Shown here in pieces: positions 1 to 64,000 of a stretch of DNA of 64,000 bases (within the stretch, counting starts at the first letter, position 1; every line of letters starts with the position of its first letter). The stretch is taken from NCBI GenBank assembly GCA_049274945.1, contig JBASTP010000006.1:96529-160528 (forward strand), read 5' to 3'. Source of the stretch: Patescibacteria group bacterium. Its GTDB lineage: Bacteria > Patescibacteriota > UBA1384 > GWA2-35-9 > JBASTP01. The position numbers and the translations under genes were made by a program. The notes beneath the pieces are model-generated. The model was not told the origin of the DNA and searched no databases. It was given only the letters and a program-made list of their open reading frames with translations.

Positions 1-138
1 CAAAAGCGGGCGCCAGCGTGGCGCCAAAGAATGCGAGGTACCAGATTAACCTCCGTATCGGAGTCAACTGCCCGCCTCCATCACGCCTTTTATTATAGCA
101 TAGTTGCGCTTAAAAATCAATATTGGTAGGATATAAGT

Positions 139-534
139 ATGACGAGCGCGCAAACCAAACAGGAACTCGCCCAAGCCGACTGGATGGACGAAACCGACAC
201 CGAAGGCCAGCTCGCGATCGACGCCTACCAAACCGAGGATGCCGTGGTCATTAAGGCGCCCCTGGCTGGGGTGCGGCCCGAGGAGCTCGAAATCTCAATC
301 ACCGACGAGGTGATCACCATCAAGGGCCAGCGCAGCCACGAAGAAACCGTCGCCCAAGAACACTACTACGCCCAGGAGTGCTATTGGGGCGGCTTTACCC
401 GTTCCTGGCTCGTGCCCGTGCCGATCGAACCCGATAAAGGCCAGGCCTCGCTCAAGAACGGGATTCTCACGATTGTCGTGCCCAAGCAAGCTAAATCGCG
501 CACTCGCGTTATCAAGGTTAAATCGGAGGAATAG
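139..534 (+). CDS. Hsp20/alpha-crystallin family small heat-shock protein
   Basis: 131-aa ORF. Alpha-crystallin-like core ending in the G-I-L-T-I-V-V-P-K motif characteristic of Hsp20 proteins. ATG at 139. Confidence 0.8.
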   Translation: MTSAQTKQELAQADWMDETDTEGQLAIDAYQTEDAVVIKAPLAGVRPEELEISITDEVITIKGQRSHEETVAQEHYYAQECYWGGFTRSWLVPVPIEPDKGQASLKNGILTIVVPKQAKSRTRVIKVKSEE

Positions 535-595
535 TCATGACCCATTCGACTGTGCTCAGGGTCATAGTGAGCGAGTCCGAAGGACGAATCGAACT

Positions 596-1465
596 ATGAA
601 GGCAGTTATTCCGGTAGCAGGCTACGGAACGCGCTTCCTGCCATTTACCAAAGTGATCCCCAAAGAAATGCTGCCGGTGGTCGACAAACCGGTGATTCAA
701 TATCTCGTTGAAGAGGTCGCCCAAGCCGGGATTGAAGAAATTATTTTGATTACCGGCTCAAACAAACGGGCGATCGAAGATCACTTTGATTCTTACTTCG
801 AACTCGAGAGTAAGCTCGAAGCCGCCGGCAAAACCAAGGCACTCGAAACCATTCGCTCGATCACCAAACTCGCGAAGTTTATTTTCATTCGCCAAAGCGA
901 GCCCTTGGGCCTGGGCCACGCCGTGCTGCAAGCCAAGCCGGTAATTGGCAACGAACCGTTTGTGGTGCTCTACGGCGACGATATTATTGAGCCGGAAGGC
1001 ACCAAGGGAGTAACTGCCCAGCTCCTTGAGGTATTCAAAAAGCACCCAACTACCATTCTCGGGGTAACCGAAGTAGCCAAAGACCAGGTATCCCAGTACG
1101 GGGTGATTGATGGCGAGGCTACCGCAGAGTTTGGCAACCGGCTCTACCGGGTGAAAGATTTTGTTGAGAAACCCGATCCCGAGCAAGCGCCCTCGAACTT
1201 AGCCATTTCCGGCAGAATCATTTTGACGCCAGAGATCTTTAGCATCCTGGAACAACAACCCCCCGGGGTCGGCGGCGAGATCCAGCTGACCGATGCGGTC
1301 CGCACCTTGATCAAACGGACGAACGGTTTTGCCCTTCACTACCAGGGCGCCTGGTATGACTGTGGCTCCAAAGCAAGCTACATTAAAGCAGTAATCCACT
1401 ACGCGCTGGGGCATCCGGAAGTGGGGGACGAGGTGAGAAAATATCTTAAGCATCTGAAACTCTAA
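596..1465 (+). CDS. galU: UTP--glucose-1-phosphate uridylyltransferase
   Basis: The ORF track starts at 473, but the conserved N-terminus MKAVIPVAGYGTRFLPFTKVIPKEMLPVVDKPVIQY (GalU nucleotide-binding loop) begins at the ATG at 596. Residues upstream of it are non-conserved. Nucleotidyltransferase fold throughout. Confidence 0.75.
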   Translation: MKAVIPVAGYGTRFLPFTKVIPKEMLPVVDKPVIQYLVEEVAQAGIEEIILITGSNKRAIEDHFDSYFELESKLEAAGKTKALETIRSITKLAKFIFIRQSEPLGLGHAVLQAKPVIGNEPFVVLYGDDIIEPEGTKGVTAQLLEVFKKHPTTILGVTEVAKDQVSQYGVIDGEATAEFGNRLYRVKDFVEKPDPEQAPSNLAISGRIILTPEIFSILEQQPPGVGGEIQLTDAVRTLIKRTNGFALHYQGAWYDCGSKASYIKAVIHYALGHPEVGDEVRKYLKHLKL

Positions 1466-1481
1466 ACGAAATAAGGAGGCT

Positions 1482-2945
1482 ATGAACCGGATTCTCATTA
1501 TCGCAATTGTTGGCTTTATCATTATTGCCGCAGTCGTGGCGGCGGTCTCGCTGCGCGGCGGCCGGAACAACAAAACAAAGCAGACGACCCAAACTCGGGA
1601 CGTAAACGAGCTCACCATCTGGCGGGCGGCTGATTCAGCCGAGAGTTTTAAGGACGCGATTGCCGCGTACACCCAAGACAAACAAGGCATCAAAATCAAT
1701 GTAGTTACCAAAACCCCGGCAGACTTTGAGAACGAAAGCCTTTCTGCCCTCTCGGCCGGTAAGGGGCCTGACATCTGGTCGATTCCGGCAAGCTGGCTTC
1801 CCAAACATGCCGACAAGCTCAAACCGGCGCCTGACAATCTGCTCAATCCCAACCCCGATGTCAAAGTTTCCAATAGCGACCTCGTCAAGCAGCTCTACGC
1901 CCCGATCGTTGCCGAAGAGGTGGTGGGCCAAGACGGCAAGGTCTACGGCCTGCCGCTTGCCCTCGACACCTTGGTGGTGTTTGCGAATACCGATTTGGTG
2001 CGGCAGCGGTTCGGCGAACTTTCTAAAAACGGCGAGCTCAAAAATCCTGATCTCTACACCCTGGGCCCCCGAACGTGGGATGAGCTGATCGAACTTTCCC
2101 AGGCATTGACGGTAAAGGATGGGGGAACAATCCGGCGGCCGGGTATTGCGCTGGGAACTGCTACCAACAACCCCCGCGCCGCCCAAATCTTGGCGGCAAT
2201 GATGCTCCAGAACCAAACTCAGATGGTCTCAGCCGACCGCGCTTCGGCGACGTTCCACTTGCCCGCACGCAAATCAACCGGCGAGCAGTTTTACCCGGGC
2301 ACCAATGCGCTGGAATTTTTCACCTCGTTTGCCGACGAAAAATCAAACCGCTACAGCTGGAATGCCACTCTGCCGGACGCCCGAGAACTGTTTATTAAAG
2401 GCGAGCTTCCCCTCCTCATTGAGTTTTCCCACTTCGGCGCGGTAATCAAGCAACGCTCGCCGGAGTTTGCGACTCGGATGTGGGCACTGCCCCAGGTGCG
2501 CGGTTCGGTAAAGCCGGTTGACTACGGCGAATACTTTGTTGAAACTGTTACCAAGGATGCCGCCAATGAGCAGTTGGCGTGGGACTTTATCCGGTTTATG
2601 GCCTTTCAGGGCGCTCGGCTCTACCAGCTTTCAAGTGGCCGGCCCCCGGCGCTCAAGGTAGAGGTGGTGCCGCAAAACATCCTGGAGCGGGCGACGTTCG
2701 GCAGCCCTAACCAGTTCCAGCAGCAGAGCGCAAAACCCTGGTACCGCGGCAAATCTCCCGAAAAAGTGGAAGCGGCTTTTGGGGAAATGATTGATGATGT
2801 GGCGGCCGGGCGGCTCGCCCCGCAGCCGGCAATTGAACGGGCGGCGGCGCAAGTCTCCGGGCTCCTGCGCAAGGATACCGGCATCTCGCCGGCGCCGATC
2901 ATTCAACCGCAACTCGTTCCGGGAGGCGCCAGTGGCGACCGGTGA
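1482..2945 (+). CDS. membrane-anchored extracellular solute-binding protein (ABC-transporter SBP-like)
   Basis: AAGGAGG RBS 7 nt upstream of the ATG. N-terminal TM anchor (ILIIAIVGFIIIAAVVAAV) followed by a ~450-aa extracytoplasmic domain with family-1 SBP-like composition. Family-level call only. Confidence 0.45.
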   Translation: MNRILIIAIVGFIIIAAVVAAVSLRGGRNNKTKQTTQTRDVNELTIWRAADSAESFKDAIAAYTQDKQGIKINVVTKTPADFENESLSALSAGKGPDIWSIPASWLPKHADKLKPAPDNLLNPNPDVKVSNSDLVKQLYAPIVAEEVVGQDGKVYGLPLALDTLVVFANTDLVRQRFGELSKNGELKNPDLYTLGPRTWDELIELSQALTVKDGGTIRRPGIALGTATNNPRAAQILAAMMLQNQTQMVSADRASATFHLPARKSTGEQFYPGTNALEFFTSFADEKSNRYSWNATLPDARELFIKGELPLLIEFSHFGAVIKQRSPEFATRMWALPQVRGSVKPVDYGEYFVETVTKDAANEQLAWDFIRFMAFQGARLYQLSSGRPPALKVEVVPQNILERATFGSPNQFQQQSAKPWYRGKSPEKVEAAFGEMIDDVAAGRLAPQPAIERAAAQVSGLLRKDTGISPAPIIQPQLVPGGASGDR

Positions 2946-2962
2946 TTTCGGCATTCCCCAAA

Positions 2963-3315
2963 TGCTCAATGCCCTCAACGAAGCCATTGACGCCGAGCAC
3001 GCGGCAAATATTGGCATCCTGTTTCGGGAACGGATCGCGCTCATTATTAATTTCATGCTCGCGCTCGTCGGCGCGATCGCGGTGGTGATGGGCATGGTGG
3101 CCGGATTTATGTACATGACCGCCTATGGCAATGAAGAACGAGCCGCGGCGGCCAAGCGAACCATCTTCTATGCCGCGATCGGCTTGGCAATGGTGTTTTC
3201 GGTTTGGACTATCCTGCAGCTCGTTACCAGATTTTTGGGAACCGCGGGGGAAAACATCCCAGATGTGGAGCGCCCGGGAACCGAAGCCCAGCATGGGCTG
3301 GAGGGGCAGCTGTGA
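2963..3315 (+). CDS. T4SS pilin-like two-TM protein (paralogue 1)
   Basis: The track ORF from 2791 overlaps the upstream gene, so I start at the ATG at 2963 (MLNALNE...). Two hydrophobic helices flank the motif Y-G-N-E-E-R-A-A-A-A-K-R, which is shared with six other ORFs in the window. Confidence 0.6.
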
Positions 3316-3674
3316 TTTTGTTTCAAATTATTGTCGGGCAGCCGGAGACTTTCACCTTCGTCGACTTGATCGCCACCGGCAACCGGATTATTGATTTGAT
3401 CTTGATCTTCTCGGTCGGCACGGCGGTGATCGCCATGCTCTGGGCCGCCTACATTTACATTTCTTCATTCGGCTCCGAGGAGCGCGCCAAGCAGGCCAAA
3501 AACATTTGGTATTTTACGCTGATCGGTTTGGCGGTGATGCTCTTGGCAAAAGTGATTATTGCCACTGGCCTGCGGGTAATCGAGCCCGGCCCCGAGCTGC
3601 GTAAAAACATCGATAACGTACTTAAAAGTAACGGGGGCTCCGCAAACCCCCCGCAGCTTGAGTTCAAAAAATAA
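3312..3674 (+). CDS. T4SS pilin-like two-TM protein (paralogue 2)
   Basis: GTG start at 3312 overlaps the upstream TGA (GTGA), so the 3204 start is rejected. Motif F-G-S-E-E-R-A-K-Q-A-K-N lies between two TM helices. Confidence 0.55.
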   Translation: MILFQIIVGQPETFTFVDLIATGNRIIDLILIFSVGTAVIAMLWAAYIYISSFGSEERAKQAKNIWYFTLIGLAVMLLAKVIIATGLRVIEPGPELRKNIDNVLKSNGGSANPPQLEFKK

Positions 3675-3676
3675 CC

Positions 3677-4270
3677 ATGGCCCACACTTCGCAGGAAACC
3701 CAAGGTATCGTTGACTCGCTCACCCGCTTGAGCAAACTCTTTCAAATTCGGGAAGCTCGGCCGCTCACCGACCCTATCCAGGCAGACTTCCTGGCAATTC
3801 TTTTGGCAGTGATCCGGCTAATGCTCGATCTTTCGATTTACCTCTTTATGACCGGGATCCTGGTGATGGGCGTGATTTTCCTCTTTTCAATGGGCAACGA
3901 GGAAACGCTCACGCGCGCCAAACGCACCTTAAACCAATCGCTCATCGGCCTGGCCATGACCTTTTCGAGTTTTGCCGTGCTCGAGTTTTTTATTAGCCGG
4001 CTCTCTGGCCCGCTCGCGTTTGCCCAAGGTGCCAATATTGCGATCGTTTTTGGGAGGGCTTATAATCTAGTGCTTATTGCCGCGGGTTCGGGCCTCGTGA
4101 TCATCTTACTCTATGCCGGGACACGGTACCTGTTTGCCGGCGGCAATGAAGAATCGCAAGAAGGCGCCAAAAAAATGATCAACGCGGCGCTGTACGGTAT
4201 AATTTTGACACTGGGCTCGTTCGCCATTTCACGGCTTTTGATGACCCGGTTTGGAGCGTTACCACAATGA
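3677..4270 (+). CDS. tandem-duplicated pilin-like protein (two pilin modules in one ORF)
   Basis: Two complete TM1 / GNEE / AK[KR] / TM2 modules in one 197-aa ORF: MGNEETLTRAKRTLNQSLIGLAM and AGGNEESQEGAKKMINAALYGIIL. Confidence 0.6.
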   Translation: MAHTSQETQGIVDSLTRLSKLFQIREARPLTDPIQADFLAILLAVIRLMLDLSIYLFMTGILVMGVIFLFSMGNEETLTRAKRTLNQSLIGLAMTFSSFAVLEFFISRLSGPLAFAQGANIAIVFGRAYNLVLIAAGSGLVIILLYAGTRYLFAGGNEESQEGAKKMINAALYGIILTLGSFAISRLLMTRFGALPQ

Positions 4271-4968
4271 GACAAAAATCAAATATCAAAATTCAAATAT
4301 CAAAATTGGTGGCTGGCATCTCATTAGCTACTGTGCTACTGACAACTGCGCTACCGGCTTTTGCCCAGACGCCGGTTTCCGGCGGCAAGGCGGTCAACGT
4401 AAATTTACGCCAAGTCGCCAGCCAGATCCCATCCAACTTTGTTGAGCTGCCCGGAATCATTGGCCGGATTTTTACCGTCACGATCACCGCGGCAGGAGGG
4501 CTCTTTGTCATCATGCTGCTTTTTGGCGGCATCAACTACCTCACCGGCGCGGGCAACGAAGAATCAACCAAAAAAGCCAAAGGCCGAATCATCGACGCGT
4601 CAATCGGTATTGTGATTACCCTTTCGGCCTTCGCGATCGGCACCTTCATTTTGAACCAATTCTACAAAGGTTCGAGGCCGCCCAGCCAACCGGCAACTAC
4701 TCAACAAACTGGCGCCGGCACGAGCCAAGCAATTAGTTTTAGCGTGCGAGTCCAGGATCAAACGGGTAACCCAGTGAATGGCGCGACGGTGAGCGTGAAC
4801 GGTAACCTCAAGGGCAGAACAAACAGCGGCAAAGTCTCATTCCAGGTTACCCAAGGCCCGGGCAGCTACACGGTGGCGGTGTCGTCTGCGGGCTGCGATT
4901 CCCACTCCGAGCAAATCCTGATGACCGACCAAGGCTTTGTTGAGATAACCTTGAATTGCGTGGATTGA
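4267..4968 (+). CDS. pilin-like protein with C-terminal Ig-like/carboxypeptidase-regulatory-like beta domain
   Basis: ATGA overlap with the upstream stop. Signal peptide ending AFAQTP, pilin module (GAGNEESTKKAKGRIIDASIGIV), then a C-terminal beta-rich segment (FSVRVQDQTGNPVNGATVSVNGN...SYTVAVSSAGC). Confidence 0.6.
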   Translation: MRQKSNIKIQISKLVAGISLATVLLTTALPAFAQTPVSGGKAVNVNLRQVASQIPSNFVELPGIIGRIFTVTITAAGGLFVIMLLFGGINYLTGAGNEESTKKAKGRIIDASIGIVITLSAFAIGTFILNQFYKGSRPPSQPATTQQTGAGTSQAISFSVRVQDQTGNPVNGATVSVNGNLKGRTNSGKVSFQVTQGPGSYTVAVSSAGCDSHSEQILMTDQGFVEITLNCVD

Positions 4969-5074
4969 TGCTTCGACCTTGCTCAGCATCAACTCTGAGC
5001 TTGTCGAACGAGTTGACATTACATTGGTCGACCCGTAGCATAGAAGTAACAAACATAGTAGAGGAGGTGACCCT

Positions 5075-5464
5075 ATGAACAAAAATCTCAGGGCTCTGGC
5101 ACGGATTGGCGCCGGCGCTACGGCAGCCATGAGCGTTGCCAAAGTAGCATTCGCCCAGTTTTTCGAACCGGAAACGCTCACCACCCCTGGTGGGGTAACC
5201 CAGAGCCGGTTTGGCTCGGTTAACCAAGCGGTCAACACCATTTTCAACACGGTGATTGCCGCGGCCGCCGCAATTTTCGTGATTCTGCTTTTAGTCGGCG
5301 GCGTCCAGTACCTTGGCGCAGCCGGGAACGAAGAATCAACCGCCAAAGCCAAGAAGCTGCTGATTGACGCGGTGATCGGACTCATTATCGTGCTGGCAGC
5401 CTGGGCCGTCGGTCGGTTTGTCCTTTCACGATTCTTCCAGCCAGGCGCTGGTGTTATTTTCTAA
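5075..5464 (+). CDS. T4SS pilin-like two-TM protein (paralogue 5)
   Basis: GGAGGTG RBS 8 nt upstream of the ATG. Signal peptide plus motif AAGNEESTAKAKKLLIDAVIGLIIV. A possible sigma70-like promoter (TTGACA at ~5018, TAGCAT 17 nt later) lies in the 106-bp upstream gap. Confidence 0.65.
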   Translation: MNKNLRALARIGAGATAAMSVAKVAFAQFFEPETLTTPGGVTQSRFGSVNQAVNTIFNTVIAAAAAIFVILLLVGGVQYLGAAGNEESTAKAKKLLIDAVIGLIIVLAAWAVGRFVLSRFFQPGAGVIF

Positions 5465-5466
5465 AC

Positions 5467-6207
5467 GTGCACGGTTATCTTGTTAAGCTCAGGGCTTGGA
5501 TTATCGGTTTTTTGATAGGGCTCAGCCTGCTTGGTTTACCGGTGGCGGCTGGGGCCCAAGGCGGGCTTGACCCGCGGGGCAACCCGCCGGAACAATTCCG
5601 TGACGTACTCCCCTTTCAAAGCGGCCCTGGCGCAACTCGAATTGAGAACCTGCCCGATCGCTTCCAGTCGCTCGCCCAAATTGTTGCCACGATTTTTAAT
5701 ATTGTCATCGGCATCTCCGGATCAATCTTTATGGTGCTGCTCTTAATCGGCGGCATCCAGTACATGACCGCGGCCGGCAACGAAGAGAACACCACCAAGG
5801 CCAAGAAACTGCTCGTTGACGCGGTGATTGGTTTGGTGCTAACCCTCTCGGCCTGGGCAATCGGCACCTTTATTCTGCGGCAGTTCTACTTGCCGACGAG
5901 TGGAATCATTAGACCAGGCGGCGGAGCGAGCAGTGGCGGCATTGGCGGCGGCGGGGGGGCTGGACCGGTGGCGGGTGGTGGCGGCCCGGGCACAGGAAGC
6001 ACTAACACCAATCAAATCAATGCTGCTTTTAATGCCGGTTTTGACGCCGGCCAACGATCATTCGCGGCGGCCAACAACGATCCAAATGCCGCCTGTGATA
6101 AGACTGGAAATCCGAATTATCGCCCTACTGCAGTTGCGAGCCAGCTACAGGCCGAATATGACAGCGGTTTTGAGACCGGATGCAGTAACTCTGGCACTCG
6201 AAGATAA
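5467..6207 (+). CDS. pilin-like protein with Gly-rich C-terminal extension
   Basis: GTG start 2 nt after the upstream stop. Signal peptide, motif AAGNEENTTKAKKLLVDAVIGLVL, then a poly-Gly linker (GGGASSGGIGGGGGAGPVAGGGGPG) and a short C-terminal domain. Confidence 0.6.
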   Translation: MHGYLVKLRAWIIGFLIGLSLLGLPVAAGAQGGLDPRGNPPEQFRDVLPFQSGPGATRIENLPDRFQSLAQIVATIFNIVIGISGSIFMVLLLIGGIQYMTAAGNEENTTKAKKLLVDAVIGLVLTLSAWAIGTFILRQFYLPTSGIIRPGGGASSGGIGGGGGAGPVAGGGGPGTGSTNTNQINAAFNAGFDAGQRSFAAANNDPNAACDKTGNPNYRPTAVASQLQAEYDSGFETGCSNSGTRR

Positions 6208-6245
6208 AAAAATAGGGGCAAGATTGCTCTTGCCCCCGGGTCGTT
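6205..6245. terminator. bidirectional intrinsic terminator between convergent genes
   Basis: 9-bp perfect stem GGGGCAAGA / TCTTGCCCC (6215-6236) with a 4-nt loop. A/T-rich runs on both sides (AAAAAATA upstream, CGTTTTGG downstream). Confidence 0.4.
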
Positions 6246-6257
6246 TTGGCTCGAAAG

Positions 6258-7688
6258 TTAGAAATGTGGCCCCCGATTGAGGGCCGGATCCCATCGACTG
6301 ATCCTACGATTGTCGTTGGGGATTTCTCCCCAGAGCCTGGTGCAGTTGACGCCAATTTTTTGGCCATTCACCTGCACGGTACTCACGACTCGTAGGGTCC
6401 CCACGTGGACCCCGTTTTCCATGACCATCAACTTTTCTCCCGGTGCGGCCGATTGGCCACCGTCGAGGAAAAAATGACAATCGATCGACGCGGGCAGTTC
6501 AACCCCGGAGGTTGCCAACCTCGTAGGTTGGGGCTCGGCCACCGAGGGAGCCAACCCGGCCCCGTGAGTCGCCATCAAGTCCGCGGCCCAGGCCTCAATC
6601 CCCTTTTCAACGAGCTTCTGGAGTACCAGGAGCTCGGGGCTTGAGTATCCTTGGGTCTGAATAGCAATCGGCTGCCAGCGGCCGTAGCGCGCCGACAACC
6701 CGGAGATGCGCTTGGCCGACTCGTCGGAGGGTTTGGACGACGCGGCGTAAACCGTGCCGTCTTGCCCAACGAGCGAACCAGCAAACGAAGCCCGGCCGGC
6801 AAACTGCCCACCAACCACCTGGATGTCGAACTCGCGGGTAAAAACGCTCCGGGCGCCCTGTGAAGGGGCAATGGCAATGTTCCCCGAAAGGTCGAGGTGG
6901 TAGCGGGCGTTCTCCGGACGCTCGGTCACCGTAACGAATTTAGACAGCTCCGTAATAACCAACTGACGGGTATGTTCGTACGAGGTGTACGAACTCCCTT
7001 CCAGGTTGATTCTGCGGAGGGCCACGGTAATGGGAAGGGGCTTACTATTGCCAGATTGACTGGTCGTAGTAGAGCCAGCCACCTTCCTGATCGCCTCGAT
7101 GCGCGCGTCGAACGATGGGTGGGTACGAACATTCAAAAAACACAATGAATGCCCATCGTCGGACCTAACGGGAGCGACATCTTTAAGCCGCCCAAACAGG
7201 TTTGCCATCGCGTCGGGCTGGTAGCCAGACCGGGCAAGAAGTTGCACGCTCCCCTCGTCGGCACGATATTCGTCGCGGAGCGAAAAGCGCTGCCAGCGCA
7301 TTGTCCCTGCAGCTCTTGCAGCTCCGACGGCTAAATCGCCCGAGGCGCCTGCAACCTTGGCGATGCCGTAGGTCAAAAGCGCGGTCAGCAGGAACTCCTT
7401 GCCCTGCCGAGCCGAATGGCGCTGGTCAACATGGGTGCGCTCATGGGCCAATACGGCCGCAAGTTCGTCCTCCGAACGAACAAAATCAATCATACCGGAG
7501 GTTAGCATGATTCTGCCGTCCGGATACGCGCCGGCATTGGGCTGGCGGTTATTGACGAGCGCGACCGAGTATCGGCCGCCGTTCAGACCGGTCCGCCTGA
7601 TGGCGGACTCAACCGCGCCCTGATCGAGAGCCCACGACGGAGCACAACAAACCAACAAAACACCGATCACGAACAATTTGTGTCGCAT
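6258..7688 (-). CDS. M48-family zinc metallopeptidase, secreted/membrane-anchored, with C-terminal extension
   Basis: H-E-R-T-H (HExxH) zinc motif in a peptidase-M48-like context. Start moved to the ATG at 7688 (MRHKLFVIGVLLV signal/anchor) with a GGAGGTG RBS. The track start at 7739 lacks an RBS. Confidence 0.6.
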   Translation of the reverse strand: MRHKLFVIGVLLVCCAPSWALDQGAVESAIRRTGLNGGRYSVALVNNRQPNAGAYPDGRIMLTSGMIDFVRSEDELAAVLAHERTHVDQRHSARQGKEFLLTALLTYGIAKVAGASGDLAVGAARAAGTMRWQRFSLRDEYRADEGSVQLLARSGYQPDAMANLFGRLKDVAPVRSDDGHSLCFLNVRTHPSFDARIEAIRKVAGSTTTSQSGNSKPLPITVALRRINLEGSSYTSYEHTRQLVITELSKFVTVTERPENARYHLDLSGNIAIAPSQGARSVFTREFDIQVVGGQFAGRASFAGSLVGQDGTVYAASSKPSDESAKRISGLSARYGRWQPIAIQTQGYSSPELLVLQKLVEKGIEAWAADLMATHGAGLAPSVAEPQPTRLATSGVELPASIDCHFFLDGGQSAAPGEKLMVMENGVHVGTLRVVSTVQVNGQKIGVNCTRLWGEIPNDNRRISRWDPALNRGPHF

Positions 7689-7781
7689 ATACGCGACACC
7701 TCCTTTGTTAAGATTTCGAGCGCCTGTAATATACCACAAATAGCCTTAAAAGTCAACGGCTCAATACCTGAGCCGTTAAAC

Positions 7782-8807
7782 CTAGGCAGCGAGTTCGATG
7801 ATCTGGGCTTGTTTTTTAATATTTTCCGGGATTAGGGTAACTTCAGGTGTGGTATAGATCGATTGGCCAATATTGCGAAACTCAACCAACCCTCGGTTGC
7901 CCAAATCGAGCTCAGAGAATAAATCGTCTGCCAAGAGCACCGGCTGTTTACCCGACACGTGGAAAATATACTCTATTTCGGCCACTTTCAGGAGGGTTAC
8001 CGCCCGGCGCCACTGGCCCCGCGAGCCGTACTTCTGGAGCGATTTGTCGGTAAGCAGTAGCTCAAAATCATCGCGATGCGGCCCCACGGTCGTTGCCCCA
8101 AACTGGATGTCGCGCAGGCGCGACGAGTGCAAGGCTTCGGCAGTAAGCGGGACAAACTTCGCCTCAAACCGCAGTTCCTGAGGCAGAATCTGGTTAAAAA
8201 ACGCCGCGAGCTCCTGCCGTTTACCCAAAATATATTGCCCGTGCTCAAGGAGTGGCGGGTCCCACGTTGCAAGATCTTCAGCGCTCGCCTGGCGGAGCTT
8301 AATCCAATTAAGGAGCTCTCCCCGCTGCCGCAACACTTGCTTGTACTGCGAAAGGGCAAATAGGTATTTTCGGTCGAGCTGCGAGAGTAAAAAATCAAGG
8401 AAATGGCGCCGTTTTTGCGGCACGCCGGCAATCAAGTTAAGCTCGTCGGCAGTAAAGAGCACGGTCTTAATGAACCCGATTGCCTCAGTCAACCGCTTGG
8501 CCGACCCATCAAGCTTAACCTGCTTGGTGAGCTTGCCGGTTTCATCTTTCCCCAGGTAGAGCGCTACGGTATGGTTGGTATCGTCTACCAGGGCACCTTC
8601 CACTCTAAAAAAGGCTTGTTCGAATTGAATCGCCTCTTGGTCGCTCCGGGCGCGGAAGCTCTTCATGAGCGAGAGCAACCGAATCGATTCGATCAGATTG
8701 GTTTTGCCTACGCCGTTGCGCCCTACCACCACTACCGTGTCGGCAAACTCAAATATACGATTGGAGAAATTGCGGAACTGGGTGAGTTTAAGGGAGGTTA
8801 GTTTCAT
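7782..8807 (-). CDS. recF: DNA replication and repair protein RecF
   Basis: N-terminal Walker A GRNGVGKTNLIESI. SMC-like ABC ATPase features. Positioned immediately downstream of dnaN, as in the canonical dnaA-dnaN-recF arrangement. Confidence 0.85.
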   Translation of the reverse strand: MKLTSLKLTQFRNFSNRIFEFADTVVVVGRNGVGKTNLIESIRLLSLMKSFRARSDQEAIQFEQAFFRVEGALVDDTNHTVALYLGKDETGKLTKQVKLDGSAKRLTEAIGFIKTVLFTADELNLIAGVPQKRRHFLDFLLSQLDRKYLFALSQYKQVLRQRGELLNWIKLRQASAEDLATWDPPLLEHGQYILGKRQELAAFFNQILPQELRFEAKFVPLTAEALHSSRLRDIQFGATTVGPHRDDFELLLTDKSLQKYGSRGQWRRAVTLLKVAEIEYIFHVSGKQPVLLADDLFSELDLGNRGLVEFRNIGQSIYTTPEVTLIPENIKKQAQIIELAA

Positions 8808-8817
8808 GCCGCGAGCA

Positions 8818-9921
8818 TCAGGTATCGAGTTTAAGGGGCATCACCAGATAGCGGTAGTCGCCGGCGCCCACTGGGTTAACGAGCGCCGGAGAGGACTTAT
8901 CCACAAACAGGAGCTCCACCTGCTCGGCCCCCATGGCATTAAGGCCATCGATCAAAAACTTGATGTTAAAACTAATCTCGATTGGTTCGCCGGTGCGCTT
9001 GGTCTCGATCGTGGTAATGTTTGATCCTAGCTCTTGGGCGGTCGCCTCAACGGTGACGCTCGTTGGGTCTTTGAGCCGCATTACCACCGAACCGGCGCCG
9101 TCCCGGGCAAAGATATGGGCCGCGCGGAGCGCCTCGATTAATTTTGTTCGAGAAACTATCGCAGAGGTATTATGCTTGGTGGGGATAATCTGTTCGTAGT
9201 CGGGGAAGTTGCCTTCGAGCAGGCGGGAAACGAGCTCGGTATTGCCCAGGGTAATCTTGATTTGATTTTGGGCGATTGCCAACTCGACTTGGTCGATACT
9301 GGGTTCGATTAACCGCGCTACCTCCTGGAGCGGGCGCGCCGGCACAATCACCTGGAGCGAACCGCCTGGTTTGGCGAGCTTGATCACCTTTTCCGCGAGC
9401 CGAAAGCTGTCGGTTGCTACAAATCGCATTTCTTTAGCATCGGCTTTAATAAGGATGCCGGTGAGCACCGGGCGGGTTTCATCGGTTGCCGCGGCAAATA
9501 CCACTTCGTCAATTGCCTCTTTAAACTTGAGCGCCGGAATGGTTAAGGTTACCTCTTTTTTCACTTCGGGGATGAGCGGGAACTCGGAAGCATCGATGCC
9601 CTTAAGATGAGCGTCGAAGTGCTTACTCTTGATGGTTACCGTAGTATTTTCGAGCGCGAGATCAATGGTTTCGTCGGAGTTATTGCTCACGAGCTCATAA
9701 AACATTCGGGCGGGAACCGTGATTTTCCCCTCTTCCTCAATTTTGGCGCCAATCCAGGTGGTTACCCCGATTTCTAAATCGGTTGCCGAGAGTTTGAGGC
9801 GGCCCTTTTCCGTGCCGCAATATATATTTGCTAATACCGGTAGTGTGGGTCTTGGACTTGTAATCCGCGATACCGTTGCTACCCCCTTAAGTAAGTTTGC
9901 CTGAGTACATGAAAGCTTCAT
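8818..9921 (-). CDS. dnaN: DNA polymerase III beta sliding clamp
   Basis: 367-aa three-domain clamp-like protein located between dnaA and recF. Confidence 0.85.
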   Translation of the reverse strand: MKLSCTQANLLKGVATVSRITSPRPTLPVLANIYCGTEKGRLKLSATDLEIGVTTWIGAKIEEEGKITVPARMFYELVSNNSDETIDLALENTTVTIKSKHFDAHLKGIDASEFPLIPEVKKEVTLTIPALKFKEAIDEVVFAAATDETRPVLTGILIKADAKEMRFVATDSFRLAEKVIKLAKPGGSLQVIVPARPLQEVARLIEPSIDQVELAIAQNQIKITLGNTELVSRLLEGNFPDYEQIIPTKHNTSAIVSRTKLIEALRAAHIFARDGAGSVVMRLKDPTSVTVEATAQELGSNITTIETKRTGEPIEISFNIKFLIDGLNAMGAEQVELLFVDKSSPALVNPVGAGDYRYLVMPLKLDT

Positions 9922-10110
9922 TTGTTATATTCTCCTTTTTATCCCCAACTACTATTTCTATTTAATATATATATTTTAATAATTGCAATAGTAAGAGTTG
10001 TGGATAACGGGGATAAACAGGACTAATGTTCGATGGCTGTTCGGTGGAAAGATACCTGAAACTTATCCACAAGTTATCCCCAAGGCAGCAAGAATTGGGT
10101 ATAACAAGTT
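9922..10110. other. putative oriC (dnaA-dnaN intergenic DnaA-box cluster plus AT-rich unwinding element)
   Basis: Perfect DnaA boxes TGTGGATAA (9999-10007) and TTATCCACA (10063-10071). One-mismatch boxes TTATCCCCA at 9949-9957 and 10074-10082. AT-rich tract TTTAATATATATATTTTAATAATTGCAATAG at 9961-9990. Confidence 0.6.
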
Positions 10111-11451
10111 TTAAAAATTGGGGCTGGTGATAAGTTCTTTCAGGTGGGTGATCTCAGTCTGAAGGGTATCGGACTGAGAGATTCCCCGGTTAATCACCCC
10201 AAAGCCGTGCATGATGGTAGTGTGGTCTCTGTCCCCAAGCAGGTTACCGATCTGGGGATAACTCATATTAACCTCGTTGCGCAACAAGTACATGGCAATG
10301 TGCCTGGGGTAGACTAGTTCTTTTGAGCGTTTTTTCCCCATTAAATCTTCTCGGCTCACCCCAAAGAACCGGCAGATTGCCTCCACTACTCGTTCCGGTT
10401 CCACTTTCATCTGGTTTTGGTCGACAAATGACTCGAGCGCCTTCACCGCGTTGTCGAGCGTGGTCTCGAGCCGGTTGAGCTGGCAGTAGCCAATAATTCG
10501 GTTTAATGCCCCCTCGAGTTCTCGAATATTCGATTTCACGTGGTTTGCCACGTAGTCAACAATATCCCCGTCGAGTGTGATACCCCGTTCCGCGCACTTG
10601 GCCAGGATAATCGCTTGCCGCGTTTCGGTATTGGGAGTTTGGATATCGGTAACCATGCCCATACCAAAGCGCGACGAGAGCCGTTCCTCCAAATCAGAAA
10701 TCGCCTTGGGCATGCGGTCGGCGGTCATTACAATCTGGCGGTTGCTCTGGTGGAGGGCATTGAAGGTGTGGAAAAACTCTTCCTGGGTGCCTTCTTTGCG
10801 GGCAAGAAACTGGATATCATCAACCAAAAAAACATCGACGTTGCGGTACTTGTGCTTGAAGCTGTCCACGGTTTTCAGCTGGAGCGATTGGATGAACTCG
10901 TTGGTAAAGTCTTCGCAGGAAACGTAGCTGATTTTGAGTTTTGGGGCATTGCGGAGAATGTGGTTGCCAATCGCGCTAATCAGGTGGGTTTTCCCCAGCC
11001 CCACGCCGCCGTAGATATAGAGTGGATTATGGAGTTTGCCCGGGTTCTCAGCCACATTTTTACAAGCGGCAAAGGCGAACCGGTTGGATTGCCCAACCAC
11101 AAAGTTATCGAAGGTATAGTCTGATTTGAGCCGACCATTGGTGTTGCTGGTGTTGTTAATACTGACGACCGGGCCGCTTACAATGGGTTGGAGGGCCGGC
11201 GGGGCGATGGTTTGGACCACAAAATCAACGCCGGTAATGTGATCAGCGTGCTTGTGGAGCACCGAGGTGACGACCCGCCGGTACTCGTTTACCATTTTTT
11301 CTTTAATGAAGTCTGACGGCACGGCCACCCGCGCCGTATCACCGTTCACCTCTTTGAGTGTGGTGTGTTTGAACCAGGTGTGGAAGTTGGGCGGCGAGAT
11401 TTCTACTTCAATCTCCCCGAGGGTTGCCTGCCAGAGTTCTGAAAGCTCCAT
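10111..11451 (-). CDS. dnaA: chromosomal replication initiator protein DnaA
   Basis: AAA+ Walker A GGVGLGKTHL, a sensor region, and a C-terminal DnaA-box-binding HTH (…LMGKKRSKELVYPRHIAMYL…). Confidence 0.9.
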   Translation of the reverse strand: MELSELWQATLGEIEVEISPPNFHTWFKHTTLKEVNGDTARVAVPSDFIKEKMVNEYRRVVTSVLHKHADHITGVDFVVQTIAPPALQPIVSGPVVSINNTSNTNGRLKSDYTFDNFVVGQSNRFAFAACKNVAENPGKLHNPLYIYGGVGLGKTHLISAIGNHILRNAPKLKISYVSCEDFTNEFIQSLQLKTVDSFKHKYRNVDVFLVDDIQFLARKEGTQEEFFHTFNALHQSNRQIVMTADRMPKAISDLEERLSSRFGMGMVTDIQTPNTETRQAIILAKCAERGITLDGDIVDYVANHVKSNIRELEGALNRIIGYCQLNRLETTLDNAVKALESFVDQNQMKVEPERVVEAICRFFGVSREDLMGKKRSKELVYPRHIAMYLLRNEVNMSYPQIGNLLGDRDHTTIMHGFGVINRGISQSDTLQTEITHLKELITSPNF

Positions 11452-11484
11452 GTGGTTTTTTCCCTCCTACTTTGATTTACTTCA

Positions 11485-11540
11485 TCATAGTTATCCACAG
11501 CCATATAAGTCAATTGTGGATAGTGGGGATAAGTTAATGG
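11485..11540. promoter_or_regulatory. DnaA-box cluster upstream of dnaA (autoregulatory region / second origin half)
   Basis: TTATCCACA (11491-11499), TGTGGATAG (11515-11523) and GGGGATAAG (11525-11533), all within 90 bp of the dnaA start codon. Confidence 0.55.
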
Positions 11541-11550
11541 CAACAGGTAC

Positions 11551-11795
11551 CGGCTCCCGGGCCACCCTCGGCAGCGCTCTACAGCGGAGTCTGTCCTCGG
11601 CTCGCTTCTTGGTAGCTCCTGCCCACCTTCGGTGGGGCCCGTCGTCCAGGAAGCTCGCCGGGATTGGAGCACCTCGCCTTCGGCGGGTTTCCAATGGCGC
11701 TTGCTTACTGCCTCGGGTTGGCTCCGGTTCGCCGGGTGTCCAGTTTAAACCTTCACACCTCCGAGGTGTGAGTAAGGTCTATATAACAAAAGGCA
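11551..11795. ncRNA. candidate structured RNA element (unclassified), GC-rich
   Basis: ~65% GC stretch with two UUCG-tetraloop hairpins: GCCCACC-UUCG-GGUGGG (~11622-11637) and CGCC-UUCG-GCG (~11675-11685). A nested helix AUUGGA...UCCAAU encloses the second, and a terminal hairpin CACACC...GGUGUG sits at ~11753-11769. No CDS with coding features. The family could not be assigned. Confidence 0.2.
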
Positions 11796-11806
11796 GAATA
11801 TCTATG

Positions 11807-12484
11807 CTACTCTGCCCGAGACTCTTTTTGGAATGTAGCTTGCCACATTATTTTTGTATCATTTTCGAATCGTTGATCGGAACGCGGCGATTCGGTGGCA
11901 AGTTTAATAATCAGCGAATTTTCTTCTGCCAGTTGTTCGAGTTGATCTCTAGTGTAATGAAATAAGAGATCTTTATTCTCGGATTTTATGCGTGTTGCCG
12001 GCACTCTCATAAAAAACAATCCATTATCTTGTAGTACCCGGTTAATTTCAGAAAAGGCTTTCTTTGCCCCTTCCCAAGGGATACTGTGCAGGCTGGCATT
12101 GCTAATAATTGCTTTAAATGATTGATCTGCAAAGGGCAGCTTATAGAAACTTGCTTCGCTTAAATGAGCATCTAAGTTTTTATCTTTCAGTATTTGTTTT
12201 GCCTCCTTGAGCGCCGTTGCAGAAATATCTATACCAAAGGTATTAAGACCCTGCTCAGCCATGTAGGTAAGATTCCTTCCATTACCGCACCCTATTTCGA
12301 GGACTTTGTCTCCTGGTTTAATCTCATCATGATGTTCTTCAAAAAAACGACGTATAAGGCTGGCCACGTTTTTCATCTCGGCATGATAACCTTCTTGATA
12401 TTTTCTATCCCAACCCTCCCTTGATTGTTGTTCGGCTTTGGCCAGTTCTTCTTCGGGTATCGGCTCTCTTTCTAACATGATCAT
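11807..12484 (-). CDS. class I SAM-dependent methyltransferase
   Basis: Motif I VLEIGCGNGRNL in a Rossmann-fold methyltransferase. First gene of an AT-rich block. Confidence 0.7.
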   Translation of the reverse strand: MIMLEREPIPEEELAKAEQQSREGWDRKYQEGYHAEMKNVASLIRRFFEEHHDEIKPGDKVLEIGCGNGRNLTYMAEQGLNTFGIDISATALKEAKQILKDKNLDAHLSEASFYKLPFADQSFKAIISNASLHSIPWEGAKKAFSEINRVLQDNGLFFMRVPATRIKSENKDLLFHYTRDQLEQLAEENSLIIKLATESPRSDQRFENDTKIMWQATFQKESRAE

Positions 12485-13056
12485 TCCTTTGTAAAAGATC
12501 TCTGTTGAAGCAGACCAAATAAATCTATCTTATTTGATTTGAAATAGTCAAACGTATCCACATAAATCTTTTCTAAACCTCGTTGATAGGCTGGATTATT
12601 TTTTATGGGAGGAGAAGTCACGATAATCCCAAATTTATCCCGCATCATTTCAATTGCTGATTTTTGTAATAGTTTGGGATAGTAGGTGTATATTTCCGAG
12701 ACTCTAAAAATAGATGCAGCTGCTAAGTTCAGGGATAAACCGGCAGGGAGATTAGTTGTTTGCAATATTTCTAGTGCAGCCCCCATTTGTCGTTTATCAA
12801 TTTCCACCCGCTCTATATTTTGAACTGTGTGGAAAGAATCCATGAATCGATAGAAAATGTCTTGATCGTCTTTTTTGAGATTCCAGATAATATCATCAAC
12901 AAGGGAGTTCTCGTTGTAGGTAATAACCCCAATATTTTTCTCCTGCCCCTTAAGACTGATGAGAGCTTGCGATCCTTTAGCCGCAAGGCGCAGCTCTTCG
13001 TTTGCCAGAGAGAACTGACCAAGATGGATTGTTGCGTCAAACATTATTTTTTTCAT
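12481..13056 (-). CDS. hypothetical protein (low-GC island)
   Basis: 191-aa ORF with 4-nt overlaps to both neighbours. AT-rich codon usage like the adjacent genes. No recognisable motif. Confidence 0.4.
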   Translation of the reverse strand: MKKIMFDATIHLGQFSLANEELRLAAKGSQALISLKGQEKNIGVITYNENSLVDDIIWNLKKDDQDIFYRFMDSFHTVQNIERVEIDKRQMGAALEILQTTNLPAGLSLNLAAASIFRVSEIYTYYPKLLQKSAIEMMRDKFGIIVTSPPIKNNPAYQRGLEKIYVDTFDYFKSNKIDLFGLLQQRSFTKE

Positions 13057-13844
13057 CTTTTCGCCTCCTTAACCGGTTCAGCTGATCGCAAAATTCCTCT
13101 CCTTACCAGTTCTTTTTTAATATACAAATACCATTCATTATCTCCGAGATGAAATTTGTTAAATTTTTCTAGAATTTTTTGGTTGATAGTTTCACTTTGC
13201 GTTTCGAACATTTCGCGACAAAACTGCGGTTCCAAATTTGCTAAAGAGACCATGTAGCCATCGCACCCGTAAGAGTTTCCAAGTAAGTTGTCCATCCCCT
13301 GAAAAATCGCCATTTCTAATTTATTTACTTTGCGCATTTCAATCATTTTTTGCATAAGTTCAGGGTTTTGTGAACTATCTTTAATGCCAACAATTTTATC
13401 AAGTTTATTAAGTTGAACGATATCCTCAATATTTTCTAATGAATTATCTTGTGAGTTGTATGCGATGATCGGCAAAACACTCATTTTGTTGACAGCTTTG
13501 TAATACGACAAAATTTGTTTTGAAGATGTACCGTGGGAAGAAACGGCAACAGCGCTACATCCTAGAATTAATGCTTCGTTGGTTAATTCATGAATATTAG
13601 CCAATGATTGTTTAAGTATGCCAGCAATAACTGGTTTATTACTTTTTGAGCGGACTGCCCTCACCGCTTCTCGCCACATATCGCTAGAAAGCTTTTCTCC
13701 TTCGCCGGTACTAAGACATGGTACATAACCGTCTATAAATTGATCAACTGAATCGATTAATTTATGCATTGATTCTCGATCAAATTTTCCCTTGTATACT
13801 GGAGTTATCAAGGGAACATAGATACCTTTTAGATTAATTTTCAT
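13053..13844 (-). CDS. DapA/NAL-family class I aldolase (dihydrodipicolinate synthase / N-acetylneuraminate lyase-like)
   Basis: Motifs STGEGEKLS (GxTGE), a Schiff-base lysine context VGIKDSS, and a YN motif (IIAYNSQ). Confidence 0.6.
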   Translation of the reverse strand: MKINLKGIYVPLITPVYKGKFDRESMHKLIDSVDQFIDGYVPCLSTGEGEKLSSDMWREAVRAVRSKSNKPVIAGILKQSLANIHELTNEALILGCSAVAVSSHGTSSKQILSYYKAVNKMSVLPIIAYNSQDNSLENIEDIVQLNKLDKIVGIKDSSQNPELMQKMIEMRKVNKLEMAIFQGMDNLLGNSYGCDGYMVSLANLEPQFCREMFETQSETINQKILEKFNKFHLGDNEWYLYIKKELVRRGILRSAEPVKEAKR

Positions 13845-15043
13845 TGCGATTCGGTGACTTTATCTAGTGCCCGGCGGACCAATTGAATTGCAGGCTTAAA
13901 CATTTCGGTATTGCGAGCTAAAGCAATACGGATAAATTGTTCGCCCTGAGAACGATCATCCCAGAAAAAATATGTCCCTGGTAATACATAAACTCCTTCC
14001 TTTAAAATAGCTTGTTGCAAATAAGTTGCTTTAAATTTTGGATTGGTAATTTTAAACCAGGCAACGCTTACTTTTGATTTAGGTTCTTGATATTCAAGCA
14101 ACGAACCAGACAGTTCTTTTTTGGCTATTTTGCGGTTACGCTCCAAGAGATCATATACTGAGGCAAATTTATCTTTTTTCGAATCAACAATGTATTGAGT
14201 CAACAAGTTTAGGATAAAAGGCGAAACATTTAATAGGTAGCTTGTTTGGATATTGTAAACGTCTTGCCAAATATTCCTACTCGTTTTAATGAGCGCTGTT
14301 TTTGTATCTTGAACTGGCCATGTTTTACCAGTGTCCTCAATTGAAATATAAGTGACACCTGATTTTTCGAGCATCTCGTAGAGATCAAAAACATCTAAAT
14401 TGCGGTCCGGTAACATAAAAGAGGCAAAACAAAAGTCAAAAATCAATAATTTTTTCTTATCTTTCGCAAATCTTATTAACTCTCGATAGGCTGTTTTATC
14501 ATAGGCAAATAAGGTGAATCCAGTAGGATTATTGGGATCAACAATGAAGATAGCATCACTTTTGACATGCTTATTCAGGGTTTTGTAAATTTTTGAGGGA
14601 TCATATAACCATTCTTCCTTGAGGGGTTCTATCTTGATTTGCATATTGGCGAGCAGATCGTGAATATTATCAAAACAGGGCTCCATTAAACTTACTGACA
14701 TCTTCTTTTTCATAAGATAGTTGGCGACAATTGCCATCGCAATTGAGGCGGCATAAACTAGGAGTGCATTATTTGGTTTGAGTGCGTAATATTGCCCTTG
14801 AGCTCGGAAAAAAGTTTTAATAAACCTTTGTTCCATATCATACTGTTTGGTATTTTCGGCTTCGTACCACAGACTGGGAAGGCGATCGATAATTTTTCGT
14901 TGAGATGAAGATTGCGATTGATGGGTGTGGGCATCCGCCAAGTTATATTCTAACTTTAAGGCTTCAATTTCGTGTTGCGTGAGATCTTGGTATTCTTTTT
15001 TTGGCTTTATGCCAAAAATTTTCTCTTTAATGTATTTGAGCAT
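13841..15043 (-). CDS. PLP-dependent aminotransferase, class I/II-like
   Basis: IFIVDPNNPTG (the NPxNPTG motif of fold-type I aminotransferases). 400 aa. Overlaps the downstream aldolase gene by 4 nt. Confidence 0.5.
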   Translation of the reverse strand: MLKYIKEKIFGIKPKKEYQDLTQHEIEALKLEYNLADAHTHQSQSSSQRKIIDRLPSLWYEAENTKQYDMEQRFIKTFFRAQGQYYALKPNNALLVYAASIAMAIVANYLMKKKMSVSLMEPCFDNIHDLLANMQIKIEPLKEEWLYDPSKIYKTLNKHVKSDAIFIVDPNNPTGFTLFAYDKTAYRELIRFAKDKKKLLIFDFCFASFMLPDRNLDVFDLYEMLEKSGVTYISIEDTGKTWPVQDTKTALIKTSRNIWQDVYNIQTSYLLNVSPFILNLLTQYIVDSKKDKFASVYDLLERNRKIAKKELSGSLLEYQEPKSKVSVAWFKITNPKFKATYLQQAILKEGVYVLPGTYFFWDDRSQGEQFIRIALARNTEMFKPAIQLVRRALDKVTESQ

Positions 15044-15103
15044 TAATCAAATTATACTCCGAACGGATGGATTCGTTAATGAAAATATGATAAAATCTGA
15101 CTG

Positions 15104-15238
15104 ATGAAACGAACTTACCAGCCCAATAAGCGACGCCGGGCAAAAAAGCACGGATTCTTGAGTAGAATGCGCACTCGGGTAACCCAACGGGTGCTCAAGC
15201 GCCGCCGCGCTAGGGGGAGAAAACGATTAACCGTTTAA
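15104..15238 (+). CDS. rpmH: 50S ribosomal protein L34
   Basis: 44-aa [47 protein letters not shown]. It is below the ORF-track size cut-off and was translated by hand. Confidence 0.9.
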
Positions 15239-15288
15239 CCAGGTCGGAGCTCGACGGGCTCTTTAAGCGGGTCAAGCCGGTCAAAACC

Positions 15289-15525
15289 GTGCATTTCAGC
15301 TATCGCATGAAGCCGGCAGCTACCCTTGCCACGGCCGTGGTGGTACCCAAGAGTGTTTCGACCAAAGCCACGGTGCGCAATCGCCTGCGGCGCAAGGTAA
15401 AGGGGGTGCTCCAAGTGTTGGGACGGAGTGGCGCAACCGGAGAGTTGGTAGTTGTAGTCCATAAGCCTTTTGCGTTACCATTTACAGAGCTAAAGAGCGA
15501 GTTAGAGCAATGTTTCAAGGCTTAG
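15289..15525 (+). CDS. rnpA: ribonuclease P protein component (5' end uncertain)
   Basis: [24 protein letters not shown] matches the RnpA RNR motif region. RnpA-like residues ([21 protein letters not shown]) continue upstream in frame to 15214 with no ATG/GTG/TTG. The GTG at 15289 is the first canonical start. Confidence 0.6.
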
Positions 15526-15749
15526 CGTTATCGCTCATAAAGTGGTACCAGCGCACCCTTTCGCCAGATCATAGCCCGCTTAAGCAGTATTTCCCGGGTG
15601 GGTACTGCAAATATTCACCCTCCTGTTCCGAGTATAGCTACCAGGCGATTGCTCGCCATGGTGTGGTGAAGGGCGGCTGGCTCGCGGCGTGGCGAATTCT
15701 GCGGTGCAATCCGTGGTCATCGGGCGGAAGTGACCCGGTAGGGCCATGA
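15510..15749 (+). CDS. yidD: membrane protein insertion efficiency factor YidD
   Basis: Hallmark YQRTLSP...[10 protein letters not shown] motif. Overlaps rnpA by 16 nt. Confidence 0.85.
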
Positions 15750-15878
15750 ATAATGAAGTACCACAACCACAGATATTTGATCCACAGATAAACACAGATC
15801 AGGTATGCCCCAATCAGTGATTATCAGTGGATTAACATCAGTGGTTGTTTACCTACCTTTTTAAAATATAACCCGAAC

Positions 15879-16700
15879 ATGAACCCCATTAAAGCCTTCC
15901 TCAAAATTATCCTCCTCAAGCCACTGTACAACCTGCTCGTGTTTTTTGTGTGGCTCGCGCCCGGCGATTCGCTGGGCGTGGCGGTGATTGCCTTAACCAT
16001 TATCGTGCGCCTGGTGCTGCTGCCACCCTCGCTTAAAGCCGCCCGGCTTCAGAAAAAAATGCAGGATCTCGCGCCGGAACTCGTTAAAATCAAGGAGACC
16101 CACAAAGACGACAAGAAAGCGCAAGCCCAGGCGACCTTTGATCTCCATAAAGCCCACGGCATTAACCCGGCGAATTCCTGCCTCCTCTCACTGATTCAGA
16201 TTCCGGTGGTGATTATTCTCTACTACGTGTTTCAGATCGGGCTCGATACCGGCCGGTTCGATTTACTTTATGCTTTTGTACCTCGGCCAGAGCATATTAA
16301 CACCATATTTTTGGGGATTGATCTTGCCAAGCCAGATAAGTTGGTATTCCCGATTCTGATTGCTCTCTCGCAATTTGCTTTTTCCTGGATCATGCCCAAA
16401 ATCACCATGGGGGACGATGCGACCACGAGCAAGCTGTTCCAGTGGCAGTTCAAGTACATCTTTCCGCTGTTTTTTGCCTATATTTCGATCAAACTGCCGG
16501 CCGCCCTGCCGCTCTACTGGGTGGTTTCGAACATTTTTGGTATTGGCCAGCAGCTCTATGTGAATAAAACCACCGGACCAGTACTTGCCACCGCAAGCGT
16601 TGCAGCCTCCATGCCTCCTATGCTGCCCGCACCCGAGTCTTCCAAAGGTGAGAAAATCACCAAGAAAGGTGTTACCATAACCGTGCGGAAAAAGTCGTAA
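15879..16700 (+). CDS. yidC: YidC/Oxa1-family membrane insertase (short form)
   Basis: 273-aa polytopic protein following rnpA-yidD. Conserved hydrophilic helix with KKMQDLAPELVKIKETHKDDKKAQ, typical of the short YidC coiled-coil. Confidence 0.75.
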   Translation: MNPIKAFLKIILLKPLYNLLVFFVWLAPGDSLGVAVIALTIIVRLVLLPPSLKAARLQKKMQDLAPELVKIKETHKDDKKAQAQATFDLHKAHGINPANSCLLSLIQIPVVIILYYVFQIGLDTGRFDLLYAFVPRPEHINTIFLGIDLAKPDKLVFPILIALSQFAFSWIMPKITMGDDATTSKLFQWQFKYIFPLFFAYISIKLPAALPLYWVVSNIFGIGQQLYVNKTTGPVLATASVAASMPPMLPAPESSKGEKITKKGVTITVRKKS

Positions 16701-16719
16701 ATCGCGCTATAATAAAGAT

Positions 16720-17154
16720 ATGGATTCCAAAGATTTCAAAAAAAATATCTTCATCGAAAATACGGTCAAGAACATTTTTATTGTCTTACTTCTTGTGTTA
16801 AGTTTTGGTTTTTTTCGGACTTATCTTTTATCGGTGAATCCAATCGGGGGGGGGTATGATAGTATTCTTTTAGTTTCTTCAATATTTATCGTTTCATTTC
16901 TTTTCGCCGATTACGGTTTTACGTACAAAGATTCTCATATGACAAATGAGATTCAGAGATTGCTTAGTCATTCAATTACCACGTTGATTATGTATGGTAC
17001 CGGAGCACTTCTCGAAATCTCAAGTATTACCATTAATTTAAAAATTGGGAAGCCATTTTTGCCCTTCGAACTTCTTATGGTTTTGTTCTACATTTCTCTT
17101 GTCATGTATGATTATTGGGATCTCAATCGGGCATTCTTGAAAAAATCGCGATAA
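16720..17154 (+). CDS. hypothetical small membrane protein (AT-rich)
   Basis: 144 aa with three or four predicted TM helices. AT-rich relative to its neighbours. Lies immediately 5' of tRNA-Ser. Confidence 0.4.
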   Translation: MDSKDFKKNIFIENTVKNIFIVLLLVLSFGFFRTYLLSVNPIGGGYDSILLVSSIFIVSFLFADYGFTYKDSHMTNEIQRLLSHSITTLIMYGTGALLEISSITINLKIGKPFLPFELLMVLFYISLVMYDYWDLNRAFLKKSR

Positions 17155-17157
17155 CTT

Positions 17158-17242
17158 GGTGGGTTGGCAGAATGGCATCGCACACGCCTCGAAAGCGTGC
17201 GCCCGCAAGGGCTTGCAGGTTCGAATCCTGCACCCACCGCCA
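17158..17242 (+). tRNA. tRNA-Ser (anticodon CGA)
   Basis: Acceptor stem GGTGGGT/ACCCACC. Anticodon loop CUCGAAA gives anticodon CGA. Long variable arm CCCGCAAGGG. T-arm GCAGGTTCGAATCCTGC. Discriminator G plus an encoded CCA. Confidence 0.7.
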
Positions 17243-17283
17243 GTTGGGAAATGAATTCATTTAATTTAGCAGTATAACCATAT

Positions 17284-17557
17284 ATGAAACTGGTTAAGAA
17301 GATTACGCGAGTGGGAGTTGAACCGGAGCCCAGAGTGCCAACGGATCTTCGCAAAGCCCTCGCGGCTGCCCCCGAGGTTGTGGCAGTGTGGAAGGATCTC
17401 ACGCCAATCGCGCGCAGGGATTTTATCAGTTGGATCGAATCAGCCAAAACGTCGGGACTTTGTTGATTGGATAGATTTAGCGAAAGAACCGGAGATACGT
17501 ACACGCAGGATTGAGAAAGCCTGCGATATGCTTGCGGCCGGAAAGCGCCGCCCGTGA
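17284..17557 (+). pseudogene. YdeI/OmpD-associated (DUF1801-like) protein gene disrupted by a +1 frameshift
   Basis: Frame A (17284-17466) gives ...PTDLRKALAAAPEVVAVWKDLTPIARRDFISWIESAKTSGLC*. Frame B (17318-17557) continues RRDFVDWIDLAKEPEIRTRRIEKACDMLAAGKRRP. The family motif RRDF-x-WI-x-AK occurs twice in adjacent frames. Confidence 0.4.
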
Positions 17558-17653
17558 TGTTTTTCAAATAAAAACTTGCCTGTCCGCCATAGCTCGTAAG
17601 AGCGACGGCGGAAAATCGTCCTTCAGACACCGCATTTTTCAAAATACGCCATT

Positions 17654-17875
17654 ATGAGCAGTACGTTGTTTAAGAGATGGGGCTGGATATATAGGCCGAG
17701 TAGTATTCTTGGCTGGGTAGCCACGGTGGCTACTATTGCGCTCATCGGGTGGGTTTTTATGGCAGTCGATCGCAACTCCCACTCTGCGAGCGATACCTTG
17801 ATTGGCGTATTTCCCTGGGCGTGGATCTTTTTGGCAACGCTCAACTGGATTGCCTCAAAAACAAGTTCTCGGTAA
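17654..17875 (+). CDS. hypothetical small membrane protein
   Basis: 73 aa with two TM helices. Immediately upstream of pilB on the same strand. Confidence 0.3.
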   Translation: MSSTLFKRWGWIYRPSSILGWVATVATIALIGWVFMAVDRNSHSASDTLIGVFPWAWIFLATLNWIASKTSSR

Positions 17876-17920
17876 ACATACTGCAGAGCATTTAGCTGGT
17901 AGATCGAGTACAATTAATTT

Positions 17921-19441
17921 ATGCCCGACATTAGCAGGCAAATTGCGGCGATCCGCCACGAGCAGGAAGAAGGCAAAACCGGCGAGCTCGCCGCGGCCCA
18001 AGGTCTGCCCTACATCGACCTCATCAGCTATCCGCTTACTCCGGAAACGTTACGGATTGTCCCTAAAGCCGATGCTCTGTCCCATCGGGTAGTGAGTTTT
18101 TTGAAGGTGGGCAAAAAGGTTAACGTTGCCACCGATCAACTGGCCCAGAGTTCGATTAAGGATTACCTCAAGGGGCTCGCCGATTCCACCAAACTTTCCT
18201 TTGCCATCCACCTTGCATCCCCCACCTCGCTTGATCGCACGATTGGCCTCTACGATGTTTTTGAAGCCGAAGACGAAAAAAAGATCCTTACTAAAAGTAA
18301 AGCGACGACCGATTTTGCCCAGATTATTAAAACCATTGACGATGTAGCCAAGGAGTTGCCCAAGGTTTCAACCACCGATTTGCTGGAGCTCCTCCTCACC
18401 GCCGCCGTTAAACTTGAGGCATCTGATATCCACCTCGAGCCGGAGCAAGGCGCTTGCCGGTTGCGACTGCGCTTGGATGGGGTGATGGAGGATATTGGTC
18501 GGCTTACGCTCGAACAACACCGGGCGCTCAACTCGCGGATCAAAAATCTCAGCCAGCTCAAACTCGATGTCCGCGACAAACCCCAGGATGGCCGATTCTC
18601 AACCAGGGTGATGGCACTCGATGTCGACGTTCGGGTTGCCACCTTGCCCTCGAGCTACGGCGAGGATATTGTGATGCGGCTTTTGATTCCCGCTCGCCAA
18701 CTCACCACGCTGCAGGCACTCGGTTTCTCAAAAGAGGTTTTGGAATTGGTGACTGACGCGATCGCCAAACCGCACGGCATGATTTTGAACACCGGCCCCA
18801 CCGGTTCTGGGAAAACTACCACGCTCTACGCCATTATAAGCCAGCTCAACAAACCGGGCCGCAAGATTATTACGATCGAGGATCCGATCGAGTACCGGCT
18901 CGCCGGAATTGACCAAAGTCAAGTGGAAGTGGAAAAGGGTTTTACGTTTGCCTCGGCGCTCCGATCGGCGCTCCGGCAAGACCCCGATATTATTATGGTG
19001 GGGGAGATCCGCGACAGCGAAACCGCCAAGATTGCCCTCAATGCGGCGCTGACCGGCCACCTGGTGCTGACAACCTTGCACACTAACAATGCCGCTGGCG
19101 CGATCCCGCGGCTGCTTGAAATGGGGATCGAACCATTTCTGCTCGCTGGCTCGATCAACCTAATTATTGGCCAGCGGCTGGTGCGCCGGCTCTGCCCCCA
19201 CTGCAAAGGCGCCAAATGCCTGCGCTGCCGCAAGCTCGGCTACCACGGTAGAATTGCCGTGGCCGAGGCGCTCAAGCCTCAGGCGGCGTTTAACGAACTG
19301 ATCGGCCGCAAGGCCACGATCGCAGAGTTTGAAGCCAAGGCCAAGGAATTTGGCATGACCACCATGCTTGAAGATGGGCGTGCCAAGGCCGCCCAAGGCT
19401 TGACGACTAGAGAGGAAGTGGAGCGGGTGGCGCAAGAGTGA
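17921..19441 (+). CDS. pilB: GspE/PilB-family secretion ATPase (type IV pilus / T2SS assembly ATPase)
   Basis: N-terminal GspE_N-like domain. Walker A GPTGSGKTTTL, Asp box, Walker B IIMVGEIRD and His box LVLTTLHTNNA. C-terminal tetracysteine CPHCKG...CLRC. Confidence 0.8.
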   Translation: MPDISRQIAAIRHEQEEGKTGELAAAQGLPYIDLISYPLTPETLRIVPKADALSHRVVSFLKVGKKVNVATDQLAQSSIKDYLKGLADSTKLSFAIHLASPTSLDRTIGLYDVFEAEDEKKILTKSKATTDFAQIIKTIDDVAKELPKVSTTDLLELLLTAAVKLEASDIHLEPEQGACRLRLRLDGVMEDIGRLTLEQHRALNSRIKNLSQLKLDVRDKPQDGRFSTRVMALDVDVRVATLPSSYGEDIVMRLLIPARQLTTLQALGFSKEVLELVTDAIAKPHGMILNTGPTGSGKTTTLYAIISQLNKPGRKIITIEDPIEYRLAGIDQSQVEVEKGFTFASALRSALRQDPDIIMVGEIRDSETAKIALNAALTGHLVLTTLHTNNAAGAIPRLLEMGIEPFLLAGSINLIIGQRLVRRLCPHCKGAKCLRCRKLGYHGRIAVAEALKPQAAFNELIGRKATIAEFEAKAKEFGMTTMLEDGRAKAAQGLTTREEVERVAQE

Positions 19442-19704
19442 TGGCGTGGATCAAAGCTTCAAATCTACTAGGTAAATATGCCGGGAACCGTCAGTTTCAC
19501 GCTGCGTATATTTGTAGCGTGGCCCAACAGGTCCTGGGCAATGAAGCGGTTGTGGTGAGCTTTCGAGACGGCAAGCTAGTTCTTGCTATCGTCTCATCGG
19601 CCCAAGCAGCGAGTATCCAGATTCAGTCAGACCAAATTCGTAAGGCGATCAACGAAAAATTGGGGCAGGAATTTGTCACAAGGTTTCGGTTCCGTGCCAG
19701 CTAA
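19438..19704 (+). CDS. DUF721-like small protein (DciA-like)
   Basis: 88 aa. LGNEAVVVSFRDGKLVLAIVSSAQAASIQIQSDQIRKAINEKLG resembles the DUF721 core. ATGA overlap with pilB. Confidence 0.35.
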   Translation: MMAWIKASNLLGKYAGNRQFHAAYICSVAQQVLGNEAVVVSFRDGKLVLAIVSSAQAASIQIQSDQIRKAINEKLGQEFVTRFRFRAS

Positions 19705-20687
19705 GCACGGAGTATTGCGCACTGCTCTATAAAACCTTCGTTGAAACTATTAAACCGCGATTGCTGGGTAGCAGGGTCATAGCTGTTATTAGGTAGACCA
19801 AGCACTCTGACGATCTCCCGATCGCAGGTTTCCGGCCTTGGGCGTGCCCTAATCTCATGAACCGAACGGTTTGCTGCTTGGCATCCTTCTTTTTTGGCGA
19901 TTCCTTCAAGACCGCTCGTTACTGTTGGACAGCTCGGTGGTTGCGCTGGCGGGGCGAGCGCCTCGGGGCCGTAGAGCGAAACGAGAAAGGCCGACATCAT
20001 AAACACGGTGGCAATGCCAAAGATCGCCCCGGCGATCATTTCTTTGGCGTGTGCGGTCGCCTCCGGCGACCCGCCGGAGTTCAAGTAACCGAACCCGGCG
20101 TAGACCACCACGAGCGTGGCCGCCACCACCGAGAGCACCATCGCCACCTTGACGAGATCGGTGAGGTAGTCGCCGAGAGTTTGGTAGGTTTTCCCTCTGA
20201 AGATGGGGCTCAAGTCCGGGGAAGTGTAGCTGATGATGCCCGATCTGCTGGGGGTACTCGATTGAGGCGTGTAGTTGGTGTTGCCGGCGATATTGAGTTT
20301 GATAATCGGGACATTGTTTGCTCCCGTTTTTTGCGCGGTGAATGTGGCAGTGGCTGTGGCGGTTAAGGGATTAGGCGCCGTGACCGTTAGCAGAATACGG
20401 AGGGTGTTGTTACCGCCAAATTCTGTTTCCGGGATGTCAAAATGGAAACCACCCTGCTCACCAGTTGATGTTGATTTAGGGAAGAATCGGCTTGGTCCAG
20501 TATCAGCGCGGGTGACCGTAACTCCGGCTCTCTCGATTGCCTTTTGGTCAATGCTGCTCGCAACAGTGCCGGCAACGCGCGCATCGGCAGCTCGTACCGA
20601 GCTCATAAACGAGAGCGCTAAGAAGACGGCTAAAAATGCAGCGAGCGATATTTTTTTAATTTTGAAATTGCATTTTGACTTTTGCAT
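19701..20687 (-). CDS. pilin-like protein with N-terminal Ig-like beta domain and Cys-rich C-terminus (paralogue 7)
   Basis: Start moved to the ATG at 20687 (MQKSKCNFKIKKISLAAFLAVFLALSFMSSVRA signal peptide). The track start at 20924 would overlap the giant gene. C-terminal pilin module YAGFGYLNSGGSPEATAHAKEMIAGAIFGIATVF, then a 4-Cys tail. Confidence 0.55.
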   Translation of the reverse strand: MQKSKCNFKIKKISLAAFLAVFLALSFMSSVRAADARVAGTVASSIDQKAIERAGVTVTRADTGPSRFFPKSTSTGEQGGFHFDIPETEFGGNNTLRILLTVTAPNPLTATATATFTAQKTGANNVPIIKLNIAGNTNYTPQSSTPSRSGIISYTSPDLSPIFRGKTYQTLGDYLTDLVKVAMVLSVVAATLVVVYAGFGYLNSGGSPEATAHAKEMIAGAIFGIATVFMMSAFLVSLYGPEALAPPAQPPSCPTVTSGLEGIAKKEGCQAANRSVHEIRARPRPETCDREIVRVLGLPNNSYDPATQQSRFNSFNEGFIEQCAILRA

Positions 20688-20712
20688 TTTGAGGTTTGAG
20701 TTTGAGGTTTCG

Positions 20713-23700
20713 TTAAAACCCGATATGAACATGTTGGGTAACCAATGGGGAGATACTGATACCCTGGCGGTTTTCCTTGGATGGGGCATCTTCATTGAAG
20801 ACTTGTTTGTAGCGGTCAGAGCCAAAGAAGGCGAGCAGGTCTTGCTGTCGGGCGGTAATGATCTGAACCGGTTTTGTTGAAAAGTCAGGTTCCTTTTGCC
20901 GCACGCCCACGAAGTTTTTGTCAATAAAGTAATAGGGCATCTCCATCATATCAGAAATCAAACCGTTGACTCGGACCCGGGCAGCCTGTTTAAGCCCTGC
21001 GCGGTACTCGGTCGCCGCCATGCCGTTAAACTCGGGCAAGCCAATCGCGAGATTTGGGTTGAGAGGCTCAATTTGCGGGTAGTAGCCGTCGCCGGTGCAC
21101 AGCACAAAGATTTTTACCTTGTTGAAGCCAAAAAGGTTGAGGGCGATAAAAAGGCCAAGCGTAATCGGGTTTAAGGCCGCGCCCATCAGCGCCGCGATGC
21201 CCATGCCGATCAAGATTGCGCCGGTGCCTGGCACGAGGCCGAGCGCTTGCTCCATCTGCCCCACCTGTTTGGCAAACACGATCGTAACAACAATCGTAAT
21301 CATTAGGGTATAAGCATCACTAAGTTTCGACCCGGCATCCTGAATCGCCGGATTACCTAAGGTAAAGGTGCTTTGAGCTGCCGCAAATGCTGCTTTGGCG
21401 TGGAGGAAGTTTTGAGTGGCAAAGTAGATTTGGGCGGCATTGCCGACTTGCCAGCCCATTTTACTGTCAAGAAATTGGAAGGCTTGCGAGACTGCCCACT
21501 GGCCGTAGATGCCGACAATTGTTCCCGGAGTATTGAGGTTGCCCAGCGCTCCGGTGCGGCCGTACTGGAACAGCGCCTGGGTAGTGCCCGGCTTCCACAG
21601 GTCGCCAAAGAGTTTCTTTTGGATCACAAACTGATCGAGTGAGCCGAGCGCGCCGGTTTGCACCAGCCTGTCATAGTTTTGCCCCGAAGAATCACGAAGG
21701 TACGCTCGGGCGGCATCGAGCGACCCCTGCGCTAAATGAATGCCAAGAATGTTGTGGTTATTAATCAGGTTTTCCGCGTAATTTAGGAGCGAGGTGGTGC
21801 GCTCTTGGGTGGTGCCTTCGAACATCGCCCGAGCAAACCCAGCAGGAATGTTGATGTCGGCTTTGTAGAGTTGGTTGTCGATTAGGCGAAATTGGAATTC
21901 ACTCTTGCGTTGGGAGCGAACTCTACTCCGTTCGTTCTCGGTTTCGGCGGCAGCTTGGGCTTGGGCGAGGACTCGTTGTTGCGCTTCGTCAGTCACACCC
22001 GATTCCTCGGCGAATCTTAGCGCGCTATTGTAGGCATCTTCGCGGAACGCCTCGAGGCGGCTCTCATCGTCAGCCGGCGCGCGCAGCGAATTGACAATTA
22101 CCTCATAGGTAATCTGGCGGTCTGGCGGCAGAAGATTGCCGTTTTTATCTTTGTTGAGCGAGCCCGCCATGTCAGCGGCGGCGACAAAGCCCAAAAAGCG
22201 CATGTCGCCATGGATCAGTGATTGAATATCGCTATCTGGCATAACAATACCACCGCGGCCTTGCCGATCTTGGGTGCGCGTAAAAATTTCGCTGCGCGCC
22301 GCGAGCGTAAACTCATTTTCAGCGGCATCTCTGACGACTTGCGGCTGGCGAGTTGCATCAGCCTCAAAGGAAATATTAAAGACACGCGAGAGCGGCCCGT
22401 CGTGCACGCCATCGTTCAAGCCAAATTGGTTTTCGAGCTTGAAGACCCCCTCGGTTAGGAAGACTTTCCGCGCGTTTTCCGGTTCTGCGGCAATGAGCGA
22501 GAAGGTGCCGGTGCGCACCCCAAGCTTGCTGTCAAATCTGATGCTGAATACGGTATCGAGCGCGCTGTAAAATGATTGGCGATCTTGTGGCCGCCAAGCA
22601 GCAACGTCGGTCACTGAGTTGCGTCGCAGTAAATCAAAAACGATCGGAAACTGGGAATTGAAATTGTCCCTGGCCGTGCCCTCAAGTCCAAGCACATCCG
22701 CTAACCGATCAATCAGCGCTGTCGAACGGGCAAGCGTGTCTGCAATCGAGAAGTCCCCCACCTTCTTGGCATAATTCGCCGGACTAAGCTCACCCTTCAG
22801 CAATTTTTCGGTAGCGCCGATTTCAAGCCGCAGTTTTTCGTCAACCTCTTCAATGGTTAGTTCCTTTTGTTCGTTTGCGACCTCGCCGCGCCGGAACTGA
22901 TCAATAATTCTCCAAGCGCCGTCTCGGCTTATCGCGTTGCCGTTTACTCGGCTAAGGTATGCCAAGGCGGCGTTTTGGGGGCCTATGGTAGTGATCGACT
23001 GAGGCAACGAGAGAGTTTCAATCGCTCGCCCCAGCTCGCCAGGATCATAGCCCTCAAGAGACAGGCCGTTGGGGTGACCGGTCATCCGGAACGCGATCGC
23101 AAAATTAATCGGCTGGTTGCGCTCGATTACCTTATCGAGCGAATCGCGGAAGGTGCCGGGCTGCAGGCCAAGCGTTGCCTCAACCGCGTAGCGTCCTTGG
23201 ATTTCCTCCGGCACGCCAAAGATCGGCAGCGCCCCGATGCCTAAAAGATTGCCGAAGTAGTGCGATGCTACATCGGCCATGGCCAACCGCTTGTCGTCGG
23301 AGGAGGGGGCATGGAGCAGTTGGTAGAATACACTTTGGGGCAGATCGAGCACTTGCTCAAACTTCTGCGCGGCCACCCGTTCAAACACCGGCCTGCCACT
23401 ACCTGAGAGCATGTCGTAGATGTCGTAGGGGGTAAAACTAAGCCCGCCGAACTCTACGTTGATCCCCAGCAGGTTAACACCGCGCAGGAGCAGCACCTCT
23501 TTACCCACTCGTTCAAAGTACTGATCGGCTGTCAGTTCTTGGGTCGCCAGACGACTTGTGATTGATCGTCTGCCCGTTCCGATTCCCAGGATCGCATCGA
23601 TCTGTTCCGGTGTGTTTTGAGCGAGCGCTACGCGAATGGGTTGGCGGCCGAAATACTGCTCGTACTGGGCGCGCCCCACTGCCCTGAAGAACGTCTCGGG

Positions 23701-26382
23701 AGATTGCTCCCGCTCCTTGAGCGTGTAGAAGATTGCCCGCGGCGGCAGCTCGAGCGAATTTTCAACTTGTCGTGCGCCAATTGAGAGTGCCAAATCTTTG
23801 GTGGCGCGTCGGCCATTCAACCAATCAAATAAGTCTCGAGCGGCAATAAGGTTGTTTGAGCGGCCGCGCTTGCCCGTTTGACTGTAATCGGCAAGCCTTA
23901 CATCGCTGATTTGTCTTGCGGGCGTGCCACTCACAAGTTCCTCGATATCACGGTACATTGCGCTGAGCTCATTTTGGATTTGAGTGCGCAGAGCTTGTTC
24001 ATTGAGCGGCCCGACGGCGCTTGAAATAGCATCGAGCGATCGCGAGATTTGTCTCACTGCGTTCGCCGAGTTTTGGAAATTAAGCGGGCTGCGGAAAAAC
24101 TGATCAAGACTGGATTTGATTGTGTTAACTTCAGTTCTAATGGCTGGGTCGCTCGTTGCCGCTCTGGTGAGTTGGTCTAAATTATCATTACGATTTTTGA
24201 GATCATCAAAACGGCTGCGGCGAAAATCATATGAGGCTCTGGCCTCGGCAATTTCTGGGTGCTCGGCCAAGAGTTCCTGCTCCCTATTATTGATTGCTTG
24301 TTGCACTTCGGTAGTATTTTGGATTGCCTGCACAAGCCTATCGCGGCCGATGCGTTTAAAAATAGGGACAGCGCCTTGGCCGGAGAAGATGCGAGCAAAT
24401 TCCCCGGGCCGCAACTTCGTCAATGACATAATTGTTCGTTCAGGGATTTGCCAATCGTTTGACGGATTTTCAAAAAAATTATTAATCGCCGAACGATCAC
24501 CATCGTTCGGCGACAATTGATTAACGAGCGCCTGACGGCCAATTACGGCAAGCACGGTTTGGTCACCATTCAATAATCTTCTGATAGTGCCAGCCGGTGT
24601 TGCATAAAAACTATTTTCTTGTGACTGTTCACTGTTCACAAAGTTGCGGAATGAGCCAAAGTTGTCATTGAGCAGTTTACTGCCAATCGCTCGTTTGTAA
24701 TCCGCAACACGGCCATTCAAGAAATCGGAAGCAGTCTTGCCATACGGCAACCCGACGAGTTCATCAATTGCGCTGGGTGATGAGGCAAACATAATTTGAA
24801 TTTTACGTTCGCCAAGTTGTCGTTTAAGCGTTGTCAAATCATTCGCCGCGAAGCTCCCCGCGGGCAATTTCATTTTAGTTTCGATCATTGCCTCGCCGAT
24901 TTTTTCCTCAAGCGCTGGACGCGAGTTCCAGGTACCCTGAAGGGTGTTTTCTTTAAGCCCAAGTTCTGACTCAAGTTTGCGGCGGCCAACCGAGGTCAAG
25001 ATCTCGCTAGCGTTATTACCACGCAGTGAGCCAATCGGGAGACCTAAGCGTTGTTCGATCGTAAATCGGCCTACTGAGTATTGGATATCATCAATTGTGT
25101 TGCCCTCAATCGCCTGTCGAGGCAAACCGAGCCGGTCAGCTAATACGGCACGGCCAAAGAGCTCCACGGTATCGCCTAGGGATGACCCGTCAAGGCCACG
25201 GCCGCCAATTGCCGATTCAATGAGGTGGCGGCCAATAAAGTCTGCCATATCCTGGAGGTTGGCGTAGCGCAAGCTGCCGTCATCGCCTAAATCATTGACG
25301 TCAAATTCAGAGAGCGTATCAAGCAGGGCATTTTGAATAAGATTTTGAGTGAGGTCGTTGATCGAGAGCCCCGGTGGGTTTTCTTGCGCCACGCCTTGGT
25401 CGGTTTGATAGCTCACTTTGATAGGTTTGGGCGGGAGTTTTTGGCGGTTGACCTTGCGGAGGATGATGCCCTTTTTGACCACTACCTTACTGCACTTAAT
25501 CGTTTCGATTTCCGAGATATCGAACGCCTGGCCTTGAGCATGGAGCGAGATGTTATCGGCCCCCTCGGTTTCTTTTGAGAGTGTCTTCTCGCGCAACGGT
25601 TTGCCGCTTTTGGGGTCCCGGGCCGTGTAGTTTTTCCAGATTCTGGCCACCTTAATGCGTTCGTGGCCGCCGCCGTCTTGCGCGCGCGGCGTGATGAGCC
25701 AGGCAAGGGCATCAACCACTCGACGATCGAGCGGGAAGTTCTGTTTGGTTTTTTGAACCAACTGATCGCCCGGCAGGTCACTCGCAAATACGATGCCTTC
25801 CAGGAAATCGCTCACCTCAATGGCCTCGCGTTGTTGCTCGATCAGTCGTTCGAGTGAGCTAAGAGCAACGCGCGATCGGTCGGTGAATATCTTGGTTTGA
25901 GTCTCTCGAACAAGCTCCAGCACTTGGTTTCTGCGCACTTCGTCCTGGAGCACGGCCCCTACCCCTTGCTCACCCTCAAAGCCCAGCTCGATTAGCTTTT
26001 GTTTGAAGTCGTTGAAGGTTGCCTGATCTTCTGCCGATACGTTGCTCGTGTTCTTGGTGTACTGGTCAGGATCAAGGTGGGCGCGCAGGATCGCGGCGTC
26101 TCGCGGGTCTAGGATGAGTTTGCCTTCTCTGGTGATCGGGTTTTTGAGTGCATCGAGTGTATCAGTGAGGGTGGCAAGTAGCGGTTCGGCCGTTTCACCG
26201 GGCGCCTCATTTGGATCAAGCGGATCGCTGTCGCCCTCACTGCCTAGTTCTTGGGCATAAACTGGTTTGGCAAACAAGGTCAGCGGGCTCACTTTTGGAT
26301 CAACTAACCAACTTGCGAATACCAATTCCGTGAGAATGAATCCAAGGATGATGCCCCGAATTATTAGACTCGTACTTTTCAT
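20713..26382 (-). CDS. giant (~1890 aa) secreted/membrane-anchored protein of the T4SS-like operon
   Basis: The ATG at 26382 (MKSTSLIIRGIILGFILTELVFASWLV signal/anchor) overlaps the upstream stop as ATGA. The TTG at 26427 is less likely. Long, mostly hydrophilic body. Several C-terminal hydrophobic helices (…ITIVVTIVFAKQ…GTGAILIGMGIAALMGAALNPITLGLFIALNLFGF…). Confidence 0.5.
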   Translation of the reverse strand: MKSTSLIIRGIILGFILTELVFASWLVDPKVSPLTLFAKPVYAQELGSEGDSDPLDPNEAPGETAEPLLATLTDTLDALKNPITREGKLILDPRDAAILRAHLDPDQYTKNTSNVSAEDQATFNDFKQKLIELGFEGEQGVGAVLQDEVRRNQVLELVRETQTKIFTDRSRVALSSLERLIEQQREAIEVSDFLEGIVFASDLPGDQLVQKTKQNFPLDRRVVDALAWLITPRAQDGGGHERIKVARIWKNYTARDPKSGKPLREKTLSKETEGADNISLHAQGQAFDISEIETIKCSKVVVKKGIILRKVNRQKLPPKPIKVSYQTDQGVAQENPPGLSINDLTQNLIQNALLDTLSEFDVNDLGDDGSLRYANLQDMADFIGRHLIESAIGGRGLDGSSLGDTVELFGRAVLADRLGLPRQAIEGNTIDDIQYSVGRFTIEQRLGLPIGSLRGNNASEILTSVGRRKLESELGLKENTLQGTWNSRPALEEKIGEAMIETKMKLPAGSFAANDLTTLKRQLGERKIQIMFASSPSAIDELVGLPYGKTASDFLNGRVADYKRAIGSKLLNDNFGSFRNFVNSEQSQENSFYATPAGTIRRLLNGDQTVLAVIGRQALVNQLSPNDGDRSAINNFFENPSNDWQIPERTIMSLTKLRPGEFARIFSGQGAVPIFKRIGRDRLVQAIQNTTEVQQAINNREQELLAEHPEIAEARASYDFRRSRFDDLKNRNDNLDQLTRAATSDPAIRTEVNTIKSSLDQFFRSPLNFQNSANAVRQISRSLDAISSAVGPLNEQALRTQIQNELSAMYRDIEELVSGTPARQISDVRLADYSQTGKRGRSNNLIAARDLFDWLNGRRATKDLALSIGARQVENSLELPPRAIFYTLKEREQSPETFFRAVGRAQYEQYFGRQPIRVALAQNTPEQIDAILGIGTGRRSITSRLATQELTADQYFERVGKEVLLLRGVNLLGINVEFGGLSFTPYDIYDMLSGSGRPVFERVAAQKFEQVLDLPQSVFYQLLHAPSSDDKRLAMADVASHYFGNLLGIGALPIFGVPEEIQGRYAVEATLGLQPGTFRDSLDKVIERNQPINFAIAFRMTGHPNGLSLEGYDPGELGRAIETLSLPQSITTIGPQNAALAYLSRVNGNAISRDGAWRIIDQFRRGEVANEQKELTIEEVDEKLRLEIGATEKLLKGELSPANYAKKVGDFSIADTLARSTALIDRLADVLGLEGTARDNFNSQFPIVFDLLRRNSVTDVAAWRPQDRQSFYSALDTVFSIRFDSKLGVRTGTFSLIAAEPENARKVFLTEGVFKLENQFGLNDGVHDGPLSRVFNISFEADATRQPQVVRDAAENEFTLAARSEIFTRTQDRQGRGGIVMPDSDIQSLIHGDMRFLGFVAAADMAGSLNKDKNGNLLPPDRQITYEVIVNSLRAPADDESRLEAFREDAYNSALRFAEESGVTDEAQQRVLAQAQAAAETENERSRVRSQRKSEFQFRLIDNQLYKADINIPAGFARAMFEGTTQERTTSLLNYAENLINNHNILGIHLAQGSLDAARAYLRDSSGQNYDRLVQTGALGSLDQFVIQKKLFGDLWKPGTTQALFQYGRTGALGNLNTPGTIVGIYGQWAVSQAFQFLDSKMGWQVGNAAQIYFATQNFLHAKAAFAAAQSTFTLGNPAIQDAGSKLSDAYTLMITIVVTIVFAKQVGQMEQALGLVPGTGAILIGMGIAALMGAALNPITLGLFIALNLFGFNKVKIFVLCTGDGYYPQIEPLNPNLAIGLPEFNGMAATEYRAGLKQAARVRVNGLISDMMEMPYYFIDKNFVGVRQKEPDFSTKPVQIITARQQDLLAFFGSDRYKQVFNEDAPSKENRQGISISPLVTQHVHIGF

Positions 26383-27596
26383 GGGAATGTTAGGTAGTAT
26401 GCGTTGGGGTAGCGGCCGCCGAACCAACGTTCATCGTCAATCAAATGAACCGGTGAATTTTTTTCTCGATAGGCTTGGGGCAGTTTGATCCGTGCACGGC
26501 CGTCCTTTGAACCAGGGTCGTTGACATAGGCCTCGCGGCCGTCCTCGGAGAAACCAACAATCGTCAGGAAGTGACTGCCCTTATTGGAGAAGTTCGTGCC
26601 GATTACCACCGGCGTTTTGGTGCGATCTACGATATCCCGGATTGTACGCCAGTCTTGATCAGACGGCCCCATCTTGCCAGAGCGGCTGCCGCCCAGCACA
26701 ATTTTTTCCACTTTGGCGTTGGGCAGACCTGCCTGGCTGGCGGCAAAACGGAGATAGCCCCCGGTATCTTTCGGGCAACTCCTCGGTGGATCAGTTCGAC
26801 CTGCTATAATTTTTTCTTCAAGCTCGCGGGGGTAGCTTTTCTTCTCAGGTGGTCCAGAACTTTTGTCGTATGCATGGTAGAGCACTGCCATCATCGCTGC
26901 GTAGTAGTTGCAAGTAGTCGAGTTGACTGGTTGGAGCCGCCAGGGCACCTTGAGGCGCTTTGAACCGCCAGGCAAGAACAGTTCGGCAGTAAGAAACTCA
27001 AAGCGCAAACCGAGGGCGTGGAGTTGCTGGAGTAAATTGTCTTGGCTACCAAGGTCGCTTGTCCCGCGAATTTTTTTGGCGAGTACCTCCATCTCCCGTA
27101 ATAGGTTGATCGCTTCGGTCCGCTTATCCTCAGCAATGTTAGCTCTGCGTAGACCCTCAATTGCTGTGTAAACTCGCGCATCGAGTTGACGCGACTCGAT
27201 CAACTCTCGTTGAAGGGTCGGGATCAGTCCCGCCGCTGACTGGACTCGCAGCAGGTTTTCCCGATCAACGCTATTTTCGCCGTTGAACGGTTCCGGCTCG
27301 TGGGTGCCCTGGGCTCTTAATAACCTTGAAGGTTGCCGATAGTACACAAAAAACGCCGCTCCGGCGATGAGCACCACCACGATGATCATTATGACTGCGG
27401 CAATCGGTCCGAGCGCCAATAGAGCCGCAAACGCAAACTGGATCCCCGCCTGGACGACCGGGATGACCATCTTTAGTTTATTGAGCGTACCGGCTATCGT
27501 ACGGAGTTGGTTAAGCTTGTCCTCAAATTCTCGCCGGGTCTGGCGGTAGCGCGTCGGCTCCTCCGAATCATCACTGATTGTTGGTTCATCGGCCAT
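26379..27596 (-). CDS. membrane-anchored papain-fold Cys peptidase (CHAP/C39-like), putative cell-wall hydrolase
   Basis: AAGGGGGTG RBS. N-terminal TM segment, coiled-coil region, then a C-terminal domain with candidate catalytic Cys (NSTTCNYYAAMMAV) and His (KGSHFLTIVGFSEDG) followed by Asp/Asn (AYVNDPGS). Confidence 0.45.
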   Translation of the reverse strand: MADEPTISDDSEEPTRYRQTRREFEDKLNQLRTIAGTLNKLKMVIPVVQAGIQFAFAALLALGPIAAVIMIIVVVLIAGAAFFVYYRQPSRLLRAQGTHEPEPFNGENSVDRENLLRVQSAAGLIPTLQRELIESRQLDARVYTAIEGLRRANIAEDKRTEAINLLREMEVLAKKIRGTSDLGSQDNLLQQLHALGLRFEFLTAELFLPGGSKRLKVPWRLQPVNSTTCNYYAAMMAVLYHAYDKSSGPPEKKSYPRELEEKIIAGRTDPPRSCPKDTGGYLRFAASQAGLPNAKVEKIVLGGSRSGKMGPSDQDWRTIRDIVDRTKTPVVIGTNFSNKGSHFLTIVGFSEDGREAYVNDPGSKDGRARIKLPQAYREKNSPVHLIDDERWFGGRYPNAYYLTFP

Positions 27597-27605
27597 TGCA
27601 CCCCC

Positions 27606-28826
27606 TTAGAGTTCTAACCACCATAGTTTGTCTTGAGCAATAAAGACTACATTTTTACCAGTTGCATCCATTCTAAATTGGTGTGCTCCTTCCGGCAGTT
27701 CGTTCGCCAACTTCAGGGCGAGAAAATTGTTGGTGTTAAGCTCATAGCTGCCAAATTGTTTACCCTGAGCGGAGTCGAAGGGTTCGAAGATTCCCGTGAT
27801 GCGATCCCCTGCGATTGCCAGGTCGCTAGCTTGGCCCTTAAATCCAAGCTTCAGCGCCTCCCCGAGTTTGATTGTGCCAAGTTCCTTGCTTGTACCGGTC
27901 GTTACTATTTGAAATGGTACTACCGTAAGCTCGCCATCGCGGGTTATAAGGAGCCGTTCGTTAGCCAGGAAAACACTGCTTGAGACGCCATCGGCAACTT
28001 TGCTGATTGTCTTGGTAGTGATGACGGCAAGGTAGGCGGCTTTGCCATCATTGACAAGGACGGTGTTACCGTCGGGTGAAATATTGAGCCGGGCACGATC
28101 GATCTCGACATCTTTGAGATCGATCAGCCGTTCAATTCGCTCCCGAGATCGCTCCGATCGCACCAGTGACCGTTCGGATGAAGGACTGTAGAGGTGGTAG
28201 ATCAGTTTGCCTTCCGGGTCGAACGCAAATGCGCGAGAATCACTATCGTATAGTTTGAACTCTTGGTGGAGCAGGTCGTACCGGGCAAAGTTATAAAGTC
28301 CTGAGCTGCCGGTACGATCGGCGAGCGTTGCTACGGAATAGTCAGGCGCAAACGCTACTTCGGTCAGCTCGCCCAGCACCGAGGGGGTAATCGGAATATT
28401 CTCAACTTTGGCACCTTCAGGGCCTTCCACAAACCGCAGCCGAAAGAGCGCTCTAGCTTGCCGGTTAAAGTAAAAAAATTGATCTCCCTCGGGATTGCTT
28501 GAGAGCAAATCAACCTGCTCTGCTACCACGAGTTTTGCTGAAGCCAGCTTCTTGAGCGAAGTCCGAATCCGTTTAATTTGCAGCGCCCGGATTTTTATGG
28601 TCTCCCGGTGCGGAACAAATCCTGGAGCGGTAACGGTAAGCTGGTAGCTGCCCGGCGTGAGCCGGCTCGTAAAGCCCACTTCTTTGCCATCGATTAGTAC
28701 CGTAGCGTTTTTTGGTTCAGGCAGCACAATAATGCTGCCAAGCCGATACGACACGGCAAACGCGATGGCGAGCGCGAGGAGGGGAATGGCGATAATCGCT
28801 ATCCAGAACCATATACGTGCCGTCAT
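27606..28826 (-). CDS. PEGA-domain membrane protein with beta-rich periplasmic domain
   Basis: N-terminal TM anchor. PEGA-like segment PKNATVLIDGKEVGFTSRLTPGSYQLTVTAPGFVPH. The remaining ~300 aa is beta-rich. ATGA overlap with the virB4 stop. Confidence 0.45.
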   Translation of the reverse strand: MTARIWFWIAIIAIPLLALAIAFAVSYRLGSIIVLPEPKNATVLIDGKEVGFTSRLTPGSYQLTVTAPGFVPHRETIKIRALQIKRIRTSLKKLASAKLVVAEQVDLLSSNPEGDQFFYFNRQARALFRLRFVEGPEGAKVENIPITPSVLGELTEVAFAPDYSVATLADRTGSSGLYNFARYDLLHQEFKLYDSDSRAFAFDPEGKLIYHLYSPSSERSLVRSERSRERIERLIDLKDVEIDRARLNISPDGNTVLVNDGKAAYLAVITTKTISKVADGVSSSVFLANERLLITRDGELTVVPFQIVTTGTSKELGTIKLGEALKLGFKGQASDLAIAGDRITGIFEPFDSAQGKQFGSYELNTNNFLALKLANELPEGAHQFRMDATGKNVVFIAQDKLWWLEL

Positions 28827-30613
28827 GGTTGGTTAGGTTCAGATTTCGGTTGCTTGGTTGCCTGCTCGATCGCTAACAGTTGCCGGGGGTCGGTGGTAAT
28901 GAGTTGGTCCTCGATGTACGAAGCAACCACTTTAATTGCGACATGGTTTTTGCCCGCAAAGAATAAGCCTTCACCGACATCGGCTTCAAGGAGCAGAAAC
29001 TTTTCACCCTCAGTGAGATTAAACACCTCGGCAATTTTGTCGATCGCCGCGGTTGATTGCTTAAGCAGCACCTGCATCGCCGCGTTATTCAAGACCGCGC
29101 GGCCGTACTTGGAATCGAGGAAATCCTCGGCATCTTGGGTGATTACGGTCATACCGAGGTAGTACTTGCGGGCGCGTTTAACCAGGGCGTGAACGAATTT
29201 GGCCGAGTCTTCGTGGGCCATCATTACCCAGGCCTCGTCCATAATCACGAGGCGCCGCCGCAGCTCGCGGCGGATCTTGCCCCAAATATAGGAGAGGATC
29301 AAATACATGCCGATCGGCCGAAGTTGCTCTTCCAAGTCGCGAATCGAAAACACCACCAAGCCGGCAGTCAATTCAAAGTTAGTTGGTTTGGTAAACAGGC
29401 CCGCGAACGTGCCCTCGGTGTATTTTTGCAACCGTTTTACCAGGCTCTCGGCGCCGGTCATATTGGCAAGCACCGAGATGAGGTCGGGTAAAAGCGGCGG
29501 CGGATTTTTGTGGCTGGCCGGATCGGCGGTAATGTCTTTGAGGGCATACACTTCGTAGAGCGCCTTATCGAGGATTCCCGATTCGTCGGGGGTTAAGCCG
29601 CCGACCATCAAACTTATCAAACCTTCAACCATGGCAATGGTTGAACGGAGTACGTTCTCACCGGTCTCACCTTCGGTGAGCGGCGGCAGGTCGAACGGAT
29701 TGATCCTTTGGGTCGAGTTGAGCGAAAGGTTCATAAACGAGCCGCCGACTGCCTCGGCAAGCGCCCGGTACTCGTTTTCCGGGTCAATGATAATCACGTC
29801 CGTGCCCAGCATCAGGTAGCGGAGCGCCTCGAGCTTGACCATGTAACTTTTGCCGGCGCCCGAGCGAGCAAACACAATCGAGTTAGCGTTTTCTAAATCG
29901 AACCGGTCAAAGAGAATCAAGCTGTTATTATGCCGGTTGATGCCGTACAGGATGCCTCGGTTCGAAGAGAGGGTTGCCGAGGTAAAGGGGAACGTGGTAG
30001 ACAGTGATGCCGTGTCGAGGTTGCGCAGGACCTGGAGCTCATCGGCGCCGAGCGGCAGCGAGGAATTGAAGCCCTGTTCCATTTGCAAGAACGCCTGCTT
30101 GGTGTAAATCAGCATGCCGCCAAACGCACTCTCAAGTTGTTTGTTCAGTGAATCGAGCTCGCCCATGCTCGTGGCATACACCGTGATGTAGAGTGAGAAG
30201 TGGAAGATCCGCGTCTCACCTTTTTGGAGCACCTCGCGCAGGGCATCAATGTCGCCGACCGCGGTTTCAAGCTCCGGGTCGCGCACCAAACCTTTTTCGT
30301 GCTGGATCGCTACTGAACTTTCAAGTTGGGTCTGGCGTCGGCGGAGCTGGCCCATCACCTCGCGAGTTTCAACCGGGTAGATAAACATCGAAATGTCCAT
30401 GGGGATGTCGAAGTTAATCACCGGCGAGAGCCAGTTGGTGTTGAGATAGCGCGGGTAGGTGAACACGAAAAATGTCTTCACGTAGAGGTTGTTAAGTTCA
30501 AGGTAGTTAGGCGTGATCGCAAAGGCCGCCGGCGAAATAATATCAAGGAGGGTGGTTTCGCCCGCGTGGAGCTCTTTTTCTAATGTAGTCTCGTGGGTGG
30601 TTTGTTTGGCCAT
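28823..30613 (-). CDS. virB4: VirB4/TrbE/PrgJ-family T4SS ATPase
   Basis: Walker A FARSGAGKSYMV, DPENEY motif, Walker B RRLVIMDEAWVMM, and TVITQDAEDF (sensor/arginine-finger region). 596 aa, consistent with the Gram-positive-type VirB4. Confidence 0.7.
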   Translation of the reverse strand: MAKQTTHETTLEKELHAGETTLLDIISPAAFAITPNYLELNNLYVKTFFVFTYPRYLNTNWLSPVINFDIPMDISMFIYPVETREVMGQLRRRQTQLESSVAIQHEKGLVRDPELETAVGDIDALREVLQKGETRIFHFSLYITVYATSMGELDSLNKQLESAFGGMLIYTKQAFLQMEQGFNSSLPLGADELQVLRNLDTASLSTTFPFTSATLSSNRGILYGINRHNNSLILFDRFDLENANSIVFARSGAGKSYMVKLEALRYLMLGTDVIIIDPENEYRALAEAVGGSFMNLSLNSTQRINPFDLPPLTEGETGENVLRSTIAMVEGLISLMVGGLTPDESGILDKALYEVYALKDITADPASHKNPPPLLPDLISVLANMTGAESLVKRLQKYTEGTFAGLFTKPTNFELTAGLVVFSIRDLEEQLRPIGMYLILSYIWGKIRRELRRRLVIMDEAWVMMAHEDSAKFVHALVKRARKYYLGMTVITQDAEDFLDSKYGRAVLNNAAMQVLLKQSTAAIDKIAEVFNLTEGEKFLLLEADVGEGLFFAGKNHVAIKVVASYIEDQLITTDPRQLLAIEQATKQPKSEPNQP

Positions 30614-30617
30614 GGCG

Positions 30618-31346
30618 TTACTCCGGGTTAATCACGTTTAACTGGCTTGCTTTGTTTTCCACTTTCTTTTCTTCTTCGATTGGCTGTTTCTCAATGATCG
30701 GCGCCTCGATTACGCCCAGTTCGGTAAGCTGTTCCTCTTGTGACTCCTCGTGGTTGTACAGGCGATAAAACAGTTCAACAACTCCCTGGGTGTCCAAAAT
30801 GGTGGTAGTCATGCCCAAGGGGGCAAGCCCGCCAATCACCACCTGCGTGCGTTCATCGAGCGTTTTCTGGAACTTGCCGTAGTCGGCCGGTGAAAACTTA
30901 ATCTGCGATTTTCTGGTGCCAAAAAGGGAGCTGAAAAATCCCTGCTTGGTGGGACCCGGCTCAATTCCTACCACAACGTAGAATCGCTTCTCCATAATGT
31001 TCGCCAGCTGGGTAAGCCGTTTAATAAACTCGATATACTCGTTGGCATGGAGCCGTAGCAGCTCCGACTCAATTTTGTTGACGAACTTGGTGAGCGATTC
31101 CATGTAGGGGTGCAAGTCGAGCCGCCGGGAGTGCACGACAATTTGGATGGGGAAGTTGAGCGAGTTCAAAAAGCTCTGGAACTGGCCAACCATCGCCTGC
31201 TGCTCTTGCTCGGATTTGAGCGAGAAGTTCACTGGTGTTACCTCTACCACTTTGCGCAGTAAACCAGTCTTCGTGACTACAATACCATCGGCAACATTGG
31301 CAATGTTGACGTATCCCTGGGTTGATTGGACGACTTTTTTGGCCAT
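30618..31346 (-). CDS. hypothetical T4SS-associated protein (resembles the N-terminal domain of Gram-positive VirB4/PrgJ-like proteins)
   Basis: The ATG at 31346 (MAKKVVQ) is preferred over the track TTG at 31367. The pattern DGIVVTKTGLLRKVVEVTPVNFSLKSEQEQQAMVGQFQSFLNSLNFPIQIVV recalls the membrane-proximal N-domain of PrgJ/TraE-type ATPases. No NTP-binding motifs. Confidence 0.3.
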   Translation of the reverse strand: MAKKVVQSTQGYVNIANVADGIVVTKTGLLRKVVEVTPVNFSLKSEQEQQAMVGQFQSFLNSLNFPIQIVVHSRRLDLHPYMESLTKFVNKIESELLRLHANEYIEFIKRLTQLANIMEKRFYVVVGIEPGPTKQGFFSSLFGTRKSQIKFSPADYGKFQKTLDERTQVVIGGLAPLGMTTTILDTQGVVELFYRLYNHEESQEEQLTELGVIEAPIIEKQPIEEEKKVENKASQLNVINPE

Positions 31347-31353
31347 GGTTATT

Positions 31354-31719
31354 TCAATGGATATCAAGCCGCTGGGCTACCCCGCGGATTATTCCTAAGT
31401 CAAACTTTTTCGGCACTGGCCGTACTACCGGTTGTTTGGTACCCGGTGCATCGGCAATGGTTACTACCGCGGTTGGCCCTTTGTGCCACACCCAGGTTTT
31501 CGGCGTCAGGTTGTAGTGGATGAGCGAGCCGAGAAACTTGGAAAATGGCTGGTCTTGGACTTTCACGAACGCGAATGCCAGCGCTAGTACCACCACCGGT
31601 ATGCCAAACGCGATAAAGAGGTACAGCGAGATTTTGAGCAGGGCATAGGCAAACATGCCGCCCGTAAGCAGGTACAAAAATTGGAACAGGGTGAGCGGCC
31701 CAAAGATTTTATCCTGCAT
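31354..31719 (-). CDS. VirB3/PrgI-like small two-TM protein (short form; 5' end uncertain)
   Basis: The track ORF extends to 31920. That would overlap the metK start codon and promoter head-on, so the ATG at 31719 (MQDKIFGPLTLFQFLYLLTGGMFAYALL...) is preferred. Two adjacent TM helices plus a short hydrophilic tail, immediately upstream of virB4. Confidence 0.35.
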   Translation of the reverse strand: MQDKIFGPLTLFQFLYLLTGGMFAYALLKISLYLFIAFGIPVVVLALAFAFVKVQDQPFSKFLGSLIHYNLTPKTWVWHKGPTAVVTIADAPGTKQPVVRPVPKKFDLGIIRGVAQRLDIH

Positions 31720-31833
31720 ATCGATATTTTGCGGAACCTTATACTGCGCCACGGCGAAAAAACCTCCTTCTCCCTCCTTGGGGAGAACTACCTGCCCCGC
31801 GTAGCCCAGAGCTTGGCGAAGGGCGTAGCGGGG

Positions 31834-31863
31834 TTGACTATTGAACCTAATTGTTTGTATTAT
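31834..31863 (+). promoter_or_regulatory. putative sigma70-type promoter of metK (possibly leaderless)
   Basis: TTGACT (31834-31839), an 18-nt spacer, then TATTAT (31858-31863). The metK ATG at 31871 lies only 7 nt downstream of the -10 element, and there is no SD. Confidence 0.3.
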
Positions 31864-31870
31864 ATCACCT

Positions 31871-33025
31871 ATGCATCGACTTTTCACTTCAGAGTCAGTC
31901 ACCGAAGGCCATCCGGACAAGATTTGCGACCAGATCAGTGATGCCGTTTACGACGAAATGCTTCGTCAGGACAAAAAAACTCATGCCGGCATTGAATGTT
32001 TTGTCACTACCGGGTTGGTAGTGGTTGGCGGGGAAGCCCGCACCAAGGGTTATGTGGACATTCATGAAATCGTGCGCCGCACCCTGAAGAGAATCGGCTA
32101 CGATAAACCCGAGTATGGTTTTTGCTACACCGACGTCGGGGTGATTTCCACGCTCCACGAGCAGTCGCCGGATATCGCCCAAGGGGTGGACAAAAACCGC
32201 GGAGAATTCAAAGAACAGGGGGCGGGTGATCAAGGCTTGATGTTTGGTTTTGCCTGTGATGAGACAAAAGAACTCATGCCGCTACCCATTACCCTGGCAC
32301 ACGGTTTGACTCGCCGATTGGCCCAAGTCCGTAAAAATGGCAAGTTGCCGTATCTGCGACCAGATGGCAAATCACAAGTGAGCGTTGAATATTTGGATAA
32401 CAAACCGAATCGGGTTACTGCAGTAGTGATCGCGGCCCATCATTCAGAAGGCGTGACGACCGAGAAATTGCGCGGTGATATTAAAAAATTTGTCATCAAA
32501 CCGGTATTAGGAAAATGGCTTTCGCCTCAAACCAAGATATTTATTAACGCTACTGGCAGATTTGTGCTCGGCGGCCCGCCGGCGGATGCTGGCTTGACTG
32601 GCCGGAAAATTATTGTTGACACCTACGGCGGCTATGCGCCGCACGGCGGCGGTTGTTTTTCAGGGAAATGCGTAACCAAGGTGGACCGAAGCGCGGCGTA
32701 CGCGGCCAGATACATTGCCAAAAATATCGTGGCAGCCGGGTTGGCAAAAAAATGCCTGGTGCAATTAGCCTACGCCATTGGCGTGGCTAAGCCAGTATCC
32801 GTGATGATTGATACCTACGGGACCGGTGCAGCGGCCGATGGGGATTTGGAAAAATCCGTGGAAAAGATTTTTCCGCTGAAGCCCGCTGATATTATCCGCG
32901 TGCTCGATCTGGAGCGACCTATATATGAACAAACCGCGGCGTACGGCCACTTCGGCCGCCCCGATTTAGATCTCCCGTGGGAAAAAACGAATAAGGTTAA
33001 TGAGCTCAGGCGAGCGATTCGTTAA
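31871..33025 (+). CDS. metK: S-adenosylmethionine synthetase
   Basis: [26 protein letters not shown]. Glycine-rich [17 protein letters not shown]-terminal GGGCFSGK. Confidence 0.9.
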
Positions 33026-33220
33026 AGCGTCGTAATCGGCCGGGCTGGGTTCCCAATGGTACAATTGTGTATCGATCCCCACCATCAACAATATGCAACG
33101 GCCGTGTTAGTATGTTGAGGTAGTCGAAGGAGAGGCCGAAACCGAGTGCCAGGGAGGCCCCGCCCGCCGGAGGTGGGGAACTCCCGGCGCTCGTGGCAAT
33201 GGGGCGAGCTAAGTTGCTTA

Positions 33221-35887
33221 TCAAACCATCGTCCCGGTCACGGTGAACGACATGCCCGGTTTGAGTTCTTGGCGCAAAATCTTTTCGGCAACGAGGTTTT
33301 CCACTTTGTCGGTAAGCGCGCGTTCCAGCGCCCGCGCGCCGTACACCGGGTCAAAACCCAGCTGCACCAACTTTTGCTTGGCCGCTTGGTCAAGCGTAAT
33401 TGTGATTTGTTCTTTAGCGAGTCCTTCGTTCAATCGGGAAACCATAATATCCAGCACTTTTGCCATTTCGGCATGACTCAGCGGCCGGTAAACCACCGCC
33501 GCATCAAAGCGGTTCAAGAACTCCGGGCGGAACGTGCCTTGCCGCTGGATGTCATCAATCAGCTGTTTGGCAAATGTTTCCACTTGCTCACCGGCGTTGA
33601 TCCGCTCGCGGATTTGCTCTGAGCCGGCGTTAGAGGTGGCAATAATAATCGTATTGGTAAAATCAACGGTTTTGCCGGAGTCATCGGTCAGCCGGCCTTC
33701 GTCGAGCAGCTGCAAAAATAGGTTAAGGATATTCTCGTTGGCCTTGTCGATTTCATCAAAAAGAATCAGCGAAAAGGGTTTTTCGGCCACCGCGCGGGTG
33801 AGCAGCCCGCCACCCGGGTGCGACGGCCCGCCGATCAGCCGCTCGGCGCCAAAGGGCGTGTCATATTCCGACATGTCAAACCGAACGATTTCCTTTTCGC
33901 CGCCAAAGTAGGCGTTGGCCAGGGCTTTGGCGGTAGCGGTTTTACCCACGCCGGTTGGCCCCAAAAATAGGAAGGCGCCGATTGGTCGCGGCCGGGTTTT
34001 CACGCCGGTTCTGGCGCGGCGCAGCGCATCGGCAATTTGGCTAACCGCATAGTCTTGGTTGATCAAACTTTTGTGTAGCACGGTCTCAAGATTTAGCAGC
34101 AGTTCCCGTTCATCTCCGCCTACCGGCCCCACTGCCACATGGGTTTTACTCTCAACGATTTTGTCGAGATCTGCCGGCCGGAGGATCTTCTCGGCTGATC
34201 GTTCAGCGGTGTAAACCGCTGCTTCATCAAGCAGATCAATCGCCTTTTCCGGTAGTTTTTTCTCCGGCAGGAAGCGGTGGGAAAGCGCGAGCACTTCTTT
34301 CAAACTGGCGTAGCTTATTACAATCCGATAGCGGGCTTCGAACGCAGCGGCCACTTCCTCAAGAATATTCATCATCTCGTCGTCGCTCGGCTGTGTAACC
34401 TCGATTTTTTCAAAACTCGCCGCAATATCCGGGTGGCGGCTCAACACTTTGTGCCAGCCGTTTGGCGTGGTGGTGGCAATCAGCTTGAGGGCAGGGGAGT
34501 CGAGGTAGGGCTGAAGAATCGAGCCGGCATCAACTCGACCAATGGAAAGCTCCTCGCCAAAGAGCAGCCGATCAAATTCATCAATGAACAAAATTACATT
34601 TCCCGCCCGCACCGTTTCGTTGAAGATTTTTACCATTACCTGCTCAAGGGCGCCTACTGAACTAGCCCGCCCGAGCAGCCGGTTAGTATCGAGTTCAATA
34701 ATTCGTTTGTAAACGAGGGTCGAGAACGAGCTGCTTGCGAAGATTTTTTCCGTGATCCCCTCCACCACGGTGCGCTTGCCGGTGCCCGGCTCGCCCACCA
34801 GTACGGCGTTGTGGTGGCTGCGGCGCGCGAGGATGCGCTCAAGCCTCTCAATTGAGTTGCGATGAGCCACAAAGTGGTGGCTCGGGGCGCGGCCTTCGAG
34901 CCGGCTCGTCCAATCAATCGAAAACGCATCGAGCGTGGGGGTCCAGCCCGCTGCCCAATCGCGGCCCACCCCACCGGTTGCCCTCAATTTTTTAGGGTCA
35001 AAGAGCGCCGAAGGTTCATTCATTCGCCCCCATAACTCCGCCTGCCAGCGGCAGACTGCCTCGACATCTTGGAGCGTGAGCTTTTTTTCGGGCAGTTTAT
35101 TAGTTAGATCTTTTGTGTTCGCAATAAGTGTAAAGACCAAATCAGCTACCTCGACTCGCTCTCGGTGGTGGTTCAGAGCGGTTTGAGCTGATTTGATAAT
35201 AAAGGCGCGTTCGTCAAGTGCATTGGGATCCGCAGCGGTTACCTCATTTACCCCAAAATCCAAATGCTGAAATATGAATCGCGCTTGCTCATTTTTCAAA
35301 AGATTACCTACCAACTCGTTAAGATCTTTTGACTCCTTAACGATCCGCCGCGCAGCCAAGGTAAAATAAGGTCCGAATTTGAAGTCAGTTTGTTTGATAG
35401 CGCGGTCGAGCGGTTCGGGCTTCGGCGGGTTCGCCAGTAAGTCGTGGCGGTACCACCACAGCAGACCGCCTATGGTAGCTGCCACGGCCGCTACCAAACC
35501 CACCCCCCAGGTGCTTGCCCCAATAGTCATAAAGAAAAATCCAGCCACAAAAGCCACCGGTGCGAGTACCGGGAGTATCCAACTTGCGAGCACTATAAGC
35601 CCAAGGGCTAGCGCCACCGCAACCGTTACGATTAATCCCACTATCACGGTGGCTGCCCTCACCACAAAGCCGAAGCCGCGCGAGGCTAAATTGAGCGCAA
35701 CGGCTTGCAGCAGGAGCGAGATTTCTTGGCGCACCGGCGCCACCACATCGCGTTTCCAGGGTGCAAACAAGGTTTTTAGAAGCAGCTCAATCGAAAACAG
35801 GTCGTAGGTAATGAATAACAAACTCGCCGCCACATTTCTGAGTGTCTTAAATGCAACGCGGTAGTACCAGTGGAAAATGTTTTTCAT
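33221..35887 (-). CDS. membrane-anchored double-AAA+ Clp/Hsp100-like ATPase
   Basis: ~150-aa N-terminal region with 3-4 TM helices, then D1 Walker A LVGEPGTGKRTVV and D2 Walker A FLFLGPTGVGKTATAKALA, a sensor-2 region and a ClpB_D2-small-like C-terminus. No clear ClpP-docking IGF/LGF loop. Confidence 0.6.
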   Translation of the reverse strand: MKNIFHWYYRVAFKTLRNVAASLLFITYDLFSIELLLKTLFAPWKRDVVAPVRQEISLLLQAVALNLASRGFGFVVRAATVIVGLIVTVAVALALGLIVLASWILPVLAPVAFVAGFFFMTIGASTWGVGLVAAVAATIGGLLWWYRHDLLANPPKPEPLDRAIKQTDFKFGPYFTLAARRIVKESKDLNELVGNLLKNEQARFIFQHLDFGVNEVTAADPNALDERAFIIKSAQTALNHHRERVEVADLVFTLIANTKDLTNKLPEKKLTLQDVEAVCRWQAELWGRMNEPSALFDPKKLRATGGVGRDWAAGWTPTLDAFSIDWTSRLEGRAPSHHFVAHRNSIERLERILARRSHHNAVLVGEPGTGKRTVVEGITEKIFASSSFSTLVYKRIIELDTNRLLGRASSVGALEQVMVKIFNETVRAGNVILFIDEFDRLLFGEELSIGRVDAGSILQPYLDSPALKLIATTTPNGWHKVLSRHPDIAASFEKIEVTQPSDDEMMNILEEVAAAFEARYRIVISYASLKEVLALSHRFLPEKKLPEKAIDLLDEAAVYTAERSAEKILRPADLDKIVESKTHVAVGPVGGDERELLLNLETVLHKSLINQDYAVSQIADALRRARTGVKTRPRPIGAFLFLGPTGVGKTATAKALANAYFGGEKEIVRFDMSEYDTPFGAERLIGGPSHPGGGLLTRAVAEKPFSLILFDEIDKANENILNLFLQLLDEGRLTDDSGKTVDFTNTIIIATSNAGSEQIRERINAGEQVETFAKQLIDDIQRQGTFRPEFLNRFDAAVVYRPLSHAEMAKVLDIMVSRLNEGLAKEQITITLDQAAKQKLVQLGFDPVYGARALERALTDKVENLVAEKILRQELKPGMSFTVTGTMV

Positions 35888-35903
35888 ACCCTCCTTCTTT
35901 CGG

Positions 35904-36614
35904 CTAAATCTCCTGGGTTTCTCCAGGACTAAAAATAAACACTTTTGTTTTCGTAGCTGCTTCTACTTTTTGTTTGAACTCGTTGGGATTTGCGGCGACC
36001 TCGATCGCCGGCGTGTTGTAGTGCATCGGAATCACTACTTTTGGCGCCATGGTTTTAACCGCCGCCACTGCTTCATCGAGCGTCATGGTATAGGTGCCGC
36101 CGATTGGCACCATGGCAATATCCAGGTCGTTGAGCTCGGCCATTTCGGGAATGTGGTCGCTGTCGCCGGTGTGATAGATTTTTTTACCCTCTGCCTCAAG
36201 CACAAACCCCACGCCAAAATCTTTGGGGTGGTAGGGGGTATTGGGCGCCCGGAATTTGTTGGTATTGTATGCCGGTACCGCCCGAATCGTTACGCTCCCA
36301 ATTTTTTGCGATCCGCCAACTGCGAGTCCTATACCGCCCTGAACTTTCAGAGCATTCTCCTGTGAGGTAATAATGTTAGTAGTACCTTTCCGCAGCTGAC
36401 CAATTTTACCGCTGTCGGAGTGATCGAGGTGCGAATGGCTGATGCAGATAATATCAGCCTGCACGTTGCTAATATCTCCAGCATAGGGATCAAGGGCGAT
36501 AATCGTACCGTTGCCTAATGTAATCAGCCAGCTGGCATGCCCCAGCCACGTGAGTTGCATATGTTCATTATAGTTGAAAATTTGATGGGTGGCACGTGAG
36601 CCAGACCCCGTCAA
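35904..36614 (-). CDS. metallo-beta-lactamase-fold hydrolase
   Basis: HSHLDHSD (HxHxDH) zinc-binding motif. 236 aa. Confidence 0.7.
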   Translation of the reverse strand: MTGSGSRATHQIFNYNEHMQLTWLGHASWLITLGNGTIIALDPYAGDISNVQADIICISHSHLDHSDSGKIGQLRKGTTNIITSQENALKVQGGIGLAVGGSQKIGSVTIRAVPAYNTNKFRAPNTPYHPKDFGVGFVLEAEGKKIYHTGDSDHIPEMAELNDLDIAMVPIGGTYTMTLDEAVAAVKTMAPKVVIPMHYNTPAIEVAANPNEFKQKVEAATKTKVFIFSPGETQEI

Positions 36615-37372
36615 ATAATCGCTTTTCCGAGATTTTTCGGACTCTTACTCAGCAGTTCGTAGCCACTTTTCGTCACGAGCACCAAATCCTCAATCCGTAC
36701 CCCACCCCAACCCCGCAGGTAGATGCCGGGTTCGATGGTGATTACCTCTCCGGCGACGAGTTTTTCGCGGACACCTTTTTTAAGATTCGGCCGTTCGTGG
36801 ATTTGCAGCCCTACGCCGTGGCCAGTGCCGTGAGCAAAGGCGGCGCGGTAGCCAGCATTCACAATAATTTGCCGCGCCGCGCGATCAACCTGCCCGCCGG
36901 TTACCCCTTCGCGCACCATAGCAAGGGCCGCCTGCTGCGCTGCGAGCACCAGGTTATAGATTTTGGTTTGCTTGGCATCTGGTTTTCCTAAAAACACCGT
37001 GCGCGTCATATCGGAGTTGTAACCATCCACCACCGCCCCGAAGTCAAGCACCACCATTTCGCCGCGCCTCAGCCGCTTTTGGCACGGCACTTCGATCATG
37101 GTGCGATCAGCTCGCAGCGTCCGCACGCCGTGGTGGATTGCTGCCGCATGCGTGCCCGATGCCACTAAAGGCGGAAAGGCGAGCGCTTTGGCCCCCTCGC
37201 GTTCCAGTAGTTTTTTAATTAACTCGACAACATCACATTCGCGCATTCCCATTCTAATGTTCTTAAGAACATTAGAATGGACTCGGTCATTAATATCCGC
37301 TGCCGCGCGGATTTTGGCAAGCTCACGGGGTGACTTCACCAGCCGCAGGTCTTCAAGGATTTCTAAGGCCAT
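36611..37372 (-). CDS. M24-family metallopeptidase (Xaa-Pro aminopeptidase-like catalytic domain only)
   Basis: Pita-bread-fold motifs DFGAVVDGYNSDMTRT, HGTGHGVGLQIHERP, and EPGIYL...GVRIED. It lacks the usual N-terminal domain (253 aa). 4-nt overlap with the MBL-fold gene. Confidence 0.7.
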   Translation of the reverse strand: MALEILEDLRLVKSPRELAKIRAAADINDRVHSNVLKNIRMGMRECDVVELIKKLLEREGAKALAFPPLVASGTHAAAIHHGVRTLRADRTMIEVPCQKRLRRGEMVVLDFGAVVDGYNSDMTRTVFLGKPDAKQTKIYNLVLAAQQAALAMVREGVTGGQVDRAARQIIVNAGYRAAFAHGTGHGVGLQIHERPNLKKGVREKLVAGEVITIEPGIYLRGWGGVRIEDLVLVTKSGYELLSKSPKNLGKAII

Positions 37373-37375
37373 AAA

Positions 37376-37519
37376 TTATTTTAGGAGATCTACGGTTGCT
37401 CTCCCATCGCTGTGTTTAAAGAAAATATGGGATCCCCGCTGCCGAATTTTCTGAAAGCCTAACCTTTCTAATATTCTAATAATTTGGCGTGCTTTAAGAG
37501 AACCAAGGCGCTTAGCCAT
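37376..37519 (-). CDS. hicA: HicA-family toxin, short form (47 aa), not in the ORF track
   Basis: Hand translation gives MAKRLGSLKARQIIRILERLGFQKIRQRGSHIFFKHSDGRATVDLLK*. It carries the HicA dsRBD-like core with the GSH motif. The start lies 2 nt after the hicB stop. It is shorter than typical HicA (~60 aa) and may be truncated. Confidence 0.45.
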   Translation of the reverse strand: MAKRLGSLKARQIIRILERLGFQKIRQRGSHIFFKHSDGRATVDLLK

Positions 37520-37772
37520 TGTTCAGTGAAACAACTTCCATACCAACAAACGAGGGTTCGTAGGAAAACTGTGAAATTTTCTCTTGGTACTCGGGGTCAT
37601 CGCTCTCAACATCAAGACATAGTTTGATTGCTTCTTTGATTCGTTTATTAAGTTCAGCCAAAGTTTTTGCTTGAGTGTAACAACCCGGTAACGATGGAAC
37701 CGTTGCAACAAAAAATCCGTCTTCGTCTCGTTCAATCAAGACTTTAAATTGGCGTGGTTGTAGTCTCGGCAT
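37512..37772 (-). CDS. hicB: HicB-family antitoxin
   Basis: 86 aa. FKVLIERDEDGFFVATVPSLPGCYTQAKTLAELNKRIKEAIKLCLD matches the HicB/UPF0150 RNase-H-like fold pattern. Confidence 0.5.
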   Translation of the reverse strand: MPRLQPRQFKVLIERDEDGFFVATVPSLPGCYTQAKTLAELNKRIKEAIKLCLDVESDDPEYQEKISQFSYEPSFVGMEVVSLNNG

Positions 37773-37831
37773 AGTGCGATGATTATATCATTGTTTCCAA
37801 TTTCCGCAATAATCAAGTTACCCACCGATAC

Positions 37832-38221
37832 TTATTCGATTCTTTTACTGTGCTTTTTGAGCCACTGGGCGATTTTGTCTTCGGGGAGCGAGTTATTTTC
37901 AATTTCTAGGGCGAGTCCATATAAGTGATTTTTTGATTGGATTAATTGGTAGCCGTTTTCTTCTAGAAACATACCTATTGATGCGATTGCAGTGCGTTTA
38001 TTGCCATCAACAAACGGGTGATTTTTAAGGAGCGAATGTCCTAACACGGCTGCCTTCATAAAAAGATCGGGGTAGGCTTCGAAGTCTCCAAAACCAGCTC
38101 GCGGTCGCGCAACAGCAGAATCCACGAGTCCGTAATCTCGGACACCCTGCGAACCGCCATACCTAATAACGAGCTCCTCGTGGATCTCGAGTACCGTTTC
38201 CGTGGCGAGATAACGGGTCAT
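37832..38221 (-). CDS. doc: Doc (death-on-curing) toxin, Fic-fold
   Basis: The Doc-specific motif HPFVDGNKRTA is present. 129 aa. Confidence 0.8.
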   Translation of the reverse strand: MTRYLATETVLEIHEELVIRYGGSQGVRDYGLVDSAVARPRAGFGDFEAYPDLFMKAAVLGHSLLKNHPFVDGNKRTAIASIGMFLEENGYQLIQSKNHLYGLALEIENNSLPEDKIAQWLKKHSKRIE

Positions 38222-38442
38222 TAGTTCTTGGCTAATTTTTTGAGGTCAGCGTCATTCCGATCCATGAATTTTTTCAAACGCCGTTTGAAGGCGGGAGTTG
38301 GCAACACGGTATTTGATACAGAGATTACAACTGATGGCTTACCGTGTTTTAACACTTGGTATTGTTCGCCCGAATAGGTAACCTTGTCGCTGATCTCGCT
38401 CCAACGTTTGCGGACCTCTGTTGAAGAAATTGTTTTAGTCAT
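38221..38442 (-). CDS. phd: Phd/YefM-type antitoxin partner of Doc
   Basis: 73-aa ORF overlapping the doc start by 1 nt. N-terminal pattern ISSTEVRKRWSEISDKV...VLKHGKPSVVISV is typical of Phd/YefM. Confidence 0.55.
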   Translation of the reverse strand: MTKTISSTEVRKRWSEISDKVTYSGEQYQVLKHGKPSVVISVSNTVLPTPAFKRRLKKFMDRNDADLKKLAKN

Positions 38443-38584
38443 TATGTATTAATTATACAATATGTACAAAACTATGTCAAGGGCCACTTGTGGTCAGGGG
38501 ATTTCCTTGACTTATTGGCTTTTGTTTGGTTTAATAACTGGTTCGCACTATGTTCCTGCACAACCTAGTCCAAGGAGGACGTCC

Positions 38585-39238
38585 ATGACCGAGGCTCTGC
38601 TTAACTCAATCGTCAATGTTGGTATCGCATTGGTCGCTGTTACGATTATGTCTGCGTTCATAATTTGTTTCGTATTGGTGACATCTGCCAGGACAATCGC
38701 CAAGTCAATTGTCCAGGGCCGCAACCTCCGTGTTGCGTTTGCGCTGGACGATGTTACGCGCGCCGCCACACTCGAAGCGCTCAAGCAAGATCCCCTATTC
38801 CTCGAAGCGATCGCGAACTACTTGGGTGATCATATCAAAGGCGAAAAAGGCGATCCCGGCAACGCAGTTGATCCGTGCGAGGAAGTGATGAGGATCTTCG
38901 ATAACCCGGAGGCAACTGCAACACTGATCAATGGTTTGGCAACCCGCGCCGGCTACCAGGTGGCTCAAGAGAGCCGTCAATTACTCGCTGAATTAAATAA
39001 CAACGTTACTCAACAATTGGCGGTGCCCGTCGGAGAGCTTGCTCATCTGCGTGATGAGTTACGGAGTTATGTCGCCGATCTGGAGACAATAAATCAACTA
39101 CTCGCAGCTGCCCAGAATATTGTGGAAGGCGCCCAGCATGACACTGCGGATCTCAGAGCCACCGCCGCTCAGCTCGAGCAACTGATTGCAACGTCCAATT
39201 TACTCAAACGTCTCCTCGTTGATCCACAACCCGCTTAA
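38585..39238 (+). CDS. hypothetical membrane protein with coiled-coil C-terminus
   Basis: The ATG at 38585 is preceded by a perfect AAGGAGG. The track start at 38462 has no RBS. One TM helix, then a helical region with a heptad-like Leu/Ala/Glu pattern. Confidence 0.45.
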   Translation: MTEALLNSIVNVGIALVAVTIMSAFIICFVLVTSARTIAKSIVQGRNLRVAFALDDVTRAATLEALKQDPLFLEAIANYLGDHIKGEKGDPGNAVDPCEEVMRIFDNPEATATLINGLATRAGYQVAQESRQLLAELNNNVTQQLAVPVGELAHLRDELRSYVADLETINQLLAAAQNIVEGAQHDTADLRATAAQLEQLIATSNLLKRLLVDPQPA

Positions 39239-39366
39239 CCAATCACGCCCACAACCCCCTAACCACAGGGGGTTTATTGTTGCCCAAAAATGCCCAAAAA
39301 AAGAACGGATCGAGGAGGTCTCGTTCCGTTCTGGTGCCACTTTTGCAGTGGCGGGTAGGGTCGTAG

Positions 39367-40554
39367 TTATGTTCTGCCCTGCGAGCGGCAGCGCGGGAGG
39401 TTGGCAAGATAGATGCCGCATTCCGCGCCGATGCAACCATGCTGTCCAGAAAATCCCGGGCAGCACTGAGGGAATCGCTTGGGCTCCAGGGCCAAGGTAA
39501 CCGCTACCCGCATAATTTTGAGGTAGTAGTCCTTGTCCCAGTCGGGTTTGGCCCCGATATTGCGGTCGTTGCCGCCGACCGTAATTTCAGCCCCCCGGGC
39601 GTGGAAGTACACTTCCTCGCATCCCGCAATCGTACCGGGCGCGAGGAGCTCGTCGTCGGAATAACGGTAGCCTCTCGGCCGGGCAATGTCACTGCGCAGA
39701 ATCCGCAGCACATCGTCCAGCATGCCGAGGGTATTCACGCCCTCAAGCCGCCGGTTGGGCCGTACCGCGATTTCGCCGTGGCTCGTGATCTGGCAAATAA
39801 TCGCGAGGCCCAACTTTTGTGCCAGGTCGCGCGCCCAGAGGCTATCGTGTTCAATGATGCAGCCGCGCTCGCCAGACTTGGCCACAATCGTTCCCGCCTC
39901 GATCGCTGCCTTGAGGCCCGGCTCCTGCATCTGCTGCGCCCAATAGAGCCAGTCATCGAAGAGCGGCCTGGCAAGGACGAGCGCTTCCTGCACTGCCTGT
40001 AGCCGGTATTCCGGGTTGCTCCGCCACAAGGGATTGTCGCGCAGCCGTTTGAACCGGCGGTTGATGGTGGCAAAAATATCGCCACCGCCGCGGGTGTCCC
40101 AGTGGGCAGCTTGATCAGCCACGGCTCGGACCACCGGATCGCTCTCGTATTTTCGGGTTACGATAGCGACGTTTTTGATCGCGCACTCGTCCGGGTAATC
40201 CTCGGGTGGGTGGTGGTCAAACGGCCGTTGGTCGGTGCGACCGGCGCAATCAAAGGCCACTGCCTGGCGGCTGTCGAGCAGCTTGCCGTATTTTTGCTCA
40301 AGCAACGCCCGATCCGGCTCGACGATGATCGGCGCCTCGGCCAGGCCGGGAAATACTTTGCCATCCGGGTCGCAGTGGAGTGCCATCAGGATGGCAAAGA
40401 TGCCATCGGCATCCGCGTCGATGATCACCGCTTGAAGTTTCTTCCATTGTTGGCCCTTCCAGTCAGAGACGCATAAACTTTCTGTTGTCAACGTTCTCAC
40501 CTCCTTGGGGTGTTGTTGTGTGGAACCGTGCCGGTTTAGCCGGTTTGGTGCCAA
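39367..40554 (-). CDS. hypothetical protein with DHH-phosphoesterase-like motifs
   Basis: VIIDADADGIFAILMAL (DxDxDG, RecJ/NrnA motif I-like), FDHHPPED (DHH), and TRGGGD (a GGGH-like motif). An alternative reading is a nucleoside-hydrolase-like DxDxxxDD motif. Family unresolved. Confidence 0.3.
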   Translation of the reverse strand: MAPNRLNRHGSTQQHPKEVRTLTTESLCVSDWKGQQWKKLQAVIIDADADGIFAILMALHCDPDGKVFPGLAEAPIIVEPDRALLEQKYGKLLDSRQAVAFDCAGRTDQRPFDHHPPEDYPDECAIKNVAIVTRKYESDPVVRAVADQAAHWDTRGGGDIFATINRRFKRLRDNPLWRSNPEYRLQAVQEALVLARPLFDDWLYWAQQMQEPGLKAAIEAGTIVAKSGERGCIIEHDSLWARDLAQKLGLAIICQITSHGEIAVRPNRRLEGVNTLGMLDDVLRILRSDIARPRGYRYSDDELLAPGTIAGCEEVYFHARGAEITVGGNDRNIGAKPDWDKDYYLKIMRVAVTLALEPKRFPQCCPGFSGQHGCIGAECGIYLANLPRCRSQGRT

Positions 40555-40663
40555 GAAAAGGCGGCCCCGACCTTCCTCCGAAAAGCTCGGATTGGGTCGG
40601 GACCGCGTCTCGCTAATTCAGTTGATCTTAATAAACTGTTCTAGCGAGGGTATGACTGGGTCT

Positions 40664-41881
40664 TTACAGCTCTACGTTGCCCGCCGCGGGGGCTGTACTC
40701 ACCTCGGCGGTTTTTGCCTTGATCAGCTCCTTTGCTGCATCAATCGTTGCTTGCGCTCGTGCTTGGTTCTTGAGAACCTTCACGAGCTCGTTGACGTTGG
40801 CCGCAGCCAGGTAGGCTGCGTTGAGGTAACCGGCCTTGTTGAGCCGGTCGGCAAATTCGCCGCGCCGCTGGCCATCCCGTTCGGGGAAGTGCTTTTTGGC
40901 GACTGCCGCGAGCACCTCCATAACCGAAATGTCGCTGCCGGGCTTGCTGGGTGTTGTCTTTCCGGAGCCCTTTCCTTTTCCGCCTCGCGTTGTGCGTTTG
41001 GCCTTGCGAGCCGCTTGCTCAACGATCTCGGCGAAAATGGTAGGCGTGAAAAATACCACCCGGTCGTCGCGTTTCTCCGGGCCGTATTTGGAAACCGAAT
41101 AGGCGTATGCCTTTCGGTAGGCCTGGATCAGGGAGTAGCGGCGCTCACTGGCATCGGTACTCATCAGCGATGCCTCGGCAGTGTTGATATCACCGCGAGC
41201 AATGAGCGCCCTGAGGACTTCAGCACTGCCTTCTTTGGTGGCGTTAAGCATCATGCTGTAAGCCCGTCTCACCTCCTGTGGTCTGGGCGGTTGGTTAGGA
41301 TCCGATTCGATGAATCCCAGGACCACAAACACGCCTCGTTCCTCGCCGTTGATCAGGATTGTCAAGGGATTGTCTTCGTCGGTCTCACCCTCGAGCAATG
41401 TGATCTGGCCTTCGTCAATCTGATTCGCGGAAACGAACCAAACGAGGTGGGCCGACGGCCGGTACCAGTACTTACCGTTAGTCGGTTCCATCTTACGGTT
41501 GACGTGGAGTAGCGGGCCGCCGTTGAAGTGGCACTTCTGGGCAAACCCAATAGTCTCATCACGCTCGGACGGTTTGATGTTGCCCTTCTCCACGAGTTCC
41601 TCGTGGAAGTAGCGCCCTGCGAGCGATCCGCCGTCGGTCAGAAACTCGGAGTCGATGTGGCAGCACCACACCGTTCCCCTCCGGTTTTTGTGCGCCCGGT
41701 AGCGTATGGGAGTGCCAATCGGCGGCACATCGCACGCTCTCGGAATGAGGGGTAAGCCATCCACCTTCTCAGTGGAGAAGCGACGGTAGGGGAATTCGAT
41801 GATTCCCGACCGCTGGCGCCTCGAACCGTCCTTGAAGACGGCGGTCCCTTCTAACTCAAATGTAATCTTCGGGCCGGCCAT
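40664..41881 (-). CDS. hypothetical protein (last gene of the Hsp70-like operon)
   Basis: 405 aa, basic, with a KGKGSGKTTPSKPGS linker. No recognisable catalytic motif. 1-nt gap to the upstream gene. Confidence 0.4.
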   Translation of the reverse strand: MAGPKITFELEGTAVFKDGSRRQRSGIIEFPYRRFSTEKVDGLPLIPRACDVPPIGTPIRYRAHKNRRGTVWCCHIDSEFLTDGGSLAGRYFHEELVEKGNIKPSERDETIGFAQKCHFNGGPLLHVNRKMEPTNGKYWYRPSAHLVWFVSANQIDEGQITLLEGETDEDNPLTILINGEERGVFVVLGFIESDPNQPPRPQEVRRAYSMMLNATKEGSAEVLRALIARGDINTAEASLMSTDASERRYSLIQAYRKAYAYSVSKYGPEKRDDRVVFFTPTIFAEIVEQAARKAKRTTRGGKGKGSGKTTPSKPGSDISVMEVLAAVAKKHFPERDGQRRGEFADRLNKAGYLNAAYLAAANVNELVKVLKNQARAQATIDAAKELIKAKTAEVSTAPAAGNVEL

Positions 41882-41882
41882 G

Positions 41883-42473
41883 TTAGGCTCCTTTCTTTGG
41901 TTTCAGGCGGCCTTGGTTGATCTCGCCCTGCGTGTTATTGACAACCTGGCGCTGCGCCAAGCCCTGCCACGTGTGGGCGAGTTCGGCGATCTTCGTCCGT
42001 TGCGGTTTACTCTTCACCTCGGTGAGCGAGCCATACCCCAGCGTTTCGAGGATCCAGGTAATTTCTTGCGCAGATTGTGTCGATGATGTGGAGTTGCCGC
42101 GCATAACTTCCTCCACATCAGTGATCCGTCGCTCAAGGTTATGTACCGTTGCCTGGAGCTGAGCGACTGTTGCCGAGGTGCCTCCGTCGAGATTGTTTTG
42201 GGTACCCAATCTTTCAGGAACACTACGCACAAACAATCTGATCATGGTTTCCGGGTTGCTCGTCAGGCCATCAGCGATGTCCTTACCGAGTTCTCCGTCA
42301 CGATCCAGCTCGCTGGCAAGCCACTCTGCCGCGGTCCGGTACTGCTCCCCGAGTCCAGTCACAAACCCTTGGACAAACCAGTCGTGGTTGCCAGGCGTAT
42401 GTTGCCAAGCTGCCAGTCGCTTGTTGCCGTTGGGGCCGATCTTGGTCAGGATCTCCCGGACCATGTGTTTCAT
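41883..42473 (-). CDS. hypothetical protein (third gene of the Hsp70-like operon)
   Basis: 196 aa. ATGA overlap with the stop of the Hsp70-like gene. Confidence 0.4.
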   Translation of the reverse strand: MKHMVREILTKIGPNGNKRLAAWQHTPGNHDWFVQGFVTGLGEQYRTAAEWLASELDRDGELGKDIADGLTSNPETMIRLFVRSVPERLGTQNNLDGGTSATVAQLQATVHNLERRITDVEEVMRGNSTSSTQSAQEITWILETLGYGSLTEVKSKPQRTKIAELAHTWQGLAQRQVVNNTQGEINQGRLKPKKGA

Positions 42474-44218
42474 TCGTCATCTCCTCTCGGTTGTCGCTTT
42501 TTCTCGCCGTACCTGCGTGCCTTATTCTTGGGCGGGCGCTCTCGTCTTGCCGGTCGCTCACTGGCTTGCTTGGGTCGCAAACTTGCTTCAAGCGTGGTGA
42601 GCTGCGTACTCACTTCCCCCATCTTGAAGGTACTCCCGGCTATAGCGGGCTCGTGTCTCCTGTTGGGACGGTTGGAATATTCGAACACATACTCGTCAAC
42701 CGCCTGAGCCACATGCGCCAGGTCAATGTCCGAAGGGGTCTCCACTCGTTTGCAGTGGTCGGTATCGCGCTGGCCATCAGCCATCGCGACATACAGGTTG
42801 ACTTCGCCGTTTCCCGTGACTTCGGCGCGCAGTTTGCCCCGTCTGACCCCGACGCTCTTGAAGCTGACCGTAGCGATCCGCTTCTCGACGCTTCGGGTGT
42901 CCGAGGCCGACTGCACCAGGCGAACCGTGGCTTTGTCTTCCTTGGTTGCGAAGGGCAGCTCGATCGATCCTCCCAACGGATCATTGCGATCGAACAGCGT
43001 TCTCCGGAGCTCGTTTCCCTGGCTATCGTGATGCACCAGAGAAATTCTTGCCCCGACCACGTCCTGCACAACCTGGGTGTCTTTGCCTTCGGCCAGATCG
43101 GCGGCGTAGCGAGCTGCTCCGAGCGCCACGCACTCGTCCGGGTTGATCTTGTCGTACACCACCGGACTACCGAAGAGCTTTCGCACCATCGCGCGCAGCG
43201 CAGGCATCCTGGTTGGACCGCCTACGAGCACGACATGGTGGATACTCTCCGGGACAAACTGGTGGTCAGAGTCGTTCAGCGCGGCGAGCGTTTGTTCCTT
43301 CACTCGCTCGAGCAGGTGGTTCGTCAGGTCCTCGAATTGCGCCCGAGTCACCTGGGGATCAATCGCACTGGTGAGATCGACGAAATCGTTGCCAATCACA
43401 ACCTGGGCGTCTAACACCGCGGTGTTTTTGGCTGAAAGTTGGATCTTCGTCCATTCAGCGGCCGCCTTGAGGCTTGCCACTGCCTGGGGGTTGATCCAAT
43501 TTCCTTGCTCATCGGTTGCAAAGCAGTCCTGTTCGAACTGCTCGCTGTACTCCGCCGCTTTGGCGCGCGCCAACACGAGGTCCCAATCGTCGCCACCGAG
43601 TTTTTCGACCCCGCGCGTTGTGATCACGCGAAAGCCAAATGCCCGGCTGTATTCAACGATCGAAACATCGAAGGTGCCGCCGCCAATGTCCAGAACCAGG
43701 AAGATTTCCCCGTCTTTGACATCCTTGTTGCGATGGATGCCGTACGCCACCGCGGCTGCGGTGGGCTCTTTGAGCCAGCCGAGTACGTCGATCCGCGCTG
43801 CCTCGGCTGCCAAACGCATTCGCTGCAATTGCAGTTCCGGCGCGTTGGCAGGCACGGTCATTACCGCGCGCAGCTTGTCGCCGCCACTCAAGGGTGCAAC
43901 GAGCTTGCCCAGAAAGATCGCGGTCAGGTCCACCAAGTTCATGGTTTTCCCGAACACGTCTACTATCTGGAGCTCTTCTTCGCCCAGCCGGCGCTTCCAA
44001 CTCGTGAAACTCACGGCCCGCGAGTCGCGGCTCAGTTCCTCAGCTCGCCCGCCGATAATTGCTTCCTCGGTGCCGTTCTGAGACAGGAAAGTCAGGACGC
44101 TGCGCATAAGCGGTCCGTCCGGTGCTTTGTACAACCAGGGGCGCACTACCCCCTTCGGGTCAACTGCGCCTACCACCGAATTGGTGGTGCCGAAGTCGAT
44201 CCCTGCGACGTTTTCCAT
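42470..44218 (-). CDS. non-canonical Hsp70/DnaK-like ATPase
   Basis: The ATG at 44218 (MENVAGIDFGTTNS) has a GAGGTGA RBS. The track GTG at 44230 lies inside that SD. Phosphate-1 DFGTTNS, phosphate-2 LDIGGGTFDVSIV, adenosine motif VVLVGGPTRMPAL. Truncated, divergent substrate-binding region and a basic C-terminal tail (RPARRERPPKNKARRYGEKKRQPR). Confidence 0.7.
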   Translation of the reverse strand: MENVAGIDFGTTNSVVGAVDPKGVVRPWLYKAPDGPLMRSVLTFLSQNGTEEAIIGGRAEELSRDSRAVSFTSWKRRLGEEELQIVDVFGKTMNLVDLTAIFLGKLVAPLSGGDKLRAVMTVPANAPELQLQRMRLAAEAARIDVLGWLKEPTAAAVAYGIHRNKDVKDGEIFLVLDIGGGTFDVSIVEYSRAFGFRVITTRGVEKLGGDDWDLVLARAKAAEYSEQFEQDCFATDEQGNWINPQAVASLKAAAEWTKIQLSAKNTAVLDAQVVIGNDFVDLTSAIDPQVTRAQFEDLTNHLLERVKEQTLAALNDSDHQFVPESIHHVVLVGGPTRMPALRAMVRKLFGSPVVYDKINPDECVALGAARYAADLAEGKDTQVVQDVVGARISLVHHDSQGNELRRTLFDRNDPLGGSIELPFATKEDKATVRLVQSASDTRSVEKRIATVSFKSVGVRRGKLRAEVTGNGEVNLYVAMADGQRDTDHCKRVETPSDIDLAHVAQAVDEYVFEYSNRPNRRHEPAIAGSTFKMGEVSTQLTTLEASLRPKQASERPARRERPPKNKARRYGEKKRQPRGDDE

Positions 44219-44237
44219 CACTGTGATCACCTCTTTT

Positions 44238-44795
44238 TCAGTCCATTGGACCTTGATTCCTTGCCGCCGAAGAGCTTGCGCCCGCCGGTGCAGGGGTAGG
44301 ACGTACGGCTACGGCTTTCCCTTGCGCGATTTCCTGGAGGAGTTGATTTTTCAACCGCTTCCGAAACTCGGGGCGGCTGAAGTCTCCTCGCAGGTGCGCG
44401 CTCAGCATGCCGCCAGCTCGGTGTCGAAGTAATCTATCCGCTTCGGCATCAAGCGCGGCAACGGTCTGTTTGGGGAGCCGCTCTATCTCTGCGGTGACGA
44501 TGTCCCAAAACGGAAGATGTTCATCTTCGCCTTCCTGGGATTCACCACGACCACTCAGCTGCCCCTCGAGCTCGGTAATGCGCGCGCGGGCCTGGGCCAA
44601 CTCATCGGCCAAGTTCCCGTTTGCGCCGCCTGCCTCGAGCTCCTTCCGCAGGGCGTTCACTTGGTCTCGTAATTTAAACAACTCTTCAAGCACGAGTTTG
44701 CCAATGACGCCTTGCTGAAACTCCCGTCGGTACTCAGGGTCTGTTTCCAAACGTCTGAGTGCCGCTTCTACAATTGTCTCTGGTGTTTCTGCCAA
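44238..44795 (-). CDS. hypothetical coiled-coil protein (first gene of the Hsp70-like operon)
   Basis: 185 aa with long predicted coiled-coil segments (…LRDQVNALRKELEAGG…LAQARARITELEGQL…). 19-nt gap to the Hsp70-like start. Confidence 0.4.
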   Translation of the reverse strand: MAETPETIVEAALRRLETDPEYRREFQQGVIGKLVLEELFKLRDQVNALRKELEAGGANGNLADELAQARARITELEGQLSGRGESQEGEDEHLPFWDIVTAEIERLPKQTVAALDAEADRLLRHRAGGMLSAHLRGDFSRPEFRKRLKNQLLQEIAQGKAVAVRPTPAPAGASSSAARNQGPMD

Positions 44796-45051
44796 TTATT
44801 CCACCTCCTTCCTTTTCAGTTTTTATCGCCATTTTTGGTTCCCCGCTGGCGACCCACGGTGTATTTTTTCAAGAACATTGCAGAGTTGCTGCAACCTGGA
44901 ATTATACCAGAAAAACCTTGATTTGTCAAGGAGTGCACGCTGCGGTGCACTCCGCAGACCCCGCGAAGCACGCACTGTGCGGAGAGGGGTCAAGGTTACG
45001 TTGACTTTCTTGACTAGCTGCCCTAACGTAGAATCAAAGCAAGGAGGCACA

Positions 45052-45396
45052 ATGGCACAAACCGCAACTATCGACTGGTCTACCGCAACTGACGATCAAA
45101 TCACCGACGCGGATTTGATCGTGGCGCTCAACCTGGAGCGGCTCTCGGATGAAGAAAAAGCCGGATTTTTGGCGAAAATGGCGGAAACCGTGCAAAAAGC
45201 GGTAATCGCCCGGGCAATCGCCACCATGGACGAGGCCAAGCGCAAGGAGCTGGACGAGGTGATGGCCAAAAACGATCCCGAGGCCCTAGCCACGTTTATC
45301 ACCGATGCGGTCCCGACCTTCGACGATCTGACGCGCCAGGAAACGCTCACGTTCAAGCGCGCCATGCTCACCGGCAAAATGCCAGCCTCCGCATAA
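45052..45396 (+). CDS. hypothetical protein
   Basis: The ATG at 45052 has AAGGAGG 5 nt upstream (MAQTATIDWSTATDD...). The track start at 44878 has no RBS. Confidence 0.45.
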   Translation: MAQTATIDWSTATDDQITDADLIVALNLERLSDEEKAGFLAKMAETVQKAVIARAIATMDEAKRKELDEVMAKNDPEALATFITDAVPTFDDLTRQETLTFKRAMLTGKMPASA

Positions 45397-45557
45397 AGCT
45401 ACGGCCGGCAAGCCGGCATAAGTTCTCAATTTGACCCCGCTTCGTCCCACTTCGCTAAAGCTACGCGGGATTTTGCGGGGCAGGAGTCGGACAACAGACA
45501 ACCCGAAGCCTGTGGTATATGGTTGACAAATCATAAAATCTGACATATAATATAAAT

Positions 45558-45824
45558 ATGTCAAAATCAACGGCCATGACAACTCGGTTGGGAGCCAATG
45601 GCAGGGTGGTGTTACCGGCAGGTATACGCCGGAAACTCAACCTAAAACCAGGTTCCTCCTTTAAGGTAGTTATTAAAGATCGAGATATTGTGTTAAAAGA
45701 TCCCCTCAAGGCTTGGCGAGATATTCAGGAATTTTTTAAGCCGTATCGCCCTAAACCTGGTGAAAAACTTGTTTCCGAGCAGCTTATTGAAGAACGACGG
45801 CAAGCCGCGCTCCGTGGAGACTGA
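45558..45824 (+). CDS. vapB: VapB antitoxin, AbrB/MazE/SpoVT swapped-hairpin fold
   Basis: TRLGANGRVVLPAGIRRKLNLKPGSSFKVVIK is an AbrB-like DNA-binding pattern. The stop overlaps the vapC start (ATGA). Confidence 0.65.
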   Translation: MSKSTAMTTRLGANGRVVLPAGIRRKLNLKPGSSFKVVIKDRDIVLKDPLKAWRDIQEFFKPYRPKPGEKLVSEQLIEERRQAALRGD

Positions 45825-46198
45825 TGATTATTGATTCCTCCGCGCTTTTAGCGTATATCCTTGGCGAGCCAGGATCAGATCGCGTTGAATCCTTGCTCGA
45901 GACAAGTCTTTTTATATCAACCGTCAACTACGTTGAATCGATTTTACGATTGAAACGCCAGGGGGCATCGTTTACGAGCGCTGTTAAAAAAATTGAAACA
46001 TCAAATTTGAGAGTTATTGATTTCACACAATTATTTGCTCGGCAAGCCGCGGCCATTGATGTTTCGGGCAATATGGTTTTATCGTTGGGCGATAGAGCAT
46101 GTTTGGGAACGGCAATAGGTTTAGGGTTGCCCGTCGTGACTGCCGATCGGGCGTGGGCAAAGCTTAATTTGCCAATAAAAGTGATGGCTATTCGTTAG
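45824..46198 (+). CDS. vapC: VapC PIN-domain toxin
   Basis: MIIDSSALLAYILGE places the first conserved PIN Asp at position 4. Acidic residues D/E occur at PIN spacing. 124 aa. Confidence 0.65.
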   Translation: MIIDSSALLAYILGEPGSDRVESLLETSLFISTVNYVESILRLKRQGASFTSAVKKIETSNLRVIDFTQLFARQAAAIDVSGNMVLSLGDRACLGTAIGLGLPVVTADRAWAKLNLPIKVMAIR

Positions 46199-46270
46199 AA
46201 AAAAAATCCCCGACGGCGCGGGTAACGGTTGGCCGTGGGGATTTGCGATGAATGGGGGTTGAGTCGTGAA

Positions 46271-46645
46271 CTATTTGTCGGGGATGGCTTGAACCATCAC
46301 TTCGCCTGCACGAGCGTCTGTGGGGGTCTCTCCGCCAGCTTCACTCTTTCGTTTTTCGAATTCGACTGTCGCTTGTGCGGCCTTGGTTTTTTCGTCGGGT
46401 TGTGGCCTGGGACGTGGTTTCAGGGCATTGAAAATGCCCAAGAGCGTTGACCGGCCGTAGCCGTAACGGATAACTAGGTCAACGAACAGGCCAAGGGCGA
46501 ACAGCGCGCCGGCCTCGGACTTGCCCCATTTCAGGAAGTGGCCGAGCAGGAAGAACGCCGTGGCGCTCGGCGCCACGAGAATTGCCAGCATCAGCCCAAC
46601 CGGCACGAGAAAACCTTCGAACGTCATCGCATTCAACGTGTCCAT
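46271..46645 (-). CDS. hypothetical small membrane protein
   Basis: Start moved to the ATG at 46645 (MDTLNAMTFEGFLVPVGLMLAILVA...). Two or three TM helices and a charged C-terminal tail. Confidence 0.4.
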   Translation of the reverse strand: MDTLNAMTFEGFLVPVGLMLAILVAPSATAFFLLGHFLKWGKSEAGALFALGLFVDLVIRYGYGRSTLLGIFNALKPRPRPQPDEKTKAAQATVEFEKRKSEAGGETPTDARAGEVMVQAIPDK

Positions 46646-46738
46646 GAGAATCTCCAATCGCGTGTTGTAGTGGTACAGCCGAAAAAATATACCACACCGG
46701 CGTTGTTTTGTCAACAGGACTACTGGTAGAATAAAACT

Positions 46739-48136
46739 ATGTTAACGGAGGATGGGGCGCCGGGACCGTTCGATGTAGATCCCGCCGAAGCGGAAAACAA
46801 AGAGCAGCTCTTAGGCGAGTTAAAAACTCGGCTTTCGGAATTACGCAAGTATTCCGATAATCCCAATCTACTAATGCCAAGTCAGCCCATGCCAAGCGAA
46901 TTGGAGGAGTATACGGTTAACTTCGAGGTACCAGAGGACGATCGTTTTCCGGGTCAGTATACGCTTAAAAGATTGAGCCCAAGTGGCTATAGCACAGGTT
47001 CCATTGGGGTGCCAAAAGAATTGCTTGGCCGCCATGATGATTCGATTGAGGGTGATATTAGTCTCCAGTTCGGAAACGATGGCACTTTCGAAAGAGTTTT
47101 CTATATGGTTAGGTATAAGAATCAGCACGGAAAAGACCAAAGGGGCCTACAGACCGTTTTACCCGGTGAGCGCGAGGGAGATTACAAAAAAATTAAACAA
47201 GCCGATCTTCCGGCGCTCCGAGAGCGGTTCGAACACCTTGTTCAACGGGGGATTAAACCCGAGGAAGTCTCTAGGATAGGACTTAAAGAAGAGACGGGAA
47301 GTATATCCAAGTTTTTATCGTTTCCTAATGGTAACGAGTTTGACGATATTGTTGGTGGCCAACAATATCGAGTTCATCTAGAGAATACTAGGCACCCTGG
47401 TACGGTAATGAAGCATATAGGTGGCAATCGTTGGGAGGAAGTCGGTAAGATTGAACTGCCCGCACCCGCTGAATCAATCCAGCATGAACCCGATCGAATG
47501 CTTACTACCGAAGAACTCAATGCGCTCCTCGCAATGATAGGGACTGAACTTGGGGCACCGCCGATCGATGCAGAAGTCATTGCTCAAACCGCTGTTCCTG
47601 ACCCCACTGCCGAGCCAGAAAAACCAACCCCCGAGACCCCTACCCCCGAGCGCCTGAGCGAGGAAAAACTCGCTCAACTCAAAGAAGCGCTGCCACTGCT
47701 GCTTGAGCTTGGGTTACGGCACGACTGGGATGAGGGCTACGAAGGGTTAGCGAAAGACGAACGGCTGGCAAAACTGCTCGATGCCGAAACACTGGCAGAT
47801 ATTCGCACTGATTGGGCAAGTGCAAAGCTTTCCACCGAAAAAATCGAGGTCAGGAGCACTTCATGGCCATCTGGAGCGGTGGAGGGTCGAGTTGGTGAGG
47901 TTCTTTTTTACCTCGATCGACTCGGTTTCCGAACGGCTAGTGATTATGATAAATTACGATCTGCCCCTCCAGAACCACTGGGCGGGAGTCCCGAGGATTT
48001 TGACGAAATGTACGAGGAAATTAAGCAGCGAGTTGGTGACGAGTTGGAGGAACGGGTGCAAGCACGACAGCAACGGATCGAGGTGCTAAAGCAAAAACTG
48101 GGCAACCCTGAACACACGGGAGGTGGCAATGGCTGA
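46739..48136 (+). CDS. hypothetical acidic protein
   Basis: 465 aa. No motifs recognised. Pro/Glu/Thr-rich linker (PDPTAEPEKPTPETPTPE). Overlaps the next gene by 14 nt. Confidence 0.45.
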   Translation: MLTEDGAPGPFDVDPAEAENKEQLLGELKTRLSELRKYSDNPNLLMPSQPMPSELEEYTVNFEVPEDDRFPGQYTLKRLSPSGYSTGSIGVPKELLGRHDDSIEGDISLQFGNDGTFERVFYMVRYKNQHGKDQRGLQTVLPGEREGDYKKIKQADLPALRERFEHLVQRGIKPEEVSRIGLKEETGSISKFLSFPNGNEFDDIVGGQQYRVHLENTRHPGTVMKHIGGNRWEEVGKIELPAPAESIQHEPDRMLTTEELNALLAMIGTELGAPPIDAEVIAQTAVPDPTAEPEKPTPETPTPERLSEEKLAQLKEALPLLLELGLRHDWDEGYEGLAKDERLAKLLDAETLADIRTDWASAKLSTEKIEVRSTSWPSGAVEGRVGEVLFYLDRLGFRTASDYDKLRSAPPEPLGGSPEDFDEMYEEIKQRVGDELEERVQARQQRIEVLKQKLGNPEHTGGGNG

Positions 48137-51125
48137 TATAGAATTTGGTGGTCTTGATCAGGCAGTTACCGAACGAGAAAGACGAGAACAGGATGAAATG
48201 GAACTCCAGCGACTGCAGTACCAACAAGAACACGATCTCGCTATTGCCCGCCGCCGATTCAGCCGTGAGATTGATTTGAGTGAGGCTAAGGCACCAACGC
48301 CGGAAACCTCAGAAATTCCAGTAACTCCCCCGGCGCCCGAGGCCCCTGCTCGTCCCGAGCCCGCCAAAAAAACCGCCGAAAAGCTCCGACAAACCTTCGA
48401 AAGAGCATCAGCTAAACTGCTGCCCAGAACCGGCCAACGCCGCGTAGAACAGGTTAATGCCCTGCTCGCGCTCGCCAAGCGGCTTGGGATACGGCTCGGC
48501 CTCGCCGACATTTCGGAAAGGATTGCTTTTTTACGCGGTAAAGGGGAGATGCCCGCCCGCACCAAAGAACGATTGACCAAAGCACAAGAAGCCAAGCAAG
48601 CGGAGCGCGAAGAGGAGGCTCACGCAGAGGAACCGGAGCCTCTCACCACCGAAGAAGCCCGCGACGAATCATTCGGCCGGCTCGATTCCATGCGTGCTTA
48701 TGTTGAAAATCTCGCCGAGCGCAAACCGGAAAACCTGCAACGAGCGGATAGACTCTACGATTTGCTGCTCAAAACCAGGAACACCAAGTTCGACAAGTGG
48801 AAGGAAATTGCCGGTGTCGGCTTGTCGCTTGCCACACTCGCTACGCTGCCGGTTGGTGGTTCGGCCTCTTCGTTGGTAAAAGTAGGCCGCATGGCATTCG
48901 GTTCGCTCAACTACTCTACCATCGGGTTCCGCATGGGTTCTGAGTTGGGCTTGCGCGATGAAATAAACTGGAGACAAGAACGCTACGAGCAAATGATGAA
49001 AATGTCTCCAGATGATGAACATTATCTTGATTCTCTGCGAGCCGTTATTAATGATCAGGTCGCGCTGTACCGCGCCGGGGTGCGGTTTGACCGCTATGAA
49101 TCAGGCCAGAAAGGGCTAGCGATGTTCGGCAAAGCCGGTGAAGTGTTCCAAAAACTCAAACAAGGCAAAATTTTTGAATCCGGCAAAACGCTTTGGAATG
49201 CCGTAATCGAGGATAGGAAGGAACTCCTAAAACTTGGTGGGAAGATGGCGTTCTACAGCACGCCGCTTATTGCCGCGGCGCTCGCGCCAGGTTTGGCGCT
49301 ACCACTCTATGCTGGTACCACAGGCGCAAACATGGTGGAGCGCATTATGCGTTACCGTCAGTCAAGCGCCAAAGAGCAGTTTGAGAAAAATCGCAAAGAA
49401 CCCGATCCGCTCCTCAAACGAATTTTGGATCTCGCCGATCGGTATGACCAGGGATTCACGGCTAAGACTGCGACACTAGAGGGTATCGGTCCTGAGGAGC
49501 TCAGAGAAGCAATGCTCAATGCCCAGTCGCTCCTCAGTGAACGTAACGACGAACGCTACCTTGAACTCCAGCGATATCGTGGCGCTCAAGGTCTCAAGGC
49601 GGGCGCCATTCTTGGCCTCATTTCCGCCAGTTTCTATGGCATCATGAGCCTGCGCGGCCCAGCCGAGGCCGCTCGCCCGGGAGGAGCCGCTGGCGCTGGC
49701 GCAGCGGCAGGTGCTGCTGGTGGGGCAACCGAGCACGCCCACGGTGCCGGAAAATCAACTACACACCTCGAGCCTTCAAAATCTGGCGGCGCAGCCGCAC
49801 CGCTCCAAGAACGCTCTGGTACGCCACCAGATGCTCCTTCCGCGGGCGACGCTACACCTCCGCCCGATGCAGAATCTCAAGATGGAGGCACTGGAGAAAA
49901 AGCCGCTGATGCAGCCATACCAGGACAGTCTGAAACCAAGGCCCCCTCCACTGAAACCCCAGGTGGCAAAGCCACCATTGATATTCAAGAAAAACCCTGG
50001 CCAACCGATAAAGTGGAACAAGCCCGCCGGATCACCCAAATACTCGGCACCCGCCTGCGCGAAGCCGTGCCCGAAGACTTCAAGGGATTGGAAGACCTTA
50101 AATCTAATGAATCGCTTACCCGTTCCATTACCTGGGAGCACAATGGTGAGAAGTTTCTGGTCGGCGGCATTACCGACAAAAATGAGTTTTTTATAGACGG
50201 CCAGCGGTTCAAAATTTTTGATGACCACTACATTGAAGTACCGGTTGATCTTGATCCCAACGGCAAGATCGACGGCAACGATTTGATAAACGGCAAAGTG
50301 GCAACGATGAAGATTGATCTCAACACCGGCCGCTCGGTCGATGGCAAGTTCGCTGCGTGGGATAAGGATGTGTTCTTTCGGCGTGAGGGTGCAACTGGCA
50401 GCCACGAGGACATCCGCTTGGTCGCCTCGGATCGCGCGCGGCTGGATCAATATGGCGTTTCGATTGGCCGCGATAGGAGTGGCCAATTCCACATCACCCA
50501 CGAATCACTTGCCGGCCAGCCGGGGCTTAACGTTGAAAGTTTTAAGGCCTACCTGGGCACCGAGGCGGTGCCACTCAATAAGATAAATCAACCGCTCATT
50601 GATTACCGTTGGGAACTCGACCATTTTGTGTACCATAAGGATTCCGCCAACGGTTGGCTCGATCTTGCCCACCAACGGTCGGTGCTCGATTACAGCAATT
50701 TTGAAGGCAACGAGTATCAGGGCAAGGAACTTGAGCAGCGCCTGGCCGCCGAATTGGAAAAATCTGCCGGCAGTTCGGCCGATACTAGGGCGGCGCTCGA
50801 GCGAGGGGATAAAACGGTTATCGAGCAAGCCTACGATCGGGTAAAAACCACGGTGCAAACCAATTTGCCCGAGGCGCTCAAGACCAGCCACCGCAGCGAC
50901 TTTCTGGGTTGGCTTAAAGAGGGCGCTGGCAAGCTTAGCTCTGAGGCGCAGCGGTCAACGCGCGAAGCGCTTGAACGAGTTGCCAGTCAAAAGGTGGCAT
51001 TCCGGATTGATAAAAATTTCGATAGCACATATTGGCTTAAGATCGAGGGTGGCCAAAAGCCAATCCAGCTCGATCCCATTCCAGGATTCAAAGCATTCTT
51101 AGAACGGTTCAAAATAGGCGGATAA
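48123..51125 (+). CDS. hypothetical large protein (1000 aa) with a central Gly/Ala/Pro-rich linker
   Basis: Charged coiled-coil N-terminus. Two hydrophobic segments (~aa 370-400 and 490-510). Low-complexity linker (GGAAGAGAAAGAAGGATEH...PPDAPSAGDATPPPD). A ~380-aa C-terminal domain. Confidence 0.45.
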   Translation: MAMADIEFGGLDQAVTERERREQDEMELQRLQYQQEHDLAIARRRFSREIDLSEAKAPTPETSEIPVTPPAPEAPARPEPAKKTAEKLRQTFERASAKLLPRTGQRRVEQVNALLALAKRLGIRLGLADISERIAFLRGKGEMPARTKERLTKAQEAKQAEREEEAHAEEPEPLTTEEARDESFGRLDSMRAYVENLAERKPENLQRADRLYDLLLKTRNTKFDKWKEIAGVGLSLATLATLPVGGSASSLVKVGRMAFGSLNYSTIGFRMGSELGLRDEINWRQERYEQMMKMSPDDEHYLDSLRAVINDQVALYRAGVRFDRYESGQKGLAMFGKAGEVFQKLKQGKIFESGKTLWNAVIEDRKELLKLGGKMAFYSTPLIAAALAPGLALPLYAGTTGANMVERIMRYRQSSAKEQFEKNRKEPDPLLKRILDLADRYDQGFTAKTATLEGIGPEELREAMLNAQSLLSERNDERYLELQRYRGAQGLKAGAILGLISASFYGIMSLRGPAEAARPGGAAGAGAAAGAAGGATEHAHGAGKSTTHLEPSKSGGAAAPLQERSGTPPDAPSAGDATPPPDAESQDGGTGEKAADAAIPGQSETKAPSTETPGGKATIDIQEKPWPTDKVEQARRITQILGTRLREAVPEDFKGLEDLKSNESLTRSITWEHNGEKFLVGGITDKNEFFIDGQRFKIFDDHYIEVPVDLDPNGKIDGNDLINGKVATMKIDLNTGRSVDGKFAAWDKDVFFRREGATGSHEDIRLVASDRARLDQYGVSIGRDRSGQFHITHESLAGQPGLNVESFKAYLGTEAVPLNKINQPLIDYRWELDHFVYHKDSANGWLDLAHQRSVLDYSNFEGNEYQGKELEQRLAAELEKSAGSSADTRAALERGDKTVIEQAYDRVKTTVQTNLPEALKTSHRSDFLGWLKEGAGKLSSEAQRSTREALERVASQKVAFRIDKNFDSTYWLKIEGGQKPIQLDPIPGFKAFLERFKIGG

Positions 51126-51133
51126 TTTTGGCA

Positions 51134-51167
51134 CAAAAAAAGAGACAGGGTGGTAAGCACCTGTCTC
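51134..51167 (-). terminator. intrinsic terminator for the minus-strand operon 53463->51283
   Basis: Stem GAGACAGG (51142-49) / CCTGTCTC (51160-67) with a 10-nt loop. On the minus strand it is followed by TTTTTTT(GTG) (51134-51141). Confidence 0.5.
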
Positions 51168-51282
51168 GGTTCCCGCCGATTCCACGGCGCGGTATTCAGT
51201 TGATTTGTTCGGGACGCGCTTACCCGCGTCCATGGTTCACATTATGGTAGCACCTCCTGTGCTTTGATCGCGTTCGGGTTGG

Positions 51283-51636
51283 CTACAGTTTAAGGCCGAA
51301 CCCGAGATTGATCCCCTTTCTCTCTTTTTTTGCCTCTGCCGGCTCCTTCGCCGGTTCAGCCTTGTCGTCCTTCTTGGGGGTGGCCTTCGTGGCCCCCTCC
51401 TTAAAGGTGTTGACCAAGGTGAGAAGATTTTCCTTGGTCAACCCGGCGGCGCGGACTTCATCCATGGTCCGCATGTCCGCGACCGCCTGGTCGCGGCAGC
51501 TTGTGCAGTACGTCAGGTGTTGCGCCCATTTCTGGGCGTCACCCTTCGCGTCTGCACACCCGACGAAATCGACTCTTGGGGGGCGGCTTTCGCCGCCCCC
51601 ACCACCGCCTTCGCGGGGGTTTGCCATGTTATTCAC
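51283..51636 (-). CDS. hypothetical small Cys-containing protein
   Basis: 117 aa. Gly run, then CxxC-like pairs (VGCADAKGD...YCTSCRD) and a Lys-rich tail. Confidence 0.35.
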   Translation of the reverse strand: MNNMANPREGGGGGGESRPPRVDFVGCADAKGDAQKWAQHLTYCTSCRDQAVADMRTMDEVRAAGLTKENLLTLVNTFKEGATKATPKKDDKAEPAKEPAEAKKERKGINLGFGLKL

Positions 51637-52264
51637 CCCCTTGTTTGGCGGGTTCCTGCACCGCGCGGAACGCGTTCGTCCGCACGTGCAGGTTCCTGAC
51701 TAGTACGCCGCCGTAGTACGGGATCCGCTCCGTAGCTACGGGCACCCCGCCGTAGTTTACGCGGAACTCATAGATAAGCCCGGTCAGGGGCTTTTCTACG
51801 GTCGCGCCAACCCGGTGGGTGGGCAACTCTTCGTCAAGCACCGGTTTGTCCGGTGCGTCCGGGTGATAAGCCCGGACATGGACGCCGCCGCCGACCGCTT
51901 GTCCGGAACGCGCGGCGTCGAAAATCCGGACCACGATGCGGTCCGTGATCTCCGGGTCGCCGTCGGTCTCCCCGTTCTTGCGTTCGGTCGCGGGGTGGTC
52001 GGGTGCCGGCGCTTTGGGTGCCTCGGCTTGAATGCCAGGTACCGAGCCGAAACCCGATCCGAGCGACGCGGCGAGCGTGCTCTTCGCCGCTCCCCACATC
52101 CAGCCGAACCCGTGGCTCATGAGCCACGGCGTCACCATGAAGGTGGCGATGGCGCCCAAAACGGCGCCGATCAGTCTAGCCTTCGTCCTGTAGACGAGGA
52201 TGCCGACGATACCGGCCGCCACAATGGCGACCAGGAACGACAACGAAATTGCAACGGTGTACAT
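51629..52264 (-). CDS. hypothetical membrane-anchored protein
   Basis: 211 aa. Two N-terminal TM helices. 8-nt overlap with the downstream gene. Confidence 0.4.
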   Translation of the reverse strand: MYTVAISLSFLVAIVAAGIVGILVYRTKARLIGAVLGAIATFMVTPWLMSHGFGWMWGAAKSTLAASLGSGFGSVPGIQAEAPKAPAPDHPATERKNGETDGDPEITDRIVVRIFDAARSGQAVGGGVHVRAYHPDAPDKPVLDEELPTHRVGATVEKPLTGLIYEFRVNYGGVPVATERIPYYGGVLVRNLHVRTNAFRAVQEPAKQGGE

Positions 52265-52428
52265 CTTTTTATCCTCCTGTGAAACTGAATACCAGATCCG
52301 GGGAACAGATGTACAAAAAGGGGCGCCCCCGGACCTGGATTTAATGCTCTCAGTCAGTCACTCAGTGTTGCCTTGCAGCAATCTGTGGTTCCAACCTCGA
52401 GCCTCGATGTACGACTTGAACAGCTCGA

Positions 52429-53463
52429 CTACCGGAGGCTCATGTTATTAAAGAACACATACCTCCTGGTCGTCTTTTTTCCGTCTTCCTGCGTCTTGCC
52501 CTTGTCTTCAGCCTTGGGGGCCTTGGACTCGGGTGGAGCAGGCTTGCCGCCCTTCCCCTCCGCGCCGTTCTTTGGCGCTTCGGGCTTGGGGTTGTCGGCC
52601 TTCGGCTGATCTTTCTTCGGATCGGCCTTGGGTTTTTCATCGCTGCCGGCTTTCTCGGACGGCGGGGGGGGCACGGTGGTCTCGCCCGGTTGGGCGCTAC
52701 CACTGCCTCCCTTTGCCTTCGCTGAACCTCCGGTCGCGGAAATCGTGGCGCCCTTCAGGACATTCACGTATACTCCGCGATCGACGCTCGCCGCACCTTC
52801 CTGCCGTCCTTCGAGACGGGCGAGTTGGATGCGGAGCGCTTGGATAGCTTCCCGTGCTTGAGGATCGTGCTTTTCAGTGACTCGCACGATTCGCGCTTCG
52901 GGAGCTTTCGACGGGGCCAGCTTTCGAGCAACCCGATGATGGGCTGCTTTGGCCGGTGCCGGTCTGCGCGCAGTGGACGTCGTTGTGGCGGGAGGCGTTG
53001 CGGCGGGCTTTTCCGCGGCTTCTTTGACTTTCTTTTCTGCCGCTGCCCTCGCTTCCTCTGCCGTCTTCCTGGCCGTTTCTGCTGCCTCGAGCTTCTTCTC
53101 AAGCTCTTCGGCATGCTTCTTCGCGGCTTCGGCCTCTGCTTTCGCTTTGGCCGCCTCGTCCTCTGCCTTCGCCGGCGGACCCATCGGGTCGCCGACCTTG
53201 ACGTCGGGGGCCTTCGCGGGCTCGGGCGCCTTCGCAGGCGCCGTTTTGCCCTTGGCGTTGCCCCCCACGACGACGGCCGTGCCGTCGTCGGCCTCATGGC
53301 AGTGGACTGGGGTTAGGCTCAAAAGAGCCGCAACCACCACCACCACCATGGCCACCATCAGTCCAAAAAAAATTCTGTCTTCACTGTCTCGAAACAATTT
53401 ACTCACATCCTTTCCCCCTCTCGGGGATATTTTTGTGGTATTCCAGAGTAGTTCTCGCAACAA
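52429..53463 (-). CDS. hypothetical membrane-anchored low-complexity (Lys/Ala/Glu/Pro-rich) protein
   Basis: N-terminal TM anchor, then repetitive AKAKAEAEAAKK / PKADPKKDQPKADNPKPEAPK tracts. Confidence 0.4.
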   Translation of the reverse strand: MLRELLWNTTKISPRGGKDVSKLFRDSEDRIFFGLMVAMVVVVVAALLSLTPVHCHEADDGTAVVVGGNAKGKTAPAKAPEPAKAPDVKVGDPMGPPAKAEDEAAKAKAEAEAAKKHAEELEKKLEAAETARKTAEEARAAAEKKVKEAAEKPAATPPATTTSTARRPAPAKAAHHRVARKLAPSKAPEARIVRVTEKHDPQAREAIQALRIQLARLEGRQEGAASVDRGVYVNVLKGATISATGGSAKAKGGSGSAQPGETTVPPPPSEKAGSDEKPKADPKKDQPKADNPKPEAPKNGAEGKGGKPAPPESKAPKAEDKGKTQEDGKKTTRRYVFFNNMSLR

Positions 53464-53964
53464 GCGCTACCCTGGAACACCATCAAGGAACAGACACGCT
53501 AATAACGCCAGTATTCTGGCGCATACCTGCTACTCTGCAGGTCTTAACCTGTACGCTCCTTGATAGTGTCCAAGGTATCTACTCTGTACTACTCCTGTAA
53601 AAAATACACACCAGGTGTGGTAACAGGTACCACATCTGGTATTTGAGTAGTTTTTGTTGTCAATCTACACCCTCTCGTTTATTGAGGGGAGATTCTCCTA
53701 ATAGAGATCCCCCTCCCTAAACTTCAGGCTGTGCTAGCGCCTCGCTAGGTACCGAAGCCAAGGAGCGAACTCCTGGTGGCCCCAGTACTCAGCGGGCTAA
53801 CAAACCTTTCTTATTTTGTTAACAATGTATTATAGCATATTCTAGGCTAAAAGTCAATACCTCTAGCTGTCTGGCCCTGGCTACTGACTACTAATACCTG
53901 ACTACTATGTTTTGTCAACCGCAATACTGTACCACAAAATTGACAAAAAGTCAAGGGCTGAGAT

Positions 53965-54246
53965 ATGATATATGTAATGGCAGTGCGTATTCCTCTCAAA
54001 AAAGCCCAACAGGATTTTGACGCCGTGCTGGCGCTCGCTGAGCACGAGTATGTTGTGGTGGTAAACAAAAAGCAGCACTATCTCCTTACCAAAATTGGTG
54101 ATCGGGGACTAACCGACGAGCGCGCCGCCGAGCTTGGCCGCGCCGCCGAAGCAGAATATCGGGCCGGAAAAACTCGTTCATTTGCCTCGTTTATTCGTGC
54201 CCACTATCCAAAATATGCCAAACTCCTGGCAGCTAACGAGGGTTGA
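53965..54246 (+). CDS. Phd/YefM-like antitoxin
   Basis: VRIPLKKAQQDFDAVLALAEHEYVVVVNKKQHYLLTKI is a Phd/YefM N-terminal pattern. The palindromic operator-like TTTGTCAA-N21-TTGACAAA (~53926-53962) ends immediately 5' of the start. Confidence 0.5.
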   Translation: MIYVMAVRIPLKKAQQDFDAVLALAEHEYVVVVNKKQHYLLTKIGDRGLTDERAAELGRAAEAEYRAGKTRSFASFIRAHYPKYAKLLAANEG

Positions 54247-54457
54247 GTCCTCGCTGCAGAAAAAAACCGTCGAGCGCGTTGCTATGTTCCGCGACAATCC
54301 ATTTGATATTCGACTCAAAACGCATAAATTGACAGGTAAATTGAAGGGTGATTGGGCGTTCTCGGTGGATTATCACAATCGCGTGCGTTTCCGCATTCTT
54401 GATCAAACAATTGCACTGCTCATTGATGTGGGTTCGCACGATATTTACAAACATTAA
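54215..54457 (+). CDS. RelE/ParE-superfamily toxin (start uncertain)
   Basis: C-terminal KLKGDWAFSVDYHNRVRFRILDQTIALLIDVGSHDIYK matches the RelE/ParE core. The ATG at 54215 is chosen because it gives 80 aa and a 32-nt overlap with the antitoxin. The track ATG at 54134 would overlap 113 nt. Confidence 0.55.
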   Translation: MPNSWQLTRVESSLQKKTVERVAMFRDNPFDIRLKTHKLTGKLKGDWAFSVDYHNRVRFRILDQTIALLIDVGSHDIYKH

Positions 54458-54459
54458 CA

Positions 54460-55458
54460 ATGGCAGATATGGTAGTTTTGGGTTCAATAGGGATCGATAC
54501 GATCGAGACGCCATATGGCAAAGTGGTCGGTGGGTTGGGCGGTTCGGCGGTATATGCGGCATTAGCGGCCCTGAGCGTTAGTCGAAGGGCGGCGAAGGTG
54601 GCGCTTACTTCGGTGGTGGGCGATGATTTCCCGGATAAGCACCGCAAGTTCCTGCAGTCACAGGGCATTGCGCTCGACGGCCTGGTTACCGTGGACACTC
54701 CCACCTTCCGCTGGCACGGCCGCTACCAGTTCGATATGGGCGTGGCGGAGACTGTGAAAACAGATTTAGGTTCGCTCGCGTATGGAAAAGAGGTTATTAC
54801 GGGTTACCAGATGTTACTCGATTCGCCAACACCGGGAGTTGATAAAGGTGTAACGTCTGGATATAAACCTTCATTTCTCCTCCTCGCCAACTTTGACCCC
54901 GAAGTGCAACTCCAGATTATCCAAGCCAGCCCCCAGCCTCTCGCCCCTTTTGTTATTCTCGATACCATGAACTTTTGGATTAAAAACAAAAACGAAGCGC
55001 TGCGCGCCGCGATCCAGCACGTTGATGCGCTGGTGTTGAACGAGAACGAGGCGCGGGAGTTCTTTGGCACGCCAAATCTGGTGAAGGCGGGCCACGGCGC
55101 GCTCGAGTTAGGGCCGGAGTACGTGATTATCAAAAAAGGCGAGCACGGCAGCATGCTCTTTTCCGAACACGGGTTCTTTGCCGTGCCCGGCTATCCGTTA
55201 CTTTCACCGGTTGATCCCACCGGCGCCGGCGACAGCTTCGCCGGCAGTCTCGCGGGCGTGCTCGCCCGCGAGGGGTTTCATGGAACAGGTTTAAAGTTTA
55301 AGGGGGTTACATTCAACCACATGCGGAAAGCGGTCGTATATGCCACAGCGGTTTCAAGCTTCACCGTGGAGGGCATGGGGGTGTCGCGGCTGGCAGCACT
55401 CAAACCAGTGGAGATCAAGGAACGAGTCGAGGTATTCCAAAAGATGCGACAGTTCTGA
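54460..55458 (+). CDS. PfkB-family carbohydrate/nucleoside kinase (candidate adenosine kinase)
   Basis: PfkB signature DPTGAGDSFAGSLAGVLA and N-terminal GG motif (VGGLGGSAVYAA). The gene sits immediately upstream of ahcY, 12-nt gap. Confidence 0.7.
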   Translation: MADMVVLGSIGIDTIETPYGKVVGGLGGSAVYAALAALSVSRRAAKVALTSVVGDDFPDKHRKFLQSQGIALDGLVTVDTPTFRWHGRYQFDMGVAETVKTDLGSLAYGKEVITGYQMLLDSPTPGVDKGVTSGYKPSFLLLANFDPEVQLQIIQASPQPLAPFVILDTMNFWIKNKNEALRAAIQHVDALVLNENEAREFFGTPNLVKAGHGALELGPEYVIIKKGEHGSMLFSEHGFFAVPGYPLLSPVDPTGAGDSFAGSLAGVLAREGFHGTGLKFKGVTFNHMRKAVVYATAVSSFTVEGMGVSRLAALKPVEIKERVEVFQKMRQF

Positions 55459-55472
55459 TATACTCAACCTCT

Positions 55473-56786
55473 ATGTATAAGATCAAAGACATCAAACTTG
55501 CCCCGCAAGGTGAGAAAAATATCGCTTGGGCCGGGGAGCAGATGGGCGCGCTAGAGCGCCTTAAGGAAGAACTTGCCAAGACCAAGCCATTTAAGAATCT
55601 GGTGATCGGCTGCGTGCTCCACGCCACCAAGGAAACCGCCAACCTGGTACGCACCCTCGAGGCGGCGGGCGCCTACGTGGTGCTCGGGCCCTCAAATCCG
55701 CTGTCGACTCAAGACGACGTGGTGGCGGCGCTGGCAAAATCAGGCACACCGGTGTTTGGTTGGAAAGGCATGAACCGTAAGGAGTATTACGATGCCCTGC
55801 TCTCGGTTGTAAACCACTTAAAAACTCAAAGCCTTAACGCCTCAAAGCCTTCGATTGTCACGATCGATGACGGGCTCGATTTGGTTTCGCTCATCCATTC
55901 CAAATATACTGAACTTATCCCCCACATTATCGGCGGCGCCGAGGAAACCACCACCGGCGTGAACCGGCTGCAGGCCATGGAGGCCGATGGCGCGCTCCGG
56001 TACCCCATGGTGGCGGTCAACGAGAGCCGCACCAAGCACCTGATGGATAACTACATCGGCACCGGCCAATCGACGATCGACGGCATTCTGCGGGCCACCG
56101 GCGGCGTGCTCCTGGCTGGCAAGGTGTTTGTGGTGGCTGGCTTTGGCGAGTGCGGCAAAGGCGTGGCGGCGCGAGCCGATGGCATGGGAGCCCGCGTCGT
56201 GGTGGTTGAGGTTGATCCCTTCCGGGCGCTCCAGGCTACTATGGAGGGCTACGAGGTACTGAAGATGAGCGAGGCTGCCAAAGTTGGTGACATTTTTGTA
56301 ACGGTAACCGGCGGCAAGCACATTATTTCAGCCGAACATTTAGCGAACATGCCAGACGGTGCGATTGTCGCGAATTCTGGCCACTTTGATATTGAGATCG
56401 ACGTGGCCGGCTTGAAAAAGATGGCAAAGAAAATTGTCGAGATCCGTTCGCAACTCACCGAATATACCCTCAAAGCCTCAAAGACTCAAAGCCTCAAAGA
56501 CTCAAAGACTCAAAGACTCTATCTCCTCGGCGAAGGCCGGCTCGTTAACCTGGCGGCGGCCGAGGGCCACCCTTCAACCATTATGGCCATGAGTTTTGCC
56601 AATCAGACGCTGGCCGTTGATTTTCTCAACAGGAACCAGGGCAAGCTAGAACCAAAAGTATATGTTCTACCGAAAGAGGTTGACGATCGAATCGCCAAAC
56701 TTCAGCTTCAGGCCATGGGCATAATGATTGACGCGCAGAGTGATGAGCAAAAAAAGTACTCCGAGTCCTGGCAGGAAGGGACCTAG
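55473..56786 (+). CDS. ahcY: adenosylhomocysteinase (S-adenosyl-L-homocysteine hydrolase)
   Basis: Conserved N-terminus (IKDIKLAPQGEKNIAWAGEQM), NAD-binding GFGECGKGVAARADGMGARVVVVEVDP, and HFDIEIDV. Carries an in-frame repeat-encoded insertion (see repeat feature). Confidence 0.85.
   Translation: MYKIKDIKLAPQGEKNIAWAGEQMGALERLKEELAKTKPFKNLVIGCVLHATKETANLVRTLEAAGAYVVLGPSNPLSTQDDVVAALAKSGTPVFGWKGMNRKEYYDALLSVVNHLKTQSLNASKPSIVTIDDGLDLVSLIHSKYTELIPHIIGGAEETTTGVNRLQAMEADGALRYPMVAVNESRTKHLMDNYIGTGQSTIDGILRATGGVLLAGKVFVVAGFGECGKGVAARADGMGARVVVVEVDPFRALQATMEGYEVLKMSEAAKVGDIFVTVTGGKHIISAEHLANMPDGAIVANSGHFDIEIDVAGLKKMAKKIVEIRSQLTEYTLKASKTQSLKDSKTQRLYLLGEGRLVNLAAAEGHPSTIMAMSFANQTLAVDFLNRNQGKLEPKVYVLPKEVDDRIAKLQLQAMGIMIDAQSDEQKKYSESWQEGT
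56472..56519 (+). repeat. tandem 8-nt repeat (CAAAG[C/A]CT x6) inside ahcY
   Basis: tcAAAGCCTCAAAGACTCAAAGCCTCAAAGACTCAAAGACTCAAAGACTct encodes LKASKTQSLKDSKTQR. A related pair CTCAAAGCCT...CTCAAAGCCT sits at ~55828-55858 in the same gene. Confidence 0.7.
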
Positions 56787-59700
56787 GGCGCCGGCGCAGG
56801 AGGAGGAGTGGCAGGTGCAGGAGTTGGGGGTGCCGGTTTTTCTGTTAGTTCGTTAATCAGGGCGGCTTGGAAGAGCCGCAGCTGGTAGTATAGCCATTTT
56901 GGGCGGTCTTCCTGCCCCATTTCATACTCGGGCGGGTGGCCGACAATCATTGGCATGGTTTGGGTTGGGCTCACGCGCACATTGAGTACTCGGCGCTCTC
57001 GTTTGGTTGCACACTGGCGCCATAGGTCGGTTTCCTCCCACTGCGATTCAGGCACCTCGTCCAGATACTTGAACTTTTTCTTGATGTCCAGATATTCCTG
57101 GTCAGTCAACTCTCGTTTGGTCTGGCCGGTTTCATCCTTATAGTGATAGTCGAACCGCGGCATGGGCTTGTCTTCCTTTTGGATTGGGGTGAACTTTTTG
57201 AGCGCTTGTTCTACCTCGCCGCGGACGTTTTTAAGATGCTCGATCCTAATAGCCTCTGCGTCAGCATTATTTTCTGGCTCGGGCAGCTTAGTCTTGATTG
57301 GTTTAATATCAGCTAACCAATCCTCAAGATCCCACATCACATTCAGTAATACGCGTTTTTGTTCATAAAAGGTGCGGATTTTTGCAAAATCCTGAAAAAG
57401 CTTCTGGTAGTGGCGATTGTGGGCATTAGTGTAGGCAGGTTCGTCTTGCGGGTTTGCCACGGTCGGCCGCTGAAGTTTAAAAATAGTATCGGTTAGGGTG
57501 TGAAGATCGTCCGGGTCGTCCAATAATAATCGCTTGATTTCCTGCGGGTTTTTCTTGATTATGCGTTTGAGTTCGGCGTTAATTGCCAGCTGCTCAATGC
57601 CGTCTTTTTTATCATTCCCACCCTCAACCAATTTTTCCCTGAGGTTTGCCTCGCCGTGTTCAACCGTGGCAAGCTTTTTAGCGGTTTCTTCCGGGTCATC
57701 CTCGGCGCTCACGATTGGATTCTTGGCAACAATCTCATTCGCTGCCTCGGCATCCGCGTCGTACTTAGCCGCTTCTTGCCTTTGCTTCACGGCCGCGAGT
57801 TCTTTTTCTTTGAAAAAATGGATGTGGTGGAGGAATCGGTCATAGGCCGGGATCGGGGTACCGCCTTTGGCCTTGTGCGCTTCATATTCTTCAGCCTGTT
57901 TAGAATAGTGATCAACCGCGCGTTTTTGAGCAAGTTTAAAGTGCTCTGAAGAAAAGGGGTCGCGAATGTCACCAGAAGTTCCTACTTTGTATTTGATGCC
58001 ATGATATTCTAGTTTTGGATTGTTGATTAACTGACTCATCGCCACGAGCCGGGCGATCATGAGTACCTGGTCGGGGTCGAGTTTGAACCACCCTTGGCTT
58101 TTGTCCTCTTTGGATCGGTGAAAGTTGGCGGTTTGGCTGACCTGCTCGACAAAGTCTTTGTCCATTAAGTTGAGAAAATTGTTGGTTTCCTCTTGGTATT
58201 GGTCGCGGTGGCCCTGCCACCCTTTGAGCTTAAATGGTTCGTCATCAGGATTGCCAAAGGTTTCATCTATCTCAAACTGGCCCCGCGTGCCGTCAGCCCG
58301 CTCACATTCCATCCACTCGTAGGCCTCCTGGGCAACGGCCAGCAGATCACGCATTGATCGCTTATCAATTTCATCAAGCGCGGCCTCTTCCCAAACTTCC
58401 CGAGAAACCCGTTTGATCCGTCTCCGGCCGCCGGCAATGCGCGCTTGGATCGGCGCGTACTCGCCTGGCTTGGTGCCGTGGCGCTTGCCGACGTGCGAGA
58501 TCCGGAGACACTGCACGATGAAGCTGTATTTTTCGAGGGTGATCTCTTCACCGTTGGTTTTGCGGTAGAGCGGATCGAACTGGTAGAGGAACATGTGGTA
58601 AACCCACCAGCGCGAGTCGCCGGTGTGGGCCATCGATTTAATCAGGGTGCGTGCGCCGAACTCGTCGTGGTTTTCAAAGAAGGTTTTGAGCCGTTTGTGC
58701 CGGTCGGTAACGTGCTCGTCGCGGGCCAGCACTTTGCTGACTTCTTTGTCTTCGAACTCCACCAAGGTTCGTTCATACCAGTCGGTTTGTTTGTAGGGCA
58801 CCAGTTCTCGAAGCGCCATCAACATGCGCTCCGAGGCTTCTTCTCTGAAGGCGCTGATTTTTTGCATAAATTTGATCGATCGGCCCCACAACCCAATATA
58901 GTTATTGCCGGCGAACTCAAATTTGGTGTCGAGTTTTTCGGTCCTGGTGTCGGTGTTGAGTCGCTTACGGAGGTCATCGGACCCGGTCGCGGTTTTCAGA
59001 TTCTCGAACACTTTTTTGACTGCATTATAGCCTTCCGGTGCCAGGCGTTGACACTCGGTTGGGTCGGTTAAATAGAGCGCAACAAAATCTTTCCACTCCG
59101 GCGCCCGCTGCTCAAGCACCCGGACAGACCTGGTGTATTCTTTCCATGCGGTTGGTTCATGGAGCAGGGCGCCGACCATGCGTCCGAGCTGGAACATTAC
59201 CTTATCAACGCGGGGCACCTGCTTGCCGCCTTGTTTTTCTGTCATCAGCAGGCCCGGCCCGAATCGGAACACAATCTTACCTGTATCGGCTACTTTCAGC
59301 TCGTCGTCTTTGAGATCCGGGTCGTATTCGATCTTGCAGTGCTCCTCAAAGAAAGCGCGCAGGTGGGCCGGGATTACCCGTTTGATGAGGAGCCTGATTT
59401 CATCGTCGTCTAAAAATGGATCTTCGGCCCCCAGGCGCGCTTCGGCTGAGGTTTGAAACATTTCCCGAGTGAGTTTATCAAGCTCCTTTTGTTGGTCTTC
59501 TATGTCTTCGTCTGAAGCGTTGATTTGGCGGAGTCTCTCGAGCTTCGAAACTTCTTTGTCGTAGGCCTCCGTCTTTTCTTTGAGGATACGGTATTTCTCC
59601 ATTCGGTTTGGAGGGGTGAAGCCCTTGATTTCAACCTTAGGGGCGGTTTTCAGTTCTTCCTTAAACTCGTTGGAATGGCGATGGTATTTGATTTCTGCCA

Positions 59701-59917
59701 GTTTCTGCTTCCGGTCTGCTTCGTTGAGTGTTTGTCCTTTTTCTTGTTCAATCTTGCGAATCGCATCGCGTTGCGCGTGGATTTCTTTCATAAACCTACC
59801 AAACGCATTCATCGCGGTTTCACGCGAAGACTTACCCGCCACTCGCAGCGGTGATCGTTCTACCCAGGCGGGTTGATTTTCAGATTCTTCCTTGTGGGCT
59901 AACGCTCCTTGACTCAT
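56783..59917 (-). CDS. hypothetical large hydrophilic protein (1044 aa) with Pro-rich C-terminus
   Basis: No TM segments or catalytic motifs recognised. Lys/Glu-rich. C-terminal KPAPPTPAPATPPPAPAP. Last gene of the VirB6-like operon. Confidence 0.45.
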   Translation of the reverse strand: MSQGALAHKEESENQPAWVERSPLRVAGKSSRETAMNAFGRFMKEIHAQRDAIRKIEQEKGQTLNEADRKQKLAEIKYHRHSNEFKEELKTAPKVEIKGFTPPNRMEKYRILKEKTEAYDKEVSKLERLRQINASDEDIEDQQKELDKLTREMFQTSAEARLGAEDPFLDDDEIRLLIKRVIPAHLRAFFEEHCKIEYDPDLKDDELKVADTGKIVFRFGPGLLMTEKQGGKQVPRVDKVMFQLGRMVGALLHEPTAWKEYTRSVRVLEQRAPEWKDFVALYLTDPTECQRLAPEGYNAVKKVFENLKTATGSDDLRKRLNTDTRTEKLDTKFEFAGNNYIGLWGRSIKFMQKISAFREEASERMLMALRELVPYKQTDWYERTLVEFEDKEVSKVLARDEHVTDRHKRLKTFFENHDEFGARTLIKSMAHTGDSRWWVYHMFLYQFDPLYRKTNGEEITLEKYSFIVQCLRISHVGKRHGTKPGEYAPIQARIAGGRRRIKRVSREVWEEAALDEIDKRSMRDLLAVAQEAYEWMECERADGTRGQFEIDETFGNPDDEPFKLKGWQGHRDQYQEETNNFLNLMDKDFVEQVSQTANFHRSKEDKSQGWFKLDPDQVLMIARLVAMSQLINNPKLEYHGIKYKVGTSGDIRDPFSSEHFKLAQKRAVDHYSKQAEEYEAHKAKGGTPIPAYDRFLHHIHFFKEKELAAVKQRQEAAKYDADAEAANEIVAKNPIVSAEDDPEETAKKLATVEHGEANLREKLVEGGNDKKDGIEQLAINAELKRIIKKNPQEIKRLLLDDPDDLHTLTDTIFKLQRPTVANPQDEPAYTNAHNRHYQKLFQDFAKIRTFYEQKRVLLNVMWDLEDWLADIKPIKTKLPEPENNADAEAIRIEHLKNVRGEVEQALKKFTPIQKEDKPMPRFDYHYKDETGQTKRELTDQEYLDIKKKFKYLDEVPESQWEETDLWRQCATKRERRVLNVRVSPTQTMPMIVGHPPEYEMGQEDRPKWLYYQLRLFQAALINELTEKPAPPTPAPATPPPAPAP

Positions 59918-59953
59918 GATCGAGATCTACTCCTAGTATTAAAATATACCATA

Positions 59954-60226
59954 TTATTTCCTTTTTGTCAATTGACGGCTGTTTTTTGCGATATCGCCAG
60001 TTTCGAGAAATTCCTTAGCGACGTAGCGCGTGTATAGGATCCAATCGACTATGGGATTGATCGGTTCGAGTCCCGAGCTCGTCAGTTTTGGGGCAAGGCG
60101 TATACTGCGCAGCTGTTTCAGAACTTCTGGGGCCAAATCGGCAACCCGCTGCCCGAGGCTTTGTTCGAGGATTGGGGCAATCCGGTCAATCTTCTCAACT
60201 TCAGCGGTGATTGGGTGGAGTGCCAT
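59954..60226 (-). CDS. hypothetical small protein
   Basis: 90 aa. Its start abuts the stop of the VirB6-like gene with a 0-nt gap. Confidence 0.35.
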   Translation of the reverse strand: MALHPITAEVEKIDRIAPILEQSLGQRVADLAPEVLKQLRSIRLAPKLTSSGLEPINPIVDWILYTRYVAKEFLETGDIAKNSRQLTKRK

Positions 60227-63175
60227 TTACGATTGCCTCCTGAAACGGTTCAAGAAGGAGCGCGCCTGCTTATCTGGTTCCCGGAACCGGTTACTGAGAG
60301 TCGTTCCCCGAGACAACTTGGTTTTAGCATCGAGTAAGCGGTGCAGTTCTTGGTCGATGTTCTGTGAGACGTTCGATTGTTGGAGCCGAACTTTAATTTT
60401 TGGCATCAGGTCAATATTGATGTTCTCCCCGGCTTTTTTGATTTCATCTTCGATGATGCTTCCGAAGTGTGTGGTACCGATGGCTTGCCGGATTGCTGCT
60501 TCGGCGCGGCTTGTTTCAAACCGGAAGTGGTCCATAATAAAGGGTTGCGTGTTGATAGTGTGCGCTACTGCGCGATCAGCGTCATTCCCGGGAACCCCCG
60601 TGCCGTATGATCCGGTGGCAAGGTGCTCGATCACACGGTTGACGGTTGGCGCGTTTTTGTGAATGTCAAGTTGGCCTCGAAATTTATTGACCATTTCCGT
60701 CGCGTACTGTTTCATTCCTTGATCGCGGTGTTGCAAGCCACTCACCTCAAAGGCCCGGAGCGCGCCAAGCTGCCTTGGATTTAAGGCGGCTTGTGCAGGT
60801 GTCCCACGCAAATTAATTTGAGATTCAACTCCATCGATATTAATCGATCCAACACCAAGATCTGCAATCTGAGCACTGAATTCGTCCTTCGCTTGTTCTG
60901 AAACCTCCACTCCTTGAACCTGTGCGGTGACCGCAAACTGGTCGAGCGCTTGTTTGATTGCGGGATTTTTATCGACTACCGCTTGGCTCACCATATCGCG
61001 GAGCGCGCGAGCTCTGAGTTCATTGTGTGCGTTGGTGGCAATATCACCATTGCTGTCGCGCTCGAATTGATTGAGTAGCTGGTTCGCCGCAGTTTCGAGT
61101 TGACCAGTAGTTTTATTGCCCTGGAGCCGTTTCCAGAGTGCACCGGCGTTCCGTTCTGCGTCACCGCCGTGAGCTGGATTGACGACGAAGTTACTGTTCT
61201 TCATCGCCTCTTTTTGGGCACTCGACAACGCTTGTTGGACCGTGGCATCTTGTAATAATTTCTTATTGCCCGCGATTTCTTCGAAATCTTTCGTGACATC
61301 TTGTCCTTGCATGGCCTTGGCAATGAGGTACGGGGCAGCCTTGCTGTGGTCTTTGTCCTGGATGGCTTCTGCCAAGCCGCTGGTTACGGCGTCGTCCGAG
61401 AGTGCGGCGATCTGCTGGGCTTCGGACGCAATTTGTTTGTTAACCGCCTGCTTGTGGCGCTCGCCGGTGAGCATGATGTTGATCCCTCGCTTGACTCGGC
61501 CGCCGAATTCCCTGGGCCGGAGTATTCCCATGGCGCCGGAAGCAACCATTTCACGAACATCCTCGCCGGCGCCCGAAGATTCGGCGACGTGGCGCTGGTA
61601 GTACCGGTCGGCATTGGCACCCCATCCTCGGTAGAGTCCGCCAAGCGTGATTGGCCTGCCGCTAATCCCTTTCGAAATCTTGCCAGAGACTACATCCGAG
61701 GTCCTGCCGTACCAGCGCGCGCCAAAGCCGCCGGCTTGGCGGAGCGGCTTGCCCAGGTACTTGGCAACATTTCCGGTGATTACCCCGCCCATCTTAAACG
61801 GCAGTGAGATGGCCAGGTAGAGCATGGTGAGCGAAATTAAGTAGATGCCAAATTCGAATCCGCCGCCAAAGGCCTCGGTAAACTGAATCCCCAGCCAGAT
61901 CATAAAAAAGGCGATCGGGCCCATAAACGCCCAGCGGGCCAGCTGGGTCCACCACTGGCGAAACAGCACCTGGCCGGCCGGCAGGGCAAAGGCAATAAAG
62001 GCGAGCGGCGATACCGCCGCGAGCGCCAAAATCACATAGGTGCGGACGTAAAAGAGCACTGCGAGGATTAAAATGAAAATGCTCGGCACGATAATCGCCA
62101 GGGCCGCAAGCAGTACTGCTCCGAGGACGAGGTAGCCACCGGCGACGTAGATCGCGCTAACGAATACCACTGATTTGATTGCACTCTCGTATACCCCGCC
62201 GCCTTGATTAGTGGAAAATATTCCAATCAACTCGCCGAGCTTGTCTCTGCCGCCGTGGATGAAGGTCTTGAGCAAATTGTTGACCAGCACCTCTGAGCCA
62301 CCTTGGTTATTGACGATCGCGACGACCCCGATGTTAGCGACGTCCACCACCATGCGGGTAATGAAGAGCGAAAAGTTGGCGAGAATGATGGCGATGATTA
62401 CGTTCGGCAACGCTTTTTTAACGCCGTAGGTATCTATCTGGACACTGAAGATGGTGGCAAACCCCATCACCAAGAAGACAAGAATCACGATGCCGTTGGT
62501 GATATTGAGCATGGTGCGCCAAATGCGGCCGATCGCTTCGCCCTCTGGTTTGCGGGGGTTGAGCCGGTCGGCGAGCGTGGTAATTTCTGACGGCGGCGTT
62601 ATCTGCCCGATGGTTTTACCGCCACTGCTCGCGCTCGGATTCACCGCAGGCTGGTTAGGTGATTGGACAGGGCCAACTCCGCCGGTACCTGCGGCGGCAC
62701 CACCTACCGGTCGCCTGGGCTGCGTTGGGGCTGGCGCGCAATTACCGGTAGTGGTTGGCTGGCCAGTATCGGGGTGGTTAATGCCCGGTAGCCGAGGAAA
62801 GCGGAGTGTTACGGCGTTTGAACCGTTGATGTTGAAGCGTCGCGGCGGGATCGAAACTGGATCAGTGGCAAAGCCGTGTGATCTGGCAGATAAGCGCACA
62901 AGCTCTAGGTTATCGGGATCCAACCGCTCCTCATTCACCGAAAATCTGAATCCACCCCTTGGACCAGTCGAGGTGGTTTGGTCCAGGTGCCCGGCCGGTT
63001 TGCCAGAAACGCTGCCGTTCCACTCGATCCGGAGCGTCACCTCTGCTTGCGCCACGGCGCAGCTATTATTGCCCAGCGCCGTTCCGGCAATCGTCGCGGC
63101 AGCGTAAGCCGGCGCGGCCATTAAAAATTGCGAAGCAGCGAGTGCCAGAGCCAGTTGTGCAAATCGTCGGTTCAT
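60227..63175 (-). CDS. VirB6/TrbL-like polytopic membrane protein with Pro/Gly-rich extracellular N-domain and long cytoplasmic C-domain
   Basis: The ATG at 63175 (MNRRFAQLALALAASQFLMAAPAYAA signal) overlaps the upstream stop (ATGA). ~330-aa extracytoplasmic region with a PTQPRRPVGGAAAGTGGVGPVQSPNQPAVNP linker. At least six TM helices (…GIVILVFLVMGFATIF… to …MGPIAFFMIWLGIQF…). ~480-aa hydrophilic C-terminus. Confidence 0.45.
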   Translation of the reverse strand: MNRRFAQLALALAASQFLMAAPAYAAATIAGTALGNNSCAVAQAEVTLRIEWNGSVSGKPAGHLDQTTSTGPRGGFRFSVNEERLDPDNLELVRLSARSHGFATDPVSIPPRRFNINGSNAVTLRFPRLPGINHPDTGQPTTTGNCAPAPTQPRRPVGGAAAGTGGVGPVQSPNQPAVNPSASSGGKTIGQITPPSEITTLADRLNPRKPEGEAIGRIWRTMLNITNGIVILVFLVMGFATIFSVQIDTYGVKKALPNVIIAIILANFSLFITRMVVDVANIGVVAIVNNQGGSEVLVNNLLKTFIHGGRDKLGELIGIFSTNQGGGVYESAIKSVVFVSAIYVAGGYLVLGAVLLAALAIIVPSIFILILAVLFYVRTYVILALAAVSPLAFIAFALPAGQVLFRQWWTQLARWAFMGPIAFFMIWLGIQFTEAFGGGFEFGIYLISLTMLYLAISLPFKMGGVITGNVAKYLGKPLRQAGGFGARWYGRTSDVVSGKISKGISGRPITLGGLYRGWGANADRYYQRHVAESSGAGEDVREMVASGAMGILRPREFGGRVKRGINIMLTGERHKQAVNKQIASEAQQIAALSDDAVTSGLAEAIQDKDHSKAAPYLIAKAMQGQDVTKDFEEIAGNKKLLQDATVQQALSSAQKEAMKNSNFVVNPAHGGDAERNAGALWKRLQGNKTTGQLETAANQLLNQFERDSNGDIATNAHNELRARALRDMVSQAVVDKNPAIKQALDQFAVTAQVQGVEVSEQAKDEFSAQIADLGVGSINIDGVESQINLRGTPAQAALNPRQLGALRAFEVSGLQHRDQGMKQYATEMVNKFRGQLDIHKNAPTVNRVIEHLATGSYGTGVPGNDADRAVAHTINTQPFIMDHFRFETSRAEAAIRQAIGTTHFGSIIEDEIKKAGENINIDLMPKIKVRLQQSNVSQNIDQELHRLLDAKTKLSRGTTLSNRFREPDKQARSFLNRFRRQS

Positions 63176-63933
63176 TGGAGTGTGGCGGCTTTGAGCAACA
63201 AACTGAACGAGAGATTGGCAAAACTCACTGCCACTCCCATGACTAAATCGGCCACACCGCAAAGGGCGCCACCCAGTCCGTAGGGTAGCTTGTTCAATTC
63301 TGGCGGACAGGTGCTACCACCCCCGGTGCTCGCATCAAGGTTCTGGTTGCTTAAAATCCGTATTGCTCCCAGTTCATCGGGGTCTTGGCGGGTGGCGGCA
63401 GTATTTTGTGTCCTCTTATCGTTGCTTGTAAACGAACTATCATAGGGGCTTTTACCGCCGTACAATTTTTTTATGAATTCAATAAAGGAGTCGCGTTGAA
63501 AAACGACAGAGCCAAATTGATCTTGTTCGGAGTCGGAGATTGCAATCTTATTGCCTTGAACACGATTAACGCTCACAGTTAGGACCGCTGCTTGACCACC
63601 GATATCCCCTAGTACTGAGCCAACAATAGGAATGGTATTGATAGTGCTATCGCTCAAGCGAAGCGCGAGATTACAGTGGTTGCCTGGTGGGTCAGGGAAA
63701 AAATAGAAGTAATTTGCGGTCGCTACCGGGCTCAAGATTTGTCCTGCCCGAGTTGTTTCTGTGTAAATCATGTAGTACTTGTAACGAAAGCGAAGAGCAG
63801 GTCTTCTTAGGTTGGTTGAAGCGGGAGCTGGCGGGATGTCTATATATGCGCCGCGTGTGTCAAGCTGAATTGGACGAGTGCCCAGAAATGTGCTATTCCC
63901 TGAATCGAAATACTTCAACGAGTCAATGTACAC
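63172..63933 (-). CDS. hypothetical protein (5' end may extend beyond the window)
   Basis: The track start is a GTG at 63933. The frame stays open to the window edge. Gly/Ser-rich region and a hydrophobic C-terminus (GVADLVMGVAVSFANLSFSLLL). Confidence 0.3.
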   Translation of the reverse strand: MYIDSLKYFDSGNSTFLGTRPIQLDTRGAYIDIPPAPASTNLRRPALRFRYKYYMIYTETTRAGQILSPVATANYFYFFPDPPGNHCNLALRLSDSTINTIPIVGSVLGDIGGQAAVLTVSVNRVQGNKIAISDSEQDQFGSVVFQRDSFIEFIKKLYGGKSPYDSSFTSNDKRTQNTAATRQDPDELGAIRILSNQNLDASTGGGSTCPPELNKLPYGLGGALCGVADLVMGVAVSFANLSFSLLLKAATLQ

Positions 63934-64000
63934 TTGATGTCTATGCGCGCAACCGGCTGGTCCTAACTCGCTCCCTGCTTCAGGATTCGTTAAGGCCCAG

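Follow-up and report, generated by a model that had tools for sequence, protein, structure and literature searches.

A probable slippage-derived octanucleotide repeat in a loop of a patescibacterial adenosylhomocysteinase

Coding microsatellites, also known as 'cryptic simplicity', are repeats in coding DNA in which replication slippage generates low-complexity insertions of the protein. The insertion described here, in the adenosylhomocysteinase (AhcY) of a Patescibacteria group bacterium, is likewise a hydrophilic segment, specified by short tandem repeats of the DNA, in a presumed surface loop. Among relatives, the repeat-encoded loop, called site 2, differs in both length and sequence, and its units evolve in concert. 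The differences from described low-complexity insertions lie in the unit, which is 8 nt long (7, 14, 16 or 21 nt in relatives) and not 3 or 6, and in the peptide period, which spans three units. Moreover, two loops of the enzyme, the other being site 1, were struck repeatedly across the clade.

Simple-sequence contingency loci are similar in that a non-triplet tandem array lies within an ORF and the change of one unit truncates the product. In phase-variable genes, which are mostly surface or restriction-modification genes, the repeats are concentrated near the N-termini (PMC3315296), and one survey set its threshold for octanucleotide tracts in ORFs at three units (PMC7383803). In contrast, the host gene here encodes a housekeeping enzyme and the tract lies within the final quarter of the reading frame, away from the N-terminus. 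The units are also imperfect, the arrays in relatives are decayed, and no copy-number variation was seen.

A known insertion of the enzyme itself is a segment of ~40 residues forming the helices alphaA and alphaB of the substrate-binding domain, present in plant and most bacterial SAHases (PMC7765604). Like the site-2 extension, which is presumably exposed as well, it is a solvent-exposed, lineage-specific addition on a very conserved enzyme, but it consists of two conserved helices, whereas the site-2 extension is repeat-encoded, variable and ~10 aa long. The AhcY studied here is without this insert. The solved short SAHHs of Sulfolobus acidocaldarius (7r39), Pyrococcus furiosus (7r37), Methanococcus maripaludis (7r3a) and Synechocystis (7o5l) have ~50% identity and a TM of 0.92 to it, with a common domain order and C-terminal tail. 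In alignments with 7r39, 7r37 and 7r3a, the three best-matching solved SAHHs, it is longer by 9 residues at site 1 and by 10-11 residues at site 2.

Host enzyme and the octanucleotide array

The window, i.e., the whole stretch of 64,000 nucleotides that was analysed, contains an intact ahcY gene (Table 1). Its product is composed of the Pfam domains PF05221 (AdoHcyase) and PF00670 (AdoHcyase_NAD), belongs to the TIGR00936 equivalog of adenosylhomocysteinase (558.6 bits, cut-off 497.6), and is 100% identical to MFY9484529.1 of NCBI, from a Patescibacteria MAG. The phmmer search matched it to PDB 7r39 with E=1.6e-133. The AF2 model (mean pLDDT 93.9, pTM 0.90) has the SAHH fold, with a Foldseek TM of 0.92 and rmsd of 1.6-1.9 Å to 7r37, 7r39 and 7o5l, and both Rossmann-type domains and the C-terminal tail are present. 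The residues of invariant or near-invariant columns across 120 homologues are kept, namely H50, T52-T55, D132/D133, E157/E158, T159, T161, N183, K188, D192, N193, H304, N359, H366 and Y429; their catalytic roles are presumed from the human SAHH numbering. The enzyme looks fully functional.

The pfkB-family kinase gene that precedes ahcY, for which no NCBIfam equivalog was found at its cut-off, is likely co-transcribed with it, and the PfkB-AhcY order is preserved in three related genomes (L001, L128, L129). The initial annotation placed this gene and metK in the window together with ahcY, and both were located. Rfam gave a single match for the whole window, to a tRNA (17158-17239).

Table 1. 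Coordinates of the repeat tracts, their host gene and the neighboring genes in the window.
Feature	Position	Strand	Basis and remarks
Site 1, degenerate 8-nt array	55817..55856	+	TRF, family D1, homologue loop lengths
Site 2, 8-nt array, 6.4 units	56469..56519	+	Encodes residues 333-348 (LKASKTQSLKDSKTQR)
ahcY, adenosylhomocysteinase, 437 aa, intact	55473..56786	+	ORF, Pfam, TIGR00936, AF2; hosts both tracts
pfkB-family kinase	54460..55458	+	Pfam PF00294; ends 14 nt before ahcY; context, outside the repeat feature
metK	31841..33025		Within the window

The array of site 2 is a tandem non-triplet tract with a period of 8 nt, 6.4 copies and 93% matches, and its TRF score of 88 is the highest among the 36 rows obtained for the window. 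The units follow each other in the order CTCAAAGC CTCAAAGA CTCAAAGC CTCAAAGA CTCAAAGA CTCAAAGA CTC, so that the longest perfect run includes three units only. The consensus CTCAAAG[A/C] is the CAAAG[C/A]CT of the initial annotation in the other register, and the interval of 56466-56520 reported there encloses a real array. Allowing up to 2 mismatches, the 15-mer CTCAAAGMCTCAAAG was counted 9 times where 0.32 are expected, which none of 100 shuffles reached, and the exact CTCAAAGMCT occurs 8 times (0.32 expected), always within ahcY. When genome contigs were scanned for CTCAAAGNCTCAAAGNCTCAAAG, no Patescibacteria locus appeared among the matches listed; the arrays found among them belong to unrelated taxa (Thermoanaerobaculia, Ignavibacteria, Bartonella and others). 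An RNA element was considered and rejected: the tract folds worse than its shuffles (z=+1.47), and no Rfam family overlaps the region.

Position 56469 is the first codon position within the ORF, and the codons CTC AAA GCC TCA AAG ACT CAA AGC and CTC AAA GAC TCA AAG ACT CAA AGA are translated into LKASKTQS LKDSKTQR, which bears out the frame and the peptide given earlier for the array. One unit is thereby read in all three frames, as LKA/SKT/QS. Such a pattern is impossible through selection at the protein level, and the repeat is therefore of the DNA-level, slipped-strand type. The frameshift arithmetic of the initial annotation also holds. The computed products after a change by -1, -2, +1 or +2 units have 355, 367, 375 and 363 residues, respectively, and lack essential residues, while with -3 or +3 units the frame is kept and the product has 429 or 445 residues.

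In the AF2 model, DSSP assigns residues 335-345 to a coil between two strands of the NAD-binding domain, 328-334 and 346-352. The pLDDT of the model is lowest (75-76) in the pair of 10-residue blocks that span 331-350. Each of the three best PDB alignments contains a gap of 10-11 residues exactly at this site. The insertion is thus present as had been proposed, but compared with the closest solved structures it adds a net 10-11 residues and not the 16 that are repeat-encoded, as the remainder stands in for the ordinary hairpin turn. It is also distinct from the known ~40-residue insert, which differs in position (the substrate-binding and not the cofactor-binding domain) and in size; the site-2 extension is thus not ordinary on that ground. 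In the alignments of long-type SAHase chains, the two aligned stretches break near query residues 142-151, between site 1 and site 2. Of the readings offered in the initial annotation, the tolerated surface loop is the best fit, given the coil between two strands, the low pLDDT and the expansion of the same site in ten homologues. The loop would be exposed to solvent in the tetramer and is probably neutral.

Turnover and recurrence of the array in related enzymes

The nearest relative (L001, 88% aa identity; Logan SRR22387938) has six degenerate units, 48 nt in total, at the same codon, which indicates that the insertion is ancestral to the split of the two lineages and that its length has not changed. 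Since this assembly is independent, it also argues against an assembly or sequencing artefact. The repeat copy number can be mis-assembled, and the source is a MAG, but at 48 nt the tract is shorter than short reads commonly are, and the ORF is intact, so such an origin is extremely improbable.

Despite the equal length, the two orthologous arrays share 31 of 48 nt (65%), about the level of the four-fold degenerate sites (59% identity). The identity of units within the array is 93% in the window and 67% in L001, and position 6 of the unit is A in all six window units and C in five of six L001 units. Under the neutral decay of a perfect array, unit identity of at least 93% has a probability of P=2.5e-5. 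If only the third codon positions are free to change, the same test gives P=0.074, and homogeneity of this degree is not particularly unlikely; this model requires a conserved peptide, and it is contradicted by the orthologue, in which 5/16 repeat-encoded residues are identical. The likeness of the window units, the neutral divergence of the arrays and the difference at position 6 indicate that slippage or conversion rebuilt the array once the lineages had split. As judged from the sequences, its units have evolved in concert since then, and those of the window are young.

The same comparison bears on the possible function of the loop. Selection could have favoured the Lys/Ser/Thr/Gln-rich extension and, with it, the similar loop of site 1, the DNA repeat being no more than their origin; possible roles are oligomer contacts, the binding of a partner or of nucleic acid, or solubility. 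The constant 48 nt in the window and L001 despite the turnover of units would fit this explanation, as would the persistence of expanded loops in several lineages and the motif common to both loops (KTQSLNASK / KTQSLKDSK in the window, ILKSKIINHKS / ILKSKFINPKS in P0072). It is nevertheless unlikely, considering that few of the repeat-encoded residues are identical between the orthologues, that the nucleotides diverge at the neutral level, and that the array of the next relative (P0003) is different, with 63 nt built from 7-nt units. Furthermore, the extension is absent in 110/120 homologues, and the loop has low pLDDT and no predicted secondary structure.

The initial annotation regarded the tract as a possible contingency site. 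As such a site, slippage by ±1 or ±2 units would switch ahcY OFF and ON, leading to a reversible, heritable subpopulation with an altered methyl cycle. The unit is indeed not a multiple of 3, the six units exceed the three-unit threshold, the frameshifted products of 355-375 aa miss essential residues, and the near-perfect, recently homogenised units suggest that the tract is mutationally active. The expected variation was not seen: L001, the only relative close enough for such a comparison and thus a very small sample, has the same unit number, and the two P0003 assemblies carry identical arrays. No truncated near-identical product was present among the matches in a protein collection of 5.8 billion clusters, and the search of JGI metagenome contigs with both flanks and a variable gap for 1-8 units returned zero matches. 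Selection for mutability would keep the array long and perfect, whereas the perfect run is just three units and the arrays of most relatives have decayed. The gene class is atypical as well, since ahcY is a housekeeping gene, and so is the position of the tract at 76% of its ORF. Switching of this kind is rather improbable, and no evidence was found for the further suggestion that the insertion modulates the methyl cycle.

The hairpin of site 2 is not expanded in this lineage alone. The segment R325-G353 has 16-17 aa in 110/120 homologues and 18-32 aa in the other ten, which form at least four separate groups on the NJ tree. In ahcY of eight expanded-loop homologues (L001, L002, L124, L125, L126, L127, L129 and L130), the best TRF matches fall at one or other of the two sites and have periods of 7, 8, 14, 16 or 21 nt, and in all eight the extra residues come from tandem repeats. 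Examples of such arrays are the perfect 16-nt duplication of L129 and CAAAACG x3.9 of L127. The control L128, which has the canonical hairpin and a non-repetitive site 1 of 18 aa, gave no TRF repeat in ahcY. The stretch CAACCTCT-AAC is shared by the arrays of window/L001 and L126, but homology of these arrays was rejected: the NJ tree places them in different clades parted by homologues with the canonical hairpin, and the shared stretch is therefore treated as convergence. On the sequences compared, the site-2 hairpin varies repeatedly in the Patescibacteria AhcY clade and is a permissive site.

The recurrence of non-triplet arrays in ahcY across the clade would be easier to account for if frameshifted intermediates were tolerated. 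Each single step of 7, 8 or 16 nt shifts the frame, so that recurrence would mean regular passage through ahcY-null states. Both loops might then have been rebuilt repeatedly from units of these lengths via transient null intermediates, which would make ahcY in effect phase-variable; we consider this as improbable as the switching of the present array.

The degenerate array of site 1

Site 1 is a degenerate array of 4-5 units of the site-2 type, CTTAAAAA CTCAAAGC CTTAACGC CTCAAAGC CTTCGATT, for which TRF reports 55825..55850 with a period of 8 and 3.2 copies. The corresponding array of L001 has five units (TRF period 8, 4.4 copies). The upstream repeat pair of the initial annotation exists, although at other coordinates (55825-55834 and 55841-55850) and as part of this larger array; it consists of two copies of CTCAAAGCCT, the first of them 644 nt upstream of the site-2 array. 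Deletion between the upstream and downstream copies of CTCAAAGCCT, for which the initial annotation saw a template in this pair, was set aside, as it would take out more than 200 core residues and nothing points to its occurrence.

The array encodes LKTQSLNASKPS, which comprises the end of the helix 102-120 and the coil 121-126, before the strand of the IDDG motif. The loop has 18 residues in the window protein and 8 in 100/120 homologues. The 34-nt family D1 ties site 1 to registers of site 2 at 76-82% identity, and Leu-Lys opens both loops in many family members.

Such resemblance over 34 nt could reflect copying within the gene: ectopic gene conversion or duplication may have carried the site-1 loop sequence to site 2, ~640 bp downstream (or the other way round), where it seeded the insert that later expanded. 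Otherwise, slippage would have begun independently at two similar seeds. Copying is known from the distant homologue L124, whose two loops share 29/33 nt and whose site 1 matches site 2 of its sister L125 at 30/33 nt, as counted from the sequences. In the window and L001, the identity of site-1 and site-2 units within a genome (0.72 and 0.65, respectively) does not exceed the 0.60-0.75 found between genomes, which gives no sign of exchange continuing in this lineage, and ongoing gene conversion between the loops is not supported here. A site-1 loop of the same length is already present in P0004, which is without repeats, and the shared Leu-Lys seed under the same mutational process accounts for the resemblance as well. 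Intragenic copying as the origin of the site-2 insert is thus possible but doubtful.

Origin and meaning of the repeats

With a probability of about 0.7, the site-2 tract is a coding microsatellite born by slippage in a permissive, tolerated loop. The 8-nt unit would have expanded through replication slippage or unequal exchange in the part of ahcY coding for the hairpin turn, probably from the codon pair for Leu-Lys (CTN AAA) with which this turn, and also the loop of site 1, begins in many homologues. The essential C-terminal third (the GEGRLVNL segment, His366 and the C-terminal tail) would stay in frame only with net changes of three units. Because of the 8-nt unit and this essential downstream part, purifying selection would let only arrays of 3, 6, 9... 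units persist. The encoded loop, rich in Lys, Ser, Thr and Gln, would be hydrophilic, flexible and tolerated by the enzyme. The insertion is older than the split from L001, and its array was homogenised after it.

A neutral loop does not by itself explain how a non-triplet array was built and homogenised, which needs either slips of three units or frameshifted, inactive intermediates. The six-unit length kept in both lineages despite the turnover could mean selection on length, and hence function, and the present-day slippage rate could be elevated, with ON/OFF consequences. Should the array switch, a central enzyme of the methyl cycle would be inactivated stochastically in an uncultivated symbiont, which would be unusual. 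If the loops were rebuilt through null intermediates, ahcY would be transiently dispensable in episymbiotic bacteria with minimal metabolism, with later slippage restoring the frame, and the near-perfect six-unit tract of the window would be the currently 'armed' state.

If the tolerated slippage-derived loop holds, the locus is a clean example of replication slippage lengthening loops in a highly conserved enzyme, in which a non-triplet array is confined to multiples of three units by selection on the reading frame. For annotators, it would mean that such tracts are not automatically phase-variable, and it would also be useful for the modelling and expression of Patescibacteria enzymes.

Repeat arrays and their host gene

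The highest Tandem Repeats Finder (TRF) score among the 36 rows of the 64-kb window (88) belongs to an array of 8-nt units, here site 2 (period 8, 6.4 copies, 93% matches). Its units are, in order, CTCAAAGC CTCAAAGA CTCAAAGC CTCAAAGA CTCAAAGA CTCAAAGA CTC. Eight copies of the pattern CTCAAAGMCT are present in the window against 0.32 expected, all of them within one gene, ahcY, and the two-unit pattern count of site 2 was reached by no shuffle. The array starts at codon position 1 of an intact reading frame and is translated as LKASKTQS LKDSKTQR, which bears out the in-frame six-unit repeat of the initial annotation. Each successive unit is translated in a different frame; therefore, the periodicity is a property of the DNA, not of the protein. 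The related pair of units reported upstream is present but not isolated, as it belongs to a second, degenerate array of the same unit, site 1 (CTTAAAAA CTCAAAGC CTTAACGC CTCAAAGC CTTCGATT).

The host gene encodes a bona fide adenosylhomocysteinase (SAHase). The protein has the Pfam domains AdoHcyase and AdoHcyase_NAD, scores 558.6 bits against TIGR00936 (cut-off 497.6), matches PDB 7r39 at E=1.6e-133, retains all columns invariant or nearly invariant across 120 homologues and shares 100% identity with the protein MFY9484529.1 (NCBI) of a Patescibacteria MAG. Its AlphaFold2 model (pLDDT 93.9) superposes on solved SAHHs with a TM of 0.92. As annotated, metK and a pfkB-family kinase gene share the window with ahcY, the order of the latter two being kept in relatives. 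A convergent 1044-aa ORF without Pfam match has a 4-nt overlap with ahcY at the stop codon of the latter, and a 15-nt repeat encodes the Pro/Ala-rich C-terminus of this ORF. By gene position, the loci L001, L002 and L003 likewise have a convergent minus-strand gene called directly after ahcY. Beyond the two nearest proteins, P0002 and P0003, the closest AhcY homologues are ~60% identical, and most source-named ones come from DPANN archaea (Woesearchaeota, Nanoarchaeota, Aenigmatarchaeota), not from typical bacteria, which may reflect common ancestry of two groups of ultra-small organisms or transfer between them.

Coordinates of the features in the window
Feature	Position	Strand	Remark
T4SS_pilin-type gene	3677-4270		passes Pfam cut-off
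T4SS_pilin-type gene	4267-4968	+	passes Pfam cut-off
7-nt repeat	4273-4307	+	in ORF 4267-4968
T4SS_pilin-like gene	19701-20687	-	
7/14-nt repeats	20659-20710	-	
1904-aa ORF	20713-26427	-	
TraG/VirB4-like P-loop ATPase	28823-30613	-	PF19044
metK	31841..33025		
pfkB-family kinase gene			ends 14 nt upstream of ahcY
ahcY	55473..56786		
Site 1 array	55817-55856		TRF row 55825..55850
Site 2 array	56469..56519		
1044-aa ORF	56783-59917	-	
15-nt repeat	56796-56824		in 1044-aa ORF

Position in the fold and recurrence in other ahcY genes

In the three best PDB alignments, the solved chains are all gapped by 10-11 residues opposite query residues ~337-346 and by 9 residues opposite ~116-124. Site 2 is modelled as coil 335-345 between strands 328-334 and 346-352, and pLDDT falls to its minimum in the model (75-76) in the blocks that span residues 331-350. 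Judging from the strand order, it probably joins the extra antiparallel strand described for the cofactor-binding Rossmann fold of SAHase (PMC7765604) to the last canonical strand. Site 1 extends helix 102-120 and coil 121-126, ahead of the strand with the IDDG motif. Plant and most bacterial SAHases have a known insert of ~40 residues in their substrate-binding domain (PMC7765604), and long-type chains break their alignment to the window AhcY near query residues 142-151. Site 2, in a hairpin of the cofactor-binding domain, is not this insert.

Among the 120 homologues, the site 2 loop (R325 to G353) has 16-17 aa in 110 and is expanded to 18-32 aa in ten, while the site 1 loop (V112 to I131) has 8 aa in 100 and 16-29 aa in twenty. 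In a neighbor-joining tree built with the loops left out, the window protein (hairpin of 27 aa) pairs with P0002 (27), followed by P0003 (32) and P0004 (16). The other expanded hairpins fall in separate clades (P0010/P0072 and P0006 at 21, P0008 at 29, P0023 at 21, P0050 at 20); therefore, the hairpin gained length on at least four independent occasions.

TRF was run on ten ahcY genes. In every gene with an expanded loop, the rows scoring at least 30 all lie at site 1 or 2 and have non-triplet units: at both sites in L001 (8/16 nt) and L002 (7/14 nt), at site 1 in L124 (7/14/21 nt) and L127 (CAAAACG x3.9, 100% match), and at site 2 in L125 (7 nt x4.4), L126 (7 nt x4.6), L129 (CAGGGGACTGTCCCCA x2.0, 100% match) and L130 (CTAACGA x3.1). 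No such row was found in the ahcY of L128, which encodes P0004 with a canonical hairpin and non-repetitive site 1. The two loops of L124 (JGI 3300035099, P0072), at gene positions ~268-308 and ~916-951 (ILKSKIINHKS and ILKSKFINPKS), match at 29/33 nt, and its site 1 matches site 2 of the sister L125 at 30/33 nt, which indicates copying of one loop into the other within the gene, over ~640 nt. Leu-Lys (CTN AAA) starts both loops in many homologues, and this opening would offer a common seed for CTCAAA-type units. In L129 (Logan SRR22315506, P0008), the site 2 hairpin contains a perfect 16-nt tandem duplication (gene positions 999-1030), each copy with the inverted repeat GGGGAC/GTCCCC; since 16 extra nt would by themselves put the gene out of frame, some compensating change must have come with the duplication. 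The arrays of L127 and L129 are perfect, hence recent. Unit-by-unit growth would break the frame in arrays of 7-, 8- or 16-nt units, and the recurrence of such arrays implies slips of several units at once, pairs of compensating events or null intermediates that were tolerated.

Age of the array and consequences of slippage

The nearest relative, L001 (Logan contig from SRR22387938, encoding P0002, 88% aa), carries at the same codon six degenerate units, CTTAACCA CTCAACCT CTCAACGA CTCAACGC CTCAAACT CTAAGCGC, of the same length as in the window (48 nt), and five units at site 1 (CTTAAAAT CTCAAACT CTCAACGA CTCAAAAT CTCAAATC). Therefore, the site 2 insertion is ancestral to both genomes and has kept its length. 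An assembly or sequencing artefact is very unlikely, because the same-length insertion is found in an independent assembly. L002 and L003, two assemblies identical to each other and encoding P0003 (78% aa), have a different array of 63 nt with ~7-nt units of the ATGCAAA/ATCAAAA type.

The orthologous arrays of the window and L001 are identical at 31/48 positions (65%), about neutral; the identity at four-fold degenerate sites outside the loops is 59%. A functional role of the site 2 loop, to which its conserved length and the similar motif in both loops would point, is unlikely given this neutral-level divergence. Within the array, the units are 93% alike in the window vs 67% in L001, and at position 6 of the unit, A stands in 6/6 units of the window but C in 5/6 units of L001; such a lineage-specific variant common to nearly all units marks concerted evolution. 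Simulated neutral decay of a perfect array in one lineage gave a mean unit identity of 0.59 (P(>=0.93)=2.5e-5), or P=0.074 with changes restricted to third codon positions. The latter would need a conserved peptide, against which argues the identity of only 5/16 repeat-encoded residues in the L001 orthologue. The neutral-level divergence, the alike window units, the position-6 variant and the simulation thus indicate that slippage or conversion has rebuilt at least one array since the split, most simply that of the window, which again reached six units. This is less surprising because the viable counts are only 3, 6, 9... units.

The arithmetic of unit gain and loss in the initial annotation holds: changes of -1, -2, +1 and +2 units give predicted products of 355, 367, 375 and 363 residues without the GEGRLVNL segment, His366 and the C-terminal tail, and ±3 units keep the frame. 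The proposal built on it, that slippage switches ahcY ON/OFF, is improbable. In its favor is only the tract itself, which is non-triplet, lies in an ORF and reaches the three units of the formal definition (PMC7383803). Against it, the one available comparison, made between genomes, finds the same six units in L001, and neither the gene class nor the position of the tract is typical of phase-variable genes, whose repeats are typically N-terminal (PMC3315296). No truncated near-identical AhcY was found among matches in a 5.8-billion-cluster collection, nor a flank-matched allele of other length in JGI metagenome contigs; the organism was sampled only once, so both negatives are weak.

Other repeats and the nature of the ahcY array

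Five 7-nt units (CAAAAAT CAAATAT CAAAATT CAAATAT CAAAATT) encode codons 3-13 (MRQKSNIKIQISKL) of a T4SS_pilin-domain protein (PF18895), a charged n-region ahead of a hydrophobic signal or anchor segment. Non-triplet and at the 5′ end of a gene for a surface protein, this repeat occupies a more classical position for a contingency locus than the ahcY tract. In a second T4SS_pilin-like gene (26.3 bits, just under the Pfam cut-off of 26.6), A-rich repeats (ACCTCAAACTCAAACCTCAAAATGCAAAAGTCAAAATGCAATTTCAAAATT on the minus strand) straddle the likely ATG, spanning the first codons (MQKSKCNFKIKK) as well as the 25 nt that separate the gene from the 1904-aa ORF upstream. This ORF and the TraG/VirB4-like ATPase adjoin three T4SS_pilin-type genes, and the gene content suggests a type-IV-secretion-like or pilus cluster. 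Among the matches listed in a genome contig scan, long tandem CTCAAAGN arrays occur in unrelated bacteria (loci L006, L040, L041, L050, L052, L056, L068 and others), with 7 consecutive pattern matches in Bartonella choladocola, further examples in B. apihabitans, Yersinia nurmii, Paraburkholderia ribeironis and Acetobacter orleanensis, and several loci each in single Thermoanaerobaculia MAGs.

The window array is probably (about 0.7) a slippage-born, recently homogenized coding microsatellite. Slippage would generate the 8-nt array inside a permissive hairpin of ahcY, recent homogenization would follow, frame selection would restrict it to multiples of three units, and the resulting hydrophilic loop would be tolerated by a functional enzyme. 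The tolerated surface loop, offered as an alternative in the initial annotation, is accordingly the best-supported account, in a hairpin lengthened repeatedly. No published description of this AhcY repeat was found in literature searches not aimed specifically at it. The array is of an already known kind, that of slippage-made low-complexity loop insertions and coding simple-sequence repeats; the small new detail is its clade-wide recurrence at two AhcY loops.
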